From IMG/VR virus record IMGVR_UViG_3300020147_000065, positions 62,001 to 126,000 of that record: a DNA stretch of 64,000 bases. One strand, 5' to 3'. The position numbers and the translations under genes were made by a program. Within the stretch, counting starts at the first letter, position 1. Every line of letters starts with the position of its first letter. Shown piece after piece: positions 1 to 64,000 of this stretch. The notes below the pieces were generated by a model, which made no database searches, had not been told where the DNA came from, and worked only from the letters and a program-made list of their open reading frames with translations.

Positions 1-2
1 AG

Positions 3-323
3 GAAGACTATGATATGCTTAGGAAAGAGCAGATCACTTTCGACGATTTAATTAAAATTTCTGTGGGCCGATGTGCCAGAGTTTCTTACTTGACACACGA
101 TGGCCGGAGAGATTTACAGGCAGACATTGATTTACACGACCGATTACTCGCTAACGGACATATGTCTCCATTCGAGCATCAAGGTCGTGCAATGAACTCT
201 AAAGTGAAGCGTTCTGGAAATCTTGTTGGCTTCGAACAGTACCGTAAGATGCTTCCTAACGAAAACAGAACGTATTTCAAATGTACTCTACCAAGTGGTC
301 GTGAATTAATTTTGGAGAGATAA
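3..323 (+). CDS. ThyX-like (FAD-dependent thymidylate synthase-like) phage protein, C-terminal part; 5' end lies outside the window
   Basis: RCARVSY..HDG and H.SPFEHQ motifs; frame is open back to the window start. Confidence 0.7.
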   Translation, partial: EDYDMLRKEQITFDDLIKISVGRCARVSYLTHDGRRDLQADIDLHDRLLANGHMSPFEHQGRAMNSKVKRSGNLVGFEQYRKMLPNENRTYFKCTLPSGRELILER

Positions 324-324
324 A

Positions 325-1038
325 ATGCCCTATTATGAAAAGGCACCTCTGCGCTTAAAGGCAGAGCAATTTCGATTTATTGATGGACCAGACGGCGACG
401 AAACTCGCCGTCTGGCTCAATCACTTGGACTCATACAACGATATGAGGTTTATCGTGATGGAGACTTTATTGATAACTCTTCACCTTGGGAAGTCCAGAC
501 ACTTGAAGGTTGGGTTACGGTAAACGATGGTGACTATGTTATCATTGGTATAGAGGGTGAAAAGTATCCTCGTAGCGAAGAAGATTTTCAAAAGAATTAC
601 ACAAAGGTTGAGGGTGAAGAGAACTTATATGAACGTAAGCCCATATGTGTAAAAGCTTTCCAGTGGTGGAAGAATGGAGATCATCCAGAGGATGAGTCGG
701 AGCTAATTACTGGTTCTGATGGTGAAATGTTTCTTAGTGAAGGTAAGATAGTCAGACGATTTAATCATCCTAACATTTCATCGCAAGAAAAGTGTGAAGT
801 TTGTGATCACGTAATGGGTAATCATGGTTGGATTGATAGGGGTGAAAACGGTTTACGTGTTTGCCCAGGTGATATGATTATCCAAACTTACGGTGAAGAA
901 CCTTATCCATGCAAGCCGCGGATTTTCATAAAAACATATTACCTACTTACGTTTGAACAATTTCCGAAGCCTGTGGGAGAAGATGAAGATGAATTTGGAA
1001 CAGAAGGGCCGATTAGTAGTGAAGCATCTGAGGCATGA
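325..1038 (+). CDS. Hypothetical protein with two tandem copies of a common phage domain (YxKxP..A.Q...GDY/MII...YP....F..xY)
   Basis: Internal duplication: TLEGWVTVNDGDYVIIGIEGEKYP..FQKNY and RVCPGDMIIQTYGEEPYPCKPRIFIKTY. Confidence 0.7.
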   Translation: MPYYEKAPLRLKAEQFRFIDGPDGDETRRLAQSLGLIQRYEVYRDGDFIDNSSPWEVQTLEGWVTVNDGDYVIIGIEGEKYPRSEEDFQKNYTKVEGEENLYERKPICVKAFQWWKNGDHPEDESELITGSDGEMFLSEGKIVRRFNHPNISSQEKCEVCDHVMGNHGWIDRGENGLRVCPGDMIIQTYGEEPYPCKPRIFIKTYYLLTFEQFPKPVGEDEDEFGTEGPISSEASEA

Positions 1039-1564
1039 CCCTCATTCTCTTGGATTTAATTCTCTTTTAACCGGTGGCTATCTCCCCGTGGATAGCTTAT
1101 TAAATTCTATCTGGAAATACAAGGGTGTACGTATAACCAGAGATGAATTAAACGAGATCGTCGAAACCAATAACAAACAACGTCTTTCCTATGATACAAC
1201 TGGTACTCTAATCAGAGCAAACCAGGGGCACAGTATTCCTGTGGACTTGCAGTTGACTCCTGAGACTCCACCGGCTGTACTATATCATGGTACAGATGAA
1301 AAATATGTTGACTCAATTAATGAGACTGGTATATACAAGAGTTCTCGTCATGCCGTTCATTTATCCGAAGATGTACATACCGCAGGTAAAGTAGGCGCTC
1401 GTCACAGCGGAAACCCATATGTTCTTGGGGTAGATGCCGAGCAAATGTATAAAGACGGATACTTGTTCTACAAATCAGAAAATGGCGTGTGGCTTACTGA
1501 TTTTGTGCCACAGGGATATTTACTAAGAGAGGAACATGGATATGAACCGATTCGATTTTATTGA
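989..1564 (+). CDS. kptA: RNA 2'-phosphotransferase (Tpt1/KptA family)
   Basis: LRH, KQR, IRANQGHS, LYHGT, RHAVHLS, SENGVWLT motifs; start placed at ATG 989 after GGGAGA. Confidence 0.93.
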   Translation: MNLEQKGRLVVKHLRHDPHSLGFNSLLTGGYLPVDSLLNSIWKYKGVRITRDELNEIVETNNKQRLSYDTTGTLIRANQGHSIPVDLQLTPETPPAVLYHGTDEKYVDSINETGIYKSSRHAVHLSEDVHTAGKVGARHSGNPYVLGVDAEQMYKDGYLFYKSENGVWLTDFVPQGYLLREEHGYEPIRFY

Positions 1565-1802
1565 GAGGATCGAACGTGAACAATTTAGGGCCGTATTATA
1601 CCTCAGAAACAATACTCGTCATAACTTCCATGTGATCGCCAAAAAGGATGAATCTGTGGTAGTTGGTGATGAAATTGAATATGAACCATACTGTTTTAAT
1701 TTTGGTTATTTTGTGAAAAAGGTGACAGAAGATGAAGAGGAAATAGCTCGACTCAAAGCTCTTGGGACGCGACGCTCACATTGCGGCTCTGAGAGCAGGT
1801 AA
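1536..1802 (+). CDS. Hypothetical protein
   Basis: ATG preceded by GAGGA; fits the gene packing. Confidence 0.55.
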   Translation: MDMNRFDFIERIEREQFRAVLYLRNNTRHNFHVIAKKDESVVVGDEIEYEPYCFNFGYFVKKVTEDEEEIARLKALGTRRSHCGSESR

Positions 1803-2064
1803 AACAGTGAGTTTCCGTGAAGGCGGAAACTCTATGACACCACGGATTAAACATAGACAGAAGTGTACTTATACACCCGTGGTTGGCCCCAGCGACGTGA
1901 AGAAAGGTGATGCTGTCTTTTGTAAGGTAGGACACCGATACTTCACACACTTGATTACAGCAATCAAGGGAGATCAATATCAAATCAGCAACAACCACGG
2001 GTTTGTGAATGGTTGGGTGACAATTGATAATATCTTTGGAAAGGTGATAAAGGTGGAGAACTAA
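1762..2064 (+). CDS. S24/S26 peptidase-like small protein
   Basis: GNSMTP (catalytic Ser context), KGDAVFCKV, THLI, IFGKV. Confidence 0.65.
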   Translation: MGRDAHIAALRAGKTVSFREGGNSMTPRIKHRQKCTYTPVVGPSDVKKGDAVFCKVGHRYFTHLITAIKGDQYQISNNHGFVNGWVTIDNIFGKVIKVEN

Positions 2065-2349
2065 ATGAAACAATTCGGGTATGGCGAAATGAAACTCGCC
2101 CGTGCGTATGCTTACGATGGTGGACAGGCGTTATATGTAATGACTTTGACCGTAAACCATAAACTCTACCCACGGTATCCCGAAATAGGCCACCTTTTTG
2201 ACCAAGATAAGACGCGCCTAATTTTCATCGCCCGAAGATTAGGCGTTCGTCGTATTAAATTAAAGCGAGAGGGTTCAAAGAAACAATACATGACCCTCTG
2301 CGGTAAACCTTTGGAAAGAGCAAAGAAACTCTGTTCAAAGACAAAATGA
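2065..2349 (+). CDS. Hypothetical protein (DUF4031-like)
   Basis: GHLFD...L...ARRLGV pattern. Confidence 0.5.
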   Translation: MKQFGYGEMKLARAYAYDGGQALYVMTLTVNHKLYPRYPEIGHLFDQDKTRLIFIARRLGVRRIKLKREGSKKQYMTLCGKPLERAKKLCSKTK

Positions 2350-2356
2350 GGTTCGG

Positions 2357-2770
2357 ATGAAAAAGTATTACAAGAAAGAGTATGTGGAGGCTGAACAATA
2401 TCTTCCACCAGAACAGATTCCAGAGGGAGTAACTTTTGCTGTTCATGGTCCTTATTCTCCCTATGCTGGGCAGAATGTCGCGTCATTCGGTCCATATATG
2501 ATATTACCTGGAGATTATGTCGTGATTGATTCTTATGGCGGTAAGCAGGTAATGACTCAAAAGGCATTTGAACATAATTATTCTGAGGCACCCGTGGAGA
2601 GTTTCGCACCCGGTGTCGTAATAAACGGTATTCACTACACTCCTACAGGTAAAGAATGGTTGGTTGCATTTGCTATGGCAGGTTGTCAATGGGCAATTGA
2701 GGCTTTAGTAAGAGAAAAACCTCTTGATGCTGAGGAAGAAAGAGAACAACACAACGCTAAACTCTTATGA
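2357..2770 (+). CDS. Hypothetical protein, same domain family as 325..1038
   Basis: YYKKEYVEAEQY...PGDYVV...AFEHNY. Confidence 0.65.
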   Translation: MKKYYKKEYVEAEQYLPPEQIPEGVTFAVHGPYSPYAGQNVASFGPYMILPGDYVVIDSYGGKQVMTQKAFEHNYSEAPVESFAPGVVINGIHYTPTGKEWLVAFAMAGCQWAIEALVREKPLDAEEEREQHNAKLL

Positions 2771-2907
2771 AATACCGCAAGAAAATCCATCGCCGTTTCC
2801 CTCGCAGATATAAGCAATATGAGGTCAAGTGGGTAATACCTAATCCGAAATATCCAGAATATGGTTACTGGGTAGGTATCCAAGTTTGGCCCAAGAGAAA
2901 AAAATAA
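2767..2907 (+). CDS. Small basic protein (46 aa, MKYRKKIHRRFPRR...)
   Basis: ATGA overlap with upstream stop; fills the gap before the promoter; not in the ORF track. Confidence 0.5.
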   Translation: MKYRKKIHRRFPRRYKQYEVKWVIPNPKYPEYGYWVGIQVWPKRKK

Positions 2908-2919
2908 ATTGAAATCCTC

Positions 2920-2947
2920 TTGACAACTACCAGAAACCTGGTATAAT
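2920..2947 (+). promoter_or_regulatory. Sigma70-type promoter
   Basis: TTGACA-16 nt-TATAAT with TG extended -10 and upstream A-tract. Confidence 0.8.
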
Positions 2948-2968
2948 TTTCCCTGGTGATCGAAACAT

Positions 2969-3571
2969 ATGAATAGAAACAGACCGAACTACGCGCTACT
3001 CGGATGCGGTGGAGTAGCAACCCTTGGCCTTGTGGCCATCCTGATCTTTGCTCTCTCCGCCATCGGGGTTAGCAATAGCGAAAAGCAGTTGCGAAATACA
3101 ATTGTCGCTAAACAAGAAGTTCTTCGTTCGAACTACGACAAGATGTGGAAAATTCTGGCTCAACAGGCCGGAGTATCTGCTGAATACAAGAACTCCTTCA
3201 AAGAGATTTACCCGGCCTTAATGGAAGGCCGATATGGAAATGCTCGTGGTGGTGCTCTAATGTCATGGGTTCACGAACATAACCCTGAGTTCTCTCCCCG
3301 ACTTTTCGAGCAACTTAACAACTCGATTCAGGATCAAAGAACCGAATACTTCAAGCAGGAAGAAGCTGCCCTCGACCTAAAACGTGAACACGACAACATG
3401 ATTGATACTTTTCCAAGTAGCTTGATTCTAAGTATTCTTGGTAGAGATAAGATTAAACTCCAACTTGTTCGTTCTGAGCGTACAGATAATGCTTTTGAAA
3501 CTGGACAAGATAATGAGGTAAATCTATTCCCGACTGCGCAGCCACAAAAGGCGCCCGTAAAGGTAAAATAA
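2969..3571 (+). CDS. LemA-like membrane-anchored helical protein
   Basis: N-terminal TM helix, coiled coil, C-terminal FPSSLI motif. Confidence 0.6.
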   Translation: MNRNRPNYALLGCGGVATLGLVAILIFALSAIGVSNSEKQLRNTIVAKQEVLRSNYDKMWKILAQQAGVSAEYKNSFKEIYPALMEGRYGNARGGALMSWVHEHNPEFSPRLFEQLNNSIQDQRTEYFKQEEAALDLKREHDNMIDTFPSSLILSILGRDKIKLQLVRSERTDNAFETGQDNEVNLFPTAQPQKAPVKVK

Positions 3572-3942
3572 TGTCCGTAGAAGTAATCGAAGATAAATTT
3601 TCTGGAGTCGCAAATGACTTCTTAATTGGTTTTACTGAGATGCAAGAGGCGGTTTACAAAACCGCCGTCGAGCATGGTTGGTGGGATGATGAGCGCAATA
3701 ACGGAGAATTAATCGCTCTTATGCACTCTGAACTGTCAGAGGGTCTTGACTCTTTGCGACATGGCGATCCTCCCAGCGATCATATTCCTGAGTTCAGTGG
3801 TCTTGAAGAAGAATTTGCTGATGTGATAATCCGAATTATGGATTATGCTCAGGCTCGTGGACTTCGTGTTGGTGAAGCTGTTCTTGCCAAAGCCAAGTTT
3901 AATGAAAGCAGACGATACAAACACGGAGGAAAGAAGTTCTAA
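3571..3942 (+). CDS. MazG-like nucleotide pyrophosphohydrolase
   Basis: HSELSE and EEEFADVIIRIMD metal-binding helices. Confidence 0.85.
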   Translation: MSVEVIEDKFSGVANDFLIGFTEMQEAVYKTAVEHGWWDDERNNGELIALMHSELSEGLDSLRHGDPPSDHIPEFSGLEEEFADVIIRIMDYAQARGLRVGEAVLAKAKFNESRRYKHGGKKF

Positions 3943-4238
3943 TGGGTGAATTTAACGAACTACTCTTTAACAATCCTGTGTTCAATAAAGGTCTAAATCT
4001 TACTGTACGCAGAGGCATCAAATGGTCTTTACAATCTGGTGCCCATATTGAGAATGTCGGCTCAGTTTTAATTAATACTCAGGTCATGAGATTCTCTGAT
4101 TTGACCGATAGAGATTTAAAATTTGAGCATGACCCAGCCTGTCGAACCGTTACAGGACTTTATCAGGTATTGCAGGATACTTATCCTGGTTTTGACCCAA
4201 GAGAAATTGTTACTCTTGTTAGTTTCGAAGTCAGATAA
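3942..4238 (+). CDS. ASCH/PUA-like protein
   Basis: KGLNLTVRRG, F.DLT..D...E, L...YP, VTLVSF. Confidence 0.55.
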   Translation: MGEFNELLFNNPVFNKGLNLTVRRGIKWSLQSGAHIENVGSVLINTQVMRFSDLTDRDLKFEHDPACRTVTGLYQVLQDTYPGFDPREIVTLVSFEVR

Positions 4239-4239
4239 C

Positions 4240-4276
4240 AAAGAGGGCGGCTCTTCCGAGAGTTCGCCCTCTTTTT
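4240..4276 (+). terminator. Intrinsic terminator
   Basis: AAAGAGGGCG...CGCCCTCTTTTT hairpin with U-tract. Confidence 0.75.
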
Positions 4277-4291
4277 GGAAGGGTGATTTAA

Positions 4292-5461
4292 ATGTTGATT
4301 TGGGGAGCACTTATAATTCCGATTATCTTAACGATAATCTTCGTAATTAAATGGCATAATAAAATGGCCTGGTGGGAGTACGTTATTCCAACTTTAGCAG
4401 TTCTTATGATTATCGCCGTCTTTAAAAGCGGTACAGAAAGTATGCAAGTTCAGGACACAGAGTATCATGGCTCATGGGTAGCTACAGCAACCTACGAAGA
4501 GCCTTGGGATGAGTGGATTGAAGATACCTGCACCAAAACAGTGTCATGTGGTAAAGACTGTACGACCACTGAAACTTATGACTGTTCTTATAGAAAAGAC
4601 CATCCAGCTCAGTATTATATCGAGGAAGGTGCTGGTGGAAAAGTTCTTAACATAGACCCCGGTTATTTTAACTGGTTGTGCGAACATTTTGGTAACAAGA
4701 ACTTTATTGAAATGAATCGAGATTACTATCGAATTGATGGTAACGCTTATCAGACAATATGGGGTGGAGAGCGCAATAAACTGGTGCCTGTCTCTACAAT
4801 CCATAACTATGTGAATAGGATTCAGGCTTCAACAAGCGTATATCGCTTCCGCGAAATCCCTGAAAAAGAAGCGAAATCAAAAGGTCTTTATGAGTATCCT
4901 GGTGTAGATGCCCAATACCAGACCGAAAATATTCTTGGTCCGGCAGGTAATCAAAAGAATGATGCTGAGCGATACATTCAATTGTTAAATGCTACAATGG
5001 GCAGACCTAATCAGGTTCGGTTATACATTCTAATCTTTCAGGACAAACCACGGGATGTCGCTTTCGACCAACAGGCATATTGGGGTGGAGGCAACAAGAA
5101 CGAGTTCGTTGTTTGCATTGGAATTGATAAAGAGCGTAAAGTCAAATGGTGTGTACCATTCTCATGGATGGACAAACAGGGACTTACAACTAATATCCGT
5201 ACCGATGTTTTACAACAGACAGGAAAACCCCTTGACCTTTTGAAAGTAATACGACACCTTGAGGTAAGAGTACCAAAAGAGTGGGAGAGAAAGCAGTTCG
5301 CTGACTTTAACTATCTTACGGTTGAGCCTCCTCTGTGGGCAGTTATTATTACATACCTTGCCTCCATATTAGTTACCGGAGGAACTCTTTACTGGTGTCA
5401 TTGCAACGACTTTGAATGTGGTGGTCATAAAACTCCGTATCGGAGCCGTTATCGTTACTAA
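4292..5461 (+). CDS. Membrane protein with large extracytoplasmic (TPM-like) domain
   Basis: Two N-terminal and one C-terminal TM helices; W.GGNKNEFVVCIG motif. Confidence 0.65.
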   Translation: MLIWGALIIPIILTIIFVIKWHNKMAWWEYVIPTLAVLMIIAVFKSGTESMQVQDTEYHGSWVATATYEEPWDEWIEDTCTKTVSCGKDCTTTETYDCSYRKDHPAQYYIEEGAGGKVLNIDPGYFNWLCEHFGNKNFIEMNRDYYRIDGNAYQTIWGGERNKLVPVSTIHNYVNRIQASTSVYRFREIPEKEAKSKGLYEYPGVDAQYQTENILGPAGNQKNDAERYIQLLNATMGRPNQVRLYILIFQDKPRDVAFDQQAYWGGGNKNEFVVCIGIDKERKVKWCVPFSWMDKQGLTTNIRTDVLQQTGKPLDLLKVIRHLEVRVPKEWERKQFADFNYLTVEPPLWAVIITYLASILVTGGTLYWCHCNDFECGGHKTPYRSRYRY

Positions 5462-5463
5462 AC

Positions 5464-5805
5464 GTGTTTACTCACATGAGCGAAGAAAAGAGCCCAAGAC
5501 ATCAAGCGGCGGATTTAATTTCCGCCGCGATCATTAAACAGAAATTGAACAAGCCTTTTGGTGGTTCGGTGATTTTAACTGAATCCAACCCAAGACATTA
5601 TCGAGTAGGCTTTTCTCTATCGTCTGGAAATGATGGTGTGGTTCATGTTTATGATACAGATTACGTGGTAGTGAGATACTCCCATGGTAAGCGAAGTGGA
5701 GAATCTGTATTCGTTTCTCCCAAAGACGCTTTGAAATTCATTAAATTGGGTTTTATCGAAGGTAAATGGGATGAAGCAGACAAAATAAAGCAGAGGGATA
5801 CTTGA
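5464..5805 (+). CDS. Hypothetical protein
   Basis: ORF fills the space before the terminator; start may be ATG 5476. Confidence 0.6.
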   Translation: MFTHMSEEKSPRHQAADLISAAIIKQKLNKPFGGSVILTESNPRHYRVGFSLSSGNDGVVHVYDTDYVVVRYSHGKRSGESVFVSPKDALKFIKLGFIEGKWDEADKIKQRDT

Positions 5806-5823
5806 CGTATCCCTCTGTTTTTT
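5791..5823 (+). terminator. Intrinsic terminator overlapping a promoter
   Basis: CAGAGGGATAC-ttgac-GTATCCCTCTG followed by a T-tract. Confidence 0.8.
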
Positions 5824-5830
5824 GTAGAAT
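5802..5830 (+). promoter_or_regulatory. Sigma70-type promoter for the Prim-Pol gene
   Basis: TTGACG-17 nt-TAGAAT. Confidence 0.75.
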
Positions 5831-5848
5831 TCTATTGGGTGATCAAAA

Positions 5849-6850
5849 ATGAATTCTCAAAGAGAGTTGAATGAACAAGGTGTAGATTGGAATCGAGCTA
5901 CAAGAGAACATGCACTGGAGTATGTAAAGAAATTTGGATGGTATTTGGTACCGATTCACTCGCCACGGGGTTCTAAATGCTCATGTGGCCACGATGATTG
6001 TGATAAAATCGGAAAGCATCCTCGAATCAAGGAATGGCAAAAGAACTGTTCTAACGATCCAAAAGTAATAAATCAATGGTTTGACTGGTGGCCTGATATG
6101 AACATTGCTGTAGCTACTGGTCCTAACTCAAACCTCATAGCCATTGATGCCGACGGACTACGGGGCAAGAGAACGCTCATGATGGCTTTAACGCTACCAT
6201 ATACACTCTCTGCCCGTTCTGGTGATGGTGTCCATTATTACTTCAAGTATCCAAAAGGTTACACAGAGAAAGTAAAAACCAAGGCAGGTATGCTTCCCAA
6301 CGTGGATAGCCGAGCCGAAGGTGGTTACATTCTTCTGGCCCCCAGCCTTCACCGTAAAGGTTTCCGCTACGAATGGCTTGACTCTGCTGAGATAGCAACA
6401 GCACCTCAAATCATTCTTGATATGTTAACTGCCAATGAGCAGGAACACATTGAGGTAAAATTCAATGTCAAAATTGAAGACCCGAAGATTGACGCTTATG
6501 GAAAAGCGGCTTTACAAGACGAAATAGCGATTATCATGTCTTGTCCCATTGGACTTAAACTAAGGAATAAGACTTTTTATGCATCGTGTTGTAGGCTTTA
6601 TCGCCTCGTAGCAGGACAGTGTCTCGATGAAGCAACGGTTGATGAACTGGTAATGAATGCTTCTGAGCATATCAAAATGGAGCACGAAGAAGCCCTTAAA
6701 ACAAGAGATAGTGCAAAGAAATGGGCGGTAAACTTTCCACGAACACCAAAGGAAACTGAGGTTCATGTTCGCGCAGAAAATAAGAAATGGGAGCCTAAAT
6801 ATGCAGAACCGGCGCAGGTTCAATCTACCTTTGTTGACGACTTCATTTAA
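5849..6850 (+). CDS. Bifunctional DNA primase/polymerase (Prim-Pol, AEP) with PriCT-like C-terminus
   Basis: CSCG..C..GKHP, NIAVATG, IAIDAD, GVHYYF, DSRAEGGYILLAPSLH. Confidence 0.9.
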   Translation: MNSQRELNEQGVDWNRATREHALEYVKKFGWYLVPIHSPRGSKCSCGHDDCDKIGKHPRIKEWQKNCSNDPKVINQWFDWWPDMNIAVATGPNSNLIAIDADGLRGKRTLMMALTLPYTLSARSGDGVHYYFKYPKGYTEKVKTKAGMLPNVDSRAEGGYILLAPSLHRKGFRYEWLDSAEIATAPQIILDMLTANEQEHIEVKFNVKIEDPKIDAYGKAALQDEIAIIMSCPIGLKLRNKTFYASCCRLYRLVAGQCLDEATVDELVMNASEHIKMEHEEALKTRDSAKKWAVNFPRTPKETEVHVRAENKKWEPKYAEPAQVQSTFVDDFI

Positions 6851-7081
6851 GTCTTTTGAAAGGGCGCGGTATAGATTTAATTTACAACTTTTATACCGCG
6901 TCTACATTTTAATTCCTGATGTTCGCTTCTTTGCGTTAGCGAAAGCCAACATTAAACATCTTTATCAATACACAGCAATGCGAGCAGCACAATGTGGACT
7001 TGAAATAAAACAGAAGATCAAAGAAAAAGAAAAGGAGAGGCCACGTTCGGAAGTTGTTGTTTCCGATTACGACCTACCTCA

Positions 7082-8494
7082 TTGATGAACGAATTATTTA
7101 ACAATCTATTGGCCGAATTTCATAAGAATCAATTTCTTGCAGGTGGTTTTGTTCTCGCAATGTTGGCCTCATTAGCTGCTGCGGGAAGACAATTATTCAT
7201 GCAAGCCAGGGCGTGGGCGTGGAGAAATCTAACCTGCGAAATGGAGGTTTCAAATTTTGACGACTTCTTTGAATTGTTCTCAATCTGGATGGCGAACAAC
7301 CCTCATTTGTTAAAGGTGAGACACGTTGAGCCAAGGACAACTTACATGAGATCGTCCGGTCCCAGTGGACCCGACTACTTCTTGCGTCCTGCTCCGGGCA
7401 CTTATGTTGTTCCAATCAAAGGTATAAGGACAATTTTTCGTATTCACCGCGACTCTCCGACAAGTTCATTGAATAGCAATTCAAATAAGCCGATGATGCC
7501 GATTGAGCGCATTACAATTACTGCTTTTACACGAGACAGAAATTTCTTAATGGATTTCATGAAGGAAATTCAAGAGGAAGCTGAAAAATTTACTTCTGAT
7601 AAGACCTACACTTACGTGTTTGATGGAGGATGGGATCGCATGGGTGAGACGCGCCCACGTAGTCTTGAATCTGTTTGTTTACCTGATGCCGACATCAAAA
7701 CGGTTATTGATGCTATCGAGAAGTACAAATCAAGTGAGGCACTCTATCGCCGTAGAGGTATTCCTTATCGTCTTGGTATGCTCTTTCATGGTGATCCTGG
7801 GACAGGAAAAACATCTTTGATTGTAGCTCTGGCAAATCATTATAAAATGAATCTTTATACAATGAGTCTTGCCAGTTCGACAGTCAGCGATTCATCTTTA
7901 CCGACCGTTCTACGTAACGTGAAAGATAATAGCATCGTGTTGTTCGAAGACGTTGACTGCTTATTCCGTCAGCGTGAAGAAGATGAGCGAGTCGGAGTAA
8001 CATTCTCTGGTTATTTAAATGCGTTAGATGGGGTTGCTACAAGAGAAAACGTGATATTCGTTCAAACAACCAACCACAAAGAATTGCTCGATCCTGCTTT
8101 GTTTAGACCAGGAAGGGTTGACATAGAACTCGAATTCACGTATGCTACATCTGAGCAAGCAAAAAAGATGTTGGTTCACTTCTATCCAGAAGCGACCGAA
8201 GATGAACAAGAAACTTTTGCGATGGTTATGCCGGATAGCGTGACAACTGCGGAGATTCAAAAGCATCTACTTGCGACATCAAATATTGATGAAGCTATAC
8301 AAAATGATTTCTCAGGTAAAGAACCTGAGGTACCCAACCTAACTTCGGAACAGTTGAAACGTAGCCTGGAATTGGCAAAACATTTAACAGATAAGAAGTA
8401 TGGGACGGGTATCGCCAGAGGATTAACTGGTGGCTTCGGAAAACCAGCCGTGGCATACCCAACAGGAAAGGGAATAGGGAAGGTTTATGGTTAA
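7082..8494 (+). CDS. BCS1-like membrane-anchored AAA+ ATPase
   Basis: N-terminal TM, BCS1_N-like region, Walker A GDPGTGKT, Walker B VLFEDVD, VTFSGYLNALDGV, TTNH..LDPALFRPGRVD. Confidence 0.85.
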   Translation: MMNELFNNLLAEFHKNQFLAGGFVLAMLASLAAAGRQLFMQARAWAWRNLTCEMEVSNFDDFFELFSIWMANNPHLLKVRHVEPRTTYMRSSGPSGPDYFLRPAPGTYVVPIKGIRTIFRIHRDSPTSSLNSNSNKPMMPIERITITAFTRDRNFLMDFMKEIQEEAEKFTSDKTYTYVFDGGWDRMGETRPRSLESVCLPDADIKTVIDAIEKYKSSEALYRRRGIPYRLGMLFHGDPGTGKTSLIVALANHYKMNLYTMSLASSTVSDSSLPTVLRNVKDNSIVLFEDVDCLFRQREEDERVGVTFSGYLNALDGVATRENVIFVQTTNHKELLDPALFRPGRVDIELEFTYATSEQAKKMLVHFYPEATEDEQETFAMVMPDSVTTAEIQKHLLATSNIDEAIQNDFSGKEPEVPNLTSEQLKRSLELAKHLTDKKYGTGIARGLTGGFGKPAVAYPTGKGIGKVYG

Positions 8495-8858
8495 GTCAAT
8501 TACGATTAATGATGAAGGTAATCAAGTGACCGTCTACGAAGACGGTCACACTTTCGAAAAGCAGCCGCTTTCTTATTCTCAAAAAGAACGCGCTGTGAAA
8601 ATCCTTGACGGGTTTATCGCAAAGGATGATTACGAGAGACTAAGACAAGAAATGGAGAAAGACCCCAGTGGATGGCTTACCCCATATCATATGTGGGCAG
8701 GAATGGCTGTAAGAAATCATCTTCGTTCTGGTGGTTTTAGAGACGATGAACTTCCATTTGTTTATTACAATGGACAACCAGTACAAAACTGGGATGATTA
8801 CTACGGACAGATCATTGAGATTCTTGTCGGGTTTAAACCAATTGAAAAGGCGTTTTAA
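8487..8858 (+). CDS. Hypothetical protein (DUF6794-like)
   Basis: H..GMAVRN.LR motif; overlapping start with SD. Confidence 0.55.
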   Translation: MVKSITINDEGNQVTVYEDGHTFEKQPLSYSQKERAVKILDGFIAKDDYERLRQEMEKDPSGWLTPYHMWAGMAVRNHLRSGGFRDDELPFVYYNGQPVQNWDDYYGQIIEILVGFKPIEKAF

Positions 8859-9451
8859 TGGCACTCAAAGAAAGTCCTGTTAGAGAACAAAATTTATTAC
8901 CCAAATGTTTCCAGTTGGGAGCATTACATAACGACCATCACAATCCATTTCTGGAAGCAGGAGCATGTTTGTTTGGCGACGAGATTGTTATTTATGATGT
9001 TGATGGAACAATCATAAATATCGAACATCGCCTCAAATATCTCACTCAAAAACCCAAGACGGATTGGAAAAGGTTTCTTGCTGAAATCGGAAATGACACC
9101 TGCTATGAACACATCAAAGAAATGGTTGTAGAAGATTTTATTTCCGGTAAAACTGTTTGTTTGGTGACTGCTCGAAATGAAGGTCAAGCACCAGAAACAA
9201 TCGCACAGATGCAGCAGTTCGGTGTTCCTTATCATTACCTCTTCATGAGAAAGAAGGGGGACTACCGATGCGATACAATCGTCAAAGAAGAAATCCTACG
9301 TCTTCTTCCGAAGGAGAAAATTCTATACGTAGTGGAAGACCGGCCACGGGTGATAGACATGTGGAGGCAGAATGGCTTAAAAGTAATTGCCGTCAACACT
9401 GCACCAGATTATGACTACACCAACGCCGCTACTGCCGAGGACTGTGAATGA
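8858..9451 (+). CDS. HAD-family 3'-phosphatase (T4 PNKP phosphatase-domain-like)
   Basis: DVDGT, VTAR, LFMRKKGDYR.D..VK, EDRPRVIDMWR. Confidence 0.88.
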   Translation: MALKESPVREQNLLPKCFQLGALHNDHHNPFLEAGACLFGDEIVIYDVDGTIINIEHRLKYLTQKPKTDWKRFLAEIGNDTCYEHIKEMVVEDFISGKTVCLVTARNEGQAPETIAQMQQFGVPYHYLFMRKKGDYRCDTIVKEEILRLLPKEKILYVVEDRPRVIDMWRQNGLKVIAVNTAPDYDYTNAATAEDCE

Positions 9452-10098
9452 CAGCCAAGAAAGGTCGAAAAGTAAAGACTATAGCCTATCTCACATGCAT
9501 CATGCTGTGGATGGGCTTTCTTTCTACTCTTCTGATATGGCAAGCCCGTAACCAAACAATGGCTGAGCGTCTTCAGTTGAAGACGAGTGCATCCAGAGAA
9601 ATACGTGATCTTGCAATTAGTTATCGTAAAATGGAGAGTAGCGCCAGAGCATATTATTTTACACATAATGATGCCGTGCTGGATAGCTATAACGCTGAGA
9701 AAAAAGGTATTCAGAGCTTATTCGACAACACTAAAAAGGTTGTTCTTGCTGCGGACTCAGATGAAGTAGAAAGCTTCAATGAGATGAACAAACTTTATAG
9801 TGAGTGGTTCTCTTTCACAGAAAAAGGTATCAGTTATATTCGCACATCAACGTCCAATGCGGACGAGTTGGTAAAAAAAGATGTCTACGAGCGTAAAACC
9901 CGTATTGACAAAATTGACTACATCCTGCATACTCTAATGATGAAGCAGGATAGCGAGTATGATGCTCTTACTAAAACGTTTGAGGATTCACAACGTGTTT
10001 TCTGGCTTATCCTGATGTATTCGTCTCCGGTGTTTTCAATCAGTATTTATCTCCTTCTTTTATTGGTTGCTGAGGCTTCCAAAAAAGAACCGAGATAA
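9448..10098 (+). CDS. Stand-alone CHASE3-like membrane sensor (two TM helices, no output domain)
   Basis: TM - helical bundle with MESSARAYYFT....LDSY - TM, then stop. Confidence 0.7.
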   Translation: MTAKKGRKVKTIAYLTCIMLWMGFLSTLLIWQARNQTMAERLQLKTSASREIRDLAISYRKMESSARAYYFTHNDAVLDSYNAEKKGIQSLFDNTKKVVLAADSDEVESFNEMNKLYSEWFSFTEKGISYIRTSTSNADELVKKDVYERKTRIDKIDYILHTLMMKQDSEYDALTKTFEDSQRVFWLILMYSSPVFSISIYLLLLLVAEASKKEPR

Positions 10099-10101
10099 CC
10101 C

Positions 10102-10130
10102 TTGACAAACCCCTGAGAGTTCAGTATAAT
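10102..10130 (+). promoter_or_regulatory. Sigma70-type promoter
   Basis: TTGACA-17 nt-TATAAT, perfect consensus. Confidence 0.88.
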
Positions 10131-10149
10131 TTTAAGTGTTGAGGTGATC

Positions 10150-10425
10150 ATGAACGCAAAACAATGGTTTGCAATGGCTAATCGAGTAACGGAAGAAGTC
10201 TATACGCACCACCGCAAAGAATTACTTGAAGCGGAAGCATTAGGCGATACACCTTATATCGAAGTAGCAGAATTGCTTGAAGCCGACGTAGTAGACATGC
10301 CAGATGGCCAAAAAGCTCGAACTGTCGTAAATCTTCTGATGCTACAAGCATACAAACATGACAATGCAATTACTAACAGACTCGCAGAGTTCCAACGAGA
10401 AATCGAAGAACGACAATCTGCGTAA
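10150..10425 (+). CDS. Hypothetical protein
   Basis: Follows the promoter and GAGGTGATC. Confidence 0.65.
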   Translation: MNAKQWFAMANRVTEEVYTHHRKELLEAEALGDTPYIEVAELLEADVVDMPDGQKARTVVNLLMLQAYKHDNAITNRLAEFQREIEERQSA

Positions 10426-11005
10426 ATGGATGGTGTTCGATGTAGAGGCCGTAGGACTATATGGAGAAAGCTGGGCTTTCGGTTACATTATCCTCGACCA
10501 CTACGGTGACAAATTAGATGAAGGATTGGTAGCAACCGACTGGAGAAAGTTGCCAGGAAGACCTTCTGACCATGAATGGCTCAGACAGAATATTCCACCA
10601 ATACCCTTCGATGCTGCTTCTCCCGAAGAAGTACGCTCCGCGTTTTGGAAGGTATATACGTCAGACCCCAGCCTTGTTTTGGTTGCTGATGTATCCTTTC
10701 CAGTAGAAACGAATTTTCTCCAGAAGGCAGTCGTAGAAAATAACGGTTACGAGAGAAGTCCCTACCCGCTAATTGATATTAGCTCTATCCTTCTTGCAAG
10801 GTTCAAGGACCCCGTAGGTTATTTTCCAAGGATTGAGGAAGAAATTCCTGCTCACAACCCCTTGCACGACGCCAGACAATCTGGTAGAATATTCATCGCT
10901 AACCACTTGAGCGTGGTGAATTCATTGATAGCTTCTCATGAGGAAGCAACCGAGGTTCTGAGGAAACAAAAGACTTCGTGGTTTGAAAGGATTTTAGGTA
11001 AATAA
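10358..11005 (+). CDS. DEDDh 3'-5' exonuclease (Rv2179c/RNase AS-like); start uncertain
   Basis: FDVE (ExoI), HNPLHDARQ (ExoIII). Confidence 0.75.
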   Translation: MTMQLLTDSQSSNEKSKNDNLRKWMVFDVEAVGLYGESWAFGYIILDHYGDKLDEGLVATDWRKLPGRPSDHEWLRQNIPPIPFDAASPEEVRSAFWKVYTSDPSLVLVADVSFPVETNFLQKAVVENNGYERSPYPLIDISSILLARFKDPVGYFPRIEEEIPAHNPLHDARQSGRIFIANHLSVVNSLIASHEEATEVLRKQKTSWFERILGK

Positions 11006-11006
11006 C

Positions 11007-11285
11007 ATGGCTGAGAACGAAACTTTGGACAATGCAACTGAACAGGGCGCACAAAAGGCCCCGTGGACCCAACTGGCTGGACTCTGGAAGAATGAGTCCA
11101 AGGGAGGAGTAAAGTACCTCTCTGGAAACCTTGGTGGAGGTAAGCTCATTGTTTATCCCAACACCAAGAAGGCTCAGGGTTCAAAAGAGCCGGACTTCCG
11201 TCTCTACATCGTAGACAACCCTCGTAAGCCGAAGGAAGAGGAAGCGTCTGAAAAGACTGAAGCTTCTGACGACTTCGCAGAATAA
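11007..11285 (+). CDS. Small DUF736/ssDNA-binding-like protein with acidic tail
   Basis: GLWKNESK.G.KYLSG...N.KK...PDFRLY; tail ends DDFAE. Confidence 0.6.
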   Translation: MAENETLDNATEQGAQKAPWTQLAGLWKNESKGGVKYLSGNLGGGKLIVYPNTKKAQGSKEPDFRLYIVDNPRKPKEEEASEKTEASDDFAE

Positions 11286-11315
11286 GATAACAACAGATCA
11301 CCCACACCCTCCAGT

Positions 11316-11353
11316 AAAAAGGCCCCGTTCTCCAGCGGGGCCTTTTTCTTTTT
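11316..11353 (+). terminator. Intrinsic terminator
   Basis: AAAAAGGCCCCG...CGGGGCCTTTTT. Confidence 0.85.
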
Positions 11354-11381
11354 GCAACCCCAATTTACATTCCCTGTCTGA

Positions 11382-11603
11382 ATGAGCATTCAACTAAGGA
11401 GTTTTACCACCGTGGTTTGTAACTGGTGCCAAGGCGAAGGCCACACACATCGCCCTTCTTGTCCGATCAATCTTGAGGATGCTAATGAATGCACATGTGA
11501 TGCACCGAAGTGTCGTAATTGTAAAGGCGAAGGAGTCGTAAAAAATCACGAAAAGAAAAAGAGTGGTCTGATTAAGGCCATTGATAAAGCAAGGGGTTTT
11601 TAA
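11382..11603 (+). CDS. Small Zn-finger protein (CxxCxGxG)
   Basis: CNWCQGEG ... CRNCKGEG. Confidence 0.6.
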   Translation: MSIQLRSFTTVVCNWCQGEGHTHRPSCPINLEDANECTCDAPKCRNCKGEGVVKNHEKKKSGLIKAIDKARGF

Positions 11604-12041
11604 ATGGGTTGTGGATGCAGAAAAGCAGCAACTACACAGGCACCGAAGAAGTTCGATATTCGCCATGCTGTGCGCGATGCTGCTGTAGAAAAAGCGAATG
11701 TTGCACGAAAGGCTGTCACAGGTAAGGAATATAAAACCAAGTTTGTTGATGACGACGTAAAACTCTTACGTCGTCTCACCTGTGGTGACCCTGACCCTAA
11801 TATTCTAGAAGGTGACCCCCGTAGGAATTGCCCGACTCATGATAGAATCGAGAGTCTGGATATTTGTGGTGTGTGTAAATGCTTCATAAATCAAAAGATT
11901 AAATTCAAGGATTCTTTCTGTCCACGGGGGCATTGGGGACCAGTGGGTGAAGACGGTAAAGAAGAAGTAACCGAGGCAGCAATTCCTGCCGGTGTTGCTT
12001 TACCAGGAGAAGAAATAGATGATCGAGAACTTACCGATTAG
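11604..12041 (+). CDS. Cys-rich hypothetical protein (DUF6171-like)
   Basis: MGCGC start; CGVCKCF..K.....CP.G.W. Confidence 0.6.
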   Translation: MGCGCRKAATTQAPKKFDIRHAVRDAAVEKANVARKAVTGKEYKTKFVDDDVKLLRRLTCGDPDPNILEGDPRRNCPTHDRIESLDICGVCKCFINQKIKFKDSFCPRGHWGPVGEDGKEEVTEAAIPAGVALPGEEIDDRELTD

Positions 12042-12339
12042 GGTTGAATGCACACGCGCTGCACAAGCGGGTGCCTTTGGAGGCACCCTTCGTATTATTG
12101 GACTTCATGACCTCGTAGAAGGTGAAGATATTACCCTTCATATTCAAGATACAGAAGAAGAAGTTGTACAGAAAACCGCTGTCGTTGAAGAGGGTGAAGA
12201 AGGTGTAGTCGCATATGTAATTGCTGAGGGAGACTTTCCGAAGCCCGGAACATATTACCTACAATTAGAGCAAATCACCGACACCGAGCGAATCCTTTCT
12301 CCTGTTATTCCGTGGGTAATTTTTAAATCTTTGGTGTAA
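12019..12339 (+). CDS. BppU N-terminal-like Ig-fold protein
   Basis: GVVAYVIAEGDFPKPGTYYLQLE pattern. Confidence 0.5.
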   Translation: MIENLPIRVECTRAAQAGAFGGTLRIIGLHDLVEGEDITLHIQDTEEEVVQKTAVVEEGEEGVVAYVIAEGDFPKPGTYYLQLEQITDTERILSPVIPWVIFKSLV

Positions 12340-12346
12340 CCTAACC

Positions 12347-12375
12347 TTGCAAAAATACTCGATTTTTGGTATAAT
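12347..12375 (+). promoter_or_regulatory. Sigma70-type promoter, probably giving a leaderless recA mRNA
   Basis: TTGCAA-17 nt-TATAAT (TG extended); ATG begins after a 6-nt gap. Confidence 0.75.
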
Positions 12376-12381
12376 TAATAT

Positions 12382-13398
12382 ATGAATCAAAAATTTGTAG
12401 AGAACCTTTTGAAAGATAAAAGGTTCGCTGAAGTTAAGACTGGTTTATCCAACTACGAGATTGAATATCTACCGACAGGCAGCCTTGAAATTGATGTAGT
12501 TACGGGGCTTGGTGGATGGCCAAGCGGACGTATTTGCACAATGGCAGGTAAAGAAAGTTGTGGTAAATCTACAACAGCTTTATGGGCTATAGCCAATGCA
12601 CAGAAGCTTGGTCACGTTTGCGCCTACATTGATGCAGAGTTCACATTTGACCCCGAACGTGCCCAACAGTTAGGAATTGACCTCAATAAACTTCTCCTTA
12701 TCCGTGTACCGGATTTCCAAACAGGTGCAGACCTTACTTATGAGTTAGCGCGTTCTGGTGAAGTTCGCTTAATTGTATTTGACTCTATTGCCGGATCACC
12801 CATTAAAGAACAGAACGAAGGTAATGTAGGACAGGCAGATATTGGACGTAAAGCCAAGATTCTCGGTAACCTTATGACTAAGGTAACACCACCTGTCGCA
12901 TTAAATAAAGTATGGTTACTCATGGTGAACCAGCTTCGTGATGGTCTTGATCCATATGGACCGAAGTTCGTTATGCCTGGTGGTCATGCTCTTGTTTATC
13001 ATTCATCTGTTATTCTCTACATGAGTGGTAAAAAAGCGGAAGATGGTGCCGGACTCGATGTGACTGTTAAAGTCAACAAAAATAAATTAGCTTCTCCTTT
13101 CAAAGACACCAAGTTCTATCTTCCTTTCAGTGGACAACCTGATGTGTTTCGCTCTATCGCCAACATCGTAACTGATGCTCAATATTCAGATATGCTGGGA
13201 ATCGAAAGAGCCGGTGCTTACTACAGCTTCCCCAAGGAAATCTTTGGTGAAGAAAATAAATTTCAGGGAATGGCAAAAACCCTTGACTTTTTGCGCGAAA
13301 ACCCTGATACTTGTATGAAGTTACAGAATCACGTCCTGAAGACGCTAACGAGAAAGGGAGACTTTAATGAAAGTAGGAGTGACGGCGAGCAGTCATAA
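12382..13398 (+). CDS. recA: RecA/UvsX-family recombinase
   Basis: PTGSLEID, Walker A GKESCGKST, IDAE, Walker B IVFDS, NQLR, PGGHAL. Confidence 0.95.
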   Translation: MNQKFVENLLKDKRFAEVKTGLSNYEIEYLPTGSLEIDVVTGLGGWPSGRICTMAGKESCGKSTTALWAIANAQKLGHVCAYIDAEFTFDPERAQQLGIDLNKLLLIRVPDFQTGADLTYELARSGEVRLIVFDSIAGSPIKEQNEGNVGQADIGRKAKILGNLMTKVTPPVALNKVWLLMVNQLRDGLDPYGPKFVMPGGHALVYHSSVILYMSGKKAEDGAGLDVTVKVNKNKLASPFKDTKFYLPFSGQPDVFRSIANIVTDAQYSDMLGIERAGAYYSFPKEIFGEENKFQGMAKTLDFLRENPDTCMKLQNHVLKTLTRKGDFNESRSDGEQS

Positions 13399-13819
13399 AA
13401 TCACAGTAGAGCAGGAAGATGCTCTACGTAAACTGCTTGGGGAGATAAACGAGAAGAACCCGATTATGGAAGCACACCACGGGGATTGTATTGTAGGCGA
13501 TGCCCTTTTCGACCGCGTGGTTCGTGAATTATTCCCCAAAGTGCCAATGCACATTCACCCTTGTGATATTGATGATAAAAGGGCGTATTGCAAAGTACGC
13601 CCTGGCCTCGATGTCCTTTATCCGGTCAAGAAACCCCTGGTTCGCAATATTGACATTATTAAAGGGGTTGACAAGATGATCGGAATGCCGTATAATAATG
13701 GTCCGTGGTCGCAACGTGGCGGCACATGGTACACGATACGACACGCTAAAGGAGCGCGTGATTTATTTGTCATATTTCCTGCGGGGAATATTGACCCTTA
13801 CGAATGCATAGATTTCTAA
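13367..13819 (+). CDS. SLOG/DprA-like Rossmann-fold protein
   Basis: VGVT, HHGDC.GD, PLVRN.DI, GGTWYTIR.A. Confidence 0.6.
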   Translation: MKVGVTASSHKITVEQEDALRKLLGEINEKNPIMEAHHGDCIVGDALFDRVVRELFPKVPMHIHPCDIDDKRAYCKVRPGLDVLYPVKKPLVRNIDIIKGVDKMIGMPYNNGPWSQRGGTWYTIRHAKGARDLFVIFPAGNIDPYECIDF

Positions 13820-14178
13820 GATTGTTTTTGCTTTTGGTGGTTTTGGCTACAGCAGCCGAGGCAGCACCCCGACGACGAGGACACGTTCTCGCCTTTAGAG
13901 GCAACGCCTCTTTCCATCCTTACGGAAACAACAGGATGATTACCGCATCGAGAGATTATCCATGTGGAACGAAAATCAGAGTAACGAACCTAAAAACGAA
14001 GAAGAGCGTGATAGTGACGGTAGCCGATTGGGGTCCAGCACCCGGGACAGGCAGACCGTTAGACTTAAACAAATCCGCTTACAAGAAGATCGCACCGCTT
14101 TCCTCAGGAACTTGTCGAATCTCAGCGCAAGTCGTTTCGATTCCCAAGAAGAACAAGAGGGAGCAGCACAGACACTAA
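13804..14178 (+). CDS. Secreted RlpA-like double-psi beta-barrel protein
   Basis: Signal peptide; ASRDYPCGTKIRVTNL..KSVIVTVADWGP...LDL. Confidence 0.8.
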   Translation: MHRFLRLFLLLVVLATAAEAAPRRRGHVLAFRGNASFHPYGNNRMITASRDYPCGTKIRVTNLKTKKSVIVTVADWGPAPGTGRPLDLNKSAYKKIAPLSSGTCRISAQVVSIPKKNKREQHRH

Positions 14179-14202
14179 GCTGTCCATCTTGCGACCACGA
14201 AC

Positions 14203-14233
14203 AAAAGCTCCCCGATCCCTGGGGAGCTTTTTT
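14203..14233 (+). terminator. Intrinsic terminator
   Basis: AAAAGCTCCCC-gatccct-GGGGAGCTTTTTT. Confidence 0.7.
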
Positions 14234-14257
14234 GCTCAAAATAGTTGAAGAATGCCC

Positions 14258-14286
14258 TTGCTGCGGCTCCGAGTATATGGTAGAAT
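14258..14286 (+). promoter_or_regulatory. Putative sigma70 promoter
   Basis: (CCC)TTGCTG-17 nt-TAGAAT with TG extension, just after a terminator. Confidence 0.5.
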
Positions 14287-14398
14287 GGAATGGTGATGAG
14301 ACATATTCCCTTAAAAAGGCGGACCAGCAATGGCAGAACGAGGCGGATACCGAAGTCGTCAAGATGATTCAGAATTCAGTCCACGACGAGGAGAACGA

Positions 14399-14812
14399 AT
14401 GAGCAAAGTAACCCCTTTTGACCTGTACGGCCTGTGCGTTATGAATACCGAAGGCCCGGTGGGTTGTCAGATAAGCGGCGATGAGGCTGCACTTTATGCA
14501 CTTCGTGATTTAATTGATGCGGCCTTAGAGTCACCTACGGGGATGGCTATAGCTCACGCGTCAATCAACGAAGATGTAGACGAAGCAACAGGTGAACCTT
14601 ATTCCGAAATTAGTTCGGTTATCGTTCGCAACGACGACAAACTCAGACAAGTAGCCAAGTTCGAGAATGAAGTTGGACGTGCTACCCGCGGTTGGTATGA
14701 CGACGAGAAACAATCAGAACCAAAAGTAAAGAAAGCTGAAAAGAGCGAACCAAAGCGCAAGAAGAACGCGCGTCGTGATTTTCAGGAGAAAGCGAGAAAT
14801 TCTTCGAGGTAA
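14399..14812 (+). CDS. Hypothetical protein
   Basis: GAGGAG SD before ATG 14399 (in-frame alternative start 14330). Confidence 0.65.
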   Translation: MSKVTPFDLYGLCVMNTEGPVGCQISGDEAALYALRDLIDAALESPTGMAIAHASINEDVDEATGEPYSEISSVIVRNDDKLRQVAKFENEVGRATRGWYDDEKQSEPKVKKAEKSEPKRKKNARRDFQEKARNSSR

Positions 14813-14814
14813 AC

Positions 14815-15144
14815 ATGGATAGTTTTAATGATGTTTTGAAGAAAAGAGAAAATTATTTCGAGGGACGCAAAAAAGAAAGGTTGGCACAAACCAATGCGAC
14901 TGTTCTGAAAACAGAACTTCAAGCTTCCTGTCCCCATTTAATTATTCATGAGTTTGGTTATAAGAGTCGTGTCTGTCATATGTGTGGCCTTAGAGATGTT
15001 AATTCTGGTGGAGGGTATCCAAAACTACATAGTGGCCACATGGAAAGAACGGCAGCGATTCTTGTGAATCATTTCAATGATGATGAAGAATCAAATTACG
15101 TGAATCTGACTGTACCCTTACCGAATTTTGCTGGAGAAAAATAA
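14815..15144 (+). CDS. Hypothetical protein with CxH...CxxC
   Basis: SD GAGGT; TAATG coupling to dUTPase. Confidence 0.65.
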   Translation: MDSFNDVLKKRENYFEGRKKERLAQTNATVLKTELQASCPHLIIHEFGYKSRVCHMCGLRDVNSGGGYPKLHSGHMERTAAILVNHFNDDEESNYVNLTVPLPNFAGEK

Positions 15145-15845
15145 TGAGTGAATTACAAAAAGCAGACGAAGTTATTTCTGAGGCTCAATATAAGTTTGCT
15201 TCTGAGCTACTTATGATGGCCTACCAAAAAGCCACGATGGTGGAAAGAGATCAAGAACTGGACGACTACATCCAACAGGTTATACGTGAGAGCCGTGATT
15301 TCGTGTTGAATGCGCTAACGGAATCTACAATTAGCCCCGAAGCGATTGTAGATATTTTGGCTGATAAAATCAAAGAGAAACTTGACAACACAGACATCAT
15401 CAAACCAAAGATCAAGATTAAGTTGATTGATCCCAGCCGTACAGACTTGCTTCCTTCTTATGCACATCCTGGTGATTCTGGAATGGATGTAAGGTATTCT
15501 GGAAAAGGTGGTTTTCATTTATTTCCTGGCAGTCCACGGGCTGTACCGACTGGTTTAAAATTTGAATTACCTAAAGGATACGAAATCCAAGTTCGTTCCA
15601 AATCAGGTTTAGCCACCAAAGGTGTATTCGTGACCAATTCTCCTGGTACCTTAGATAATCAATATCGTGGTGAGCTATTCGCCATTCTTACTTATCTTGG
15701 CCCAGGTAAACAATTTTATATTGAGCCTGGAATGAAGGTGGCGCAGATTGTTCTCGCCCCTTATGTTCAAGGACGTATTCAAGTAGTTGATGAACTTTCT
15801 GAGACAGTGCGTGGTGAAGGAAGATTTGGTTCTACGGGAACCTAA
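15144..15845 (+). CDS. dut: Trimeric dUTPase with N-terminal extension
   Basis: DSGMDV, RSKSGLA, PGTLDNQYRGE, AQIV, RGEGRFGSTG. Confidence 0.95.
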   Translation: MSELQKADEVISEAQYKFASELLMMAYQKATMVERDQELDDYIQQVIRESRDFVLNALTESTISPEAIVDILADKIKEKLDNTDIIKPKIKIKLIDPSRTDLLPSYAHPGDSGMDVRYSGKGGFHLFPGSPRAVPTGLKFELPKGYEIQVRSKSGLATKGVFVTNSPGTLDNQYRGELFAILTYLGPGKQFYIEPGMKVAQIVLAPYVQGRIQVVDELSETVRGEGRFGSTGT

Positions 15846-15947
15846 AATAAAACGCCAAAATTAATTTGGTGTATCGTCAAAGGGCAACCCCATACTTTTC
15901 GAGGCGTTGAAGTAAGCAACGACAAACGCCCATAGAGTTATTGACAA

Positions 15948-15977
15948 GCGGAGAAAATTTCTTTTAATTTTCTCCGC
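15948..15977. repeat. Perfect 12-bp inverted repeat upstream of nrdJ
   Basis: GCGGAGAAAATT-6 nt-AATTTTCTCCGC, 1 nt after TTGACA (15941-15946). Confidence 0.75.
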
Positions 15978-16017
15978 CAGGGTTTTTGCGCCCATTTTAG
16001 TGTGGAGAAGATAGGAA

Positions 16018-18300
16018 ATGTCATCTACAAGTATGAGTAACGGCGGCTCAGTGCCCCTTACTGCGGTTACGAAAAGAAACGGTGAGCTACAACAATTCGA
16101 TAGCTCCAAAATTACCAACAGTGTTTTAAAATGTTTTATGAGAGGTCTTGGGTATGCTTATGCTGATGCTAAGCCGATTGCCGAAGACATCACCCTGAGA
16201 GTGCAGAATCTCGTTTTTGCCAAGCAAGATGTTCCGTCTGTTGAAGATATTCAAGACATGGTTGAAAACCAACTCATGGCAGCAGGACACTTCGAAGCAG
16301 CAAGAGCCTATATTGTTTATCGTGAAGATCGCAACCGTAATCGTTTGCTTTCTCGTGTAAAGCCTGAAGAAGCTGAACAAATTCGCCGTAACTCGATGTA
16401 TTTCGAGCATCCAATTCAGCTTTTCCAGTTCATGTCCAAGTATGCCCGTTTTAATGAGGACAAAGGTCGCCGTGAAACCTGGGAGGAATGTGTAAGTAGA
16501 GTCATGACATTCTTCCAGGAACAAATGAAAGAAAACAAAGACCTTCTTTCTCCTCTGGAGTGGGATGATCTTGGGAAAGCTATCCTTAGTTTTCAGGCTT
16601 TTCCTGCCATGCGAGTCATGCAGATGGCCGGTCCAGCCCTTGAGCGTTGTCACGTTGGTGTTTACAACTGCTCATATCTTGCAGTAGACAATCTTAACGC
16701 TTTTTCTGAGGCTCTTTATATCCTCATGCAGGGTACTGGTGTTGGCTTCTCAGTAGAAACTGAGTATGTTGACAAGCTACCACGTATTCGTAAACAGCGA
16801 AAGAATCAGACACCAGAAGTATTCGTTATTCCTGACACAACAGAAGGTTGGTGTGACGCTCTTAAATTAGGTATCCAAACCTGGTTCAATGGATTCGATG
16901 TAAAGTTTGATTACAGTGCAATTCGCCCATCTGGTGCTCTTTTAAAAACAAAGGGTGGACAAGCTTCCGGCCCCGAACCACTCAAAGGTTTGTTAGAGTT
17001 TACACGAAATAAAATTCTCGGTCGTCAGGGTAAATGGTTGCGTCCAATCGAAGCACACGACATCATGTGCAAGTTGGCCGAAATTGTACAGGTTGGTGGA
17101 GTTCGTCGTAGCTCTTTAATTTCTCTTTCTGATCTTGAAGACGACGATCTACGCTTAGCCAAACATGGTCAGTTCTGGAATACACACAAAGAACGCATGA
17201 TGGCAAATAACTCGGCTGTGTATAACGAGAAGCCCACACAGATTGAGTTTATGCGTGAATGGCTTTCTTTAGTAGAGTCCGGTTCTGGCGAACGTGGTAT
17301 CTTTAACCGCGGCGGTGTGATGAACCAGATTCCCAAGCGTCGTAAGAAGGCTGACTTCGGTGTAAACCCATGTGGTGAAATTGTTCTTCGTAACAAGCAG
17401 TTCTGCAACCTTTCTATTGCAGTTGCTCGTGCGGGTGATACTAAAGAAACTCTTGAACACAAAGTACGAATTGCAGCAATCTTTGGTGTATTACAGTCTA
17501 CCTTAACCAACTTCCGATATATTTCAGAAGATTGGGCCAAAAATTGCGAAGAAGAGCGTTTACTCGGTGTTGACATTACCGGACAGGCTGACTGCCCATT
17601 ACTCCGTTATGGTGTAGAAGGTCGAGTAGAACTTCTTGAGCATTTGAAGAATGTTGCCGTTACCACAGCAAAAGAATTTGCCTTACGTTTCGGAATCAAT
17701 ATTCCAATGGCTGTAACCTGCGTGAAGCCATCAGGTAATAGCGCACAGTTCTTGAATTGCTCAAGCGGATTACATGATCGTTGGTCTGAATACTTTATTC
17801 GTCATGTTCGTATGAGCCGACATAACCCGTTAACCCAGCTTCTAATGGATGAAGGTGTTCCTTACCATCCTGAAACTGGTTACTCGTTAGAAAACACACC
17901 GCAGATTGTCTTTGCTTTCCCCGTGGCAAGCCCCGAAGGTGCAACTACACGAAAAAGTAAGACAGCAGTGCAACAGTTGGATAACTGGCGAGAATTGAAA
18001 GTTCATTATACTGAACATAACCCATCAGCTACAATCTACGTCAAGCAGGACGAGTGGCTCGATGTTGGTAAATGGGTGTGGGATAACTGGGAGATCGTTG
18101 GTGGACTTAGCTTCCTCCAGAGCGACGATCATGTTTATCCTCTGGCACCATATGTGGAAATTACCAAAGAGGAATATATTAAACTCTTCGAAGCTTTCCC
18201 GAACATAGACTATGGTAAAATCATGGCCTATGAGCAATACGACCAGACTGAACTTTCCGGGGATTTTGCATGTGTTTCGGGATCATGCGATTTACAGTAA
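16018..18300 (+). CDS. nrdJ: Class II (B12-dependent) ribonucleotide reductase with ATP cone
   Basis: VTKRNG ATP cone, YNCSY, NPCGEI, TCVKPSG, C-terminal CVSGSC. Confidence 0.95.
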   Translation: MSSTSMSNGGSVPLTAVTKRNGELQQFDSSKITNSVLKCFMRGLGYAYADAKPIAEDITLRVQNLVFAKQDVPSVEDIQDMVENQLMAAGHFEAARAYIVYREDRNRNRLLSRVKPEEAEQIRRNSMYFEHPIQLFQFMSKYARFNEDKGRRETWEECVSRVMTFFQEQMKENKDLLSPLEWDDLGKAILSFQAFPAMRVMQMAGPALERCHVGVYNCSYLAVDNLNAFSEALYILMQGTGVGFSVETEYVDKLPRIRKQRKNQTPEVFVIPDTTEGWCDALKLGIQTWFNGFDVKFDYSAIRPSGALLKTKGGQASGPEPLKGLLEFTRNKILGRQGKWLRPIEAHDIMCKLAEIVQVGGVRRSSLISLSDLEDDDLRLAKHGQFWNTHKERMMANNSAVYNEKPTQIEFMREWLSLVESGSGERGIFNRGGVMNQIPKRRKKADFGVNPCGEIVLRNKQFCNLSIAVARAGDTKETLEHKVRIAAIFGVLQSTLTNFRYISEDWAKNCEEERLLGVDITGQADCPLLRYGVEGRVELLEHLKNVAVTTAKEFALRFGINIPMAVTCVKPSGNSAQFLNCSSGLHDRWSEYFIRHVRMSRHNPLTQLLMDEGVPYHPETGYSLENTPQIVFAFPVASPEGATTRKSKTAVQQLDNWRELKVHYTEHNPSATIYVKQDEWLDVGKWVWDNWEIVGGLSFLQSDDHVYPLAPYVEITKEEYIKLFEAFPNIDYGKIMAYEQYDQTELSGDFACVSGSCDLQ

Positions 18301-18319
18301 ACGGGAACTTGGTTAATGG

Positions 18320-18357
18320 GAAAACCTCTGTTACTTGCGTAACAGAGGTTTTCTTTT
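18320..18357 (+). terminator. Intrinsic terminator abutting the HNH start codon
   Basis: 15-bp perfect stem GAAAACCTCTGTTAC-ttgc-GTAACAGAGGTTTTC plus TTTT. Confidence 0.85.
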
Positions 18358-18936
18358 ATGAATAAACGAATAGTGGATATGACAGGTAAGAAATATAATC
18401 GTCTTACTGCCATTGAGATAGACAAAGATAAAGGCAGTTCTCACGGCTTATGGTGGAAATTTCGCTGTGACTGTGGAAATGAAACAACCCTTCTTGGCTC
18501 TGATGTCAGAAGGAATGTGTATAAAAGTTGTGGATGTTACAATCGTGAACTAACTAAAGCACGTAACACCATTCTTTTTAAAGGTAAACCTAAATTATTA
18601 CACAGTCTGGCTGGAGTTCGTGCTGTAATGCGAGGTTATATACGCCATGCAAAAAGAAGAAATTTAATCTGGAATCTTTCCGAAGAAGATGCAATCGCTC
18701 TTTTCGAGAGCGATTGCTTTTATTGTGGTGTTAAACCTTCTAATAGCTGGAAAGGTCATCTTGTTGAACCTTTTGTTTATAATGGAATTGATCGAAAAGA
18801 TAATTCAAAAGGATATACATTAGAAAATGTTGTTCCTTGTTGTGATGTTTGCAATCATGCAAAAGCTAAGATGAACGATATAGAATTTCTTAGTTGGGCT
18901 GAAAGAATCCATGCTTTTCAGCAATCGAAAGGATGA
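18358..18936 (+). CDS. HNH-type (homing) endonuclease
   Basis: W.FRCDCG...SCGC N-terminal domain; CFYCG, IDRKDNSKGY..ENVVPCC..CN..K. Confidence 0.88.
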   Translation: MNKRIVDMTGKKYNRLTAIEIDKDKGSSHGLWWKFRCDCGNETTLLGSDVRRNVYKSCGCYNRELTKARNTILFKGKPKLLHSLAGVRAVMRGYIRHAKRRNLIWNLSEEDAIALFESDCFYCGVKPSNSWKGHLVEPFVYNGIDRKDNSKGYTLENVVPCCDVCNHAKAKMNDIEFLSWAERIHAFQQSKG

Positions 18937-20054
18937 TAATGTTTAACAGTTTTATAATGGGTGGATTTGAATGTTCATCACATATACAAGATGGTGTGAG
19001 ACTTGATTTAATTGAATCAACCGGCCACGGGAGATTTGTTCGTAAAGATTATCGCGCCCTACAAAAGATGGGTATTCATACCGTCCGTGAAGGATTGCGC
19101 TGGAATTTGATTGACTGGAAAGACGGTTACGATTTCCGAAGTGTTGGTCCTTTCATTCGTGCTGCAAACGAATATAATACACAAGTCATGTGGGACTTGT
19201 GTCATTACGGTTTCCCCGATGACGTTTGTGTAGAAGACGAAGATTTCACCAAACGATTTGTGTTGTACTCACGTTATGTGCTTGAGTATATCAGCAAATA
19301 TCTCGACGATAAAGAACTCCTGGTTTGCCCGTTCAACGAACCATCATTCCTTTCTAAAGCTATTGCAGATTTTGGTTATTTTAATTCGTCAGTATTAGCA
19401 GAAACAAAACACCATGAAGGATTAGAGGTCAAAAAGAAGCTTGTAAAAGCTATGATCGCGGTTATTAAAGATAGTCGTGATCGAGACATCAATGTGAAAT
19501 GGGTTCATGTTGACCCTCTTATCCACATTGCATACAATCAATCCGACGAAAAAGTTTCAGTGTTAGATATGCGCGAATGGCAGTATCAGTCACTTGATAT
19601 GATGCTCGGTCGTATCTTTCCTGAACTTGGTGGTGATGAGTCGCTCATTGATATAATCGGTGTCAATCATTATCCTTATTCGACCTGGATGCATGGTGGT
19701 TCTACTTTGGATATGAACCATCCTTACCGCCACTCGTTATCTAAATTACTCGATTCTTTTGCCCTAAGATACCCCGGTAAGCCGTTATTTATTAGTGAGA
19801 CGGGTATGGAGGGCGAAGGAAGAGAAGAATGGTTTAATTACGTACTCGAAGAGTGTGACAAGAGCAAAGCTGATATAAGAGGTGTCTGCCTTTATCCTGT
19901 CACAGATTACCCAGGTTGGGGAGATAATCGTCATTGCCCCTGTGGTTTGCTCGGTTATCCTACACCCCGTGGTAGGAGAGACATACACGAACCTCTTAGA
20001 AAATGTATTTTAGCTTATAATAGAAAGCTAAAAAGGAGAAGGAACAATACTTAG
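18933..20054 (+). CDS. Glycoside hydrolase, GH1-like (clan GH-A)
   Basis: GGFECS, NEP (acid/base), ISETG (nucleophile). Confidence 0.82.
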   Translation: MIMFNSFIMGGFECSSHIQDGVRLDLIESTGHGRFVRKDYRALQKMGIHTVREGLRWNLIDWKDGYDFRSVGPFIRAANEYNTQVMWDLCHYGFPDDVCVEDEDFTKRFVLYSRYVLEYISKYLDDKELLVCPFNEPSFLSKAIADFGYFNSSVLAETKHHEGLEVKKKLVKAMIAVIKDSRDRDINVKWVHVDPLIHIAYNQSDEKVSVLDMREWQYQSLDMMLGRIFPELGGDESLIDIIGVNHYPYSTWMHGGSTLDMNHPYRHSLSKLLDSFALRYPGKPLFISETGMEGEGREEWFNYVLEECDKSKADIRGVCLYPVTDYPGWGDNRHCPCGLLGYPTPRGRRDIHEPLRKCILAYNRKLKRRRNNT

Positions 20055-20064
20055 GCCACTTCAC

Positions 20065-20667
20065 ATGCATCCTCGATGCTTTCCCGCTTACACTCTTGCG
20101 TGTTTTAAAGCTGGAATCAACCCTGAAAAAGGCACCCGACCCAACGGAAAACCAGGCTCTCGTATCATGCAGATTCTCGGTGATGCCGAAGCATCTGCTG
20201 GAACACACGCCTCTGACGGTACTTACAGAAATAGTAAGGGACAAGAAATTCAATACTGTGCTGCTATTGATGTACGCAGCACCGACTTGAGTATTCCTGA
20301 GTGTGACCGATTACAACTTGCTTTCATTGAGTGTGGTTTCGCTGCCTATCGTCGTTACTATGGTAAATTCGCTAATAACCAACACTTCCATATCATCTAT
20401 CAAGATGTACCAATGAAGCGTTCTTTACGTAATCAGAGCCATAGTTTCTACAGGCGTCGTAATGGTCTGGTTGGTGATGCACCAGAACCATTCTTACAGA
20501 AGCTTCCTGATTCTGCTTTCAATCGTTGCAGAACTTACTTCCTGAACAACAATCCGGCTGTCGGACTTGGACAGTGGGAAATTGAGGAGCCAGAAGAAGG
20601 CGATTTGATTTGCTGCGCTCACTTTGATCCTGATACAGAGGGTGTGGAATTTACCGAAGAGGATTGA
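20065..20667 (+). CDS. M15-like Zn peptidase (endolysin-like)
   Basis: ASAGTH, AAIDV, GFAAYRR, HFH. Confidence 0.6.
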   Translation: MHPRCFPAYTLACFKAGINPEKGTRPNGKPGSRIMQILGDAEASAGTHASDGTYRNSKGQEIQYCAAIDVRSTDLSIPECDRLQLAFIECGFAAYRRYYGKFANNQHFHIIYQDVPMKRSLRNQSHSFYRRRNGLVGDAPEPFLQKLPDSAFNRCRTYFLNNNPAVGLGQWEIEEPEEGDLICCAHFDPDTEGVEFTEED

Positions 20668-20692
20668 CAAACCCCGGGGAATTTCGTATACT
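20664..20692 (+). promoter_or_regulatory. Sigma70-type promoter
   Basis: TTGACA-17 nt-TATACT. Confidence 0.8.
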
Positions 20693-20723
20693 CTTTAGTA
20701 GACTTAACTGAAAGGTGATTTTT

Positions 20724-21128
20724 ATGACTGAACAACTGAATTTAAGGGACACAGCATCCTTGCTTACAGCAATTTCAAACAGAGACATAGAACGTTTAAC
20801 TACCGAAAAAGACATAGAAGAGATTCATAGAGTTTTGGAAACTCAGAATGAACTTATCGTCGAAAATTTGGAGAAAAACGGAGTCTCTGTAGAAAAGAAA
20901 GAAACTACATCTCACAGAAACGAAATTGCTCTTGGTACCGGTTTCCTAAATATGTCTATTGAAAAAGCTAAACTTCTTCTAAGGTGTTCTTTAATTCAAG
21001 ACATTAAAATGATTAAGGAAGCTGTAAAGGGTAATGATAAAATTGTTCTCGATCCCCGTGGCTTGTTTATTGATTACGGTAAAGATGGGGACTGCAAGTT
21101 AACCCGTTATTATCACGTAGATAACTAA
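20724..21128 (+). CDS. Hypothetical protein
   Basis: AAGGTGAT SD before ATG 20724. Confidence 0.65.
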   Translation: MTEQLNLRDTASLLTAISNRDIERLTTEKDIEEIHRVLETQNELIVENLEKNGVSVEKKETTSHRNEIALGTGFLNMSIEKAKLLLRCSLIQDIKMIKEAVKGNDKIVLDPRGLFIDYGKDGDCKLTRYYHVDN

Positions 21129-21129
21129 T

Positions 21130-21897
21130 ATGTTCGTTCCAGTTTACGAATTGCATGGTGAAAGAATTGTATTCCTTGACTCTGCAATCATAGCCGAAAC
21201 CCACGGACAAGCTAATACACAAGCATTGCTCGAAGCCATTATGCGAAGCCACACCGGTGCCGTATATAAAGGTGAGATAGTGAATGCAGATGTAACAGAA
21301 GTTTACCCCGTCAGGCACAACATGCCTGACGGGACTTTTGTAGATATAGGCTTGATTGGTGGGCCAATATTTGATAAAATAAAACGAGGTGAGTCACCAG
21401 ACAGTTTACTTGTGGTTGACCCATCCGTTTTGGAAGGTAGTATCTCCTATTTTATGGAGACAAAAAAGGTGATTCATCCCGTGTCAGAACAATTTGATTC
21501 CAACCTGACAGTTGGTACAGGTATTACTAAAGCTACACACGAGCCAATTGTTACAATTACAATTGATGGAGTTACTTATTCCTTTCCACCTCCGGTGGCG
21601 CGTGTAATTGCTAATGAATTAATTCATTGCGCTGAGGGAGCAGAACAAGACTCTTTCTTCTTTGCCGCTTTGGGTAATCTTAGTGATGAAGAAAAAGAAC
21701 TTATTATTTCGAGGCGTCAGGCTGCCAGAGAAGTTTACATGGCAAATTTATGGGGTGAAGATGCTGGGGAAACGACAACCGATCAAGAGCAATCCGAAGC
21801 CCTTGAAGAAGACGACGCAATTGAAGACAACGTCGCAGTTGACGAGCAAACGATTGCCGCTGAGCCAACTAATCACACCGATCAAGAAAGTCAGTGA
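21130..21897 (+). CDS. Hypothetical protein with acidic tail
   Basis: 255 aa ORF in the operon. Confidence 0.7.
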   Translation: MFVPVYELHGERIVFLDSAIIAETHGQANTQALLEAIMRSHTGAVYKGEIVNADVTEVYPVRHNMPDGTFVDIGLIGGPIFDKIKRGESPDSLLVVDPSVLEGSISYFMETKKVIHPVSEQFDSNLTVGTGITKATHEPIVTITIDGVTYSFPPPVARVIANELIHCAEGAEQDSFFFAALGNLSDEEKELIISRRQAAREVYMANLWGEDAGETTTDQEQSEALEEDDAIEDNVAVDEQTIAAEPTNHTDQESQ

Positions 21898-22132
21898 TGA
21901 ACAACTTAGAAGGCATGAAGAATACATGGAGAAAGCTGTAGAGTTCGTCTCGCAGCATCCAACCTGTGCTGTTTGTAAATGTAACCCTACACAACACATT
22001 CATCACATGGCGGGTAAGATTGGTAAAAACCTTTTTCTGCATTGGTTGCCTGTGTGCTTCATATGCCATGCCTGGATTCATGGTAATGTAAAAGAGGCTA
22101 CGGAAAAAGGTTATCTTATTGTGGGAGATTAA
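21761..22132 (+). CDS. HNH-like Zn-binding protein with basic N-terminus
   Basis: CAVC...HIHH...VCFICHAWIH; GGGGTGA SD before ATG 21761. Confidence 0.7.
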   Translation: MLGKRQPIKSNPKPLKKTTQLKTTSQLTSKRLPLSQLITPIKKVSDEQLRRHEEYMEKAVEFVSQHPTCAVCKCNPTQHIHHMAGKIGKNLFLHWLPVCFICHAWIHGNVKEATEKGYLIVGD

Positions 22133-22660
22133 ATGCAGATCGCTGTTCATTCGAAGCAACGAGGCGGTAAGGATACCGTCTCTGGTATTATTACAGAACT
22201 TTGCCCGTGGTTTGAAAGAGATGCCCTGGCTGATCCGATGAAGGAAGCATATAGTCGAATTACTGGCTGGCCACGGGAGTTTCTCGAACATCAAAAGAAC
22301 ACTGTTCCAGAGATTCGTAAACAAATTATCTTCTTGGGACAGGCACGAAAGAGCCTGGTTCGAGACACATACTGGGTTGATAAAGTAGCTGAGAAGGATA
22401 ACATAGTTATTCCTGACCTTCGCTTTAAAATTGAAGTAGACGGACTAAGGAATAGTCCGCATAAATGCGTACTTATACACATCGAAAGACCAAGACACCT
22501 GAGAGCATTGGGTGGCACACTCTCCAATGAAGATCATGCATCTGAAACTGACTTGGATGACTTCGAGGATTGGGATTATATGATAGACAACAGTGGTAGT
22601 AAATCGCAACTACGAGAAAAAGTAGTTGCTATACTCAAAGAACTTGAATTGATTAAATAG
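22133..22660 (+). CDS. Deoxynucleoside monophosphate kinase-like P-loop kinase
   Basis: SKQRGGKDT, ALADPMK, IPDLRF..E, HASETDLD. Confidence 0.85.
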   Translation: MQIAVHSKQRGGKDTVSGIITELCPWFERDALADPMKEAYSRITGWPREFLEHQKNTVPEIRKQIIFLGQARKSLVRDTYWVDKVAEKDNIVIPDLRFKIEVDGLRNSPHKCVLIHIERPRHLRALGGTLSNEDHASETDLDDFEDWDYMIDNSGSKSQLREKVVAILKELELIK

Positions 22661-22696
22661 CGGGGAGGCTTCGTGCCTCCCCTGCGGGAGGACACC

Positions 22697-22885
22697 ATGA
22701 AGCCAGAAAGCGTTATTTCTTTGGCCCTGCAACTTCGCATGGCTCGCAAGGACTTGAATATCATCATCAAGGCAATCAATGAGATGCCTAATTCAGCAGA
22801 CAAGATTGCTCTGGTAAGGAAGATTGAAGATGGCCGCAAGAAAGCAAACATCGAGTACAAGAAGCAAGGCGAAGCCGACACCTAA
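22697..22885 (+). CDS. Small hypothetical protein
   Basis: GGGAGG SD before ATG. Confidence 0.6.
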   Translation: MKPESVISLALQLRMARKDLNIIIKAINEMPNSADKIALVRKIEDGRKKANIEYKKQGEADT

Positions 22886-23435
22886 AGATGTTGTGAAGAA
22901 GGCTGTTGGTGCGTCTAAAGAACACGGCTGGGGTGCCATCAAAAGTACTGATGACCTGGGTAATTATTTCGACTCTGAGTTAGAACGCGGAGTTTTTTAT
23001 GAGTTCTTAGGGTATCAAGAGCGAGGTCTTTTAAAAGACCTCGCTCGTCCTAAGAAATTCTATTTCGAGAAACCATGTGAGCATTGTGGTGGATTGAAAC
23101 TGGCTCGTAGCTGGTACACACCCGACCTTGGATTTGATTGTCTCCAAACCTTCACCGTGGATAGCTTAACCGGCCCAATTACATTTGAGGCCGGTCGCCA
23201 TTATATCTGTGACGTTAAATCTCCCAAGACATATAATGATGCTTCATGGAGAATGAAGAAAAAACTTATGTTCACCTTCCACGGTATCAATGTTGTGGAA
23301 ATAAGAAGGCGTCACGTTAAACCTAAACTGACACCTGAACAGAAGGCGGCGAAAAAAATAATCGCCGCTGCCACAAGGCAGACGGCGACTCGTCCTACTT
23401 CGAAACCGAAGAGAAGGCGATCTTCAAAGCGGTAG
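22824..23435 (+). CDS. PD-(D/E)XK endonuclease (DUF1064-like)
   Basis: FDSELE, YTPD, DVKS, KKKLM...GINVVEI. Confidence 0.7.
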   Translation: MKMAARKQTSSTRSKAKPTPKDVVKKAVGASKEHGWGAIKSTDDLGNYFDSELERGVFYEFLGYQERGLLKDLARPKKFYFEKPCEHCGGLKLARSWYTPDLGFDCLQTFTVDSLTGPITFEAGRHYICDVKSPKTYNDASWRMKKKLMFTFHGINVVEIRRRHVKPKLTPEQKAAKKIIAAATRQTATRPTSKPKRRRSSKR

Positions 23436-23721
23436 CTTCTCGATCTTCCTGGGTCATACGCGGATGCGTGTGGCCCAGTTGTGTTAGTTTCTGGTTGTAC
23501 TGCTTCCATTTATCCAGAAGAGGTTTATCAACGTAACCATAGAGATCATCTTTTAATTGATCTTCCATTGCACTGTTTACAAAACCAATCTTGTGGAGCC
23601 ATGCAACAAGAGCTTCATCACTTTTAACTGATTCGGATACTTCTTTACGCTTGGCTTCAAGTACATCTTTGGAATCAGTTAGTCTTACGCGCTGAATGGG
23701 CGCTACAATATTAGGTGCCAT
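23395..23721 (-). CDS. Hypothetical protein (probably leaderless)
   Basis: Own consensus promoter ends 7 nt before the ATG. Confidence 0.7.
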   Translation of the reverse strand: MAPNIVAPIQRVRLTDSKDVLEAKRKEVSESVKSDEALVAWLHKIGFVNSAMEDQLKDDLYGYVDKPLLDKWKQYNQKLTQLGHTHPRMTQEDREATALKIAFSSVSK

Positions 23722-23728
23722 GTAATGA

Positions 23729-23757
23729 ATTATACTGTAAATTCATTCTCTTGTCAA
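23729..23757 (-). promoter_or_regulatory. Sigma70-type promoter
   Basis: TTGACA-17 nt-TATAAT on the minus strand; AATGAATT/AATTCATT inverted repeat overlaps the -10. Confidence 0.85.
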
Positions 23758-24228
23758 GGATGAATAATAATTTCTTCTGACTTTGCTGAAAAACTTTTTA
23801 ATCACTTTCAATTTATTCACAGCATTTGGAATCTGCACCAATACAGGATCGAACTCTCCAAAATTAATGTATCTTTGTACCGCGAAAATCAACTCTTCTT
23901 CCGCCCAATCAGAATCATAATGACTCTTTGATGCAACAGCCTCAAGTGTAGGCGATGAATATTGACCACAAAACTTGGCCACAACCATGTGGAGAAATTC
24001 GTGTTCAAAGGACATATAGGCTACTTCATTTCCATAACCGAGCGATTGAGCAAAAGAAATTTCTCGTTCATCATCTGGATGAGCAAGAGCAGGAATGGTA
24101 TTACGTGAAGGAAGGTTAATGTGTGTAAAAAAGTAATTGGGGTTTGTATGAACTGTATAAGTTCTTAGCTCCCAGGTTAAAGTTCCATCAGGACTCGTTT
24201 TCATATAATCCTCCATAAATTCTTTCAA
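23743..24228 (-). CDS. HExxH-containing hypothetical protein
   Basis: EHEFLH...EE; start may be 24204. Confidence 0.6.
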   Translation of the reverse strand: MKEFMEDYMKTSPDGTLTWELRTYTVHTNPNYFFTHINLPSRNTIPALAHPDDEREISFAQSLGYGNEVAYMSFEHEFLHMVVAKFCGQYSSPTLEAVASKSHYDSDWAEEELIFAVQRYINFGEFDPVLVQIPNAVNKLKVIKKFFSKVRRNYYSSLTRE

Positions 24229-24598
24229 TCATTGTGCGTGATGCTCGACCTCGAAGATCACTTAAAGCTTTATCAATCTTACTTTGGCGATCCACGGTGG
24301 AAGGCAGTGCGCGAAGCCTATCTTCGATTTCTTGTGATGTAGCTTTCTCAGGAACATATCCTTTCAAAAACCAACATTGATACTGAAGTTCTTTTTTAAT
24401 TACTTCGTTCGTTTCAGATAAGATTTGGTCTTCCAGTGATTTAATTACATTACATACAGCATCTCTAACAACTTCCCGGTCGTCAGGCAACTCACTTATC
24501 TGTGTAATACCCAACACGGAGAAAACTCTTTCAATAGCTTCCCTTTTTGAAGTATTCTGATTCTGTTGATAATCTTCTTTTATGAACGTGAGTATCAT
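24188..24598 (-). CDS. GatB/YqeY-like protein
   Basis: L.GYVPEKATSQEI...LRGRA pattern; GGAGA SD. Confidence 0.55.
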   Translation of the reverse strand: MILTFIKEDYQQNQNTSKREAIERVFSVLGITQISELPDDREVVRDAVCNVIKSLEDQILSETNEVIKKELQYQCWFLKGYVPEKATSQEIEDRLRALPSTVDRQSKIDKALSDLRGRASRTMIERIYGGLYENES

Positions 24599-24785
24599 CT
24601 TTTTTCTCCAGTCTCGCGTAACGATTGTATTTCTTGTCGCCACCTTCCTCACAAAATTCACAGCTTTGGTCGGGTGTAACCCTATGTTCTGATACAGTAA
24701 ACGAACGACCCTGCGTGGTCAAAGTCCTCATACAGGTGCCACACAGGGTCATTAGTCTACCTTCTTCATTCCGGTAGATATTCAT
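24531..24785 (-). CDS. Small Zn-binding hypothetical protein
   Basis: CGTC...CEFC. Confidence 0.55.
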   Translation of the reverse strand: MNIYRNEEGRLMTLCGTCMRTLTTQGRSFTVSEHRVTPDQSCEFCEEGGDKKYNRYARLEKKDDTHVHKRRLSTESEYFKKGSY

Positions 24786-24848
24786 AAATAAATTGACGAT
24801 ACATCAATCTACTGGTTACTATCTTTTCCAGTTTGTACAACCGCGACA

Positions 24849-25016
24849 TCATGAGAATAAAATCCCTTTTCTGATGGAAAATTTTTCCTTCGCGTATTTG
24901 ATACCAAAACCATATGCTTCTTCTTCACTTATGGCATAACATAACCCGATACCAAATTGAATAGAAGTATTGGAATTTCTTGCAACATATGCCACAGCGT
25001 ATTCTTTCTTCTCCAT
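24849..25016 (-). CDS. Small hypothetical protein (55 aa, possibly frameshifted)
   Basis: TAATG coupling to upstream gene; MEKKEYAVAYVARN...; not in the ORF track. Confidence 0.5.
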   Translation of the reverse strand: MEKKEYAVAYVARNSNTSIQFGIGLCYAISEEEAYGFGIKYAKEKFSIRKGILFS

Positions 25017-25423
25017 TAGACAAGAGTCTCCTCTTCTTCATCATCCTTGTCAACGAATGCTCCGAAACCGTCGGGATCACCACGAAAACCGATAGCTTTA
25101 GTCATTCTCTCTTGTTTTTGTAAATCAAGAGTTTGTGCAATTCGTCGCATTCTCTCCATTTCTTGTTCCACCGTGGTTATCTCCATTGCATTCATTAAAC
25201 CCTGCATCCAACCTAACCACCTATGTAACTTATGTTCAGGCCACTGATGGGCGTTGCCGGCAACCTGGCCGGCAACCCATTTAATATATTCTTTACTCTT
25301 GATATTAGCTTTATCGGAGCTTGGTTCTATATCAGGTAATTCTCTTATGATTTCTTTTGCTGCGATAAAAGCAATACGACGAGGAATAGATGCATTCGGC
25401 ATCACTTCAAAAAGGTTTGTCAT
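25016..25423 (-). CDS. Phage hypothetical protein
   Basis: KLHRWLGWMQG motif; GAGG SD. Confidence 0.65.
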   Translation of the reverse strand: MTNLFEVMPNASIPRRIAFIAAKEIIRELPDIEPSSDKANIKSKEYIKWVAGQVAGNAHQWPEHKLHRWLGWMQGLMNAMEITTVEQEMERMRRIAQTLDLQKQERMTKAIGFRGDPDGFGAFVDKDDEEEETLV

Positions 25424-25620
25424 AGTGTTTCCTCTCTATTGATTACAACTTTTAGAAGACGTTTTGCACGACGTAAGCTGCCAAGATCGGGAGTCTCTTG
25501 ATGTTGTTGAAGTAGTTTGATTATTTCGTCTACTTCACGTTCAATAATCACTTTCTTCATTATATATTTAATTCTCCACTCAGGTAAATTACTTTTAACA
25601 ACGGGTTTTTCGATTCTCAT
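25420..25620 (-). CDS. Hypothetical protein
   Basis: ATGA overlaps on both sides. Confidence 0.55.
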   Translation of the reverse strand: MRIEKPVVKSNLPEWRIKYIMKKVIIEREVDEIIKLLQQHQETPDLGSLRRAKRLLKVVINREETL

Positions 25621-26078
25621 TTCTTCTCCAAATCATAAATTGTAACACAGTGATTACGAAGAGTGTCTTTGATAATTAATTCAATCACATTCCAGTCTCC
25701 GCCACCCAGTCCAGCCCCAATTCGGGGCATATGAATACTCGCATTTAAAACAGTTGCTCTCTTGTGTAACTGCCATAAACAACGAGTAAGTTGTGTATAT
25801 GACACCAGAGGCTTAGCACCTCTAATAAAACCACCCAGCCCGTTTTGGGCGCACATATTAGCTACCCACAGGTCATTCTCTACCTGAATGGTTTGAACTG
25901 TTCCCAATTGATAAGGACGGCCCCAGCTTCGATAGGCAATTTCAGGTTGCTTCCATCTCTTGGAAATGGCTACGACGAATCCTGCGCCCCATCCACCCTC
26001 ATTGTTGGTTACGTGAGCAATGATTTTATTACCATCCCCCGTGGGTTGCGTTGCATCACCTTTAACATAGTTAATCAT
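25617..26078 (-). CDS. Macrodomain protein (Poa1p/SCO6735-like ADP-ribose processing)
   Basis: YVKGDAT, IIAHVTN..GGWGAGF, VANMCAQ, HMPRIGAGLGGGDW. Confidence 0.92.
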   Translation of the reverse strand: MINYVKGDATQPTGDGNKIIAHVTNNEGGWGAGFVVAISKRWKQPEIAYRSWGRPYQLGTVQTIQVENDLWVANMCAQNGLGGFIRGAKPLVSYTQLTRCLWQLHKRATVLNASIHMPRIGAGLGGGDWNVIELIIKDTLRNHCVTIYDLEKK

Positions 26079-26638
26079 TAGTTACACTCACACTCCCATA
26101 CAGGAGAACCACAATCGCCACAGCGACGTATTTTCCGTTCATTGTTCCAGTGATGATAACACTCAATATGACAAGGCTTCATTGAATCACCATTTAATGC
26201 AGTTCCAGTTTCCATTATTGGTTTTTTACAGACAACACATTTTATTGGTTCGTTGTTAATGACGTTATTTTTAAATTCCTCAGAAGAATTAGCGAATCTA
26301 CGAAGTCTTGCCACCGCATCAGGTTTTAGACCGATTAAGACATTTTCTGGAATACCTTCATCTAATGCTGCCATGTGTTCTTTAAACAAGGGGTCTTTAT
26401 ACATGACATAATGTAAAGCAATACTTTTCCAGCGGTTATACCAACCGGCCCAATCTCGACTCATCATTTGATAATTACAGTGTGGACAGTGACTTTGCTT
26501 ATCGTAATCAATACTTCGATTCCAAATAACAATATAACCACACCCGGAACATTTGAGGTGTCCCTCTGGTGGTATATCTGCATAAAGCTGAGCTTCTACG
26601 ACTGTCTTTATCTCTGACTCTTTTATAAGCTTATACAT
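26078..26638 (-). CDS. Zn-finger-rich hypothetical protein
   Basis: Several CxxC pairs; start ATG 26638 with AAGGA SD. Confidence 0.6.
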   Translation of the reverse strand: MYKLIKESEIKTVVEAQLYADIPPEGHLKCSGCGYIVIWNRSIDYDKQSHCPHCNYQMMSRDWAGWYNRWKSIALHYVMYKDPLFKEHMAALDEGIPENVLIGLKPDAVARLRRFANSSEEFKNNVINNEPIKCVVCKKPIMETGTALNGDSMKPCHIECYHHWNNERKIRRCGDCGSPVWECECN

Positions 26639-26891
26639 ACTTCTTTCCTTTACAGTTACCACATTTTCCACCATTACATTCACCTTCAGCTTCGCATATA
26701 GGACAGGGAATTTTTCCCTCAAGTATTGCTTCAATCTTCTCAGAATGGGCGATCTGTACTCTAAGATCGTCCACATTGACTTTACCCCACGTTCTTTTAC
26801 TTTGTGCAATTCGACCTTTACAGGAGTTTCTATGACTATGTAAAAGTCCACCCAGGAAATTAACTTCGGCTTCTGTTAATTCGATTAACAT
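26631..26891 (-). CDS. Hypothetical protein with CxxCxG motifs
   Basis: CPIC...CGNCKG. Confidence 0.6.
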   Translation of the reverse strand: MLIELTEAEVNFLGGLLHSHRNSCKGRIAQSKRTWGKVNVDDLRVQIAHSEKIEAILEGKIPCPICEAEGECNGGKCGNCKGKKYV

Positions 26892-27235
26892 GGTTGTGCA
26901 TCACTTATCCTTACAATCACCGGTTCCTGCCACGGAGACTTTGCAACAAGTAGAACAACTTCTTTATTACCCCATGTTTCACCCTCACGTTCATCTACTT
27001 CTTGGGTTGTAGAGTTCCATGTGTTGCCAGGTGGATCATAATGAAAGTTCGACATGATAACATTTCTAAGTCCTACTACATGACCTTCGATTGGGCTAAC
27101 CACGGGTTGGGCATCGCTGTGATAACCGTCCTGCATAACCTTAGCAAATCGGCCTTTGCAACGACGAAAAAACCATCGGTCAGACTTAACTCTATCACCA
27201 ATCTGGATTCCCGCGAACTTTGATTTCTTAGACAT
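26885..27235 (-). CDS. Hypothetical protein
   Basis: TGATG coupling. Confidence 0.6.
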   Translation of the reverse strand: MSKKSKFAGIQIGDRVKSDRWFFRRCKGRFAKVMQDGYHSDAQPVVSPIEGHVVGLRNVIMSNFHYDPPGNTWNSTTQEVDEREGETWGNKEVVLLVAKSPWQEPVIVRISDAQPC

Positions 27236-27627
27236 CAGATGTATCCTTTCCGATAAACCACATTGCCTTCCATATCAACATATTTCTCTACGCGTTCTGG
27301 ATAGCAAACCTTTTCTATGCTACCAGTTTCTTGAGAAACGTATTGTTCATGCAGCATTACTAGACCCGATTTTCCAATTAGTGTCATAGGTCTAATACTG
27401 TTAGGTTGTTCTGCTCTATGAGCCACATCCCTCGCCATATCTATTATCGACTGGAGACTATCTGACACAATGCTAACACGGTATTCTCTTTTGGGCAGCT
27501 TCGGCATTTGTCTTTCTACCTGCCCCTCAGTGAGGTGGTTTGTGAAAACCCACTGAACGAATTTCTCTGCTTCAGGAGATTCGCCAGCTTCCTCTTTGTA
27601 TTTTTTGAGCAACAATTCAAGGTCCAT
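27235..27627 (-). CDS. Hypothetical protein
   Basis: TAATG coupling, GGAG SD. Confidence 0.6.
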   Translation of the reverse strand: MDLELLLKKYKEEAGESPEAEKFVQWVFTNHLTEGQVERQMPKLPKREYRVSIVSDSLQSIIDMARDVAHRAEQPNSIRPMTLIGKSGLVMLHEQYVSQETGSIEKVCYPERVEKYVDMEGNVVYRKGYI

Positions 27628-27839
27628 TACTCGCTCCTAACATAAAAGAAAATTACAGGGTTCTCACCAAGAGTATCGAAGTCCCAACTATAAAACAAAA
27701 GTTCTGCAACATCAGCATCTTTCACTCGACCTTTGATTTTGTAAACAATTGCGCCTCTATTTAATGAGTAAGAGAACTCACCTTCATATTCAGAAAGGAT
27801 TTTTAATCCGTCAGCTATCTTTTCACTGTCTTTCATCAC
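27627..27839 (-). CDS. Hypothetical protein
   Basis: AGGAG SD. Confidence 0.6.
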   Translation of the reverse strand: MMKDSEKIADGLKILSEYEGEFSYSLNRGAIVYKIKGRVKDADVAELLFYSWDFDTLGENPVIFFYVRSE

Positions 27840-27847
27840 ACACTCCT

Positions 27848-27882
27848 AAAAAGAAAGGGGAGGCCGCGAAGCCTCCCCTTTT
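27848..27882 (-). terminator. Intrinsic terminator ending the kinase/vWA operon
   Basis: Minus strand GGGGAGGC-ttcgcg-GCCTCCCC-TTTCTTTTT. Confidence 0.85.
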
Positions 27883-27884
27883 CC

Positions 27885-28664
27885 TTATCCACCGAATCCA
27901 CCGGCGAACTGCGAGGCCACGTTTGCAGCCGACGATTGCGATACCTTCTGGCTAACTCTCGATACCATCTGGAAGACCTTCATGATTTCCTTTGGATCAT
28001 CATCTACAGTCTTAATCCACTGGTCTTGTAAACCCCAATTCTTAAACTCCTGATGGAAGTCTGTATACCCATCGTGGATACCAATACCGATGATAATGTG
28101 AGTTTCCTCAAGAATCATTGGCTCAACGATTCGCTTGATAGCATCCGTGCTTACCGAATCAGTGTTTCCGCCATCTGTAACAAAAGCAGTAATTGTACGA
28201 ACGTTGGCAGCAGCATCATCGAATTCTTTATACTTCTCACGAACGTTGAAACCAAGAACGCTTACGGCAGTTGAACGTAAAGGTGTGTGTCCACCCATCG
28301 AATGGCTACGAGCATCAAGTTCGGTTGCATTATCAATCTGCACCCACTGACTTACTACTCCACGATTCAAAAGCGAACTATGAAACAGGATACCGTCGCG
28401 CTGGGCCATACGTTTTAGGTCTTTGATGATGCTATTATGACCTTCGATGGCCAATTCCCAGTTACTTAAACCTTTGGGATTCTTTGTGCGGTCACCATTG
28501 ACTCTACTCATCGAACCTGAATCATCAATTACCAGAGCTACGAGACAAACCTCAGTAGCATTAACATCATCAGCCGAAATACCGTTTCCGGCGTTAATCA
28601 GGTTGCCGATACCTACAATTTGTAAAGCCTCATCCGAAGGAGGCGTCATGATTTGCGAACTCAT
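27885..28664 (-). CDS. vWA-domain protein (TerY/YegL-like)
   Basis: MIDAS DDSGSMS, GHTPL, FVTDG. Confidence 0.85.
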   Translation of the reverse strand: MSSQIMTPPSDEALQIVGIGNLINAGNGISADDVNATEVCLVALVIDDSGSMSRVNGDRTKNPKGLSNWELAIEGHNSIIKDLKRMAQRDGILFHSSLLNRGVVSQWVQIDNATELDARSHSMGGHTPLRSTAVSVLGFNVREKYKEFDDAAANVRTITAFVTDGGNTDSVSTDAIKRIVEPMILEETHIIIGIGIHDGYTDFHQEFKNWGLQDQWIKTVDDDPKEIMKVFQMVSRVSQKVSQSSAANVASQFAGGFGG

Positions 28665-28676
28665 TATTAATCACCC

Positions 28677-29720
28677 TTAATTATACAACCAGTTTAAGTC
28701 GGTTGTCGTTACCAAACTCATTCCAGCCTTTTCAAAGCTGTCCAATGCTTTGTTAGCATCATCGGTATAATCAATTACACCAGGAATTACTACAGGACTC
28801 ATGCAGTCACGTAAGATAGCAACTTTACGGGCTAATGTTGGATCAATCTGAACCAATTCACCCAGGAAGTCTGCGATACTCCATGCTACACAATGCGAAG
28901 CAGCTTCTCCAACGAACACAATCAAGTCGTAATTGATTACTTTCTGAATGAACGCAGCATTCCGCTGTCCAATCACTTCACCCTTTGGACCTTTGAGGAC
29001 TTCGGGTTTGAATACCGAGTAGTTCTCAGTAATTAGTGTACCACCTTTAGTCTCAATGGTAGGATTGGTTCCACGAGCAAATCCGTGAAAATACATTGCT
29101 TCGTAGAGAGGCTCAATTAGGGCGTGATTGACCGAACCGAGCATTGCGTGGTAAGGCCAGATTGTGAGGTTATATTTACCCTGCTCTTCAAGCGAGCGGC
29201 AGTAGTATTGGGCGTAGTTGCTAAGTGCTACATAGTTACCTGTACCATTAGCAGTTGGAGCAACTTGTCTTGCGATTGCTGGATTAACACGATACTTACC
29301 CTCTTTGAGGTCTTTCTCGGTAATCATAGTGAAGGGATCAACAGGTGTCCCATCTTCCTTGAGGAAGAACATTGGATGGAAAATCTGACTTGCCACATGG
29401 GTATCCATCGTAGCCGCAATGTCAGTAATTGCATTCATGTTTTGGTAGATAAACTCAGTAATCTTACGAGCATCATCTACCGCTCCAGTGCCGCTACGTC
29501 CACCCACGTAGAGTTCGGCACCTGGTGTACAGAAAGTCTTCTGCATGTCAATCATAACGAGACAGACTTTCTTCGCATCTTTGGCTGCGTTTGTAATGCC
29601 ATTTTTCTTGGCGTATTCGAGAGCAGCAGGTTGTACTGCGTTGAGGTCCACGTTGTATGGTGGGCGCTGGAAATCAGCAGGATTATATGTTGCGGGTAAT
29701 GGTGTTGCGTTCATTATCAT
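28677..29720 (-). CDS. Nicotinamidase/isochorismatase-family cysteine hydrolase (long form)
   Basis: IDMQKTFC, MDTH, WPYH, TKG, GEAASHCV (Asp-Lys-Cys triad). Confidence 0.9.
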   Translation of the reverse strand: MIMNATPLPATYNPADFQRPPYNVDLNAVQPAALEYAKKNGITNAAKDAKKVCLVMIDMQKTFCTPGAELYVGGRSGTGAVDDARKITEFIYQNMNAITDIAATMDTHVASQIFHPMFFLKEDGTPVDPFTMITEKDLKEGKYRVNPAIARQVAPTANGTGNYVALSNYAQYYCRSLEEQGKYNLTIWPYHAMLGSVNHALIEPLYEAMYFHGFARGTNPTIETKGGTLITENYSVFKPEVLKGPKGEVIGQRNAAFIQKVINYDLIVFVGEAASHCVAWSIADFLGELVQIDPTLARKVAILRDCMSPVVIPGVIDYTDDANKALDSFEKAGMSLVTTTDLNWLYN

Positions 29721-29727
29721 TTCCTTT

Positions 29728-30009
29728 TTACGTCAAGTACTCCGCGTGTTTAAATCCAGGGAGACTTCCGTATTCGTTTATGTACACATTTGCCTCAGCA
29801 ATTGTGACCGTAAGCAAGTTCTTTACAGCTTGTTCATAAAAACAGTTAGTCGGGTTGTTGAAAGGTCTTACATCAGACCAGGATTTATAGCTCTTAACCA
29901 GAGAGTCATATAATTCTTGAACAAACTCCTGGTCATAGCCTTCGGATGTTTCCTGGATTATCATGTGCAACAACTCACATGTAGCCAGAATTCCTTTAGG
30001 TTTCTCCAT
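29728..30009 (-). CDS. Hypothetical protein
   Basis: Directly after an internal consensus promoter. Confidence 0.6.
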   Translation of the reverse strand: MEKPKGILATCELLHMIIQETSEGYDQEFVQELYDSLVKSYKSWSDVRPFNNPTNCFYEQAVKNLLTVTIAEANVYINEYGSLPGFKHAEYLT

Positions 30010-30019
30010 AGTAATTTAC

Positions 30020-30048
30020 ATTCTACCGCATCCCACGGGGTTTGTCAA
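30020..30048 (-). promoter_or_regulatory. Internal sigma70-type promoter
   Basis: TTGACA-17 nt-TAGAAT on the minus strand. Confidence 0.8.
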
Positions 30049-30629
30049 GGGGCTACATCCATCAACATATCGGCCAGAACGAAGGCATGGCCCATTGGTC
30101 GTTTGTCGTAGCGCAGAACATCTTCGAGGGTCATGCCCATCTTCTCATAGTCGTAACCATCGAAGTCCCAAAGGGTCAATTCCCCTTCTTTTTCATAGAG
30201 TTCATATAACGTCTTCCATGCCTGAGATTTTACTACAGCCTGAGAGTAAAGTGTTACATAAATTTTGATTCGAGCATCAATGTAACCAAGTTGCTCTGCT
30301 TCATCAAAATCACCATACGGGCCGAGATAAGAGTATAAGGGTTTAGCTCCTTTACCCATTGGGTAACGGTCAGCCCATTCTTTTTGAAATCCCGCTTTAG
30401 ACCATGCAAACCATTTTTCGCTGGGTGTTCCATCAGGATTTGTATAACCTTGATATACTTTACTGTATTGCCAACCGTTTTCGACATTCTTCGCATGAAT
30501 GTTGCGATAATGAACCGGCCCAAGAAAGAACGGGCTAAGTCCTTTGCTCCAATTTGTAGATTTAGATGTGGTGTTTACCAGAGGACAAGAAAATCTATTC
30601 TCGTCTCGTGGTCCAATTACGTGAATCAT
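30045..30629 (-). CDS. NADAR/YbiA-like (DUF6939-type) protein
   Basis: LSPF, NVENGWQYSKV, GYIDAR.KIY..LY, GHAFVL. Confidence 0.55.
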   Translation of the reverse strand: MIHVIGPRDENRFSCPLVNTTSKSTNWSKGLSPFFLGPVHYRNIHAKNVENGWQYSKVYQGYTNPDGTPSEKWFAWSKAGFQKEWADRYPMGKGAKPLYSYLGPYGDFDEAEQLGYIDARIKIYVTLYSQAVVKSQAWKTLYELYEKEGELTLWDFDGYDYEKMGMTLEDVLRYDKRPMGHAFVLADMLMDVAP

Positions 30630-30651
30630 TATTACCTCCCCATCGGCCCAA

Positions 30652-32547
30652 TTAAGGGCCGATGGTTAATTTAAGAATATCCTGACGGTTGACTGCATAC
30701 AAACCATCAGGCCCAGCAAGTAGAACGGTCTTCGAGTTTACGAATTGTTCGGTGCCATGAAACACCTTGTCTGGAACAAGCGAATTGTTTACAATGCTTA
30801 CTCGCACGATACCGTTATCAGTTGCAGCCAAAAAGAACTTTCCAATCGCACAGTTACCTCGCACACGTTGCCAAGCGGTTTCATCATCTTCCTTAGCCTC
30901 GTGGAAAGCCAGAATTTTACCATCTTTCCCTATAGCATAAGTACGGATAAGACGTTGCGAACCATCATTCATTAAGGCAGTGAACCAGGCTATGTCTTTT
31001 CCAAAGATACATGATGAATCAATAAGCTGTCCGCGGAAGTTCGGTAATCTGACTGAATCATCAATACCAATTTTTTCGGCGTCGAATACGAAACCAACGG
31101 TTACTGCTCCGGCTCGGTAAAAACCAAAACCCATTGTTTCTCCAACCCAAAATAAAGTATTGTTTTCGAGTACCTCACCGATCTTTACTTCACCAAAAAC
31201 ATCATCGCGTTTCAAGACTCCACCAACAACCCAAAAGCGATTACGACTGTTAGCATCGAACATCGGAATATTTTGGTAATCATCAATAACTACGTTGTTA
31301 TTTACATTACCAAATTTATCACGTACATTACCCAGGCAAGTATTAATCATATTGTTCTGTCCAATATGAAGTAAGTCTTTGCTTACTCGAAAGCGGGTGA
31401 ACGGTGTGATGTTTACTTTGCTAACCACGGCATAATTCGATCTTAGTCCTGCCCCATCTTCATAAACCATACGAAGTTCATCCTGATAGACGGCGTATAA
31501 AATACGTCCGTCGGTATGAAAAACATTCTCCATGTAAACATTGTTTACATGGGCCACCACAGGAATAACAGCTTGTTGTGGTGCGGTTGTGCAATTTGGA
31601 CAGGTGCTTCGGGCATGAAGTAATCCACAGTTGGTACACTTTGTCCAGCGAAGACCGGCGAGTAGTTTCTCAGGAAATTCTCCACGCTTTTTATGCGAAA
31701 ATACTTCTTCAAAATGATCGAGTAATTCATCTGGTAGTGTCTTTAGCGGGGTAGCGGCTTTCGGATATTTGACTCTGCTATCAAAAACTGATATACCAAG
31801 CAGAGGTCTATTACCAAACGCAATAGTCTTATCATCCAGTTTTCCACCATAAGGTCGAACAAACATAAGGCTATTGAAAAGCATAGTGTTAAACGCAAAC
31901 CAGTCGGTATCTGGACTATGTGGTTTGATAGGGTAGAAATAAGGTTCTGTATCATTAGTTCGTTTCTTGTTCAACTCGCAAATTGTGGGGTCAACAAAAT
32001 TTTCGTTGAAGACCACACAGAGGTACGGATGAAACTGCCAGCTGTCTGCATCAATGAAGTAAGCAGAATCATTTTTATTACCAACCAAAACATTTAAATC
32101 GTTGAAGTCTCCGATTACAATACTTGCCCCGTGGATGGCCCTAACTGTCCCATGAACATCTTGAAAGATACGAATAACTCTTTCATTAGGAACACCCGCA
32201 TCACGGAAACTTCGTTGGTTAAGTTGACCCAGCAAGAAAGTATCCTGCAAAAAGTCCATCGTATAACCAACCATTTTTCCTTTACCGTCTACAGCTAAAC
32301 TCTGAGGTACGACTACTTTGTTTGTGCTGATTTTAGGGAAATTAGCTAACTTCTTTTCATAGAGGTTAAGTTTTTGTTCTGCCGCTGCTTGGCGAGCAGG
32401 ATTACCTGCGTAATCAGGATGTTTTGGTCCCTTGAAAAGTTTTAGAGCAGTGTGTGGATTGACTTCATAAATATCAGCTTCACCACCACTTCCACGTAAT
32501 CTCTTCGGTGTTGGATTAAATTCTTTACCATTTATAAAAACTGGCAT
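30652..32547 (-). CDS. Ser/Thr protein kinase (YegI/TerY-triad type) with Zn finger and beta-rich C-terminus
   Basis: GSGGEADIY, ALKLFK, H...VIGDFNDLNVLV, FIDADSWQ, DWFAF, CTNC...CPNC. Confidence 0.88.
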   Translation of the reverse strand: MPVFINGKEFNPTPKRLRGSGGEADIYEVNPHTALKLFKGPKHPDYAGNPARQAAAEQKLNLYEKKLANFPKISTNKVVVPQSLAVDGKGKMVGYTMDFLQDTFLLGQLNQRSFRDAGVPNERVIRIFQDVHGTVRAIHGASIVIGDFNDLNVLVGNKNDSAYFIDADSWQFHPYLCVVFNENFVDPTICELNKKRTNDTEPYFYPIKPHSPDTDWFAFNTMLFNSLMFVRPYGGKLDDKTIAFGNRPLLGISVFDSRVKYPKAATPLKTLPDELLDHFEEVFSHKKRGEFPEKLLAGLRWTKCTNCGLLHARSTCPNCTTAPQQAVIPVVAHVNNVYMENVFHTDGRILYAVYQDELRMVYEDGAGLRSNYAVVSKVNITPFTRFRVSKDLLHIGQNNMINTCLGNVRDKFGNVNNNVVIDDYQNIPMFDANSRNRFWVVGGVLKRDDVFGEVKIGEVLENNTLFWVGETMGFGFYRAGAVTVGFVFDAEKIGIDDSVRLPNFRGQLIDSSCIFGKDIAWFTALMNDGSQRLIRTYAIGKDGKILAFHEAKEDDETAWQRVRGNCAIGKFFLAATDNGIVRVSIVNNSLVPDKVFHGTEQFVNSKTVLLAGPDGLYAVNRQDILKLTIGP

Positions 32548-32550
32548 AGA

Positions 32551-33375
32551 TTACACCTTCTTTCCTGCAATAATAGTAGTATCATCCACTAAAACTGTGT
32601 TATTTTGTACCAATTGAGTGGTAACACCGTTTACTTTCTCTTCATCATCTACGACTTTCACCTTTGGTACTCCCCCAGCAAGGCGACGAAGAGGTAATTC
32701 AAGACCATTCGCAGCGAAAGGATTCGCTGAAAATGGAATATCTTTCAAAAATTCTTCAATCTTCATTGGTAGATGATGAATACCATCGGTTGCTATCTCG
32801 AAATTCTGAACATCTTCTACTTTATATACAGCGATATTTTCCAAATCTGCGTTCACATCGTAGTCTTTTGGAAAGGCTCTGTACGCAAGATAATTTGGTG
32901 CATTTCCTTCGAAGTCAGGATCATATATTACTTCTCCATTAACTCGAATTACTCCATCACCACAAGCCACAAAAATCAGATTATTACGAAATTTAACAAA
33001 ACCAATAATTGTGAATAAAGTATATTGCCACAGCGTCCCAATCTTTTCCTCTTCGAGTTGAAAACTCATATTCAAAGCGCGGAGTGATGCAAGCATTCTT
33101 CTTCCTACCATCAACGGAATAGCATCAATAATAGCTTTTTCTTCCCAATCGTTTTGAATTGCTTCATTGATGAATCTCAGCGTTTGTGCAGAAAACGACC
33201 TCGCACCGAGGATAGCTCCAACTTCCGATTTCTCACATGATCCACAACCATCTGTTACAACACCAACCATCAAGTCTTCTGTTCCGTGCTCTGCTAAATA
33301 GAACGAATCTTGATTATTCAGAAAGTGTTGCAGGTGGTGTTTACCTCGTACACTTCCGTATGCGTATTCAAACAT
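32551..33375 (-). CDS. PP2C-like protein phosphatase (YegK type)
   Basis: GSVRGKHH..NQD, VTDGCGS, GDG, ATDG, DDTT. Confidence 0.9.
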   Translation of the reverse strand: MFEYAYGSVRGKHHLQHFLNNQDSFYLAEHGTEDLMVGVVTDGCGSCEKSEVGAILGARSFSAQTLRFINEAIQNDWEEKAIIDAIPLMVGRRMLASLRALNMSFQLEEEKIGTLWQYTLFTIIGFVKFRNNLIFVACGDGVIRVNGEVIYDPDFEGNAPNYLAYRAFPKDYDVNADLENIAVYKVEDVQNFEIATDGIHHLPMKIEEFLKDIPFSANPFAANGLELPLRRLAGGVPKVKVVDDEEKVNGVTTQLVQNNTVLVDDTTIIAGKKV

Positions 33376-33784
33376 TATTATCCTCTATGATAAATCTGGC
33401 TTCACATCGCCAATAACGATTACCCCTGTAATCGTGTGCTGGTTTCCCAAAGGGAGTCTGTTGGTATTTAGACGGTACTCCGAACGTGTGATGATAACTC
33501 CATTGAAATCTGGTAATCTCGTATAATGATTCACCGACTCTAACCAGTTCACCGACCTTGGGTGGCTTTACTGGCTCTTTACCGAACATCTTGAATCGGT
33601 TACGACAACCATACATATTACCCTTACGAGTTCTATTTGGTCTTGCAATCAATACGTCGGACATTCTTCCTATCCAGACAGAATTTCCCAAGTCTCTCAC
33701 TTTCTCTTTACCTACCTTACCTTTATTACTCCCTTCTGAAAGTAAACGTCGGGTCATAGGTTTCGTTAAAACCGGGTTTGTCAT
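33368..33784 (-). CDS. Basic hypothetical protein
   Basis: GGAAGG SD; overlaps the PP2C start. Confidence 0.6.
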   Translation of the reverse strand: MTNPVLTKPMTRRLLSEGSNKGKVGKEKVRDLGNSVWIGRMSDVLIARPNRTRKGNMYGCRNRFKMFGKEPVKPPKVGELVRVGESLYEITRFQWSYHHTFGVPSKYQQTPFGKPAHDYRGNRYWRCEARFIIEDNNV

Positions 33785-34133
33785 ATATTACCTTCCATCC
33801 TTCTTTTCTATAGGTGTCTTCAACATTCAGATAATTCTTGTCATAAACGGCACCAAGTCTTATACGAAGTTTCTTCGCTATTAAACTGGCTACATCTTTA
33901 GCTTTGAATTTAGAGTAACCTCCTACAGCATTGGAGACTATCATTTCGTTGAAGGCTTGGAAAACTTCTTTTGGGAAGACCGACTTCTTTGCAATGGCAA
34001 CCTCATCGGGTCTGATTGGGCGATCATCAGGAATCATTTGTTCTTTTCTTAATGCTCGTCGAGCGGTATCAGCTTCCGCCTGAGCTTGTGCTAAAGCGGC
34101 CTTTTCTTCCGCTGATGGAATTATTTCTTTCAT
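33726..34133 (-). CDS. Phage hypothetical protein
   Basis: First gene after the minus-strand promoter; GAGG SD; P.EVF.AFNE...VED.YR..GW.V.YDKP. Confidence 0.7.
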   Translation of the reverse strand: MKEIIPSAEEKAALAQAQAEADTARRALRKEQMIPDDRPIRPDEVAIAKKSVFPKEVFQAFNEMIVSNAVGGYSKFKAKDVASLIAKKLRIRLGAVYDKNYLNVEDTYRKEGWKVIYDKPGFNETYDPTFTFRRE

Positions 34134-34152
34134 TTTTGTCCTCTCGCTAATC

Positions 34153-34213
34153 ATTATAGCACAGAAAAAGATGCCCGTCAACCCTTGACACTAATCGCCA
34201 TAAGTTGTATGAT
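34153..34213. promoter_or_regulatory. Back-to-back divergent sigma70 promoters
   Basis: Minus: TTGACG(34181-34176)-17-TATAAT(34158-34153); plus: TTGACA(34185-34190)-17-TATGAT(34208-34213). Confidence 0.85.
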
Positions 34214-34237
34214 TTAAGGCACAAGGAGAACGGTTAA

Positions 34238-35722
34238 ATGTTAAACGCACTGAGAGCTTTGGAGCTACATGGACGAGGTTGGAACGTTGTGCCATTATTA
34301 GAAGCATCTAAAAAGCCGGTTGGTGGACTCCCGTGGGGGAAATTCAACACGATTAGACAGTCGCATGATGAAGTCAAGCAGCTTTTTGCTGACCACGGGG
34401 GTAATGTAGGTGTAGTATGTGGAGAAGTATCTGACAATCTGTTTGTGTTGGATTGCGAAACGGACGATGTATTCAACGAACTATGGAAAGCAACAAAGCA
34501 TCTTCCTGTTCTCGTAGTTAGAACACCCCGCGGTGGGCATATTTACGGACGATGTGAGTTCCCCGTTAAACCACGCACCATTGATACCAAGTGGGGTAAA
34601 GTCGAAATTCGTTCTAATGGTCAATACGTGGTCAGCTATGGTTCAGTTCACCCCAACGGCATGGAATACATGCTCATGACCAATCCTGAAACCATTCATA
34701 AGTTTCCTCTTGGTAAATTAGCCGGAGTTGAGTGGCTCGTTCTTGAATATGATCCAAAGAACACCGAACTGAAGAAGATTCTCCGTGATTCAGGTATTGC
34801 TGAGAATCTTGCGAAGGGTTACACAAGCCGCTCAGAAGCAGAGATGGCGTTAATTACACTGATGGTGCGAAAGGGATACGATAAAAACGCAATCAGTAGT
34901 TTCTTGTCTTCGTCTGGCTATGGGGATAAGTTTGTGGAAATGCAGGATAAGTCCCCATCAAGGGCCTTTGCGTGGCTCGATTTGTCCATCAAGAAGGCGC
35001 AGAATCTCGGTCACACTCAGGAATTTACCGAAGTTCAGCGTAATATGTCAGACCTGAAGACTCTTTTAGTTTCGGCCTCCTTACGAGGCCGAAAGGGGGC
35101 AACACTCTATAAAGCCCTCCTCGTTCACATTAACACCTGTGATGCGTCGGGCAAGAAAGTTTATCATCTTTCCATTCGTGAAGGATGTGAAAAGGCAGGA
35201 ATGTCTCACCCGACATTCATGAAAATGAACGCCGAATTAGTTCAAATGGGACTTGTTGAGATTGTCAAGGCAACCAAAGGTATCGAGGGAAACAGCTACT
35301 CACTAAACCAGAAAGCTGTAAGAGAGTTTTTGGAAAGTCTTAATCTCCAAGACTTTAACACTCATATAAACACCCATGTGACTAATTGTGAAAGTTTTGG
35401 CGTTTTAGGTTTGTTTGAGGTTGGAAGCTTTGGTCACTCGGCTAACCAGATTTACAACATCTTGAGAACGAATCCTGGGCTAACCATCGCCCAAATCTCT
35501 AAGTCAACAGGTCGTGCTGATAACACGGTGCGTCGAGTCTTGACAAAGATGGCCGAAAATGGTATAGTTAAGAGAGAAGAAAATGGGACATGGAAGACGC
35601 TCGACATTGACCTCAAAGAGTACGCAGTGACCTCTGGTTCTGTGGGTAAGTTCTTGAAGAGGCGGTATAGACACATCAAAGAGCGTCAAAATTACAGGGG
35701 AGGTAAGGGTGGAGAAATCTAA
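34238..35722 (+). CDS. Second Prim-Pol (AEP) fused to helical and winged-helix domains
   Basis: GWNVVPL..KKP, NVGVVCG, VLDCE, TPRGGHIY, EIRSNGQYVV..SVHP, SRSEAEMAL; C-terminal wHTH. Confidence 0.85.
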   Translation: MLNALRALELHGRGWNVVPLLEASKKPVGGLPWGKFNTIRQSHDEVKQLFADHGGNVGVVCGEVSDNLFVLDCETDDVFNELWKATKHLPVLVVRTPRGGHIYGRCEFPVKPRTIDTKWGKVEIRSNGQYVVSYGSVHPNGMEYMLMTNPETIHKFPLGKLAGVEWLVLEYDPKNTELKKILRDSGIAENLAKGYTSRSEAEMALITLMVRKGYDKNAISSFLSSSGYGDKFVEMQDKSPSRAFAWLDLSIKKAQNLGHTQEFTEVQRNMSDLKTLLVSASLRGRKGATLYKALLVHINTCDASGKKVYHLSIREGCEKAGMSHPTFMKMNAELVQMGLVEIVKATKGIEGNSYSLNQKAVREFLESLNLQDFNTHINTHVTNCESFGVLGLFEVGSFGHSANQIYNILRTNPGLTIAQISKSTGRADNTVRRVLTKMAENGIVKREENGTWKTLDIDLKEYAVTSGSVGKFLKRRYRHIKERQNYRGGKGGEI

Positions 35723-37814
35723 TTTTGTATTCGACATTGAAACAATTATTAACTTCTTTTCTTACACAGCAATCAGTACGAAGACCGACGAAGTCAAGGT
35801 CTTCGTAATCTGGAAAAACCGAAATGATTTGGAAGCGATGTTGGATCACCTGGATAACGAAGCAAAAGGGTTAATAGGTTTTAACTCACTCAGCTTCGAC
35901 TATCCTGTAATTCATGAAATCATGAAGAAGAGGAAACACTTCCTCAAAATTGATGGTGACCAAGCCGCCCGTGAAATCTACAGAATTGCGCAGGAAACAA
36001 TTAACAAAGAATGGTCGCAGGTTTACAAACCATATCTACCACAGTTAGACCTTTTCAAAGTACATCACTTCGACAACCATGCAAAGATGACCTCGCTTAA
36101 AAAGCTTGAAATTGCCTTGCAAATGGATAACGTCGAGGATATGCCTCACCCTCACTGTGATGAGGTTGAGACTCAGGAAGTGGCCGACCAAATTCTTTCG
36201 TATAACTTGAACGACGTTATTGCAACAAAGCGATTCTGGCAAGTTAGCATTGACAAGATTAAACTTCGAGCCGGTATTCGTGAGCGTTACGGTATCGAGT
36301 GCATGAACTACTCTGATTCTAAAATCGGAGAAGAACTCATGCTAAAAATGTACTGTGAGCATACCGGAAAAGAGCCAAAAGAGGTCAAACCTCTTCGAAC
36401 GAAACGAAGTGTTCTCCGCTTTGCGGATTGCATTCCTGACTACATCAAGTTTGAGACAGATGAATTTAATGAGCTACTTGACTTCTTAAAAGGTAAAGAA
36501 GTGTCGGTAATGAAAGATTCTTTCAAGTACTCTTTCACTTATCGCAATTTCATTTTCGATTTAGGAACTGGTGGTATTCACGGTTGCGCCGCACCAAAGG
36601 TTTATGTTTCAGATGATGAAAAGATGATTATTGATGCTGACGTGGCATCTCTGTATCCATCTCTGGCTATCGTAAACAATCTTTATCCTGAACATTTGGG
36701 TGCTGACTTCCCAGCTATTTATGAAAACGAGATTGTCAAACCACGTATCGCTGCGAAACGTCGCGGTGACAAAGTTATGGCTGATGGTTTCAAACTGTCC
36801 GCCAACTCTGTTTATGGTAAGTCTAACAGTGAATGGTCTTTTTTGTACGATCCTTTGTACACTTTGAAGACCACCCTGGCTGGCCAACTTTCTTTATGTC
36901 AGCTATCTGAGATGTTGATGATAGCAATTCCTGAATTGGAAATGTTACAGATTAACACCGATGGTTTAACTGTCATTATTCCAAGAGGAGCAGAAGAAAA
37001 GTACCGAGAAGTCTGTAAGAAGTGGGAAGAAATCACCCGTCTTGAACTGGAATATGTCACCTACAGCAAAATGGTTGTTCGTGACGTAAATAACTATCTG
37101 GCTATCTCATCCGAGGGTAAAGTAAAGTACAAGGGTGCTTTTAAAATCCATACGGAAATGATTAAAGATGGTGAATACCACAAGGCATTCAACCAGGCAA
37201 TCGTTCCTCTTGCTCTTTCCAAGTATTATGTTGAGGGTATTGCTCTCGAAGATACTATTAGAGAGCATAAGAACATTTATGACTTCTGTAAGACCTTTAA
37301 CAGCCAAGGTGGTTGGGTCTGCGAAAGTTTACTTGTTGATGAAAATGGTAATGAATCTGATCATAGAACTGAACAGAAAAATAATCGTTACTATATTTCA
37401 GTCAAGGGTCGAAAATTCCGTAAGGTTTCTGGCGACCGTAAGATTGATATTGAGGCAAGTAATCCTGTCACGATATTTAATCATTTCGTTGAGAAACCTT
37501 TTGATGAATACGATGTAGACTACGAATACTATATCAACGAATGCTATAAGATTGTAGATACGATTTCCGGCGAAAAAGAACGACTCCAGAAAGAGCGAGA
37601 AATCGCTACGATGCTGGACAAGAGATCGAGGCAGGAAAGAAACTACGTTAAATTCTGTGTCGAAAAACTACCGACAAGAAAACAATATGAGGCATATCGC
37701 CTTGATTGGTTGGTAGAAAAATATGGTGAGGTAACAAGGTTCAAACCCTCACCGGCTGACAGAAAAAAGGCTTCGGAAGATCAAGTGGTAATGAGTTTCG
37801 ACGAGGATGAATAA
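35709..37814 (+). CDS. DNA polymerase family B with 3'-5' exonuclease
   Basis: FDIET, GFN..FD, YNLND; DVASLYPS, KLSANSVYGK, NTDG. Confidence 0.93.
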   Translation: MEKSNFVFDIETIINFFSYTAISTKTDEVKVFVIWKNRNDLEAMLDHLDNEAKGLIGFNSLSFDYPVIHEIMKKRKHFLKIDGDQAAREIYRIAQETINKEWSQVYKPYLPQLDLFKVHHFDNHAKMTSLKKLEIALQMDNVEDMPHPHCDEVETQEVADQILSYNLNDVIATKRFWQVSIDKIKLRAGIRERYGIECMNYSDSKIGEELMLKMYCEHTGKEPKEVKPLRTKRSVLRFADCIPDYIKFETDEFNELLDFLKGKEVSVMKDSFKYSFTYRNFIFDLGTGGIHGCAAPKVYVSDDEKMIIDADVASLYPSLAIVNNLYPEHLGADFPAIYENEIVKPRIAAKRRGDKVMADGFKLSANSVYGKSNSEWSFLYDPLYTLKTTLAGQLSLCQLSEMLMIAIPELEMLQINTDGLTVIIPRGAEEKYREVCKKWEEITRLELEYVTYSKMVVRDVNNYLAISSEGKVKYKGAFKIHTEMIKDGEYHKAFNQAIVPLALSKYYVEGIALEDTIREHKNIYDFCKTFNSQGGWVCESLLVDENGNESDHRTEQKNNRYYISVKGRKFRKVSGDRKIDIEASNPVTIFNHFVEKPFDEYDVDYEYYINECYKIVDTISGEKERLQKEREIATMLDKRSRQERNYVKFCVEKLPTRKQYEAYRLDWLVEKYGEVTRFKPSPADRKKASEDQVVMSFDEDE

Positions 37815-38596
37815 TGGATATTCATACAGAAGACCTTATTTGTATAACCAATGAAAAAGGTCAAATCACGGAATCCAACATGTCTTATTTTGCAACGATG
37901 GGTGTAGATAAGGATAAGATTCTTGATTATCTTGATGTCGAAGACCGAGAAAAAGTAGAAGGGGCGCTCAACAAGAGCGGCCCTTCTTATTCGGTTTTCA
38001 TAGTGAATTTATATACACGAGCCGGGGTTTTCCGAGCATCCGTCAGCATCACAAGAGGTAAAACTGACAAAGAGTTTTGCTTTATATTTCGTGCAGCCAT
38101 CCTTGAGAAGGAAACTGCACCCGTGGATAGCCTTACCAAACTTCCAACAAGAGATTATCTATCAATGGTATTGAATAAGTCGTTAGGTAGAGTAGAACGT
38201 AATCCTTCCTATAATTTTGGTTTACTGTTCATTGATCTTGATGGGTTCAAACAGGTAAATGATACCTCTGGTCATTTGGTTGGTGACAAACTGTTGCAAT
38301 TAGTCGCTCGTAAATTATTACGTGCAGTACGTCCGGTTGATACAGTCATCAGATATGGTGGAGATGAATTTATTATCGTGCTTGACGACGTAAAGAGCAG
38401 CCACGATATTGTGACCGTCTCTAATCGTATTGAAGAGGACATTAAGATCATTAGCTATATTGATGATGTTCCGGTTAAGATCGGAGCAAGTATCGGCTTT
38501 ACAGCTTACACTCCAGGTGAAACAATTGAGCAGATGATTGATACCGCTGATAAGGCTATGTATGACGCGAAGAAGACCAAGAAGGTAAGCCGATGA
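37814..38596 (+). CDS. Diguanylate cyclase (PAS-like + GGDEF)
   Basis: DSLTKLP.R, FIDLDGFKQVNDTSGHLVGD, RPVD (I-site), RYGGDEF, ASIG, ADKAMY. Confidence 0.93.
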   Translation: MDIHTEDLICITNEKGQITESNMSYFATMGVDKDKILDYLDVEDREKVEGALNKSGPSYSVFIVNLYTRAGVFRASVSITRGKTDKEFCFIFRAAILEKETAPVDSLTKLPTRDYLSMVLNKSLGRVERNPSYNFGLLFIDLDGFKQVNDTSGHLVGDKLLQLVARKLLRAVRPVDTVIRYGGDEFIIVLDDVKSSHDIVTVSNRIEEDIKIISYIDDVPVKIGASIGFTAYTPGETIEQMIDTADKAMYDAKKTKKVSR

Positions 38597-39084
38597 TAGA
38601 AACTATTAATCGTCCAAACGATTGGATACTTGGAGTGCTGTCCACGGGGGTTTATGCAAAGGAAATTCCTCTGAGGGAATACGAGAATTGGGAAGTTGAA
38701 CCTGAATTAACCTTATATGTCGTATTTTATGATAATTTACTTAATTTACGTAGGGCCAGTTCAATTTTTAATCCAGAAGCAGAGAAAGATACCAATTCTG
38801 TTGGTATCTTTCAACCTTTTCAATTAATTAATTTCAACGTTAATCCTGATGGAGAAATGCATCCAGCGATTGGCTTTTTGCGCACCAGCATTACACGCGA
38901 TAGAGCCTGTATTTTAAGTCATGAGGCTTATCATGCTGCCAATGAGTGGGCGAGAAGGAAGGGAATTAATTTCGACTTTGCTGAGGAAATAACAGACAAT
39001 GAAGAACACATCGGCTACATGATGACTTACATCACAGATGAAGTTTATAAATGTAGAGATAAAGCAAAAGCCATGATCGTTTGA
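38593..39084 (+). CDS. HExxH zincin-like protein
   Basis: LSHEAYHA...EEHIGY. Confidence 0.65.
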   Translation: MIETINRPNDWILGVLSTGVYAKEIPLREYENWEVEPELTLYVVFYDNLLNLRRASSIFNPEAEKDTNSVGIFQPFQLINFNVNPDGEMHPAIGFLRTSITRDRACILSHEAYHAANEWARRKGINFDFAEEITDNEEHIGYMMTYITDEVYKCRDKAKAMIV

Positions 39085-39095
39085 TCATGGCTTTT
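39066..39095. terminator. Bidirectional terminator between convergent blocks
   Basis: AAAAGCCATGATC-gttt-GATCATGGCTTTT. Confidence 0.8.
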
Positions 39096-39106
39096 ATCAC
39101 ATTTAA

Positions 39107-39970
39107 TTATGTGTCTGGAGTTAGTCCTACGTTGTAATTAAGTCCGTCTACTCTGAACTTTAAAGTTCCACCATCCAAATAAAAGAAGCCTTTTTGATCT
39201 GATGTGCTTACCAGTTCAGGACTGTCTACTTCTGGAATTATCACCGGTAATTCTGAGTAAAGGGCGGCATTTCTATTTCCACCATCATCGTTCCAAAGAC
39301 TCCACTCTTCCGTTTTGTCAATTCTTAATTCGATGTATTTACCCGCAAGAGCATTGTTGAAGGTCAGATACACATTAAAATCGGTAATCGTTGGTTCGCT
39401 GCCCGAAACTGTCACATTACCTGCTCCTATAGCCGGAATAGCCTCAAGTTTTGTTTCTATGGATGCTATACTATCAGATGTAGATAGAGTTACATCACCA
39501 CCTACACCCAGTGTAGTGTCACCTACATGAATGGTTAGAGGACTTGGTGAAGGAATTACATTTTCAATCAAGGCGACATGATTTCTTGCTCTACCGCCAG
39601 TGGGAACTAAAGCATCAGTTAAAGAGCTATTGAATACAACCCATTGATAGTCTCCGTCAGCCTCTCTTAGTATTAAACTAACAAAATCGGATCGTCGCGC
39701 TCTAATAGTTATTGGTTGAGCACTAAATATTGTTCCATTTAAATCTACGTAACCAATACCAGTACCAATTGAGCGACTTTCTACACCTAAGTTACAAGAG
39801 GCATCAAAATATAAATGAACTACACTTCCAGCGTTTCTACCACTTTTAAGTATTTTATTGATAGTGGTAGTCCCCAATATTTTAATAAGTTCTCCATCTT
39901 GAGGTAAGATGAGTGTTGAAGCACTTTGAACAGGGGTGCCTTCTTTTGCGACAGTAAATAAATTAGCCAT
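39107..39970 (-). CDS. Putative virion/tail-associated protein
   Basis: Beta-rich; IE.KLEAIPAIGAGNVTVSG motif; last gene of the structural block. Confidence 0.55.
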   Translation of the reverse strand: MANLFTVAKEGTPVQSASTLILPQDGELIKILGTTTINKILKSGRNAGSVVHLYFDASCNLGVESRSIGTGIGYVDLNGTIFSAQPITIRARRSDFVSLILREADGDYQWVVFNSSLTDALVPTGGRARNHVALIENVIPSPSPLTIHVGDTTLGVGGDVTLSTSDSIASIETKLEAIPAIGAGNVTVSGSEPTITDFNVYLTFNNALAGKYIELRIDKTEEWSLWNDDGGNRNAALYSELPVIIPEVDSPELVSTSDQKGFFYLDGGTLKFRVDGLNYNVGLTPDT

Positions 39971-41928
39971 TAAAATTCTCCCGTGGATGGCGTTTCCACA
40001 ACATCATTAACAGCAAATAATGTTTCACCATTCGCAGTTATGACTTCACTCTGAAGATCAACACCAGAAGCATCGTCTTCATTGTCTTGACCTATAATCC
40101 TATCTTCGATACGCAATACTTCAAGAGGAAACGCAGTACTCTTTGACACCTTACTTACCGTTAAGGCTCCGTCTTCTTCGCTAAGAGGTGCTTTCTGGAA
40201 TACCACAAGTAGTGCGTCACCGGTACCGTCGGGTGCATCAGTTAAAATAATTAGGCGACTGTCATAAGTCGCCGGTGTTATTACTTCACCGTTCTCTATT
40301 ACAGCATGAGTCAATTCCTTTTCAAGTTGATACATGAAGGTAGGAGATACGATGTTCCCACTGCTGATTTCAGGTACCTCGATGGGCCGATTATCGTTCC
40401 AGCTAAGGTCCATGTTCATTTCAAGTAGCCCGGTGTCAACACCAACAAATGGCCTTTTCTCTTGCTCTCCAATTCGAGCTAAAGCAAAGGAAACCGGCGA
40501 ATATGTACCCGGCACCGTGGCTTGCAATTCAAATGTATCAGTAGTAGCAGTACGTATGAATATCTCACCACTATCCAGGAGAACCGCATTTTCAGATACG
40601 AATACAATGTCTCCAGGGAAGTTATCCGCTGTTTCGCTGAAAGGAACAACAGTGGGGTAGCTCCATGTGCGCTCTGTGCCCTGAGAAATGTATAATTTAT
40701 TCGCTTTGGTTAGAATGATACTTCCAGGCTCTACGAATATTTTATCCGGCACAAAAGGAATATCCCACAACTTCCTCATATCAAAGGTGGCATACATCGC
40801 AAGAGAGTCTGCTCCCTCGTAGAATACGAGTCCCTGTTCTGCGGATTTTTCAATATGAGTTACATTACGAGACTCACCACGAGGTAGGATAGTTAATGAA
40901 CTATCCCCAAGGGTAGTATCAATGACTACAAGTTGATTATCCTGTGCCAGATAGATTTTATCATCTATGATCGCGGCATCTGTCACTCCGGTAAAACCAA
41001 GAGTTGAAATATCTTTAACCAACGTAATTCCGGTGGCAATAGAATAACGATAAATCTTGAGAGGATTCTTCGTGTATATTGTTAGAATACCATCCTCATG
41101 CTGGCGAACTTTCAAGATTTGATCTGCGGCAAGACGTATTCCAGTAAACATATCCTGTGGTGTAATCAATACACCAAAGAATAATTCCTTCTGTGCTGTC
41201 CCAAGTTCGGCAGTTGCTCCAAATTGGGCGATATTAGCCTCACGGTAATTTTTAGTTGCTACTAATTTACCTGACACGGCTTTCCACATGGGACCTTCTT
41301 CCCAGGGAATTTGTTTAAATTGTTCCCACCATTCAAGAGCTTGTTCATCAGTGAAGCCCTCTGGAAGGGCTTCACCTTCTGTTCTAAATCCAATCTGCAT
41401 CCATTTCTTTCTAAGTGAATTGGTGCTCAAAGAACCAGCCTGAATACCGAACAGAGCTTTAGTAATCTTGTAATTACTTCTGTTGATACTCAAAGGAAAT
41501 TCTTTTGCTTGAATATTATTGTTTAAGTCGTTTTCGATGTTTACATTAACAGCGTCTCTCGCCCACAAGCCATCACTACCGAGTGCGAATGCTTCAATGA
41601 GTGCTGGGCCATTCAGGTGATTTCGAGTGTCCCATTCCATAGAAAAGGTATCTGCGTCAATTACCTCAAGACCATTTCTAACAATCTTTGGTGTTGTTCG
41701 GCAGATTTGATAGGCTGCCTGTTTACTTCCAGCAACCGACCTCCAACGAATGAAATAGGCGAGTGAAGACACCGGAGTAAAGATTTCATATACACCCTCA
41801 CTCGTAGGGCTTTCCTCAACTCCGGTGCCTGACCATGCGGTTAACGGGACTCCATAGTAGTCGTATATTCTATACTCTACGTCCCATAGCCCCGTTATTC
41901 CTAAATTAGCAAATAGTAACTGTTCCAT
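39970..41928 (-). CDS. Putative virion protein, beta-propeller-like
   Basis: 652 aa, TAATG-coupled, short beta-strand repeats. Confidence 0.55.
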   Translation of the reverse strand: MEQLLFANLGITGLWDVEYRIYDYYGVPLTAWSGTGVEESPTSEGVYEIFTPVSSLAYFIRWRSVAGSKQAAYQICRTTPKIVRNGLEVIDADTFSMEWDTRNHLNGPALIEAFALGSDGLWARDAVNVNIENDLNNNIQAKEFPLSINRSNYKITKALFGIQAGSLSTNSLRKKWMQIGFRTEGEALPEGFTDEQALEWWEQFKQIPWEEGPMWKAVSGKLVATKNYREANIAQFGATAELGTAQKELFFGVLITPQDMFTGIRLAADQILKVRQHEDGILTIYTKNPLKIYRYSIATGITLVKDISTLGFTGVTDAAIIDDKIYLAQDNQLVVIDTTLGDSSLTILPRGESRNVTHIEKSAEQGLVFYEGADSLAMYATFDMRKLWDIPFVPDKIFVEPGSIILTKANKLYISQGTERTWSYPTVVPFSETADNFPGDIVFVSENAVLLDSGEIFIRTATTDTFELQATVPGTYSPVSFALARIGEQEKRPFVGVDTGLLEMNMDLSWNDNRPIEVPEISSGNIVSPTFMYQLEKELTHAVIENGEVITPATYDSRLIILTDAPDGTGDALLVVFQKAPLSEEDGALTVSKVSKSTAFPLEVLRIEDRIIGQDNEDDASGVDLQSEVITANGETLFAVNDVVETPSTGEF

Positions 41929-44900
41929 TAGTCCACTCTGCTTCCTACCGGAAGCCCTCTAACAGAGATTTCCTCATGGGAGTGACCGTCCTCATCGGTC
42001 ACAACCATCGTTATACGACGAATAAAGTACACGTACTCATTTTCGTCAGGGGTTGTTATATTAATGGTAGCCGACTGGGAAATCAAATCTACCTCAAGAA
42101 CTTCACTGTAATCCCCATACTGCTTAACAGTCTCGTCCTCCTCGTTCACTATCAGGTTATAAGCTCTAACCTTGTAAAGGTATTTTCTACCTCGTCCCAA
42201 GAAATCAATATAACTTCCAACGGGAAGGTTTTCTGCTGTTAGAGGGTCTGGTAGTTCCAAAACATCATCTGGTTTATCGGCTGGAGCCAACCATTCATGG
42301 ATTGGGGTAGTGCCATAATCGGGAGTAGATGTCTTTTCTGCTCTCCATAGCTCTACACCATCAATCGGGTGACTACTTGATTCTTTCCAGGGGGCCGACT
42401 GAATGAAGACCTGGTGGTGGCTAAACGAACCAGAAACACCGAATACGTTTGTTATATCTCCAATATGCAACGGTGCATCCTGTTTTAGAGGAGTTAACGC
42501 CGTTTCAGTTAGATTCATAACTTGACCCGCTAAGGGACCAAGTACTTCACCTGAGTTGTTTGAGGCAACCCATCGAAGATCGTATTGATCTCCTGGTGTA
42601 AGATTTTTTAAGTTAATGACAACAACTGTACCGTTAGCCCAAGGTGCAACAGCAGCTTTCATTACCGTTCTACCGCTGTTTGTATAACGGTAAAGAGTAA
42701 GGTCATCACATCTTATTGGATAATTCCAATCAATTACGATGTCCATACGAGAAGCTTCTACGTTATCGTAAATGACTTCTCCGGGTAATCCGGCGGCCAA
42801 CTTTAATGTTGTTGCACTCGATTCAGGGCCTTCTACTTCATCCGTTGTGTTCCAAGAAACTGCACGGAAGAAGTATTCAGTGTCAGGTGTCAATCCTTCA
42901 AGAGTATATTCATCTCCTCCATCGAAGCTTACTTCTCCGCTGGAGTCTTCTATTCTATTCCAGGTGTCTCCATCCAGACTGTATTCAAGATATAGTCCAG
43001 TTGCCCTTGCAGGTAAAGCCGGAAGTATTAGATCAATTGTATAACGACCAATAAGCCCAGCAGTTACCAATCCTGGTACAGCAGGTGCAGCAATGTTTGT
43101 TGTTACAGCTAATGATAATCCTCTTCTTGCTTGAGGAGGATCACTATTTAACCACGCCACTGCCGCGAAGTAATATAAGGTTGATGGTGACAGACCTGTA
43201 ATATTTACAGTTGCTCCACCAGCGTAATCGGTACTATCGGTTTCCGTCCACGGGCCGTTAAAGTGAGGTGCTTTCCAGACACGTAAAGACGAAGCGTTTT
43301 CCGGTAACGCTGGAAGTGTTACCGTTACTGTAGTATCTGTTTTTGATACTAAAATAAGATTACCGGGTTTATCGGGGGATTCGCAGTCTCCTCCACCAGA
43401 ATTACTATCGCTGCTTTCAGAAGATACCAAACTCTGTTCTGATTCAGATGACATTGAATCACTTGAAGAAGAACTGTCTGGTTCGTCACTTGACACAGGA
43501 TTGCTCGATACAGGTTCACTACTTGTATCTGGGTCGCTTGATGCAGGGTCGCTTGATGCAGGGTCGCTTGATGCAGGGTCGCTTTCGAGATTACTACTTG
43601 ATTCCAGCGAGTCCGACGAAACGGACGAGCTGATTAATTCCTCAGAAGAAATACTTGTTTCATCCGAAGAATCAGAATTAGACGATAAAGATGCTCCGTT
43701 TATACGTAGGCATCCTGAGAAGCAAGCTCCTCCTGCAACTCTACCTCTTAGCTCATATATACCATCGGGCGCATCGAAAGGTGTGGTTAATCCCCAACTA
43801 CGAGCAGCGTCATTTAGTATTGTCGCTGTAAATCCATTGTCTTCAACACCAGGCGCTTCTGTCCAGAAATATCCAGAGTCAATGTGTCTGAGTGTCCAAC
43901 CCGTGGCAAGCACACTACCATTAACAGTAGGACATAGACCATCATATAGAGAAAAGTCAATGTAGCTACCGGCCTCTACCTCAGGAGGAGTAGCTTCACA
44001 CGCAATTACTGGTTCTGAGCATGGATTACTTTCTACCACATCGAATGTGGCCATTGCACAACGACCATCAAGAGTTTTTACGTAAACCTTGTAGTCATTG
44101 GCCTCAACCGCAGCAACGGGTACAAACAAACTAATTTGACCACTGCCTTTTATTCCAGCTTTGAATCCCGGAGTACCGTTGACACCTATTCTACCGGCAG
44201 AAACAGTAGCATTAGAACTATCTCTGACCTCCCAGTGGTCGGCAGATAACCATGCGATAGGAGCAGTACTTTCAGGCACCATAGCTCCACCACCAGGATG
44301 TAGGTATCGGTAATTACCACTACTACATTCGGTTACCTCTTCATCTTGTACCTCAATACAGAAAAGATTGGAATGTACTGACTCCTCATCTTCATACAAG
44401 AATCTGAGCTGATAAATTCCAGGATATAATAATCCAGGAGGAAGTTTAGCTGTGTATTCGTAGGTAGATGTAACATCTTTTGTTACATCGAAGTAACTAC
44501 CTAACGCACCTTGTAGAACCAAACCTTGACCATTGTACAAGGCCCAGTTGTTCTCAGTTGGGTATGCTAACCAATCGTCTTCATCGGTTACTGTTGCGGG
44601 TACATAGGGTGAAATAACCTGCTCGGTATCATCGCTGATAACCGTTGTTCCGGCAAAGCTTGGATCATTACCACAGAAAGTGTCCTTAACTTCTGCGAAA
44701 GTGAATGTTGCAGGATCACCAACAACTTCTTCATTGGTGTAACTGTTGTTGGCTCGTAATCTTACTTTATATGTTGCTCCCTGAACCACTTCAATAAATG
44801 GTGGATATAGAGTAACCTCAGATGGTCGAACGGAACCATAGACACCATATGGTGCCCAGGTAACGCCATTATCAGGACTGTATTCTAATGTCTCTAAAGT

Positions 44901-47366
44901 AAGTCCACAAGAACCGATAGCGTTAGCCAACGCAGGTAAAGCTATTGTTACAGCAGTTTCATATGCTTTAACAACCGTAACTGTTCCCGGCTTGATAATC
45001 TCACAATCTGGATCGTCTGTTGATAGACTTCCTTCTGCTACAACATCTAATACGAAACACCCTTCGAGCGTCGTAGTATCCCATTCGCGTGTGAATGTAT
45101 TATAGTTGTGTCTAACCAGAGCCAATACTTCATATTCAGCTCCATCAACTCCGTTTGTGGAGTCTTGGGCACTTATGAGTAATTGACCACCAAGAGATGA
45201 AACAGACCATCCGTTATTGACGGTGTTGCTTGCAATAACGGTGTCTAAGGCTTTCCTACGAATTATCCACTGGTCTACCCACTGGATTTCCTGTAATAGA
45301 GGATAAGCATCAACAGCATGATGACCGTTTGTTGTAATAGTCTGACAGACAGAAGTTGAAGTTAGATCACTAAACTGTTCCGAACTTAATACTTCTGTTA
45401 CGGTTGTAAAACAATTACTTCCGCCCGGACACCAACGCCAAGGTTGTTCCTTATCTTTTAACTGCCAATCAATTGTGTAATTGTGGCCCGGTGTAAGTCC
45501 TTTACCTACGCCTACATTAATTACGTAACCTACTCCAGCAGACCAGTAACTACCCACAACATTCCAATCATTTGGATTTGGAACTTCTCCTGGCCAAACC
45601 AAAGAAATTACTTCATTGGTATCCGAATCTCGAACTCTCCAATATGCAATCCTACAATTAACACCAGGAATTGGATTTTGATTGCGTATTTGAAAGAAAT
45701 TAGTATCGGCACTAATGTTTACACAATTTTCATCAGGCCAACTAAAACTATCAACTGGTTCAGATGATTGAACGGGTACCGGACAGTTTGTATCTCTTAT
45801 AGCTACAGCTTCGGCCTCAGTTTCGTAAGGTCCATGTGCAGTCCAATTTTCGATAAAGAAGGGGGTTTCATAATAACCAACGAAACCTCCACCAACATTA
45901 TAATTATCTGAGTCAGGACAGAATGCATACCAACCTATTCCAGGCCATTCTGATGACATGGAAGAGGATGAACCTTGCGGAAGAGCAATACCTTCAGCAA
46001 AGTAGAAAGGATTCACGTCTCCGTTGGAGTTTACACCCGCAATGTAAATATTTAAACCATAAGTTTGTGCTGGCCACTCGGTTAAACCAAAGGTAGCAGG
46101 TGTGATCACCCAATCTTCATCATTAGGTAGGTCTTCAATTGTCTCTGCCCAACTATTATGTGTTCCAGCAATCCAAGCGTAAACTTTAGCTGTATCCCAT
46201 TCTGGAATGTCTTCGTTGCAATATTCAAGTAATGGGGTTATTACTACTTGAGTATCACTGGCCTCTTTTACAGAAATTTTTGGTTGATCCGCATAAGACC
46301 ATTTGGTGGTCATGGCGCTTGGAGTCGAGTTATATACTTCCCCACCACAATCAACCTTAGAGAGGATACGAAACTGATATTCAGTATTTGGGCAGATAAG
46401 ATCGGGTCCAATTCTTACCGCAAAAGATGGTCCATATGTACCACTACCCGTAACACTCTGTGCCGTTATCCAGTCGGTATCTCCAACCTTTCTGAATTGG
46501 AAATCATAGATGTCTGCATTGAATTCTGTATCTACAGGGAAGAATACATCAAAACCAATGTAACCATCTGGCTCTTGATACACTTGCTGATAACCGCGCG
46601 ATTGCCACACGATTGGGGCATCCATTGCAGCAGGAACAGGACAAGTTAAAGTAATACTGTCGTAGCACCCACGAGCGGTTGTTACTGTGGCAACTCGTTC
46701 TGATTCAGTGAAATTATCACCCTGAAATGTTACGAATTCCTCTCTGTTACCAGAACCAGAAGTTGTGTGAGTGTTTTCTGTGGTAGAACCATAATCATAT
46801 AGTAATTCTCCAGCATTAGATGAATATCTAACAGGATAATAAACAATATACTCAACAACTCTTGGTGAACCACTTGTATCAAAGACATCTGCCAGAGTCA
46901 TACGAAGAGGTTGATCCCAGGGAATCCAACCTTCACTAATATGCTCATTAAAGGAAACATCTACCCACTTAGCTCTGATTCTGCAATTGTAGCCACCTTC
47001 AACCCAGTTTGGTACTATGACTGTATCTACACCACTATCTCGAGGTAAATCAACGTCTACCCAGTCATTACCTTCTTCAAGAATTGTAGGGCCATACGCT
47101 AAACCACTTGTAATATACGAATAAGTACCACTATCAACTTCAACATCGCTTTCGTCATAAGCGGTCCAGTTAACTTCATATTCACTGTCTGGTGTTAAAC
47201 CTTGTAGTGAGCGAAAGTGTGATAATAATACACCAGTGAAGCTACCCACGGGAGTAGGATTGCCGACGGGGTTAACCGTGAAATCATAATGATGAACGGA
47301 AACATCAGATTCGCAGCGGAATACTGTAATATGAGATGCGTTGGCTACTACTGAAACATTAATCAT
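41928..47366 (-). CDS. Large FN3/Ig-like repeat virion protein with Ser-rich linker
   Basis: FN3 signatures GLTPDSEYEV, GLSPSTLYYF, GLTPDTEYFFRA, NLTPGDQYDLR; Ser-rich region. Confidence 0.75.
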   Translation of the reverse strand: MINVSVVANASHITVFRCESDVSVHHYDFTVNPVGNPTPVGSFTGVLLSHFRSLQGLTPDSEYEVNWTAYDESDVEVDSGTYSYITSGLAYGPTILEEGNDWVDVDLPRDSGVDTVIVPNWVEGGYNCRIRAKWVDVSFNEHISEGWIPWDQPLRMTLADVFDTSGSPRVVEYIVYYPVRYSSNAGELLYDYGSTTENTHTTSGSGNREEFVTFQGDNFTESERVATVTTARGCYDSITLTCPVPAAMDAPIVWQSRGYQQVYQEPDGYIGFDVFFPVDTEFNADIYDFQFRKVGDTDWITAQSVTGSGTYGPSFAVRIGPDLICPNTEYQFRILSKVDCGGEVYNSTPSAMTTKWSYADQPKISVKEASDTQVVITPLLEYCNEDIPEWDTAKVYAWIAGTHNSWAETIEDLPNDEDWVITPATFGLTEWPAQTYGLNIYIAGVNSNGDVNPFYFAEGIALPQGSSSSMSSEWPGIGWYAFCPDSDNYNVGGGFVGYYETPFFIENWTAHGPYETEAEAVAIRDTNCPVPVQSSEPVDSFSWPDENCVNISADTNFFQIRNQNPIPGVNCRIAYWRVRDSDTNEVISLVWPGEVPNPNDWNVVGSYWSAGVGYVINVGVGKGLTPGHNYTIDWQLKDKEQPWRWCPGGSNCFTTVTEVLSSEQFSDLTSTSVCQTITTNGHHAVDAYPLLQEIQWVDQWIIRRKALDTVIASNTVNNGWSVSSLGGQLLISAQDSTNGVDGAEYEVLALVRHNYNTFTREWDTTTLEGCFVLDVVAEGSLSTDDPDCEIIKPGTVTVVKAYETAVTIALPALANAIGSCGLTLETLEYSPDNGVTWAPYGVYGSVRPSEVTLYPPFIEVVQGATYKVRLRANNSYTNEEVVGDPATFTFAEVKDTFCGNDPSFAGTTVISDDTEQVISPYVPATVTDEDDWLAYPTENNWALYNGQGLVLQGALGSYFDVTKDVTSTYEYTAKLPPGLLYPGIYQLRFLYEDEESVHSNLFCIEVQDEEVTECSSGNYRYLHPGGGAMVPESTAPIAWLSADHWEVRDSSNATVSAGRIGVNGTPGFKAGIKGSGQISLFVPVAAVEANDYKVYVKTLDGRCAMATFDVVESNPCSEPVIACEATPPEVEAGSYIDFSLYDGLCPTVNGSVLATGWTLRHIDSGYFWTEAPGVEDNGFTATILNDAARSWGLTTPFDAPDGIYELRGRVAGGACFSGCLRINGASLSSNSDSSDETSISSEELISSSVSSDSLESSSNLESDPASSDPASSDPASSDPDTSSEPVSSNPVSSDEPDSSSSSDSMSSESEQSLVSSESSDSNSGGGDCESPDKPGNLILVSKTDTTVTVTLPALPENASSLRVWKAPHFNGPWTETDSTDYAGGATVNITGLSPSTLYYFAAVAWLNSDPPQARRGLSLAVTTNIAAPAVPGLVTAGLIGRYTIDLILPALPARATGLYLEYSLDGDTWNRIEDSSGEVSFDGGDEYTLEGLTPDTEYFFRAVSWNTTDEVEGPESSATTLKLAAGLPGEVIYDNVEASRMDIVIDWNYPIRCDDLTLYRYTNSGRTVMKAAVAPWANGTVVVINLKNLTPGDQYDLRWVASNNSGEVLGPLAGQVMNLTETALTPLKQDAPLHIGDITNVFGVSGSFSHHQVFIQSAPWKESSSHPIDGVELWRAEKTSTPDYGTTPIHEWLAPADKPDDVLELPDPLTAENLPVGSYIDFLGRGRKYLYKVRAYNLIVNEEDETVKQYGDYSEVLEVDLISQSATINITTPDENEYVYFIRRITMVVTDEDGHSHEEISVRGLPVGSRVD
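43531..43584. repeat. 15-bp tandem repeat, about 3.6 copies (encodes SDPAS on the minus strand)
   Basis: GGGTCGCTTGATGCA x3 plus GGGTCGCTT. Confidence 0.95.
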
Positions 47367-48314
47367 TTATACTCTCACTGCTCCTGATGGTGTAGTCCAG
47401 TTAGCATCAAAAGGAGATTCACCGTTGTTTAAGACCATTCTATAAGTAATAGTCCAACGACCATCTGGTAGTCTGTATTTTCTGAAAATTTCTATATTCC
47501 CATCTGCATAAGGAGATTGTACAAAAGCAGTAGGCCCATACCAGTATGCACAACTACCATCCTGATATTCCCAACGGAATTCATACCATCTACCATTGGC
47601 AATATAGTGAACAACTTCGGTAGGTGTTCCTTCGATAACTTCAATAATTCTATAGCGATCAAGAATGTAACCCGTTGTGGTTCCAGCACCAACTTCTATA
47701 TCCATTGTGCTTAGTTCAGAGAAGTTAACGAAACCCCAGTTAGCTTGGCTTCCGGTGGCACCGGGAGGGGTGCCACCTGTGGGACCATTAACCCATCTCA
47801 TACCTAATCTTACAGCAGATGCTCCAGTCCCAGCAATAAAATCGGATTGAGGTGCAGCAATGGTAAGGTAGCAGTGTTCGCCACAAGTGTTTACCAAACT
47901 CAGATCAGGCAAACCAGGTGTAGGAGCAACCATACCATCCATCGTCGCAACTTCATCTGGATCGGGGACGTAATCTATATCAGTGACTACTGAACCCTGT
48001 GAACTTTGGTTAGAACTTGAGTCTTCATACCATATACGATATGTTGCGTTTATAACAACGTTTTGAATTGTAAACGATGTCACAGAGCCATTTATGGAAC
48101 CCAAAACCGCAGAGCTTGGTTCGATATTAGAACCACCACACTCTCCCGAAGGACCACCACAGGTACCATCTATGCTATATCGAGGATAAACGGTTTGACC
48201 TGTAGTAGAGGGGTCAGGAGGATAACCAGCACCACCATCATACGCTAAAACGTCGAATGTGATTGTTTTGGAATCATTATGAAAAACTATGTTTGAGGGA
48301 GCTGGGTATGGCAT
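47367..48314 (-). CDS. Putative virion protein (Ig/FN3-like)
   Basis: Beta-rich, Gly/Ser/Thr-rich; directly upstream of the large FN3 protein. Confidence 0.55.
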   Translation of the reverse strand: MPYPAPSNIVFHNDSKTITFDVLAYDGGAGYPPDPSTTGQTVYPRYSIDGTCGGPSGECGGSNIEPSSAVLGSINGSVTSFTIQNVVINATYRIWYEDSSSNQSSQGSVVTDIDYVPDPDEVATMDGMVAPTPGLPDLSLVNTCGEHCYLTIAAPQSDFIAGTGASAVRLGMRWVNGPTGGTPPGATGSQANWGFVNFSELSTMDIEVGAGTTTGYILDRYRIIEVIEGTPTEVVHYIANGRWYEFRWEYQDGSCAYWYGPTAFVQSPYADGNIEIFRKYRLPDGRWTITYRMVLNNGESPFDANWTTPSGAVRV

Positions 48315-48323
48315 TTAATTACC

Positions 48324-48914
48324 TTATCGGGTGTGATGTACTGCGAAAGTGTCCAGATATTCATCTGGATTATAAATCTCTCCAGGAGCACCTTTTATGA
48401 AAGCTGGTTCATGAACTCTAACAATTGTTTTGAGCGGAAGCATATATCTGCTAAACCATGCTGAGCCGGTTTGTGCGTATAATGGTAAATGCTTACAATT
48501 TTCGATATTACCTGCAACATCTTCTACCATTTGCCCCACCGTGGGATGCCCTTGAACGAAACCAAATATAGAATTGGTAAATGGACGAATGGCATCAGGT
48601 TGAATAGAAGCGATGAAACCTTCATACTTCAATAGATATTGAATAGGATGCAGACATTGATAATCCATGTCTGCATAGATTCCACCATACTTGCTTATTA
48701 ACTCAAGACGAAGAACATCCGAACGTATTAAAACGTTCGGATGAGTCTCTATTAATTCTTGATTGACGAAGCTTTCGTTCTTAATGCTATCATTCGTCCA
48801 AAGAATTACTTCTAAGTCAGGATTTATGTCTATCCAAGTCTGCATATAAAAACGCGAGATCATTGGAACTGGTTTATTTCCCAACCAGACGAGGTGTAGT
48901 TTTGGTGTTATCAT
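48324..48914 (-). CDS. Glycosyltransferase, DXD sugar-binding family (GT32/OCH1-like)
   Basis: LHLVWLG, RSDVLRLE..YGGIYADMD, TGS. Confidence 0.88.
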   Translation of the reverse strand: MITPKLHLVWLGNKPVPMISRFYMQTWIDINPDLEVILWTNDSIKNESFVNQELIETHPNVLIRSDVLRLELISKYGGIYADMDYQCLHPIQYLLKYEGFIASIQPDAIRPFTNSIFGFVQGHPTVGQMVEDVAGNIENCKHLPLYAQTGSAWFSRYMLPLKTIVRVHEPAFIKGAPGEIYNPDEYLDTFAVHHTR

Positions 48915-49530
48915 AAGTTCGGGTGCCCTCGAATTGGTGTACTCCGATGGTATCTTTCGTCACACTACCTTTTCCATCATAGTTCAACGGAATGAAATAC
49001 TTATTAGGTAACTTGATTACATGAGGTTCAATCATATCAAGTAAGTAGAATGAACCAACTGAGTATGTTATGTCTTCGTTTTTTCTTTCCTCATATCTTG
49101 CTGGAAGACCGGCGATAACTTTCGCTAACCACGGGTCTTTAGGTTCTGCGCCCATCTCACAGTTACATGGGTGTTCAGGAGTACGCATTGAGATATGCGG
49201 AGTTTTAGAGCGTATGCTATCAGGGATCGGTTTAACTGGTTCTGTATCCAGATCAATCCAAAGTCCGCCCGTTCTGTAGAGAAGTTCGTACCTTAATATG
49301 TCTGACTTTCCTCTTAGATCGTTTATTTGATCATATAAACGATAATTATTTAGAAAAGGAATTGTCTCATCTACCAAAAGATGGACTTGCCAGGTTGGGT
49401 TTAGTTCCTGCCAACGCTTATGCCATTCTAAAAGATGTTCGGGTATCGGTGATGGACCAATCCATGCTTGATAAATGATTTTAGGTATCATTTTGTAAAA
49501 TCTCCTCATAGAGAAGATAGTCTTCTCCAA
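48874..49530 (-). CDS. Glycosyltransferase, DXD sugar-binding family (GT32/OCH1-like); start probably 49491
   Basis: MIPKIIYQAWIG, KSDILRYELLY..GGLWIDLD. Confidence 0.88.
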   Translation of the reverse strand: MEKTIFSMRRFYKMIPKIIYQAWIGPSPIPEHLLEWHKRWQELNPTWQVHLLVDETIPFLNNYRLYDQINDLRGKSDILRYELLYRTGGLWIDLDTEPVKPIPDSIRSKTPHISMRTPEHPCNCEMGAEPKDPWLAKVIAGLPARYEERKNEDITYSVGSFYLLDMIEPHVIKLPNKYFIPLNYDGKGSVTKDTIGVHQFEGTRTYDNTKTTPRLVGK

Positions 49531-50539
49531 TCAGTCCTTTTAATAACGTGCCCTCAGGGTCTGCGATCCCCTGCTTGAGCCTGTGCCCCATACCAATCCC
49601 CGATTCTCCTGGTAGACCTTTTACACTTACATGTAATCCTTCATTTTGTAGAATTGTTTTATTTCCACTAAATGATCGCCACAGCGCAAGGTCAATCATT
49701 GGTCTTCCTTGCTCGGCAATTGATATTACGAATGGTTTTAATTTACCTTTAAATCCGGTTTGAGCGAGACTACTATGCTCAAAGTTCTTGATGTTTCGAT
49801 AAAGCTTTCTACTTAAATGATAATATATGGCGGGACTGTTACCTACCAAATCGTACTCTTTAAGTTTTTTCAGCATTATTTCAATGTAATTAGAAGAATA
49901 CCAGTCATCATCTTCTACGACGAGGATATAATCGGCATCTGTATGTTTTAAACCGACTTTTAGATTTTCACAGAGGCTATGACCCTCTCCGTCTTTTGGA
50001 GTTCTTTTGATAATCTTTTGTCTGTAATCTGAGTAATCATACTCCTCGTTTCCATCATTGACGACAACCCATTCAAAATTACGATGAGTTTGTCTACCCA
50101 TCCATTTTTGAGTAAGATCGAACGCCTTAGCACGATTCCTTGTGGGTGTAATCAGAGCAACTTTTTCATCAGTTTGCTCGACAGTTTCTAAGATCATCCC
50201 CGTGGTTAGCGAAACAAGAGCTACCGATCTCCATATGGATTTCTCGAACGTATATTCACCATTAACAGACATGTCTGAATTAGGATTGGTTGCTAAAAAA
50301 GACATTGCCTGTTGAACATCTTCTTTCGTCATCCATGCTTCACCACGGCCAAAGGTCACGAAATCATATCCTTCTTCTCTACAGAGGGAAAAGAGTTCTG
50401 GAAAGTTTTCAACATCAATTTTTGGTACACTCTTGATTCTATATGTTTCAAAATAAGGCAGGTAATTTCCTTGAATAATTGAAACAATTTCAGAAGTTAT
50501 TTTACCTTCGACAACAATCAATATTCCCTGGTGGTTCAT
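49481..50539 (-). CDS. Glycosyltransferase family 2 (GT-A)
   Basis: ALITPTRNR, EWVVVNDG, VEDDDWY. Confidence 0.85.
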   Translation of the reverse strand: MNHQGILIVVEGKITSEIVSIIQGNYLPYFETYRIKSVPKIDVENFPELFSLCREEGYDFVTFGRGEAWMTKEDVQQAMSFLATNPNSDMSVNGEYTFEKSIWRSVALVSLTTGMILETVEQTDEKVALITPTRNRAKAFDLTQKWMGRQTHRNFEWVVVNDGNEEYDYSDYRQKIIKRTPKDGEGHSLCENLKVGLKHTDADYILVVEDDDWYSSNYIEIMLKKLKEYDLVGNSPAIYYHLSRKLYRNIKNFEHSSLAQTGFKGKLKPFVISIAEQGRPMIDLALWRSFSGNKTILQNEGLHVSVKGLPGESGIGMGHRLKQGIADPEGTLLKGLIGEDYLLYEEILQNDT

Positions 50540-51888
50540 TTCTTCTCCAAAACAGTGAGTCCGTGGTTGTTAGTTAGGTACATCTGTAGTCGCCAGTCGG
50601 AATTTGCTTTTAGGAACTCAGCGATGGCTCTCCATACTCCCTCTTCTTTACCTTCACCATTATCACCATATGTTGTGGTGTCATGCAAAACAATGTACTT
50701 CTTTGCTTTCGAGGCATGTTTGTTCAAATCAGCTTTCATGCGTGAATATGTATGTGGTGTATCAATGAAAAGAAGATCGGTTTCAGGAATATCTGTTTCC
50801 TGACTATCATTCACGAAATGTCTGACGTTTACACCTATTTCTTTAGCTGCTTCTTGCACTTCTTTGAATACAGGAGAAGGTGTTTTGTCATAAGTATTTA
50901 CTACTTTTGGCCGTCCAAAGGCAAAAGCAGCAGTTGAACTTCCAAGATGTGTTCCCATTTCGGTGACACTATCACAAAGTGACGCAAGTCTGGACAGCAA
51001 TTCGATGTGCTGATTAATATCTGTTTTATCAGTAAATGCTCTGGTATAGAGCAACTTAATCTTCATTGGTTTAACCTCATACATGTTTTCGGTGACAATT
51101 GGTTTGCTACATTTCCCAGTAGCCCTCATTACCGCTTCTTCAAAGGGTAGATAATCAAACGATTTTAGAGCTGAATCCTCATAGCAATTATATACGCGAC
51201 AACCAGAAGCTTCCATTGCCGGTCTAATTGCTGAGAGTCGGTCGTTTAAAATCTTGTAAGTTCGGTTGTTGTTTCTAATTGAACCAGAAGAACGATATTG
51301 TGGAAAAGCGTAATTGTTTGTTTGGTCGACACTCATTTTGAAATCGGCACCAAGCAGATAAATCTCCCCTGCCCCAAGCCACCAGAGCAACTTTAAAGCT
51401 ACAAGGAAAACGCTTCTGCTACCCGCGTGACCAAATTCATCAACTTCCTTCTCAGAATTTCCCCAGTTAAATGTTTCCTCTTTAAGAAAAGAAGAACTGG
51501 AATATTTAGCATTTCTCCGATAATACAAAACCGATGGAGAATCTAAAACTGTTTGAGATGATGGTATGATGGCCCCATCTTCATTTCTACATGAAAGCCT
51601 GGCACCCTTGTGCCCCTCAGGAGCGAATTTAATTATTTGAGGGTCTTGCCATATATGTTCAAGGAAGTTTGTTGGACTATCTACAAAAGTCCAGAAGTTG
51701 GGTCTGAACACCGCAGGTGAATTGTTCAGACCCATTGTAACGATTCCTCTTTGATTAAGTAAATCTAAGTTGAGGTCGTTTAAAGATGGTCCACTGGCAA
51801 TAAGAAATGCCGGTGAACCATTCAATAAACCCTCAAGAGGAACACGTTGTGCCGTATTATTCAAAACCCAACATTTAGGTCTATCCAT
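50536..51888 (-). CDS. Fusion of a DUF115/MAF-like domain and a class I SAM methyltransferase
   Basis: IASGPSL..GLN, EIYLLGADF (N-terminal half); EMGT..GSST, DLLFIDTPH, IVLHDT, GV..AI.EFL (C-terminal half). Confidence 0.8.
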   Translation of the reverse strand: MDRPKCWVLNNTAQRVPLEGLLNGSPAFLIASGPSLNDLNLDLLNQRGIVTMGLNNSPAVFRPNFWTFVDSPTNFLEHIWQDPQIIKFAPEGHKGARLSCRNEDGAIIPSSQTVLDSPSVLYYRRNAKYSSSSFLKEETFNWGNSEKEVDEFGHAGSRSVFLVALKLLWWLGAGEIYLLGADFKMSVDQTNNYAFPQYRSSGSIRNNNRTYKILNDRLSAIRPAMEASGCRVYNCYEDSALKSFDYLPFEEAVMRATGKCSKPIVTENMYEVKPMKIKLLYTRAFTDKTDINQHIELLSRLASLCDSVTEMGTHLGSSTAAFAFGRPKVVNTYDKTPSPVFKEVQEAAKEIGVNVRHFVNDSQETDIPETDLLFIDTPHTYSRMKADLNKHASKAKKYIVLHDTTTYGDNGEGKEEGVWRAIAEFLKANSDWRLQMYLTNNHGLTVLEKK

Positions 51889-51889
51889 C

Positions 51890-54800
51890 TTAAATAATCC
51901 GAGCGATTGCCGGGACCTTCATCCTTTCTAATTGTGGTGCTGCCAGAACTATGACTTCGATACCCCTACTATATGGTTGAGGTGTCTTAGTTAATCTTTC
52001 AAAGCGCACACGTTTATTAAAAGTCTTCAATAGAGCTGACTGTTCGGTTGGATCAAAGTTGCCTGATTCATCCTTAGTAATAGGAATATAGTCTTCTTCC
52101 CTTGCTTCACGATACCAGGCAATTCGATAACGCCGATCCAATTCGGTCAAGCGATGATCGAGTGTCGTATCAACCAACTCAAACATATTCACCGGTGCTC
52201 CATGAGGAGGTAAGTAAATAATCTTCCAGAGTGTTCCTGGCGGCATTCCTTTTTCTGCGTCGTCGGCATCATCAGGATCACAAGGTACAAACACACCAGC
52301 GATAATTTTACCAACCACAGGTTTGTCTCCAATCAATCTGATGACTGGACAAGTAACCGGATTGTAAGGAAAACCAATTATGACTGGACAATATCGAGAA
52401 TTCCATCCGAGTAAAATTCCTCGTCCATATGCTGGATCATTTGGATCGTATGGAAGTGAGCCGGTTGTCAGACAGTAAGATAATCTACTACCTGAAACAA
52501 ACTTTTCAAGATATACACCTGATGCTGTGTCACTTGGAATCCAGCATTCCCCATCCCATACAATGTAAGGAGGTAAACAGCTCAAGTCGGTGATTCCATA
52601 TACTGTTTGCAACAAACTCCTTTCAATCCAGAAGCAGACTCCGTCATCCCATTGAAGTGTTGCAGGTTGAATATAACGTGGGCACCAGGGATCGGTTGCT
52701 CCACTACCAATTGCAATACCAGGATAGGAAATCAAATCATAGGTACTGGGTAATGAACCATTTTGGATATAACACATCGTGTCTACACTCAATTGCTGTT
52801 CAAGATAAACTTGATTATCAGCAACTTCCGTAGCTGGCACCCAACATAAAGTATTATTGTTGAGCACAAGATATTGTGGTAAATCAGAAGGCTCAAGACC
52901 AAAAGAATCAAGGTAATCAATTAGGATACAAAAGTCTTCGGAACATCCACGAGGAACGATTGGTGGTCCAACCTCTGTCGAGCACCACTTGTTTCCGCAG
53001 ATAGCCAGAGCACGGTTATCCCAGTCTGTTACATCATAAGGCCATTCAGGACTTAGATTTCCAACTTCCTTGAGTTCATAACAAAATCTTTCTGTCCCAA
53101 CAGTCTTTTCGAGATATAACCCCGTGGTTGGCTCACTTGTTTCTGGTACCCAGCACTGTGAACCACTAAGCCATGATAGAAAATCAGGTAATAGTTCGAC
53201 TCGTATACCATAATGGTAACGAAGCTCGGCAATTTTACCACAGAAAGAATTAGTACTTGGTCGCCATACTATGATAGGCACTTCTGTCTTCTTAGTACAC
53301 CACGGACCATCAATGGTGACGAAGGAAATACCACCATACCCATCCACGGGACAGTTAGGTTCAGGTGTAGAGCCTTGTACTAAAGAATAACATACAAGAT
53401 CACCATTAACAGATAACTCAAGATAGCTCACCGAAGTATCCGTCGGCTCCGTGGCCGACGGAAGCCAACAACCCGTTACGGAATCCCATACAAGGAAGGG
53501 AGGAAGCATATTGGGAGTAATACCGAAATCTCTTTCTAAAAGTTCTTTATCAATACAGTAGCAGGTACATCTGTCACAACTACAATACCACGTTGGTGAA
53601 TCATAGTCTACAGGACACCACTCATGGTCGTTTCTGAGTAATCCTCGATTACACCAGTCACTTGCGTCATAAGGTAATGAACCTGTGCCCTGATAAATTA
53701 CTTCGGTTGCTGTTACACTCTTCGTCAAAGAGTAATCAGTTGTAGCTACATCATTGTCCCAGCAATAACCCTGGAAATTGATTACAGCATCTAATAAAGA
53801 ATCAGTTGGCTCAAGACCATAACGATACTTTAAATTCTCTATGCTAACAACAAACTGATCATCAGCATCACGATAGATGAGTAATGTTTGTGGGCGAGGT
53901 CTTACTCCCCACGGTGATAAACCACCATATTGAATAGCATCATTGGTGTCTGCGGTTATTGCATATGGTAAGGCTCCACCAGGTACGTATACAATACGGT
54001 CTGGTGTAGCAAGAATCTGTTTTTCAAGGAATGTAGTACCGGCGATGTCCGAAGGTACCCACTCATCTACTTCCCAGTTAAGGTAATCCGGTAAGCTATC
54101 GGACGAGTTGATATAAAGCCGTGACTTCACATCGAAGTCAAGCATTACGAATCCGGCGTCATCAGCATCGTAAACAAATGCGAAATTGTCTTCCGGCATT
54201 CTCTCAGGGCAGGGCGCACAATAAGATACTTTTCCGTTTGTTATTGTGCGCGTGAGATAAAACGTGTTGTCTTCCGGTGGATTGTTTTTCAACACCCATT
54301 CTCCATCGAGCCACCACCAATAAGGAGCGAAGTCCTCTATGTTCCCGGTGTTCTTTGGGAAACGTAAACCGCCGCAGTTGGCCAAAATCTCCTGAAAAGC
54401 GGCACCTGCACCGGCACCACTTCTTTCTGTTTCGAGATATTGGCCACCAGTTGTTGCGGCGTAATCTTGCATGATCTCAACAATTCTCTGGTTATAGTAA
54501 GTGGGAACATAAACCGCGGAAACAAGGATGCCTTTTTCCATAGCTTTTACAGCCATTTCATGAGCGAAGACATCGTCTCGACCATCTTCATAACCTGATA
54601 TGCCAATATCATGGGGATGAGCGTCAGTTACCAGAATAGCAATCTTTAAGACATTTTTCCTAAATGGGGTAAAGTCTCCATTCTGACCTGGGCGTTCTGC
54701 TAACTCATCTACAACCGTTTGTAATGCGGCGGACGAGGCTTCAGGCTCGTCGCCACCGCCGCCAGCCGTTAGCGCGGAAATAGCAGCAATTACATCGTTG

Positions 54801-57511
54801 TCGTTTTGAGCACCGAAAGGAACATGAACCGTTACATCATCTTTGAAGCTGACCACGGACATTCGGTAGTCTCCACCTGAAATTTCGTGGATCAAGTTCA
54901 TTGTGTCAAGTAATTCATTCTTAACACTTTCTAATGTTCCGCCCATGCTACCCGTGTCGTCAATAATAAACGCTACGTCGGTAGGACCACATAATGAACC
55001 TGGTTCATTTCCTGTGGAAGCTTCGGCCACAAGGTCAGAAACAAAACAGTTCAAGAATCTGTCCCATGTGAACATTACTGGACGACCATCATAATCTACT
55101 TCAGCGATGTACTGGTTCTCGTAATCAACGACCTTGTTTCCACCTGTTCCACTGATTACCTTATAGCCGATGACCAAAAGCTTCCATACGTCAGGATTGT
55201 CTGTTGGATAAGGTGTGGCTTTAGTAACACGAAACTCAAAATCAAGTTCTCGCCATTTTTCTCCGTCCGTAAGAGCAAATATTGGTTCTTCTGAACGATA
55301 GGCGTCAGTTACAACCCCTTTATCGTTAGGCACACCTCTTCCTCTCTTACCGAATAACAACATATTGTTGTTAACATTTATTAAGTGTTGCCATTGATAC
55401 TCACGGGCATCAAATTCACGACTTGTGTCGAGAACGGTTGTGGTAATATCACCCGTTTCTTTTGTTTTCCTTTGCCAACCAGACGAGCCGAGGCTAACCA
55501 ACCCCTGGATTGCATTTTCATATCCAGTTGGTTTTTCCTCTACTACTCCCCATAGGTTGTTCATCCATTTTTCAATGGACATGGGTCCATGAAAAGGTGT
55601 GCCTTCTGACGCGTTTTTCTGATTACCATTTACTTGATAAACGGCATTAAAGAATGGCGATACAGAAGAAAATGAACCAAGCTTTTCTCCGGCATAGTAA
55701 AGAGTATTCCCGATAGATTTTAATGCTTGTCCACCAGGAGAACCAGATGTGTTTAAAGGATAAGACAACAACCTGGTAGTAACAGTTGGACGATTGACGA
55801 ACAACTTGTAAAGAGTGGTTTTGCTTAATAAGAATACATCACCGTTATCAGAAATCTCAATAGATGTTGCAGAGTGATCCTGTAATGAACCCTCGACAGT
55901 TAAAGAGAAAGGATTAGGTGTTGTGGCAATGACTACCGCTTCAAGACCTGAATCAGTAGAGACATTTTCTTTGATGTTCCAAAGAGTTATGTAGTTACCC
56001 TCTGGAGTAGATCGTTCTCCAGCAGCTAATATACTTCCAGCTTCAGCCAGTACAGTACCGTCATTTTGCACGAGATCGTTTTGAAGATATATCACTTTGT
56101 TGATATATCGCATCATGGGATCAAGACTGTAATAAATTCGGTTTTCTCCAGCATTTGTGATAGATTCCTCAAACATTTGCCATTCATTAATAATGATTTC
56201 TGTTCGAGGCCCAACCACGGTGTCTTCATCAAAGTAAACTGTTTTACTTTGACTGGCTGTAAACTTAATTCGATAGGATTTATATGCGACATCATTCTCA
56301 AAAGCAAAGAATGAAACCTGACCGTGCTTAATAGTGGAGTTTGTGATTACTTGGAGAATATCAAATGTGGCGAAATCATCATTAGATGCTTCAAGTTGCC
56401 ATGATTTAGGGAGCCATGTGATGGGTCCACCGATTCCACATAAGAGCGCATAACTCTTGATTATCTTTTCGTTTCCTGTGCCGTAATCAAATGTGAGGTA
56501 TGCTGGGAGTTCTCCACCATCATCATTTTGATTTTTAGTCGTCCAGAAATCATTTCCAGTACCATTAAATGCATTTTCAGCGAGATCATCATTGTAAGAA
56601 GCTGATGAAGTACCGCCACCCTGTGCTTGATCCACAAATACTGGGCGCTCAATGCGATATAAGGTTGGTCCTGCTGTGTTTATTGTAGACTCGTTATAAG
56701 TCCATGTTGCAGGTAAAGAAGAGGAGTCCTGACATAGAATTTTTAAAGTTGTCCATTCTCCATCTGATTCACCAGCACCAGTTAGATAACCAATCCACTT
56801 GGGGTTGTCTTTCTGTACACCTGAAGCAAGGATTGCAGCTCTTTGTAGAAGCAAAGGGTGATTGCGGTCAGAAGGTACTTTTCCAATGTTATAAAAAGGA
56901 TCATATACCCATGATTTACCATCTTCAATATATGTTACAGCAGCGGTTGGTTTGTATCCAGGAGGAAGCAAATAAGGTTGTTCCGCTCTAACTTTTATAC
57001 GAAGTAACAGAGAACCTGGTGAAAGCGTAAACACACCACTGGTGATTTTACCATCGGTGGCAGCACTCTGTTTAAATGAACCGGCGGCCATTATGTACCC
57101 GGTTTCACTCTCTTGAATTTCGTAAAGGTAAGTTGGATTTACTGAAGCGGCTGCATTATCGAGGGAGAAGGAAAATCTGTATTCGCCCTCTTCTACAATT
57201 TGTACTCTATCTCCCCCGTGGGTTGCTTGTGTAGAAGTCCCTAACAGCTTTAAATCACGAATACGAGTCTTAATAACAGGAGAATAAGCACCACGGACTA
57301 AAGCACCTTTACCACCGGCTCTACCTTCTGTAAGAAAGTCCCAGGTTTCAAAGTCGCTTTCCCACGAATCTGTTTGAGCACAAACCCAGTATGCATCAGC
57401 AAGACGGAAGGTTTCTTTTGCAATAAAAGTATATACCTTTCCATTAACTACGTGTCCCTGTATGGGCTTGATGATGTCAACAATGTTAACCTTTGGATTT
57501 CTTAGTGCCAT
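51890..57511 (-). CDS. Large virion protein with discoidin (F5/8-C)-like domain, vWA domain and Cys-rich repeats
   Basis: AENAFNG..W...PKSWQLEASND...YRI; VAFIIDDTGSM, GGGDEPEA, LVTDAHPH; LP.YL.W...CW.P repeats. Confidence 0.75.
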   Translation of the reverse strand: MALRNPKVNIVDIIKPIQGHVVNGKVYTFIAKETFRLADAYWVCAQTDSWESDFETWDFLTEGRAGGKGALVRGAYSPVIKTRIRDLKLLGTSTQATHGGDRVQIVEEGEYRFSFSLDNAAASVNPTYLYEIQESETGYIMAAGSFKQSAATDGKITSGVFTLSPGSLLLRIKVRAEQPYLLPPGYKPTAAVTYIEDGKSWVYDPFYNIGKVPSDRNHPLLLQRAAILASGVQKDNPKWIGYLTGAGESDGEWTTLKILCQDSSSLPATWTYNESTINTAGPTLYRIERPVFVDQAQGGGTSSASYNDDLAENAFNGTGNDFWTTKNQNDDGGELPAYLTFDYGTGNEKIIKSYALLCGIGGPITWLPKSWQLEASNDDFATFDILQVITNSTIKHGQVSFFAFENDVAYKSYRIKFTASQSKTVYFDEDTVVGPRTEIIINEWQMFEESITNAGENRIYYSLDPMMRYINKVIYLQNDLVQNDGTVLAEAGSILAAGERSTPEGNYITLWNIKENVSTDSGLEAVVIATTPNPFSLTVEGSLQDHSATSIEISDNGDVFLLSKTTLYKLFVNRPTVTTRLLSYPLNTSGSPGGQALKSIGNTLYYAGEKLGSFSSVSPFFNAVYQVNGNQKNASEGTPFHGPMSIEKWMNNLWGVVEEKPTGYENAIQGLVSLGSSGWQRKTKETGDITTTVLDTSREFDAREYQWQHLINVNNNMLLFGKRGRGVPNDKGVVTDAYRSEEPIFALTDGEKWRELDFEFRVTKATPYPTDNPDVWKLLVIGYKVISGTGGNKVVDYENQYIAEVDYDGRPVMFTWDRFLNCFVSDLVAEASTGNEPGSLCGPTDVAFIIDDTGSMGGTLESVKNELLDTMNLIHEISGGDYRMSVVSFKDDVTVHVPFGAQNDNDVIAAISALTAGGGGDEPEASSAALQTVVDELAERPGQNGDFTPFRKNVLKIAILVTDAHPHDIGISGYEDGRDDVFAHEMAVKAMEKGILVSAVYVPTYYNQRIVEIMQDYAATTGGQYLETERSGAGAGAAFQEILANCGGLRFPKNTGNIEDFAPYWWWLDGEWVLKNNPPEDNTFYLTRTITNGKVSYCAPCPERMPEDNFAFVYDADDAGFVMLDFDVKSRLYINSSDSLPDYLNWEVDEWVPSDIAGTTFLEKQILATPDRIVYVPGGALPYAITADTNDAIQYGGLSPWGVRPRPQTLLIYRDADDQFVVSIENLKYRYGLEPTDSLLDAVINFQGYCWDNDVATTDYSLTKSVTATEVIYQGTGSLPYDASDWCNRGLLRNDHEWCPVDYDSPTWYCSCDRCTCYCIDKELLERDFGITPNMLPPFLVWDSVTGCWLPSATEPTDTSVSYLELSVNGDLVCYSLVQGSTPEPNCPVDGYGGISFVTIDGPWCTKKTEVPIIVWRPSTNSFCGKIAELRYHYGIRVELLPDFLSWLSGSQCWVPETSEPTTGLYLEKTVGTERFCYELKEVGNLSPEWPYDVTDWDNRALAICGNKWCSTEVGPPIVPRGCSEDFCILIDYLDSFGLEPSDLPQYLVLNNNTLCWVPATEVADNQVYLEQQLSVDTMCYIQNGSLPSTYDLISYPGIAIGSGATDPWCPRYIQPATLQWDDGVCFWIERSLLQTVYGITDLSCLPPYIVWDGECWIPSDTASGVYLEKFVSGSRLSYCLTTGSLPYDPNDPAYGRGILLGWNSRYCPVIIGFPYNPVTCPVIRLIGDKPVVGKIIAGVFVPCDPDDADDAEKGMPPGTLWKIIYLPPHGAPVNMFELVDTTLDHRLTELDRRYRIAWYREAREEDYIPITKDESGNFDPTEQSALLKTFNKRVRFERLTKTPQPYSRGIEVIVLAAPQLERMKVPAIARII

Positions 57512-58046
57512 GTTCTATTTCCCTGTAGATGACTTCGGTAAGATGATTTACCAGTTTCTCTCTGTTTTTCTTAAAAGTGGAGTCTGCATAATTCCTTTTA
57601 CCTTTTGTGCTGAGTTGAGGAATTACTTTACATTGTATATGTGCATCTAAAGGATGCATTAAGTAGTGGAGAAGTTCGTGGATAATAACTTTCTTTCCAA
57701 AGGCATTCTTTTTAAGTTCGGTACTTAATTCAATACTACAATTACCTTTTGGACAATCTGAAAGAAACACACCCCACCATGACGAACGACCTCCCGGTTT
57801 CTCTTGAAAAGAAACCGGGAGGTCTGATATATCAATATCCAGGTGATTAGCTACCTTATGCAAATATGTCGTTATCCACGCGGGTATCTTCGAGTCCAAC
57901 GCGGTGCTTTTCGTACCAGAGATATTTTGCTGCTTCGAATCCTGAGGTCCAGTCATCATAACCGTAGTCATAAACCTTAATCTTTGGATTTCTATCCCAA
58001 CCAAATGGACTCGCCAAAATAAAGTTGCAGATACGCATCTTACCAA
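57486..58046 (-). CDS. HExxH zincin-like protein; true start probably further downstream (about 57899-57959)
   Basis: VIIHELLHY...E. Confidence 0.55.
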   Translation of the reverse strand: MVRCVSATLFWRVHLVGIEIQRLRFMTTVMMTGPQDSKQQNISGTKSTALDSKIPAWITTYLHKVANHLDIDISDLPVSFQEKPGGRSSWWGVFLSDCPKGNCSIELSTELKKNAFGKKVIIHELLHYLMHPLDAHIQCKVIPQLSTKGKRNYADSTFKKNREKLVNHLTEVIYREIEHGTKKSKG

Positions 58047-58602
58047 AGATAGGTTGAAAATGATTGCGATATGCGCTAAGCTGATATTTATTTTTTACGG
58101 TTGCCTTCATTGGAAATTTGAAGGAGTTCTTTTTGAACTTTAAGTCAGCAAGCAGCAGTTCGCCATTCTTTAAACGAAGCAGTTGGTCGGCTGTTCCTCC
58201 ATACCCAAGAGTAGCATCAGCAAAAAATTCTTCGCAAAAGATGGCTGAATCAACATTTTCGTCCACCCATTCAAAATAGGGTTGAACCATTTTTAAATGC
58301 TTATCAGTGTATTCACAAGTAAATGGTAAGTTTTGTACATAAGCTTCCGCTAAATTGTGACAGATACTACCAAAATCAGCACTTGTGGTATCTTTATAAG
58401 CGAGAGCTTCCGCTTTATCGCCATTTTTAATGTAATGTTCTACGCAATTTTTAATGTACCATTTCATCAGGTACTCGCCTTCGTTGATGATGTCAAGAAT
58501 TTCAGTCACCGAAGGAACAAAACCTTTTTCGAGAGCAGCCCAGACTTCCCAATCTTCTCTGACTTCTAATCTCTCACAGGTTTCAGGACAATATAATCTC
58601 AT
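57856..58602 (-). CDS. PD-(D/E)XK exonuclease (Cas4/RecB-like)
   Basis: PSVTEIL, G..CH..E, YGGTAD, ADLK, QLSAY. Confidence 0.85.
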   Translation of the reverse strand: MRLYCPETCERLEVREDWEVWAALEKGFVPSVTEILDIINEGEYLMKWYIKNCVEHYIKNGDKAEALAYKDTTSADFGSICHNLAEAYVQNLPFTCEYTDKHLKMVQPYFEWVDENVDSAIFCEEFFADATLGYGGTADQLLRLKNGELLLADLKFKKNSFKFPMKATVKNKYQLSAYRNHFQPIFGKMRICNFILASPFGWDRNPKIKVYDYGYDDWTSGFEAAKYLWYEKHRVGLEDTRVDNDIFA

Positions 58603-58930
58603 TTAAATCTCCAAACAAATCCGCGATGGGTTTTAGTGATACCTCTACAACATTGACTAACTCTTTTTCTACTAAAATTACCAATTTCTTCGGTATCTTT
58701 GATAGAACCCCATTCTTTAACCAAAACGTTTTCCTTTGTGTATTGACACACTGATTTGTGGTTGGCCCTGTTTGTTTTGTCTACACTTTGTTTACTTCTT
58801 TTGACCCCTAATTTTGCGTTTCGGAGTTTTTCTCGTACTTCTTCTGAAATTTTATATCCAAGATAGCCTTCTCCACCATCCTAACTTCGCTCGTTTTGGG
58901 GTCAACCAAGGCATATATATGTGTGTCCAT
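58599..58930 (-). pseudogene. Decayed GIY-YIG homing endonuclease (catalytic core deleted, NUMOD-like DNA-binding tail intact)
   Basis: MDTHIYALVDPKTSEVR joined out of frame to DGGEG...SEEVREKLRNAKLG...KSVCQYT...KEWGSI...CCRG..KTHRGFVWRFK*. Confidence 0.85.
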
Positions 58931-58979
58931 TAAGTCACCTCATTACTAATTATACCGGATCAGGAGTGGTTTGTCAAGC

Positions 58980-60326
58980 TTAAAACTTCCATTCTCCGGT
59001 TGTATCATCGTAAAGCCAGTTAGATTCTCTTTCAAGAACTGGTGACTCAACAGTTGCACCATCAACTTCAAGGTTGATGGGGCCACCAGCATCTTCTGGA
59101 TTCTGCCCAAACTTCCCACCGATGACATATGCACCATCACTACGGAGTAATGCAGCAGGATTAACTTCTCCCACACCCAAATAGGTTGTGCGAACGATGT
59201 CTGACACCAAACGCTCAAGGGAAACACGGTCACCCTGCTGAATAGAAGCGATTTTTTCATCTAATTTAGATAAAATATCCTTTTCTATTCTCAAAACAGC
59301 CTTGTAAGTGGATTCCCAAGACACAGAAACGTCTGCGGGATTGAATTTAAGTTGGTCAGCGTTTCCAAGAACGACACCAGTTCCTCCTCCGCCACCGCCG
59401 TTTCCTCCGCCACCGCCACCTGAACCAATCAGAGTTGTGAGGTAGTTAAGGTCAGCCTGTAACGAAGCAAGTGTTGGAATTTTATCAGCTACCGATAAGT
59501 CAATAGCCGTAACAAGACCCGATTTAATTTCCACTGAACCTATGATCCATCGGCCATCAGGTCTTGGTGTGATTATAGTGGTATCCCAAATAATATCATA
59601 GATGACACCACCATCGTCATCAGACCTTGCGGCCATATAACCATAGTACTTTCCGTCTGTTAAGAAATCAGGTGAGTTTTCGCTGTCTATTTCAAACTCA
59701 TTTAAATCACTTGCAAGTGAGAAGAAACGCGCACCTGGAAACCAGTTTGCGTCATCTGTCCCCACACCTGGTCCAGATTGAAAATATCCAGGTGAAAGAA
59801 ATAGAAGATTGTTATCGGGAGTATTTGTTGTAAGATCACACCCAACAATTTTTCCAACACCTTCTTTTAGATAACGAGCAAGAGAGTCTTCCTCGTCTTT
59901 GGTGTTGATATAATCGTTTGCGGCGTCGAGTTCAGCTTGAAGTGCTGCCGTGAAATCTTCACCATACAAAGGTGTAGTCAGTGAAGGACGAAGAGGATAA
60001 CGCTCTCGAAACGAAGTACGGAAAAAATAAACGGTTGAAGTAGTATCATCTGCCACTACCTCGGTTCCGGTTGTGTCAAGCTTACCATGCAAAAGCCACT
60101 GGGCTTCGTACACCGTGGATGGCGTTAAATCTTCCACATAGAAAACTCTAACACTCTTACTTAAAACATATTCAATCCAGTCTGTTTCTCCACTTTTACG
60201 TATACGAAGGGTATATGTTTGTGCAATAGCTGTTTTGTCGGCGTTGCTATACCTTTCGGTCGCAAAGGCTACCTTAACAGAGTGGATACGAATTGGAATT
60301 GGTTGATCTGGTATTTCAAAAGACAT
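58980..60326 (-). CDS. Putative virion/tail protein with N-terminal FN3-like domain and poly-Gly linker
   Basis: EDLTPSTVYEA; GSGGGGGGNGGGGGG. Confidence 0.6.
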   Translation of the reverse strand: MSFEIPDQPIPIRIHSVKVAFATERYSNADKTAIAQTYTLRIRKSGETDWIEYVLSKSVRVFYVEDLTPSTVYEAQWLLHGKLDTTGTEVVADDTTSTVYFFRTSFRERYPLRPSLTTPLYGEDFTAALQAELDAANDYINTKDEEDSLARYLKEGVGKIVGCDLTTNTPDNNLLFLSPGYFQSGPGVGTDDANWFPGARFFSLASDLNEFEIDSENSPDFLTDGKYYGYMAARSDDDGGVIYDIIWDTTIITPRPDGRWIIGSVEIKSGLVTAIDLSVADKIPTLASLQADLNYLTTLIGSGGGGGGNGGGGGGTGVVLGNADQLKFNPADVSVSWESTYKAVLRIEKDILSKLDEKIASIQQGDRVSLERLVSDIVRTTYLGVGEVNPAALLRSDGAYVIGGKFGQNPEDAGGPINLEVDGATVESPVLERESNWLYDDTTGEWKF

Positions 60327-60327
60327 T

Positions 60328-60612
60328 TTACCTGTCCCTAACTACTAAAAAGTAGCGATTGGCTTTTCTCTTAGATAAATTTGCGGGTACGACAACATCT
60401 TCGCTATCAGGTCCGTAATCACTAAAACCTAACACGAATACCCTTCGGGTAGCTCCATCGTATTCGACAAATGGAGACGGTTCAGAGAAGTCTGATGCTC
60501 CAACAGAACCCGATGGGTTACGTGTTGATTGAGTGGGTAGCGCAGAATGGCCACCCACTCGATCTCTCAACGCTTGAAGGAGAGCAGATAATTCATCACG
60601 TATTACAATCAT
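60328..60612 (-). CDS. Small hypothetical structural-module protein
   Basis: ATGA coupling to the upstream large gene. Confidence 0.6.
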   Translation of the reverse strand: MIVIRDELSALLQALRDRVGGHSALPTQSTRNPSGSVGASDFSEPSPFVEYDGATRRVFVLGFSDYGPDSEDVVVPANLSKRKANRYFLVVRDR

Positions 60613-63600
60613 TCTGTTCCTCCAGCAGCTATCAGATTAGATAAAGCTTTTTGTTCAGCTTTATTTAAAGGCGTAATAACTAAACCCATACGATGACTTT
60701 CTGGTTCCGGTTGAACATCGAGAACTTTCCATGACATACCAACTGCTGCTGCAATATCACCAGTAGTTTCACTTGCACCGCCAATGGCAAAAAAGCCATT
60801 GGCGTCACCAAACATTGGTTCAGCTAATTCATACACACCGGTACCAAACTTCTGTTTCATTGGGTCTGGTTCAACGAATATAACATCTCCTGGCATCAGG
60901 AAGACATTAAGTGGAATTTTGGTTGTATACTCTTCACGTATAGGAAATACTTTGTTGTAAAGGTAGAACAATTTCTGTATCAACTCATTACGAGTCTTAG
61001 CCTCAGGCATGTCTACTGTTGGCATTTCCTTATGGTGACCAAGGTAGTGAGACTGTTGGTTCATAGAAATAACAGTATCGTTTTCCAGGTCTTCGCCAGG
61101 ATCAGCGTGAGCAATAACTTCCTTCTTTTTAAATCCAATGGTCATAGGCTTTTTGGTCTTTGGATCAGGAGCACCAGTCACCTTAACCACAGAGAAAAAG
61201 TCAGCCATAGTTCTCTTTCGAGTAATAGGTTCAAAATATATGTATTGTCTCACACGTTCAGGATCAACCTGAGACGGTTCAGGAATCGGGTTGGTACCAC
61301 TCGGTGGTTGTGACAATTGCTCTTCGACTAATTCAGCCGAGCGCCGGCTGCGATAGATGAAGTAGTTTCCCCAACGGGGGTCTTTACGTAGATTAAATGG
61401 ACCATCCAGGCGGACCTTACCTGCTTGGCTTACCCACAAATTATCTTCACCAAGAGCACTAAATCCATAGGTACCTAACAAAGTCATTACTCCTTCGAGT
61501 CTGTTCCTCTGATTATCCCATGTAAAGCTGCTATGCTGTCCAGGAATAGAGATAGGAAGAATCTTCTGGTTGTTCTGACTGTTGTTTGAAGTTGTTCCAG
61601 TAAAAATCGTTGTGGGGCTGATTTGTGTCATTTGTGATGGCATGTATCCACCATTACGCAGCATGACACGAACAGCTTCTTTATAAGGGTAACCTTCCAC
61701 GATGAGATTTTCTGACATTAACTTGTCTTCAAGAAAGCGTAAGTTATCAGTTGCGTTGAATGTAGTCCTTGTACCCTTAGTTTGATAAATACCACCAGGA
61801 ATACCAGAACCGGCGTCACGAGGCTGTGTTACCGTCAACAAATCACTTGTTTGTGAATCTGTGATATAACCATCCGTCATAATATAATATGGCGTTTCTT
61901 TCCACCAATAGATGATGTCAACCAGCTTTCCTGATAAGAAATCAGGAATTTTCTTAGTGTCATCATCCGGTATTTCGTTTTTATATGTGAGGGTGACCTG
62001 ATAAATTAATCGTCTTTTACCTGAGTCAAATGTTGGCTCTACAGTAATATTGTAAGTATCCTGATCGAGCACATGAGGGGTAACAACTACAGGCGCATCA
62101 GTTTCCTTGTCATAAGTAGGTGCGTCCCAGTTATCGGCTTCTGCTAAAATGTTAATGAAGCCGCGGAAAAGAATTGGTACCGCAGAAACAATTTTTGTTT
62201 CCGGGTCTTTCCAGATGGGTGTAAGCATTATTCGGATGTGGTACATCGAATAACCTACTGTCATTTCTTTGATTTTGAATGGATCAGTTAGATTACCACT
62301 GTTGAATTCATACCATGTGGTATAGTCGTCAATATCCTTCGGGTCCACCGCACCCGACAAAGCCGCAGGAACAATATCAGCGTAAATTGTTCCCCCCTTA
62401 GATTGGATTTGTCCGTAATTCTTTACATGAGCTGTCAAATTAGGATAGCCAGGCAAGTTCGTAATTAAAGAAACGTGAGTTTCCTGTCCGATTACTGAAC
62501 CCTCATCCACTTGCTCAAATTTTTCACAACTAAGAATTGACGGGTCTGGTTTGTTGGCTTTTTCTGGATCAACGGTTCCGGTTCCAGTAGCCGGAACCGT
62601 TGGTAGGGTAGGTGGTAGAGAAGTACCTCCACCACCTATCTTAAATTTATTCTCAGTTAATACAGGAATATAAATTGTAGCACAGTTTGCACGACATTCA
62701 TCGTAAGCAAACGTAAAGCTTCCTCCGGTACCATTTATCTTCACTTGATATGGTGCAGTAGGCGACTTTCCACCACGCAAGATGAATCCATAAGAATCCT
62801 TGCTAAGAAGACGAACATTGGTATCCGTATTCATGTATTTGTTTACTTTAGTATTCTTCGAAAGAAACTCTGCGTCTTTGAATACATGAATATCCTTGGT
62901 TGATCCTCCATCATTCGAAAACTCAAAGAGAACTACACCAATACCATAGTCAACTATTTTTATGTAGAGCGGCTTATCTACAGCCTGTGTGTTCATTAAA
63001 TAAACACTATCGGTCTGGCTATATATAACTCTCTCAAGTGCGGAAATTCTACGCTTTAAAATCTCATCAAGTCCACGACTAACCTTAATGCGGTGAATTT
63101 CCTTGTTTATCGCATCCAGTTCAGTCTTCATTGCGGCTTTTTCCGCCGGAGTATTCACAGGAGGCTTGCGACCCTTACGTAAATCACGATAGTGCTTACG
63201 TCGAGCATGTTTCTTATCCTGTTGAGTCTTCAATTTATCAATTTCTTCCTGAGCAGCCGCAGTAACTTCATTGATGGAATCCTGCGTGGTTAGCGGAGGG
63301 TTATTCAATGTAAGTTTAATCTTCATGGCTTCTAACGCCATTTCTGCATCCGTTACGTTAGCAAAGTTGTTATATTCTGCTTGCAGGGCCGCGTATATCT
63401 CAGGAGAAAGATACTTCTGTGCATATGTAGTCAGGTATTGCTGAACTTCCTGCGCAGACCTTTTTCTCTTGATTTCAATTTGTTGACCTTTATCCAGAGT
63501 TACGCGTAAAAATTCACCTACGTCGAAGTGAATACGTGAACGCTCCATGTTCTCTACACCGCTTTCCATGAATAACTTCAGGTAGATTGGTTGACCAGCA

Positions 63601-63998
63601 TCAAACTTCTTCAAGCAATCAATTTTAAAAGGTGTAAAGGGCTGTGACTCTGTGCGCTCAATAGCGGAAAGGCCAGGAAGTCCAAAAACTTCCTGGTCGC
63701 CTTCTTCAATATCAAGATTATTCTTTAATGAAGCCTTTTGATCACCAAGAGCACCATATGCGGTTAAGTCCGGTGAACCGTTATTCATACTTGCTTTAAC
63801 GGTTGGGTCGCTCATAACTGCCGCTAACTTGGTTTCAAGATCAAGCAACACGGTGTTACCTGGAGAAGTAGGCGGTGTAGTACGAGGAAAGATCGTCTGT
63901 AGTTGAATACCGTTCTTGAAACTTGTGTCTTCCTGAGTACGATGATCATTAATTAAAGTAAGCGCGTTAGATAAGTCCTGGGGACCACCGGCTTCAAT
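60609..63998 (-). CDS. Large putative tail/baseplate hub-like protein; 5' end lies outside the window
   Basis: Frame is open from 63998 to the stop at 60609; C-terminal pattern (VKVTG...PGDVIFV) resembles tail hub proteins. Confidence 0.55.
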   Translation of the reverse strand: MEAGGPQDLSNALTLINDHRTQEDTSFKNGIQLQTIFPRTTPPTSPGNTVLLDLETKLAAVMSDPTVKASMNNGSPDLTAYGALGDQKASLKNNLDIEEGDQEVFGLPGLSAIERTESQPFTPFKIDCLKKFDAGQPIYLKLFMESGVENMERSRIHFDVGEFLRVTLDKGQQIEIKRKRSAQEVQQYLTTYAQKYLSPEIYAALQAEYNNFANVTDAEMALEAMKIKLTLNNPPLTTQDSINEVTAAAQEEIDKLKTQQDKKHARRKHYRDLRKGRKPPVNTPAEKAAMKTELDAINKEIHRIKVSRGLDEILKRRISALERVIYSQTDSVYLMNTQAVDKPLYIKIVDYGIGVVLFEFSNDGGSTKDIHVFKDAEFLSKNTKVNKYMNTDTNVRLLSKDSYGFILRGGKSPTAPYQVKINGTGGSFTFAYDECRANCATIYIPVLTENKFKIGGGGTSLPPTLPTVPATGTGTVDPEKANKPDPSILSCEKFEQVDEGSVIGQETHVSLITNLPGYPNLTAHVKNYGQIQSKGGTIYADIVPAALSGAVDPKDIDDYTTWYEFNSGNLTDPFKIKEMTVGYSMYHIRIMLTPIWKDPETKIVSAVPILFRGFINILAEADNWDAPTYDKETDAPVVVTPHVLDQDTYNITVEPTFDSGKRRLIYQVTLTYKNEIPDDDTKKIPDFLSGKLVDIIYWWKETPYYIMTDGYITDSQTSDLLTVTQPRDAGSGIPGGIYQTKGTRTTFNATDNLRFLEDKLMSENLIVEGYPYKEAVRVMLRNGGYMPSQMTQISPTTIFTGTTSNNSQNNQKILPISIPGQHSSFTWDNQRNRLEGVMTLLGTYGFSALGEDNLWVSQAGKVRLDGPFNLRKDPRWGNYFIYRSRRSAELVEEQLSQPPSGTNPIPEPSQVDPERVRQYIYFEPITRKRTMADFFSVVKVTGAPDPKTKKPMTIGFKKKEVIAHADPGEDLENDTVISMNQQSHYLGHHKEMPTVDMPEAKTRNELIQKLFYLYNKVFPIREEYTTKIPLNVFLMPGDVIFVEPDPMKQKFGTGVYELAEPMFGDANGFFAIGGASETTGDIAAAVGMSWKVLDVQPEPESHRMGLVITPLNKAEQKALSNLIAAGGTE

Positions 63999-64000
63999 AA

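What the first reader, a model, noticed from the sequence alone, without database searches (positions are those of the whole stretch)
27885..33375. Phage-encoded TerY-P-like kinase/phosphatase/vWA triad merged with NAD+/ADP-ribose enzymes
Seen: one minus-strand unit, bounded by a consensus promoter (34153-34181) and a terminator (27848-27882), encodes PP2C phosphatase, Ser/Thr kinase, NADAR-like protein, a small ORF, nicotinamidase and a vWA protein. The catalytic or metal-binding motifs of the phosphatase, kinase, hydrolase and vWA look intact. Known: vWA + PP2C + kinase is the TerY-P triad (E. coli yegL/yegK/yegI type), described as a bacterial stress and anti-phage module. Inference: a phage carries the full triad with NAD-metabolising genes placed between the kinase and the vWA partner. 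This suggests a phosphorylation switch linked to NAD+/ADP-ribose status, used for counter-defence, host takeover or exclusion of rival phages. I do not recall this arrangement being characterised in a phage.
Basis: partly seen in the sequence, partly recalled or inferred. Interest (0 to 1): 0.88.

Follow-up and report, generated by a model that had tools for sequence, protein, structure and literature searches.

The report
Phospho-switched nicotinamidase cassette in a phage
A large phage carries a ready-made four-gene bacterial module, in which a kinase, a phosphatase and a vWA protein sit with a nicotinamide-degrading enzyme; in bacteria it lies inside NAD+ recycling gene clusters, so it is an uncharacterised candidate for NAD+ control in the phage-host conflict.

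Summary
Genes for a PP2C phosphatase, a YegI-like Ser/Thr kinase, a NADAR-like protein (DUF6939), a 93-aa orphan ORF, a nicotinamidase-like hydrolase and a vWA protein lie head to tail on the minus strand. A strong sigma-70-like promoter and a strong terminator bound the unit. All catalytic and metal-binding residues are invariant across relatives.

The nicotinamidase-like gene was not inserted into a triad in a phage. It is a core member of a conserved cassette, PP2C-kinase-nicotinamidase-vWA. That cassette turned up at 430 places in a collection of one genome for each of 185,579 species, and in 15 IMG/VR contigs. Of 68 loci with enough sequence, 62 carry all four genes. Only the DUF6939 gene and the orphan ORF are insertions specific to this phage.

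In cellular genomes the cassette sits beside NrtR (45 loci), NAPRTase (22), an NMNAT-NAD kinase fusion (13), Nudix and NadE. ARH, macro, SIR2, or NadE plus NAPRTase genes are repeatedly inserted within it.

Best reading: a TerY-P-type phospho-switch wired to a nicotinamidase, used in NAD+ salvage and ADP-ribose turnover, and captured by large phages. A counter-defence role is inferred, not shown. I found no prior description. Novelty: new variant of a known kind.

The parts
34153..34181 (-). Sigma-70-like promoter of the unit: TTGACG-17-TATAAT with an extended-10 TG. It faces a plus-strand promoter-like site at 34185-34213 for the Prim-Pol gene.
   Evidence: Consensus match only; not shown to be used.
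33726..34133 (-). First gene of the unit, about 135 aa if it starts at the ATG at 34133 behind a GAGAGGA ribosome-binding site. Function unknown.
   Evidence: No Pfam, PHROG, NCBIfam or PADLOC hit. Absent from related loci.
33368..33784 (-). Second gene, 138 aa, function unknown. It overlaps the PP2C start codon by 8 nt.
   Evidence: Absent from related loci.
32551..33375 (-). PP2C-type Ser/Thr phosphatase (274 aa), PphC/YegK-like.
   Evidence: Pfam PP2C_2, E=8.6e-12. hhalign to E. coli PphC gives 96.9%, E=1.9e-10. Invariant metal-site residues D23, D42-G43, D140, D197-G198 and D264-D265.
30652..32547 (-). YegI-like Ser/Thr kinase (631 aa). Residues 1-300 form the kinase domain, a Cys4 zinc ribbon lies at about 304-319, and residues 331-629 form an all-beta C-terminal domain.
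   Evidence: hhalign to YegI gives 97.9%, E=4e-13 over residues 15-327. AF2 pLDDT is 89. Foldseek matches protein kinases at prob 1.0, TMt 0.55-0.67. Invariant residues: G21, G22, K36, D147, N152, D166, D168, C304, C307, C316, C319.
30640..30665 (.). Perfect 10-bp palindromic hairpin that spans the kinase stop codon, directly before the GGAGG ribosome-binding site of the DUF6939 gene. No T-run follows it on the minus strand.
   Evidence: Function unknown.
30045..30629 (-). DUF6939 protein (194 aa), a distant member of the NADAR superfamily and a candidate ADP-ribosyl glycohydrolase. This insertion is specific to this phage.
   Evidence: 1264 homologs, most carrying PF22075. AF2 pLDDT is 95. 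The only meaningful Foldseek hits are NADAR 8bat (prob 0.87) and YbiA 2b3w (prob 0.77). The Atlas neighbours are NADAR-DarT1, NADAR and Phage_30_3. Absent from all other cassette loci.
30020..30048 (-). Internal promoter-like site: TTGACA-17-TAGAAT, 11 of 12 matches.
   Evidence: Consensus match only.
29728..30009 (-). 93-aa orphan ORF. It is uncertain whether this is a real gene.
   Evidence: Only itself was found among 1.84 billion representative proteins. No family hits.
28677..29720 (-). Nicotinamidase-like cysteine hydrolase of the isochorismatase fold (347 aa). It is a core member of the cassette.
   Evidence: Invariant D58, K225 and C277 (catalytic triad) and D106, H108 and H191 (metal site) align with PncA D8, K96, C138, D49, H51 and H71. 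NCBIfam PRK11609 gives E=6e-5 but scores below its cut-off. Atlas clusters are named 'putative nicotinamidase/isochorismatase', score 0.98, TM 0.95. Found in 90 of 100 loci.
27885..28664 (-). vWA-domain protein (259 aa) with a complete MIDAS motif and a conserved Ser/Gln-rich C-terminal tail.
   Evidence: Invariant D47, S49, S51, T127 and D164. Atlas vWA clusters, score 0.95, TM 0.70-0.87. The match to E. coli YegL is weak (hhalign 29%, E=5.7e-4).
27854..27881 (-). Intrinsic-terminator-like hairpin: 12-bp stem, then CTTTTT.
25617..26078 (-). Macro-domain protein (153 aa), 1.8 kb downstream and outside the unit. Homologs lie inside or next to the cassette in other large phages.
   Evidence: phrog_335, E=2e-29. 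Weak DarG and Macro hits. Homologs at L098:10891-11436 (between the nicotinamidase-like and vWA genes), L099 and L097.

Best explanation
The locus is a four-gene module: a PP2C phosphatase, a YegI-type Ser/Thr kinase (kinase domain, zinc ribbon, beta-rich C-terminal domain), a nicotinamidase-type cysteine hydrolase and a MIDAS-bearing vWA protein. In other words, it is a TerY-P-type phospho-switch permanently coupled to an enzyme that most likely deamidates nicotinamide to nicotinate.

The module was assembled in cells, not in this phage. In bacteria and some archaea it sits in NAD+ salvage clusters. Those clusters hold the ADP-ribose-responsive regulator NrtR, NAPRTase/PncB, an NMNAT-NAD kinase fusion, Nudix and NadE. 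Enzymes that make or remove ADP-ribose (ARH, macro, SIR2) have been inserted into it repeatedly. Large phages have captured it.

In this phage it is transcribed as one unit from a strong promoter. A NADAR-like DUF6939 gene has been inserted into it, and a macro-domain gene lies 1.8 kb downstream.

Proposed mechanism (inferred). When NAD+ is cleaved or used for ADP-ribosylation during infection, nicotinamide and ADP-ribose adducts build up. The kinase, sensing through its C-terminal domain, and the PP2C set the phosphorylation state of the vWA protein and/or the hydrolase, and this gates nicotinamidase activity. The nicotinate produced feeds the host's PncB-NadD-NadE route back to NAD+. DUF6939 and the macro protein strip ADP-ribose from modified targets.

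What is shown: gene identities, intact active sites, conserved synteny and the NAD-related neighbourhood. What is inferred: the substrate, the phosphorylation targets, the direction of regulation and the benefit to the phage.
For: - Synteny. 430 confirmed loci in genome contigs and 15 in IMG/VR. Of 68 loci with room, 62 have all four genes and 61 have them in the same order.
- Active sites are invariant in all four proteins.
- The kinase is YegI-like (97.9%) and has a protein-kinase fold. The PP2C is PphC-like (96.9%). In E. coli, YegI is an active Ser/Thr kinase and PphC dephosphorylates it (bioRxiv 10.1101/819920 and 10.1101/303594).
- Nicotinamidase signature, including the metal ligands that separate nicotinamidases from other isochorismatase-fold enzymes (established knowledge of the PncA active site).
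- Neighbours in cellular loci: NrtR in 45 loci, NAPRTase in 22, the NMNAT-NAD kinase fusion in 13, Nudix in 8, NadE in at least 3.
- Insertions inside the cassette: ARH in L003, L017, L026, L074 and L056; SIR2 in L056; macro in L098; NadE plus NAPRTase in the large-phage contig L096.
- DUF6939 is NADAR-like, and the window also has a macro gene.
- A related phage (L001) keeps the cassette next to the same Prim-Pol/DNA polymerase genes.
- NrtR is the ADP-ribose-responsive regulator of pncA/pncB/nadE-type genes (PMC2330246).
Against: - No enzyme activity or phosphorylation was measured.
- The hydrolase falls below the Pfam and NCBIfam thresholds for isochorismatase/nicotinamidase and is about 150 aa longer than PncA, so another substrate is possible.
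- At least four cellular loci (family 7) also carry a canonical PF00857 isochorismatase-family gene nearby, confirmed by Pfam for L006. That would be redundant if both are nicotinamidases.
- By HMM search of its ORFs of 80 aa or more, the window has no NrtR, NAPRTase or NMNAT-NAD kinase gene. NadE was not searched for. The phage would therefore depend on host enzymes.
- ADP-ribose-related insertions occur in only about 10% of loci, and some share ancestry.
- The vWA match to TerY/YegL is weak.
- Nothing shows that the three regulatory proteins act on the hydrolase rather than on another target.
Confidence: 0.55

Rival explanations
1. The module is a TerY-P-type immune or exclusion system. The phospho-switch senses infection, or superinfection by a rival phage, and turns on the nicotinamidase as the effector. 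Destroying nicotinamide would lock in NAD+ depletion. It would also starve the nicotinamide-dependent NAD+ reconstitution pathways (NARP1, NARP2) of competing phages. In the phage the module would serve superinfection exclusion.
For: - TerY-P-like modules protect against phages (Gao et al. 2020, as summarised in PMC11090510).
- A SIR2-domain gene is inserted between the kinase and the hydrolase in L056.
- Uma2 endonuclease-like genes lie inside or next to the cassette in L003 and L026.
- NARP1 and NARP2 both consume nicotinamide (bioRxiv 10.1101/2024.02.11.579819).
Against: - The recurrent neighbours are NAD+-building genes (NAPRTase, NadE, NMNAT-NAD kinase) and the salvage regulator NrtR, not defence genes.
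- No PADLOC model matches the PP2C, the hydrolase or the vWA protein. This test is weak, because the E. coli YegI/K/L control is also negative.
- Nicotinate still feeds NAD+ synthesis wherever PncB is present, and PncB is often encoded next door.
Confidence: 0.2
2. The 347-aa hydrolase is not a nicotinamidase. It acts on another amide or on an ADP-ribose-linked substrate, or it works as a nicotinamide sensor. The cassette would then control protein or nucleic-acid ADP-ribosylation rather than NAD+ salvage.
For: - It fails the curated family thresholds.
- It carries about 150 extra residues.
- A canonical isochorismatase-family gene lies nearby in some loci.
- It is fused to an unknown 225-aa 'X domain' in five loci.
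- ARH, macro and NADAR-like partners all reverse ADP-ribosylation.
- ARH-vWA fusion proteins exist.
Against: - All six PncA catalytic and metal-binding residues are invariant.
- NAPRTase, the enzyme that uses the product nicotinate, is the second most frequent neighbour (22 loci). In L096 it lies inside the cassette together with NadE.
Confidence: 0.15
3. The genes are neighbours by chance or are unrelated cargo genes. There is no functional unit.
For: A possible internal promoter lies at 30048-30020. The DUF6939 gene and the 93-aa ORF are unique to this phage.
Against: The four core genes keep the same order in 61 of 68 loci across cyanobacteria, candidate-phyla bacteria, myxobacteria, acidobacteria, archaea and large phages. 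Intergenic gaps are 3-35 nt.
Confidence: 0.02

Closest known systems
TerY-P triad (Anantharaman, Iyer and Aravind 2012, as defined in PMC11090510); the E. coli example is yegI / pphC (yegK) / yegL
   Same: It has a vWA protein with MIDAS, a PP2C phosphatase and a Ser/Thr kinase followed by a zinc ribbon, all in one gene cluster. The kinase and the PP2C are detectably homologous to YegI and PphC.
   Different: - A nicotinamidase-like gene is a fixed fourth member, placed between the kinase and the vWA gene.
- After the zinc ribbon the kinase carries a roughly 300-aa all-beta domain. E. coli YegI has a membrane-spanning C-terminal half instead (10.1101/819920), and the TerY-P-like defence modules of Gao et al. 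2020 have an OB fold.
- The vWA protein is only weakly similar to YegL.
- The neighbours are NAD+ salvage genes, not ter genes, restriction systems or CoCoNuT systems.
PncA nicotinamidase and the NrtR-controlled Preiss-Handler salvage cluster (pncA-pncB-nadD-nadE; PMC2330246)
   Same: It has the same catalytic triad and metal ligands. In 45 and 22 cellular loci respectively it has the same neighbours, NrtR and NAPRTase, along with NadE and an NMNAT-type enzyme.
   Different: - It is about 150 aa longer than PncA and falls below the family thresholds.
- It is always accompanied by a kinase, a phosphatase and a vWA protein, which no described pncA operon has.
- In the window the other salvage genes searched for (NrtR, NAPRTase, NMNAT-NAD kinase) are absent.
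Phage NAD+ reconstitution pathways: NARP1 (Adps + Namat), NARP2 (Nampt + Nmnat) and NARP3 (PnuC + NadR) (10.1101/2024.02.11.579819; PMC13464706)
   Same: These are phage-borne genes that act on the breakdown products of NAD+. Related large phages carry the cassette together with NAPRTase, and L096 also with NadE, which would complete a route from nicotinamide to NAD+.
   Different: The chemistry differs (deamidation, the Preiss-Handler route). The window holds none of the other salvage enzymes searched for. A signalling triad is attached. No counter-defence activity has been shown.
NADAR and macro-domain (DarG-type) ADP-ribosyl glycohydrolases, the antitoxins of DarT1 and DarT2
   Same: DUF6939 has a NADAR-like fold, and its nearest annotated Atlas neighbours are DarT1-associated NADAR antitoxins. 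The 153-aa macro protein weakly matches DarG.
   Different: There is no significant sequence match to NADAR or YbiA. No DarT partner is present. Activity is untested.

Membership tests
TerY-P triad | A vWA (TerY-like) protein with a MIDAS motif | tested here: met
   D47-x-S49-x-S51, T127 and D164 are invariant. The Atlas gives vWA clusters by features (0.95) and by structure (TM 0.70-0.87), including vWA-TerF-like families. Specific kinship to YegL is weak (hhalign 29%, E=5.7e-4).
TerY-P triad | A PP2C-type phosphatase | tested here: met
   PF13672 scores above its gathering threshold (45.5 against 24 bits). hhalign to PphC gives 96.9%. The metal-site residues are invariant.
TerY-P triad | A Ser/Thr kinase fused at its C-terminus to a zinc ribbon | tested here: met
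   Protein-kinase fold. The alignment to YegI runs through the zinc ribbon. C304, C307, C316 and C319 are invariant. A further beta-rich domain follows the ribbon.
TerY-P triad | The three genes form one conserved cluster | tested here: met
   although a fourth gene always lies between the kinase and the vWA gene.
TerY-P triad | Association with ter genes or with restriction/DNA-processing systems, or an anti-phage phenotype | tested here: not met
   The recurrent neighbours are NrtR, NAPRTase, the NMNAT-NAD kinase fusion, Nudix and NadE. The phenotype cannot be tested here. PADLOC gives no hit, but the E. coli YegI/K/L control is also negative, so that test says nothing.
Nicotinamidase (PncA) / isochorismatase-like hydrolases | Asp-Lys-Cys catalytic triad | tested here: met
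   D58, K225 and C277 are invariant in 36 sequences and align with PncA D8 and C138.
Nicotinamidase (PncA) / isochorismatase-like hydrolases | Nicotinamidase-specific metal site (Asp-x-His plus a His in the WPxH motif) | tested here: met
   D106, H108 and H191 are invariant. 'WPyH' aligns with PncA 'WPPH'.
Nicotinamidase (PncA) / isochorismatase-like hydrolases | A score above the curated family cut-off (Pfam PF00857 or NCBIfam PRK11609) | tested here: not met
   No Pfam hit even at E<=10. PRK11609 scores 22.9 bits against a cut-off of 174. The profile search against PDB finds only nicotinamidases and cysteine hydrolases, but at E values of 0.003-0.8.
Nicotinamidase (PncA) / isochorismatase-like hydrolases | Hydrolysis of nicotinamide to nicotinate | not testable with these tools
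   This needs an enzyme assay.
NADAR superfamily | Sequence match to NADAR models or to YbiA | tested here: not met
   No PF08719 hit at E<=10. hhalign to YbiA gives 0.5%. The window protein scores 21.4 bits on PF22075 (DUF6939), below the cut-off of 27, but its 50-59% identical relatives carry PF22075.
NADAR superfamily | NADAR fold | tested here: inconclusive
   The top two Foldseek PDB hits are NADAR 8bat (prob 0.87, TM 0.43) and YbiA (prob 0.77, TM 0.43-0.49). All other hits have E>2. Atlas structure neighbours named NADAR have TM 0.60, and feature neighbours are NADAR-DarT1, NADAR and Phage_30_3 at 0.78-0.84.
Phage NAD+ reconstitution pathways (NARP1/2/3) | The defining enzyme pairs (Adps+Namat, Nampt+Nmnat, PnuC+NadR) | not tested
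   None was seen among the roughly 30 window proteins scanned. HMMs built from the related loci for NrtR, NAPRTase and the NMNAT-NAD kinase fusion find nothing in the window. The window was not scanned exhaustively, and the remaining 157 kb of the contig was not available.

The most novel reading that the evidence does not exclude
The PP2C-kinase-nicotinamidase-vWA cassette could be a widespread, undescribed device that puts nicotinamide recycling under Ser/Thr phospho-control in response to NAD+ cleavage or ADP-ribosylation. Large phages would use it, with host or phage NAPRTase and NadE, as a fourth, Preiss-Handler-type NAD+ reconstitution route against NAD+-depleting immunity. In this phage it would be paired with NADAR-like and macro enzymes that undo DarT-type DNA ADP-ribosylation.
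Probability: 0.3. Interest if true: 0.8.

Novelty: new variant of a known kind. Interest (0 to 1): 0.62.

Why it matters
NAD+ depletion and its reversal are a central battleground between bacteria and phages, but the known phage pathways are simple, unregulated enzyme pairs. This would be the first case where a eukaryote-like kinase/phosphatase/vWA switch is tied to an NAD+-pathway enzyme.

The module is conserved at several hundred places in a collection of one genome for each species (430 confirmed) and in large phages. In cells it lies next to the ADP-ribose-sensing regulator NrtR. If the switch gates nicotinamidase activity, two things follow. It would give TerY-P-type triads a concrete output; their effector is otherwise unknown. 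It would also reveal post-translational control of bacterial NAD+ salvage.

The finding also flags DUF6939 as a NADAR-like candidate de-ADP-ribosylase carried by a phage.

Tried and rejected
- Megablast of 8 kb against GenBank phages found nothing.
- tblastn found only three uncultured huge phages and one fragment with distant copies, so no cultured phage model is available.
- Single-sequence searches of the kinase and the hydrolase against PDB found nothing useful. Profile searches gave only weak hits, though all were of the right kind. The vWA profile found nothing in PDB.
- PHROGs had no family for any of the six genes.
- PADLOC gave no system-level match. I rejected this as evidence against TerY-P membership because E. 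coli YegI/PphC/YegL are also missed.
- hhalign of DUF6939 against YbiA was not significant.
- I considered that many MAG-labelled loci might be mis-binned phages, because near-identical kinases carry different phylum labels. NrtR is present in 45 MAG and isolate loci and in none of the IMG/VR loci, which argues that most are cellular. This was not settled.
- The nrtX/nrtY genes of unknown function in the NrtR paper could not be matched to this cassette from the text.
- The 2012 TerY-P paper is not in the library.
- Literature searches combining nicotinamidase, isochorismatase or NrtR with vWA, PP2C or kinase found no description of the cassette.


Full report
**What is there**

The window is phage DNA. 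It carries a Prim-Pol primase, a family-specific DNA polymerase, a ribonucleotide reductase, RecA, a dUTPase and a tail-like giant protein. It is identical to part of IMGVR_UViG_3300020147_000065, a 221,108-bp contig.

Eight ORFs lie head to tail on the minus strand between 34181 and 27854, with gaps of 3-35 nt or short overlaps. Two features bound the unit:
- a sigma-70-like promoter, TTGACG-17-TATAAT with an extended-10 TG, at 34181-34153;
- a 12-bp-stem terminator at 27881-27854, directly after the last stop codon.

Both are consensus matches, not proof of use. A second 11/12 promoter-like site at 30048-30020 could drive the last three genes separately.

- The 274-aa protein is a PP2C phosphatase. 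Pfam PF13672 gives E=8.6e-12, and hhalign to E. coli PphC/YegK gives 96.9%.
- The 631-aa protein has no Pfam hit, only faint RIO, Bud32 and PD-T4-6 matches.
  - A 30-sequence profile aligns with E. coli YegI at 97.9% probability (E=4e-13) over residues 15-327, including the zinc ribbon.
  - The AlphaFold2 model (pLDDT 89) has a protein-kinase fold in residues 1-300 (Foldseek prob 1.0, TMt 0.55-0.67) and an all-beta domain of about 28 strands in residues 331-629.
- The 347-aa protein misses the curated thresholds.
  - It keeps every residue that defines a nicotinamidase: the triad D58/K225/C277 and the metal ligands D106/H108/H191. These align with PncA D8/K96/C138 and D49/H51/H71.
  - Its Atlas neighbours are annotated as nicotinamidase or isochorismatase.
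- The 259-aa protein is a vWA domain with an invariant MIDAS motif.
- The 194-aa protein belongs to DUF6939.
  - Its model (pLDDT 95) matches only NADAR (8bat) and YbiA (2b3w) among solved structures, weakly but specifically.
  - Its nearest annotated Atlas neighbours are NADAR-DarT1, NADAR and T4 gp30.3-like families.
  - Sequence comparison with YbiA is not significant.
- The 93-aa ORF is an orphan. Nothing but itself turned up among 1.84 billion representative proteins.

**What the relatives show**

The kinase has more than 1,200 full-length relatives at 40-46% identity. A scan of one genome for each of 185,579 species found 430 confirmed loci. A scan of IMG/VR found 15.

In the 100 loci held, tblastn with the window proteins finds the PP2C in 92, the hydrolase in 90 and the vWA protein in 84. 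Among 68 non-redundant loci with enough flanking sequence, 62 have all four genes and 61 have them in the order PP2C-kinase-hydrolase-vWA.

So the nicotinamidase-like gene is not an insertion into a triad. It is a fixed fourth member of a cellular cassette found in cyanobacteria, candidate-phyla bacteria, myxobacteria, acidobacteria, planctomycetes, DPANN archaea and large phages. The DUF6939 gene and the orphan ORF occur in this position only in the window.

The closest relative (L001, a 150-kb contig) keeps the cassette beside the same Prim-Pol and DNA polymerase genes but lacks DUF6939. In the kinase tree the two are sisters with 99 support, while cyanobacteria form one clade. The phage lineage has therefore carried the cassette for a long time.

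**The neighbourhood gives the function its direction**

Clustering the flanking ORFs of all loci, then annotating them with Pfam and recounting with HMMs, gives these recurrent neighbours:

| Neighbour | Loci |
|---|---|
| NrtR (Nudix plus NrtR winged helix), usually directly upstream of the PP2C gene | 45 |
| NAPRTase (PncB) | 22 |
| Nucleotidyltransferase-NAD kinase fusion | 13 |
| Nudix hydrolase | 8 |
| NAD synthase (NadE) | at least 3 |

NrtR is the ADP-ribose-responsive repressor of NAD+ salvage genes such as pncA, pncB and nadE (PMC2330246).

Other NAD-related genes have been inserted inside the cassette:
- ADP-ribosylglycohydrolase between the PP2C and kinase genes (L003, L017, L026, L074), or between the hydrolase and vWA genes (L056);
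- a SIR2-domain protein between the kinase and the hydrolase (L056);
- a macro-domain protein between the hydrolase and the vWA gene (L098);
- in the 253-kb viral contig L096, NadE and NAPRTase together between the PP2C and kinase genes.

The window itself has a macro-domain gene 1.8 kb downstream, and that gene's homologs are the ones inserted in L098. None of the IMG/VR loci has NrtR. The HMMs for NrtR, NAPRTase and the NMNAT-NAD kinase fusion find nothing in the window either. NadE was not searched for there.

**How it most likely works**

Shown:
- four proteins with intact active sites;
- obligate co-occurrence in a fixed order;
- a kinase and a phosphatase homologous to the E. coli pair in which PphC dephosphorylates the active kinase YegI (bioRxiv 10.1101/303594, 10.1101/819920);
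- a nicotinamidase-type active site;
- an NAD+ salvage and ADP-ribose neighbourhood.

Inferred: the kinase (through its beta-rich C-terminal domain) and the PP2C set the phosphorylation state of the vWA protein, whose conserved Ser/Gln-rich tail is a candidate acceptor, and/or of the hydrolase. This would gate the conversion of nicotinamide to nicotinate when NAD+ is being cleaved. The nicotinate then enters the PncB-NadD-NadE route.

In the phage this would keep NAD+ recycling going during infection. The NADAR-like and macro enzymes would remove ADP-ribose adducts. I put this at 0.55.

The main rival (0.2) is that the module is a TerY-P-type defence or exclusion system whose effector destroys nicotinamide. 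That would lock in NAD+ depletion, or starve nicotinamide-dependent NAD+ reconstitution by rival phages. The neighbourhood of NAD+-building genes argues against it. A second rival (0.15) is that the hydrolase has a different substrate. Chance adjacency is excluded by the synteny.

**Comparison with what is known**

By the definition quoted in PMC11090510 (TerY-like vWA, PP2C, Ser/Thr kinase with a C-terminal zinc ribbon), the triad features are met. Three things differ:
- the fixed nicotinamidase-like fourth gene;
- the kinase's extra C-terminal domain (E. coli YegI is a membrane protein, and the TerY-P-like defence modules of Gao et al. 2020 have an OB fold);
- the NAD+ context in place of ter genes, restriction systems or CoCoNuT systems.

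The known phage NAD+ reconstitution pathways are NARP1, NARP2 and NARP3 (10.1101/2024.02.11.579819; PMC13464706). They use other enzymes and have no signalling components. I found no paper describing this cassette. The 2012 paper that defined TerY-P could not be read, so a mention there cannot be excluded.

**Verdict**

The locus is a new variant of a known kind. It is an uncharacterised but clearly real module with a specific, testable link between Ser/Thr signalling and NAD+ metabolism. No cultured phage in GenBank carries it, so tests will need heterologous expression.

Noticed in passing
window 25617-26078 (-): A macro-domain protein (phrog_335, E=2e-29; weak DarG matches) lies 1.8 kb downstream of the unit. 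Its homologs sit inside or beside the cassette in three other large viral contigs (L097, L098, L099).
   Followed up: partly
window 30640-30665: A perfect 10-bp palindromic hairpin (CCATCGGCCC..GGGCCGATGG) spans the kinase stop codon, just before the ribosome-binding site of the DUF6939 gene. No T-run follows it on the coding strand. It may be a translational coupling or attenuation element, or a scar of the insertion.
   Followed up: no
window 29728-30009 (-): This 93-aa ORF has no relative among 1.84 billion representative proteins. It is preceded by an 11/12 promoter-like site at 30048-30020 that ends only 10 nt before its ATG, with no Shine-Dalgarno sequence.
   Followed up: yes
window 29124-29699 (+): A 191-aa antisense ORF inside the nicotinamidase-like gene gives tblastn hits in 36 loci. 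It is a shadow of the conserved gene on the other strand, not a gene.
   Followed up: yes
window 9448-10098 (+): A 216-aa phage protein carries a CHASE3 sensor domain (Pfam E=2.5e-11), which is unusual in a phage.
   Followed up: no
window 5849-6850 (+) and 34238-35722 (+): The window has two separate Prim-Pol genes. The second is fused to a MarR-like winged-helix domain.
   Followed up: no
window 41928-47366, 51890-57511, 60609-63851 (-): Three giant ORFs (1812, 1873 and 1080 aa). Two have no PHROG match, and the third has only a short tail-protein-like stretch.
   Followed up: no
L019, L020, L022, L051, L089 (N-terminus of the hydrolase); L096:4101-4775; L051:12860-13627; L020:12735-13424: An unknown 225-aa 'X domain' is either fused to the nicotinamidase-like protein or stands alone in the cassette. 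It has no Pfam hit and 88 homologs, all labelled hypothetical and some from Asgard-archaeon MAGs.
   Followed up: partly
L096:4785-7413: A 253-kb viral contig has NadE, a GIY-YIG homing endonuclease and NAPRTase inserted between the PP2C and kinase genes. Together with the nicotinamidase-like gene this makes most of a Preiss-Handler NAD+ route in a phage. NAPRTase is also present in viral loci L088, L095, L099 and L100.
   Followed up: partly
L028 vs L019, L077 vs L080, L029 vs L031, L064 vs L075: Nearly identical kinases sit on MAG contigs assigned to different phyla. This suggests mis-binning or a mobile element.
   Followed up: no
L004 / L005: On a 1.7-Mb contig the cassette genes are intact, but the flanking gene calls are mostly tiny fragments with no Pfam hits. 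The host may use another genetic code or the flanks may be degraded.
   Followed up: no
Atlas result for window 27885-28664: A cluster of 455 proteins fuses an ADP-ribosylglycohydrolase to a structurally similar vWA domain. This is an independent link between this kind of vWA protein and ADP-ribose removal.
   Followed up: no

Follow-up and report, generated by a model that had tools for sequence, protein, structure and literature searches.

The analysed window covered 64,000 nt (positions 62,001 to 126,000 of IMG/VR record IMGVR_UViG_3300020147_000065) of an uncultured soil jumbo phage with a genome of 221 kb. Four co-oriented genes with five catalytic domains, all intact-looking, were identified at 48324-51888 on the minus strand, between the gene of a 1873-aa protein and those of a 315-aa and a 1812-aa protein (Table 1). 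Only 1 nt separated the 1873-aa gene from the 450-aa fusion gene, which overlapped the GT2 gene by 4 nt (ATGA); the reading frames of GT2/GT32a and GT32a/GT32b also overlapped, and 9 nt lay between the cassette end and the 315-aa gene. GT32a likely starts at the ATG of position 49491 and would then be 205 aa long (48874..49491). The ORF list and junction distances agree with the tight packing and shared orientation described in the first-pass annotation, and its gene identities were borne out by Pfam matches and by structure models of the two weak calls.

The cassette was inside a late structural operon with the order terminase, capsid, giant proteins and terminator. The large terminase and major capsid protein came first in this 50-kb minus-strand module and the cassette block was distal, 25-30 kb from the capsid and small tail genes, from which S/T-rich extensions were absent. 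The final two genes were start/stop-coupled to the 1812-aa gene. Not every gene of this strand block is structural, as an exonuclease-like gene (57856-58602) also lies in it. The plus strand of the window held a replication/nucleotide module, and no lysogeny genes were detected within the window. Neither a thymidylate-synthase-like hydroxymethylase for hydroxymethyl-pyrimidine synthesis nor genes for CMP-sugar or other nucleotide-sugar synthesis, including nonulosonic-acid synthesis, were present in the 221-kb genome. No transmembrane-like segment was predicted in the four cassette proteins (0/4), which points to soluble enzymes throughout, and no flippase, polymerase or lipid-carrier enzyme was revealed in the cassette by Pfam matches and the membrane-segment scan. 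GenBank phages gave no sequence relatives of the fusion protein or of the cassette DNA. A second similar cluster, which the first-pass annotation did not mention, was observed elsewhere in the genome, with a GT32 and a GT2-methyltransferase fusion beside a collagen-like protein.

Table 1. Features of the cassette and its surroundings (window coordinates)
Feature	Position	Strand	Basis
Terminator-like hairpin at operon end, 14-pair stem and T-rich tail	39065..39096	minus	
Final two operon genes, 652 aa and 287 aa	39107..41928	minus	no family matches (Pfam, PHROG)
1812-aa giant, candidate glycosylation substrate	41928..47366	minus	Pfam fn3 and Pur_ac_phosph_N
Ser/Asp/Pro-rich low-complexity tract of the 1812-aa protein, residues about 1224-1325	43392..43697	minus	
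315-aa protein	47367..48314	minus	
GT32-like b (GT32b), 196 aa	48324-48914	minus	ORF list
GT32-like a (GT32a), 218 aa from TTG	48874-49530	minus	ORF list
GT2, 352 aa	49481-50539	minus	ORF list
Maf-like/O-methyltransferase fusion, 450 aa	50536-51888	minus	ORF list
Cation-dependent class-I O-methyltransferase domain (Methyltransf_24-like), residues 275-450 and stop codon	50536..51066	minus	
Maf/GT42 sialyltransferase-like glycosyltransferase domain, residues 1-273	51070..51888	minus	model and profile
1873-aa giant, upstream of cassette	51890..57511	minus	Pfam, PHROG, motif search

Catalytic domains of the cassette

The 450-aa protein matched Pfam MptE-like/Maf at 1.9e-5, under the gathering cut-off, and the sialyltransferase family phrog_4603 at 4e-5. 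The AF2 model of its N-terminal domain (pLDDT 95.7) was closest to Maf 5mu5 (VIA Z 14.1, 199 aligned residues, 19% identity), followed by M. jannaschii HPPK, an MptE-type pyrophosphokinase (Z 11.2); the same fold was shared with the GT42 enzymes Cst-I and Cst-II of Campylobacter jejuni (VIA Z about 10), and SteA and thiamine pyrophosphokinase were also among the matches. When the PDB was searched with the family profile, Cst-II sialyltransferases were found (1e-3) and kinases were not. The Maf-like family and Cst-II had GPSL and YLxGxDF...YAF motifs in common, the phage domain showing an N-terminal GPSL, LG(F/Y)xxIYLxGxDF and a Tyr equivalent to Tyr162. However, no residue of the domain aligned to the catalytic His188 of Cst-II, and given also the likeness to MptE-type pyrophosphokinase, the domain is called a putative glycosyltransferase.

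The flagellin nonulosonic-acid O-glycosyltransferases (Magnetospirillum 5mu5, Aeromonas Maf1, C. botulinum Maf) were thus the best structural match. Ser/Thr are the residues that Maf enzymes O-glycosylate, and some of these enzymes accept CMP-Kdo or CMP-Neu5Ac as donor (bioRxiv 10.1101/2020.06.03.131540; PMC11339370; PMC3426422). As in Maf systems, the phage enzyme is soluble and cytoplasmic, and its gene adjoins that of the filament-forming protein modified, here a candidate substrate. Unlike 5mu5, with 632 modelled residues of which only 255-517 were matched, the phage domain comprises no more than the catalytic core, about 270 aa; the phage has neither flagellin nor nonulosonic-acid synthesis genes, the domain is fused to an O-methyltransferase, and its neighbours are serine-rich giants instead of flagellins. 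Its acceptor is probably a protein or protein-bound glycan, versus lipo-oligosaccharide for Cst.

The C-terminal domain matched Pfam Methyltransf_24 (PF13578) at 1.4e-4, again under the cut-off, and its model (pLDDT 95) gave Z 17-18.6 to cation-dependent O-methyltransferases of the COMT/CCoAOMT class, with O-MTase 8c9v the best (Z 18.6). M. hassiacum MeT1, the sugar O-methyltransferase that acts when methylmannose polysaccharide is made, was matched at Z 17.5 with 23% identity, and catechol and tRNA O-methyltransferases about equally well (Z 16-18), so the fold gives no substrate class. Elsewhere, homologues of this domain occurred as fusions with GT2, GT90 and FkbM.

The 352-aa protein contained an uncharacterised N-terminal region (residues 1-120) and a GT2 domain (about 125-244) with an EDDD motif, which matched Pfam Glycos_transf_2 (PF00535) at 5.5e-11, above the cut-off. 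Its closest solved relative was GalT1 (5hea, 3.6e-4), which takes part in extending the Fap1 glycan, and in L103 and L121 the Maf-like gene was followed directly by that of a 35%-identical homologue. The two GT32-like proteins were paralogous (28% identity) and matched Pfam Gly_transf_sug (PF04488), GT32a at 6.4e-10 with a DLD motif and GT32b at 8.1e-14 with a DMD motif. Och1 (9n3s, 3.9e-5) was a solved relative of GT32a and was also among those of GT32b, together with the protein-glycosylating GT-A enzymes 6rtg (2e-8), SetA (2e-7) and the TcdA GT domain (4e-6). Both consisted of the catalytic core only.

Giant neighbours and the Maf-like family

The 1873-aa protein carried a VWA domain (residues 845-1002, Pfam 1.7e-12), a discoidin-like region (about 297-424; F5/8-C 4.9e-3, phrog_17517 'tail protein' 2.7e-8) and, by motif search, Cys/Trp repeats of about 100 aa each (about 1330-1660). 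The 315-aa protein had no Pfam or PHROG match and is probably beta-rich, with low-confidence Ig-like/CARDB and DUF6531 leads only in the Atlas search. In the 1812-aa protein, FN3 domains were located at residues about 1339-1610, and FN3 and tip-attachment-protein-J Ig-like leads were given by Atlas. The first-pass annotation took both giants for virion proteins. Their place in the terminase/capsid module is consistent with this, but no homology to known virion proteins was established by Pfam, PHROG and further searches, and position in the operon makes them candidate virion proteins.

The serine-rich tract of the 1812-aa protein, which the first-pass annotation had not singled out, is a likely substrate. 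It reached 52.5% Ser per 40-aa window, the maximum of the genome (257 ORFs), and the 1812-aa protein, two genes off the cassette, was the only one of the 257 ORFs to reach 50% S/T in 40 aa. A perfect 15-bp x 3.6 tandem repeat encoding PASSD repeats was located within it by TRF (43531-43584), and the tract was modelled as disordered (pLDDT about 32).

The Maf-like family, which is without an existing name, was large (840 representatives at E<=1e-30) and common in phages and Planctomycetota prophages, with close homologues in Planctomycetota chromosomes. In the multidomain members (n=70), all fused partners identified by Pfam were glycan-building or glycan-decorating enzymes, including a cytidylyltransferase and the LPS-type families GT9, GT25 and GT8. 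Among the 11 IMG/VR clusters whose neighbourhoods were surveyed, an ORF of 800 aa or longer was found no more than 4.1 kb from the Maf-like gene in nine, and in six of these it was directly adjacent. In L085 a neighbour was 1677 aa long, about 1450 aa of it SSSES repeats; extreme serine-repeat neighbours were also observed in L074, L076, L001, L078 (both sides), L092 and L093, and the pattern reappeared in the Planctomycetaceae MAG contigs L099, L103, L108, L138 and L168. The level of 50% S/T was reached by 9/50 ORFs at most two genes from the Maf-like gene versus 4/170 farther away (Fisher p=2.9e-4, from few and only partly independent lineages). Giant neighbours without serine-rich tracts were found in L002 (a dockerin protein), L043, L037 and the Phycisphaerae prophage-like elements, the last being the largest lineage (65 IMG/VR loci), with no clearly serine-rich neighbour. 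About 13 high-GC contigs had the gene order Maf, X, GT32, GT32, with a tape-measure gene 2.5 kb upstream and a separate methyltransferase adjoining Maf. In L092 Maf and a methyltransferase had giants on their flanks, and contig P0011 combined Maf with GT25, a CmcI methyltransferase, GT2 and an FkbM methyltransferase.

Proposed function and its alternatives

The favoured reading, with a probability of about 0.58, is that the cassette O-glycosylates, in the cytoplasm, the serine-rich linker in a tail-fibre-like giant and O-methylates the glycan. Domain identities, motifs, solubility, operon structure and the association with serine-rich giants across lineages form its basis; the substrate, step order, donors and virion location are proposed. 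The four genes would be a late-expressed module active in the cytoplasm during virion assembly, building a short hetero-oligosaccharide on Ser (or Thr) of the disordered linker in the 1812-aa FN3-containing protein, and further products of the operon may be modified too. The first sugar could be transferred by the Maf-like domain, since its characterised relatives O-glycosylate flagellin Ser/Thr, or by GT32b, since the solved structures nearest to it are of enzymes that attach sugar directly to proteins. Chain extension would fall to GT2 and the remaining GT32-like enzyme, and a sugar hydroxyl would be methylated by the fused O-methyltransferase domain. With no nucleotide-sugar genes of its own, the phage would draw its donor sugars from the host; the Maf-like domain could plausibly use a CMP-activated ulosonic acid, e.g. 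CMP-Kdo. The linker would be masked by the glycan or become stiffer, more extended and protected against proteases. Counting against this reading, at about 100 aa the tract is of modest length beside those of other lineages, and the 315-aa gene lies between the giant's gene and the cassette.

It is unlikely that another protein of the phage or host is the target instead of the tract. The candidates would be the 1873-aa and 315-aa proteins, whose genes are immediately upstream and downstream of the cassette, capsid or tail-tube subunits, or a host protein that the phage would glycosylate to help its takeover, as GT-A toxins/effectors do; SetA, YGT-like and TcdA, nearest to GT32b, do glycosylate folded proteins, and the Maf-like lineages whose giants lack serine-rich tracts fit as well. 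The phage precedent is of this kind: according to PMC12619734 and PMC11256854 (citing Freeman et al. 2023), mycobacteriophage Che8 and its relatives O-glycosylate their own structural proteins with phage GTs, the glycans being on capsid and tail-tube subunits and, in PMC11256854, the GT genes near the right genome end. The parallel drawn in the first-pass annotation holds as analogy but not in detail, since the enzyme families differ, the present cassette is embedded among giant fibre-like genes, and the literature search gave no report of a Maf-like enzyme in glycosylating mycobacteriophages. The distance of the capsid and small tail genes and their lack of S/T-rich extensions, the enrichment of serine-rich neighbours, and the absence of targeting/delivery domains from the GT32-like proteins argue against these other targets.

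Remodelling of host LPS, capsule, S-layer or another surface glycan during infection, which would block superinfection or keep progeny from re-adsorbing to debris as with seroconverting phages, is quite improbable. The LPS-type fusion partners, the Planctomycetota chromosomal homologues and a weak match of GT2 to phrog_841 'GtrB-like O-antigen conversion' (4.5e-4) hint at it, and tail-fibre surroundings often host accessory 'moron' genes. GT-rich large cyanophages are usually interpreted as remodelling the host envelope (PMC12801897). GtrB itself, however, is a membrane protein, whereas membrane segments and the flippase, polymerase and lipid-carrier enzyme are all absent here. Translational coupling to giant genes of structural type within a late operon, in a window without detected lysogeny genes, also speaks against it, and the link to serine-rich giants would be left unexplained. 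Decoration of modified bases against restriction is very improbable, although phage GTs of diverse families classically glucosylate hydroxymethyl-cytosine DNA (as cited in PMC12619734) and a DNA methyltransferase adjoins the cassette in L028-type elements. The hydroxymethylase is missing, the cassette is outside the plus-strand replication/nucleotide module, the methyltransferase is of the O-methyltransferase (COMT/sugar O-MTase) class, and Maf and sialyltransferases use protein/glycan acceptors. Equally slight is the chance that the Maf-like domain is an MptE-fold nucleotide-dependent kinase/pyrophosphokinase making a phospho- or modified glycan or cofactor unrelated to the neighbours. The MptE name of the Pfam family, the HPPK, SteA and thiamine pyrophosphokinase matches and the missing His would suit a kinase, against which stand the clear lead of Maf among the structures, the retrieval of Cst-II but not kinases, the donor-binding motifs common to both, and the glycan enzymes, cytidylyltransferase included, as fusion partners.

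DNA and the host envelope are less likely targets than the phage's own fibre-like protein. The multi-sugar, methyl-decorated glycan on virion appendages put forward in the first-pass annotation is the best-supported reading, owing to structural operon membership, soluble enzymes, the lack of genes for making hydroxymethyl-pyrimidines, the fold of the O-methyltransferase and the recurrence of serine-rich giants beside the Maf-like family in independent phage lineages; glycosylation of a protein, a methyl cap and a virion location are presumed.

Two further systems are comparable. The long Ser-rich or Ser-Asp tracts of serine-rich-repeat adhesins (SRRP: Fap1, GspB) and staphylococcal SD-repeat proteins receive their O-glycans step by step in the cytoplasm, from dedicated soluble GTs whose genes neighbour that of the very large surface or fibre protein. 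The phage arrangement, dedicated soluble GTs beside a very large protein with a Ser-rich tract, resembles this, as does the relation of its GT2 to GalT1. Unlike SRRP systems, the cassette has no GtfA/GtfB-type GT-B initiating pair and no accessory Sec system, its enzymes are GT-A or sialyltransferase-like, and the context is viral with a shorter tract. Chlorovirus PBCV-1 A064R, a cytoplasmic multi-domain glycosyltransferase with a terminal sugar-methyltransferase domain, builds a methylated glycan on a virion protein, in a eukaryotic virus whose capsid protein is N-glycosylated; by description, it is likewise a viral multi-domain enzyme joining glycosyltransferase and O-methyltransferase, though its GT families are unrelated to those of the cassette.

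Since the pairing of Maf-like genes with serine-rich giants recurs in many unrelated phages, such phages probably sugar-coat their own fibre proteins. If this is true, the cassette would be a viral analogue of the systems by which bacteria glycosylate their serine-rich-repeat adhesins.

Gene layout and the serine-rich giant protein

The phage genome was a single viral contig of 221,108 bp whose ends overlap by 186 bp; it carried 36 tRNA genes, and the window spans its bases 62001-126000. The IMG/VR virus record was estimated to be about 89% complete. The phage is uncultured and its DNA was derived from a soil metagenome; the runs matching it were all DNA runs from the source soil sample, and its sequence was found in no RNA run.

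Four tightly packed, co-oriented genes between two giant genes had been described in the first-pass annotation, and this was confirmed by the ORF coordinates, with 1-9 nt gaps or overlaps. The 1873-aa gene met the 450-aa gene in TAA-G-ATG, the latter overlapped the GT2 gene in ATGA, the overlaps GT2/GT32a and GT32a/GT32b were 11 nt and 41 nt, and a 9-nt spacer led from GT32b to the 315-aa gene, after which the later genes abutted or shared one base. Promoter-like sites within the operon block were no commoner than in shuffled sequence.

Features of the cassette region and of other loci in the phage genome (window positions unless marked genome)
Feature	Position	Strand	Remarks
Large terminase	genome 146183-148930	-	PHROG 5.9e-13; upstream end of 50-kb block
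Major capsid protein	genome 142066-143190	-	PHROG 1.4e-32; upstream end of 50-kb block
Exonuclease-like gene	57856-58602	-	phrog_298 1.2e-19, no Pfam match; between 448-aa and 1873-aa genes
1873-aa protein gene	51890-57511	-	upstream of cassette
Cys/Trp modules	52400-53600		1873-aa protein, residues ~1330-1660
450-aa protein gene	50536-51888	-	ORF calling
352-aa protein gene (GT2)	49481-50539	-	ORF calling
GT32a gene	48874-49530	-	218 aa from TTG; ATG at 49491 gives 205 aa, start MIPKIIYQAWIG
GT32b gene	48324-48914	-	196 aa, ORF calling
Palindromic hairpin	48716-48743	both	inside GT32b coding sequence; perfect 11-bp stem; terminator scan
315-aa protein gene	47367-48314	-	downstream of cassette
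1812-aa protein gene	41928-47366	-	downstream of cassette
Ser/Asp/Pro-rich low-complexity tract			1812-aa protein, residues about 1224-1325, just before FN3 domains
15-bp tandem repeat	43531-43584		perfect, 3.6 copies, 100% matches; encodes (PASSD)x3 of Ser-rich tract
652-aa protein gene	39970-41928	-	downstream of cassette
287-aa protein gene	39107-39970	-	downstream of cassette
Hairpin closing operon	39096-39065	-	14-pair stem and T-rich tail
PP2C-type protein phosphatase	32551-33375	-	8.6e-12
BCS1-like AAA ATPase	7082-8494	+	BCS1_N 6e-20
Second glycosylation cluster	genome G000:C1 25438-30497	+	L096 (other part of the same genome) 2438-7494; outside window
tRNA genes (36)	genome 195-217 kb		
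tRNA, anticodon CTA	genome 208926-208998		suppressor-type
tRNA, anticodon TCA	genome 216482-216555		suppressor-type

In the ORF map of the whole contig the cassette belonged to one minus-strand block of 50 kb. After the terminase and capsid genes this block contained about eight small genes, genes for proteins of 2537, 679, 1277 and 448 aa, the exonuclease-like 248-aa gene, genes for 186 and 1873 aa, the cassette, the 315-, 1812-, 652- and 287-aa genes and the terminator. This gene order places the cassette in the distal virion module, the usual place of fibre genes. The 2537-aa protein was Cys-free and is possibly the tape measure. The exonuclease-like gene stood in an otherwise structural block. 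The plus strand of the window carried a replication/nucleotide module with Prim-Pol, BCS1-like AAA, RecA, class II ribonucleotide reductase, primase and DNA polymerase; both the BCS1-like ATPase and the PP2C-type phosphatase are unusual for a phage. Stop-codon recoding, hinted at by the two suppressor-like tRNAs, was rejected, since all three stops were in normal use (TAA 152, TGA 79, TAG 26) and the ORFs were intact under code 11.

A VWA domain and a discoidin domain were recognised in the 1873-aa protein, the latter matching a PHROG labelled 'tail protein' (2.7e-8), and FN3 domains were present in the 1812-aa protein. At least four Cys/Trp modules 100-105 aa apart, with the motif LP.[FY][LI].W...CW[VLI]P, were also seen in the 1873-aa protein, and no family match was obtained for the module. 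No close relatives of the cassette DNA or of the 450-, 1873- and 1812-aa proteins were found in GenBank phages. Atlas searches with the 315-, 1812- and 1873-aa proteins yielded leads only, and PHROG and Pfam scans of the tail-region proteins and of the giants beside Maf homologues gave nothing informative. The giants had earlier been taken for virion proteins; their position in the virion module upheld this and homology did not, so virion membership is argued from position, the giants having no GenBank phage homologues and their domain matches being generic.

The tract of the 1812-aa protein reached 52.5% Ser in 40 residues, the maximum among the 257 ORFs of the genome, and this protein was the sole one of the 257 to reach 50% Ser+Thr in such a stretch, which makes it the candidate substrate of the cassette. 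The 15-bp repeat within it is likely a hotspot for length variation. In two soil runs no variant contigs were found over the stretch neighbouring the repeat, a stretch that excludes the repeat itself.

The second cluster comprised, in order, a collagen-like GxQ-repeat protein of 283 aa, a 296-aa protein, a GT32-like protein of 247 aa, a fusion of GT2 with a class-I methyltransferase (449 aa) and a CarboxypepD_reg-like protein. Its GT32-like paralogue, the third in the genome, was 31% identical to GT32b. With this cluster, the set of GT32, GT2 and methyltransferase beside a fibrous protein occurred twice in one genome.

Enzymes encoded by the cassette

The 450-aa protein was cut into residues 1-273 (N-domain) and 275-450 (C-domain) by BLAST against database homologues, and each part was aligned (alignment A2, 55 sequences, for the N-domain; A3, 34 sequences, for the C-domain) and modelled separately; the full-length alignment A1 was dropped, as its methyltransferase pieces were misaligned. 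For the N-domain, the Pfam match to MptE-like/Maf (PF01973) covered residues 120-186 only and stayed below the cut-off (1.9e-5, 25.0 bits vs 34.6), and weak matches of the same kind were found in 37/70 relatives. The model (pLDDT 95.7) gave as top structural match the Maf catalytic domain (5mu5 255-517, VIA Z 14.1 over 199 residues), followed by the archaeal MptE kinase (Z 11.2), Cst-I/Cst-II (Z ~10) and ST3Gal-I (Z 9.6). When the family profile was compared with the PDB, Cst-II was found at E 1e-3, with GPSL, LGxxxIYLxGxDF and a Tyr equivalent to Tyr162 aligned, and the CMP-binding motifs of GT42 (GNGPS-like; YLSGIDFY...YAF) were matched by the family. The modelled N-domain thus has a predicted sialyltransferase-like catalytic fold.

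It is not counted as a GT42 member: the catalytic base His188 of Cst-II falls in an insertion and has no aligned counterpart, and no invariant His was present across the 55 sequences. The extra N- and C-terminal domains of Maf were absent too, the phage domain spanning ~273 aa before the methyltransferase, and neither flagellin nor nonulosonic-acid genes were found near the cassette. Given also the score below the Pfam cut-off, the domain does not count as a true Maf. The MAF-methyltransferase fusion of the first-pass annotation held as a Maf-like fold joined to an O-methyltransferase fold.

For the C-domain, Methyltransf_24 (PF13578) was again below the cut-off (1.4e-4, 23.1 bits vs 26.3), with relatives reaching 6.9e-27. 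Its model (pLDDT 95) matched 8c9v (Z 18.6), MeT1 of M. hassiacum (Z 17.5, 23% identity) and COMT-type enzymes (Z 16-17), a class-I Rossmann fold of the O-methyltransferase type at Z 16-18.6 across ~165/181 residues, and the family had invariant D/H residues within a DLLFIDxxH motif. The modelled structure therefore identifies it as a predicted cation-dependent class-I O-methyltransferase, and the fusions with glycosyltransferases in the phage protein and its homologues suggest a sugar hydroxyl as its substrate.

All Pfam-identified fused partners of the 70 multidomain Maf-like members build or decorate glycans. They were Methyltransf_24 (six, including the phage protein), other class-I methyltransferases (five), GT2, GT32-like and GT9 (three each), sulfotransferases, GT8, GT25, one pyruvyl transferase and one cytidylyltransferase. 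The Maf-methyltransferase fusion had seemed unique, no match of the homologue search spanning both domains, and this was rejected with PF13578 in five other representatives. The separate methyltransferase of L028, a locus with a Maf-like relative, was likewise rejected as a homologue of the fused C-domain (hhalign probability 0.3), and a methyltransferase HMM search of the IMG/VR loci had no matches; the recurring methyltransferase partner is thus analogous and not orthologous.

The GT2 and GT32-like assignments made at first sight were borne out by Pfam scores above cut-off and by acidic motifs in place. Glycos_transf_2 (PF00535) matched residues 129-244 of the 352-aa protein (5.5e-11, 43.1 bits vs 23.3), which contained VVEDDDWY with the EDDD motif and had GalT1 (5hea, 3.6e-4) as nearest solved sequence. 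Gly_transf_sug (PF04488, cut-off 23) matched GT32a (6.4e-10, 40.0 bits, DLD motif) and GT32b (8.1e-14, 52.5 bits, DMD motif), paralogues with 28% identity. Och1 (9n3s) was the nearest solved sequence of GT32a (3.9e-5). For GT32b, protein-glycosylating GT-A enzymes were nearest (6rtg 2e-8, Legionella SetA 2e-7, the glucosyltransferase domain of TcdA 4e-6), besides Och1 (1.8e-3), with matches of 40-80 residues around the DXD core; the matches of the GT2 and of GT32a to solved sequences were likewise confined to that core. A GT44 clostridial toxin-type domain (PF12919; ~540 aa with a helical N-terminal subdomain) was rejected, because only 37/382 profile positions were covered in the 196-aa protein; the TcdA/TcdB Pfam match is best read as the common GT-A core only, and these small GT32-like proteins as no toxins. 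No GT-B family was matched by any of the four enzymes in Pfam, and none of the four proteins had membrane-like segments.

The Maf-like family in phages and Planctomycetota

Among 1.84 billion cluster representatives, 2520 matched the Maf-like domain at E<=1e-10, 840 of them still at the stricter E<=1e-30; no functional annotation was attached to the homologues retrieved from the named protein database. Relatives were present on 145 IMG/VR viral contigs, the best 80 of which formed 11 clusters at 60% identity. In 9/11 of these clusters an ORF that was 800 aa or longer lay within 4.1 kb of the Maf-like gene, six of these ORFs being directly adjacent. Neighbours of the Maf-like gene were often striking Ser-repeat proteins; they included a 1677-aa ORF with ~1450 aa of SSSES repeats (L085), Ser-rich tracts of 465 aa (L074) and ~100 aa (L001), ~200 aa of near-pure serine (L076), Ser-repeat giants on both flanks (L078), a 419-aa poly-serine protein (L093) and, at L092, an S/T/P-rich protein of 1259 aa whose gene lay in a tail module headed by a tape-measure gene. 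In mid- and low-GC loci, at least 50% S/T over 40 aa was reached by 9/50 ORFs no more than two genes from the Maf-like gene vs 4/170 farther away (Fisher p=2.9e-4), an indication of enrichment drawn from lineages that are few and only partly independent.

Gene content around the family varied. About 13 high-GC contigs had, in this order, a methyltransferase, the Maf-like gene, a ~500-aa gene and two GT32 genes, with a tape-measure gene (1.4e-49) 2.5 kb upstream; one contig carried Maf-like, GT25, CmcI-type methyltransferase, GT2 and FkbM methyltransferase genes; and at L103, where an S/T-rich ORF of 2316 aa lies alongside, the Maf-like gene was followed by a homologue of the cassette GT2 (35% identity). 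On a phage-like contig of ~167 kb (L002/L003 7294-9969, GC 0.32), the Maf-like gene came after an 891-aa dockerin-domain protein, and genes for a sugar epimerase/dehydratase and a hexapeptide acetyltransferase stood on its flanks, a hint that phages of this lineage may encode a pathway to a modified-sugar donor.

In cellular genomes, Planctomycetota MAGs accounted for the overwhelming majority of occurrences (170 loci), which mostly were the same tape-measure-linked element, repeated as many as three times on one chromosome. Its order was TMP, 272, 346, methyltransferase, Maf-like, ~530 aa and sometimes two GT32 (L097-L176); in Phycisphaeraceae CP054186.1 the three copies were at 2.43, 2.62 and 2.76 Mb (L169, L147, L125), and protein identity to IMG/VR contigs was up to 98-100%. 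The element looks like a Planctomycetota prophage, tailocin or GTA-like family. The closest relatives of the phage domain were on Planctomycetaceae contigs (45-48% identity), beside giant S/T-rich ORFs, which suggests that the host of the phage may be a planctomycete.

Probable function and significance

The most likely function of the cassette, at a probability of roughly 0.58, is O-glycosylation and O-methylation of the Ser-rich linker in a fibre-like giant, the 1812-aa protein being the candidate. A multi-sugar, possibly methyl-capped glycan on virion appendages rather than on DNA had been proposed at first, and the proposal was partly supported, by the lack of a hydroxymethylase, the O-methyltransferase class, the late-operon position and the soluble enzymes. 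Glycosylation of DNA by the same enzymes is disfavoured, as the genome encodes no thymidylate-synthase-like hydroxymethylase, the methyltransferase belongs to the O-methyltransferase class and the cassette occupies a late-operon position. Modification of the host envelope is disfavoured as the less likely reading: the enzymes are soluble, lipid-carrier, flippase and polymerase partners are absent, and the association is with Ser-rich proteins.

NeuB, CMP-sugar synthetase, sugar epimerase/dehydratase and sugar nucleotidyltransferase genes were all absent from the phage, so the donors would be host-derived. Since Maf enzymes use CMP-Kdo and CMP-Neu5Ac as donors (bioRxiv 10.1101/2020.06.03.131540; PMC11339370), host CMP-Kdo is a reasonable guess by analogy for the Maf-like domain. 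One member of the family was fused to a cytidylyltransferase.

Protein glycosylation by the cassette would work like the bacterial Maf-flagellin system, while the phage side has neither flagellin nor nonulosonic-acid genes. It would also work like the glycosylation of bacterial SRRP/SD-repeat proteins, with which it shares a long Ser-rich tract in a large protein beside dedicated glycosyltransferases. SRRP systems, however, have an initiating GT-B pair of the GtfA/GtfB type and accessory Sec export; the pair is absent from the phage, which places the cassette outside these systems, and export is not relevant to the phage case. In chlorovirus A064R a glycosyltransferase is coupled to sugar-methyltransferase domains, and the cassette resembles it. 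It also resembles the virus-encoded virion glycosylation of mycobacteriophages, as summarised by two papers (PMC12619734, PMC11256854). Literature searches turned up no phage tail module reported to encode Maf-like enzymes and no Ser-rich phage fibre reported to be glycosylated.

Virus-encoded glycosylation of structural proteins is already known as a kind, and the reach of the finding may be wide, as the Maf-like family and its Ser-rich neighbours are common in uncultured phages. Tentatively, and somewhat short of probable, many phages and Planctomycetota prophage-like elements could make Ser-rich-repeat glycoprotein fibres, viral counterparts of SRRP adhesins. Their tracts would be O-glycosylated by the large and as yet unnamed Maf/sialyltransferase-like family, possibly with host CMP-ulosonic acids, before methyl, sulfate or pyruvyl groups are added. 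The cassette would be a five-domain example, and its 15-bp repeat would allow rapid variation of spacer length.

To our knowledge, a few mycobacteriophages are to date the documented cases of glycosylated phage particles, and the 'auxiliary' glycosyltransferases of viromes are commonly assigned to DNA or host-surface modification. If the reading is true, that annotation would change, and a far larger, unrecognised set of phages, including soil jumbo phages and Planctomycetota prophages, would glycosylate their fibres. As a rule, a Maf-like gene beside a Ser-rich giant gene would predict a glycoprotein. The compact soluble enzymes could serve in engineering O-glycans, methylated ones included, onto Ser-rich tags. 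The modelling of tail fibres and receptor-binding proteins would change as well, with a bearing on protease resistance or evasion of recognition in phages, and the Maf-like family, now dark matter with its 840 representatives, would become one of fibre-glycosylating enzymes.
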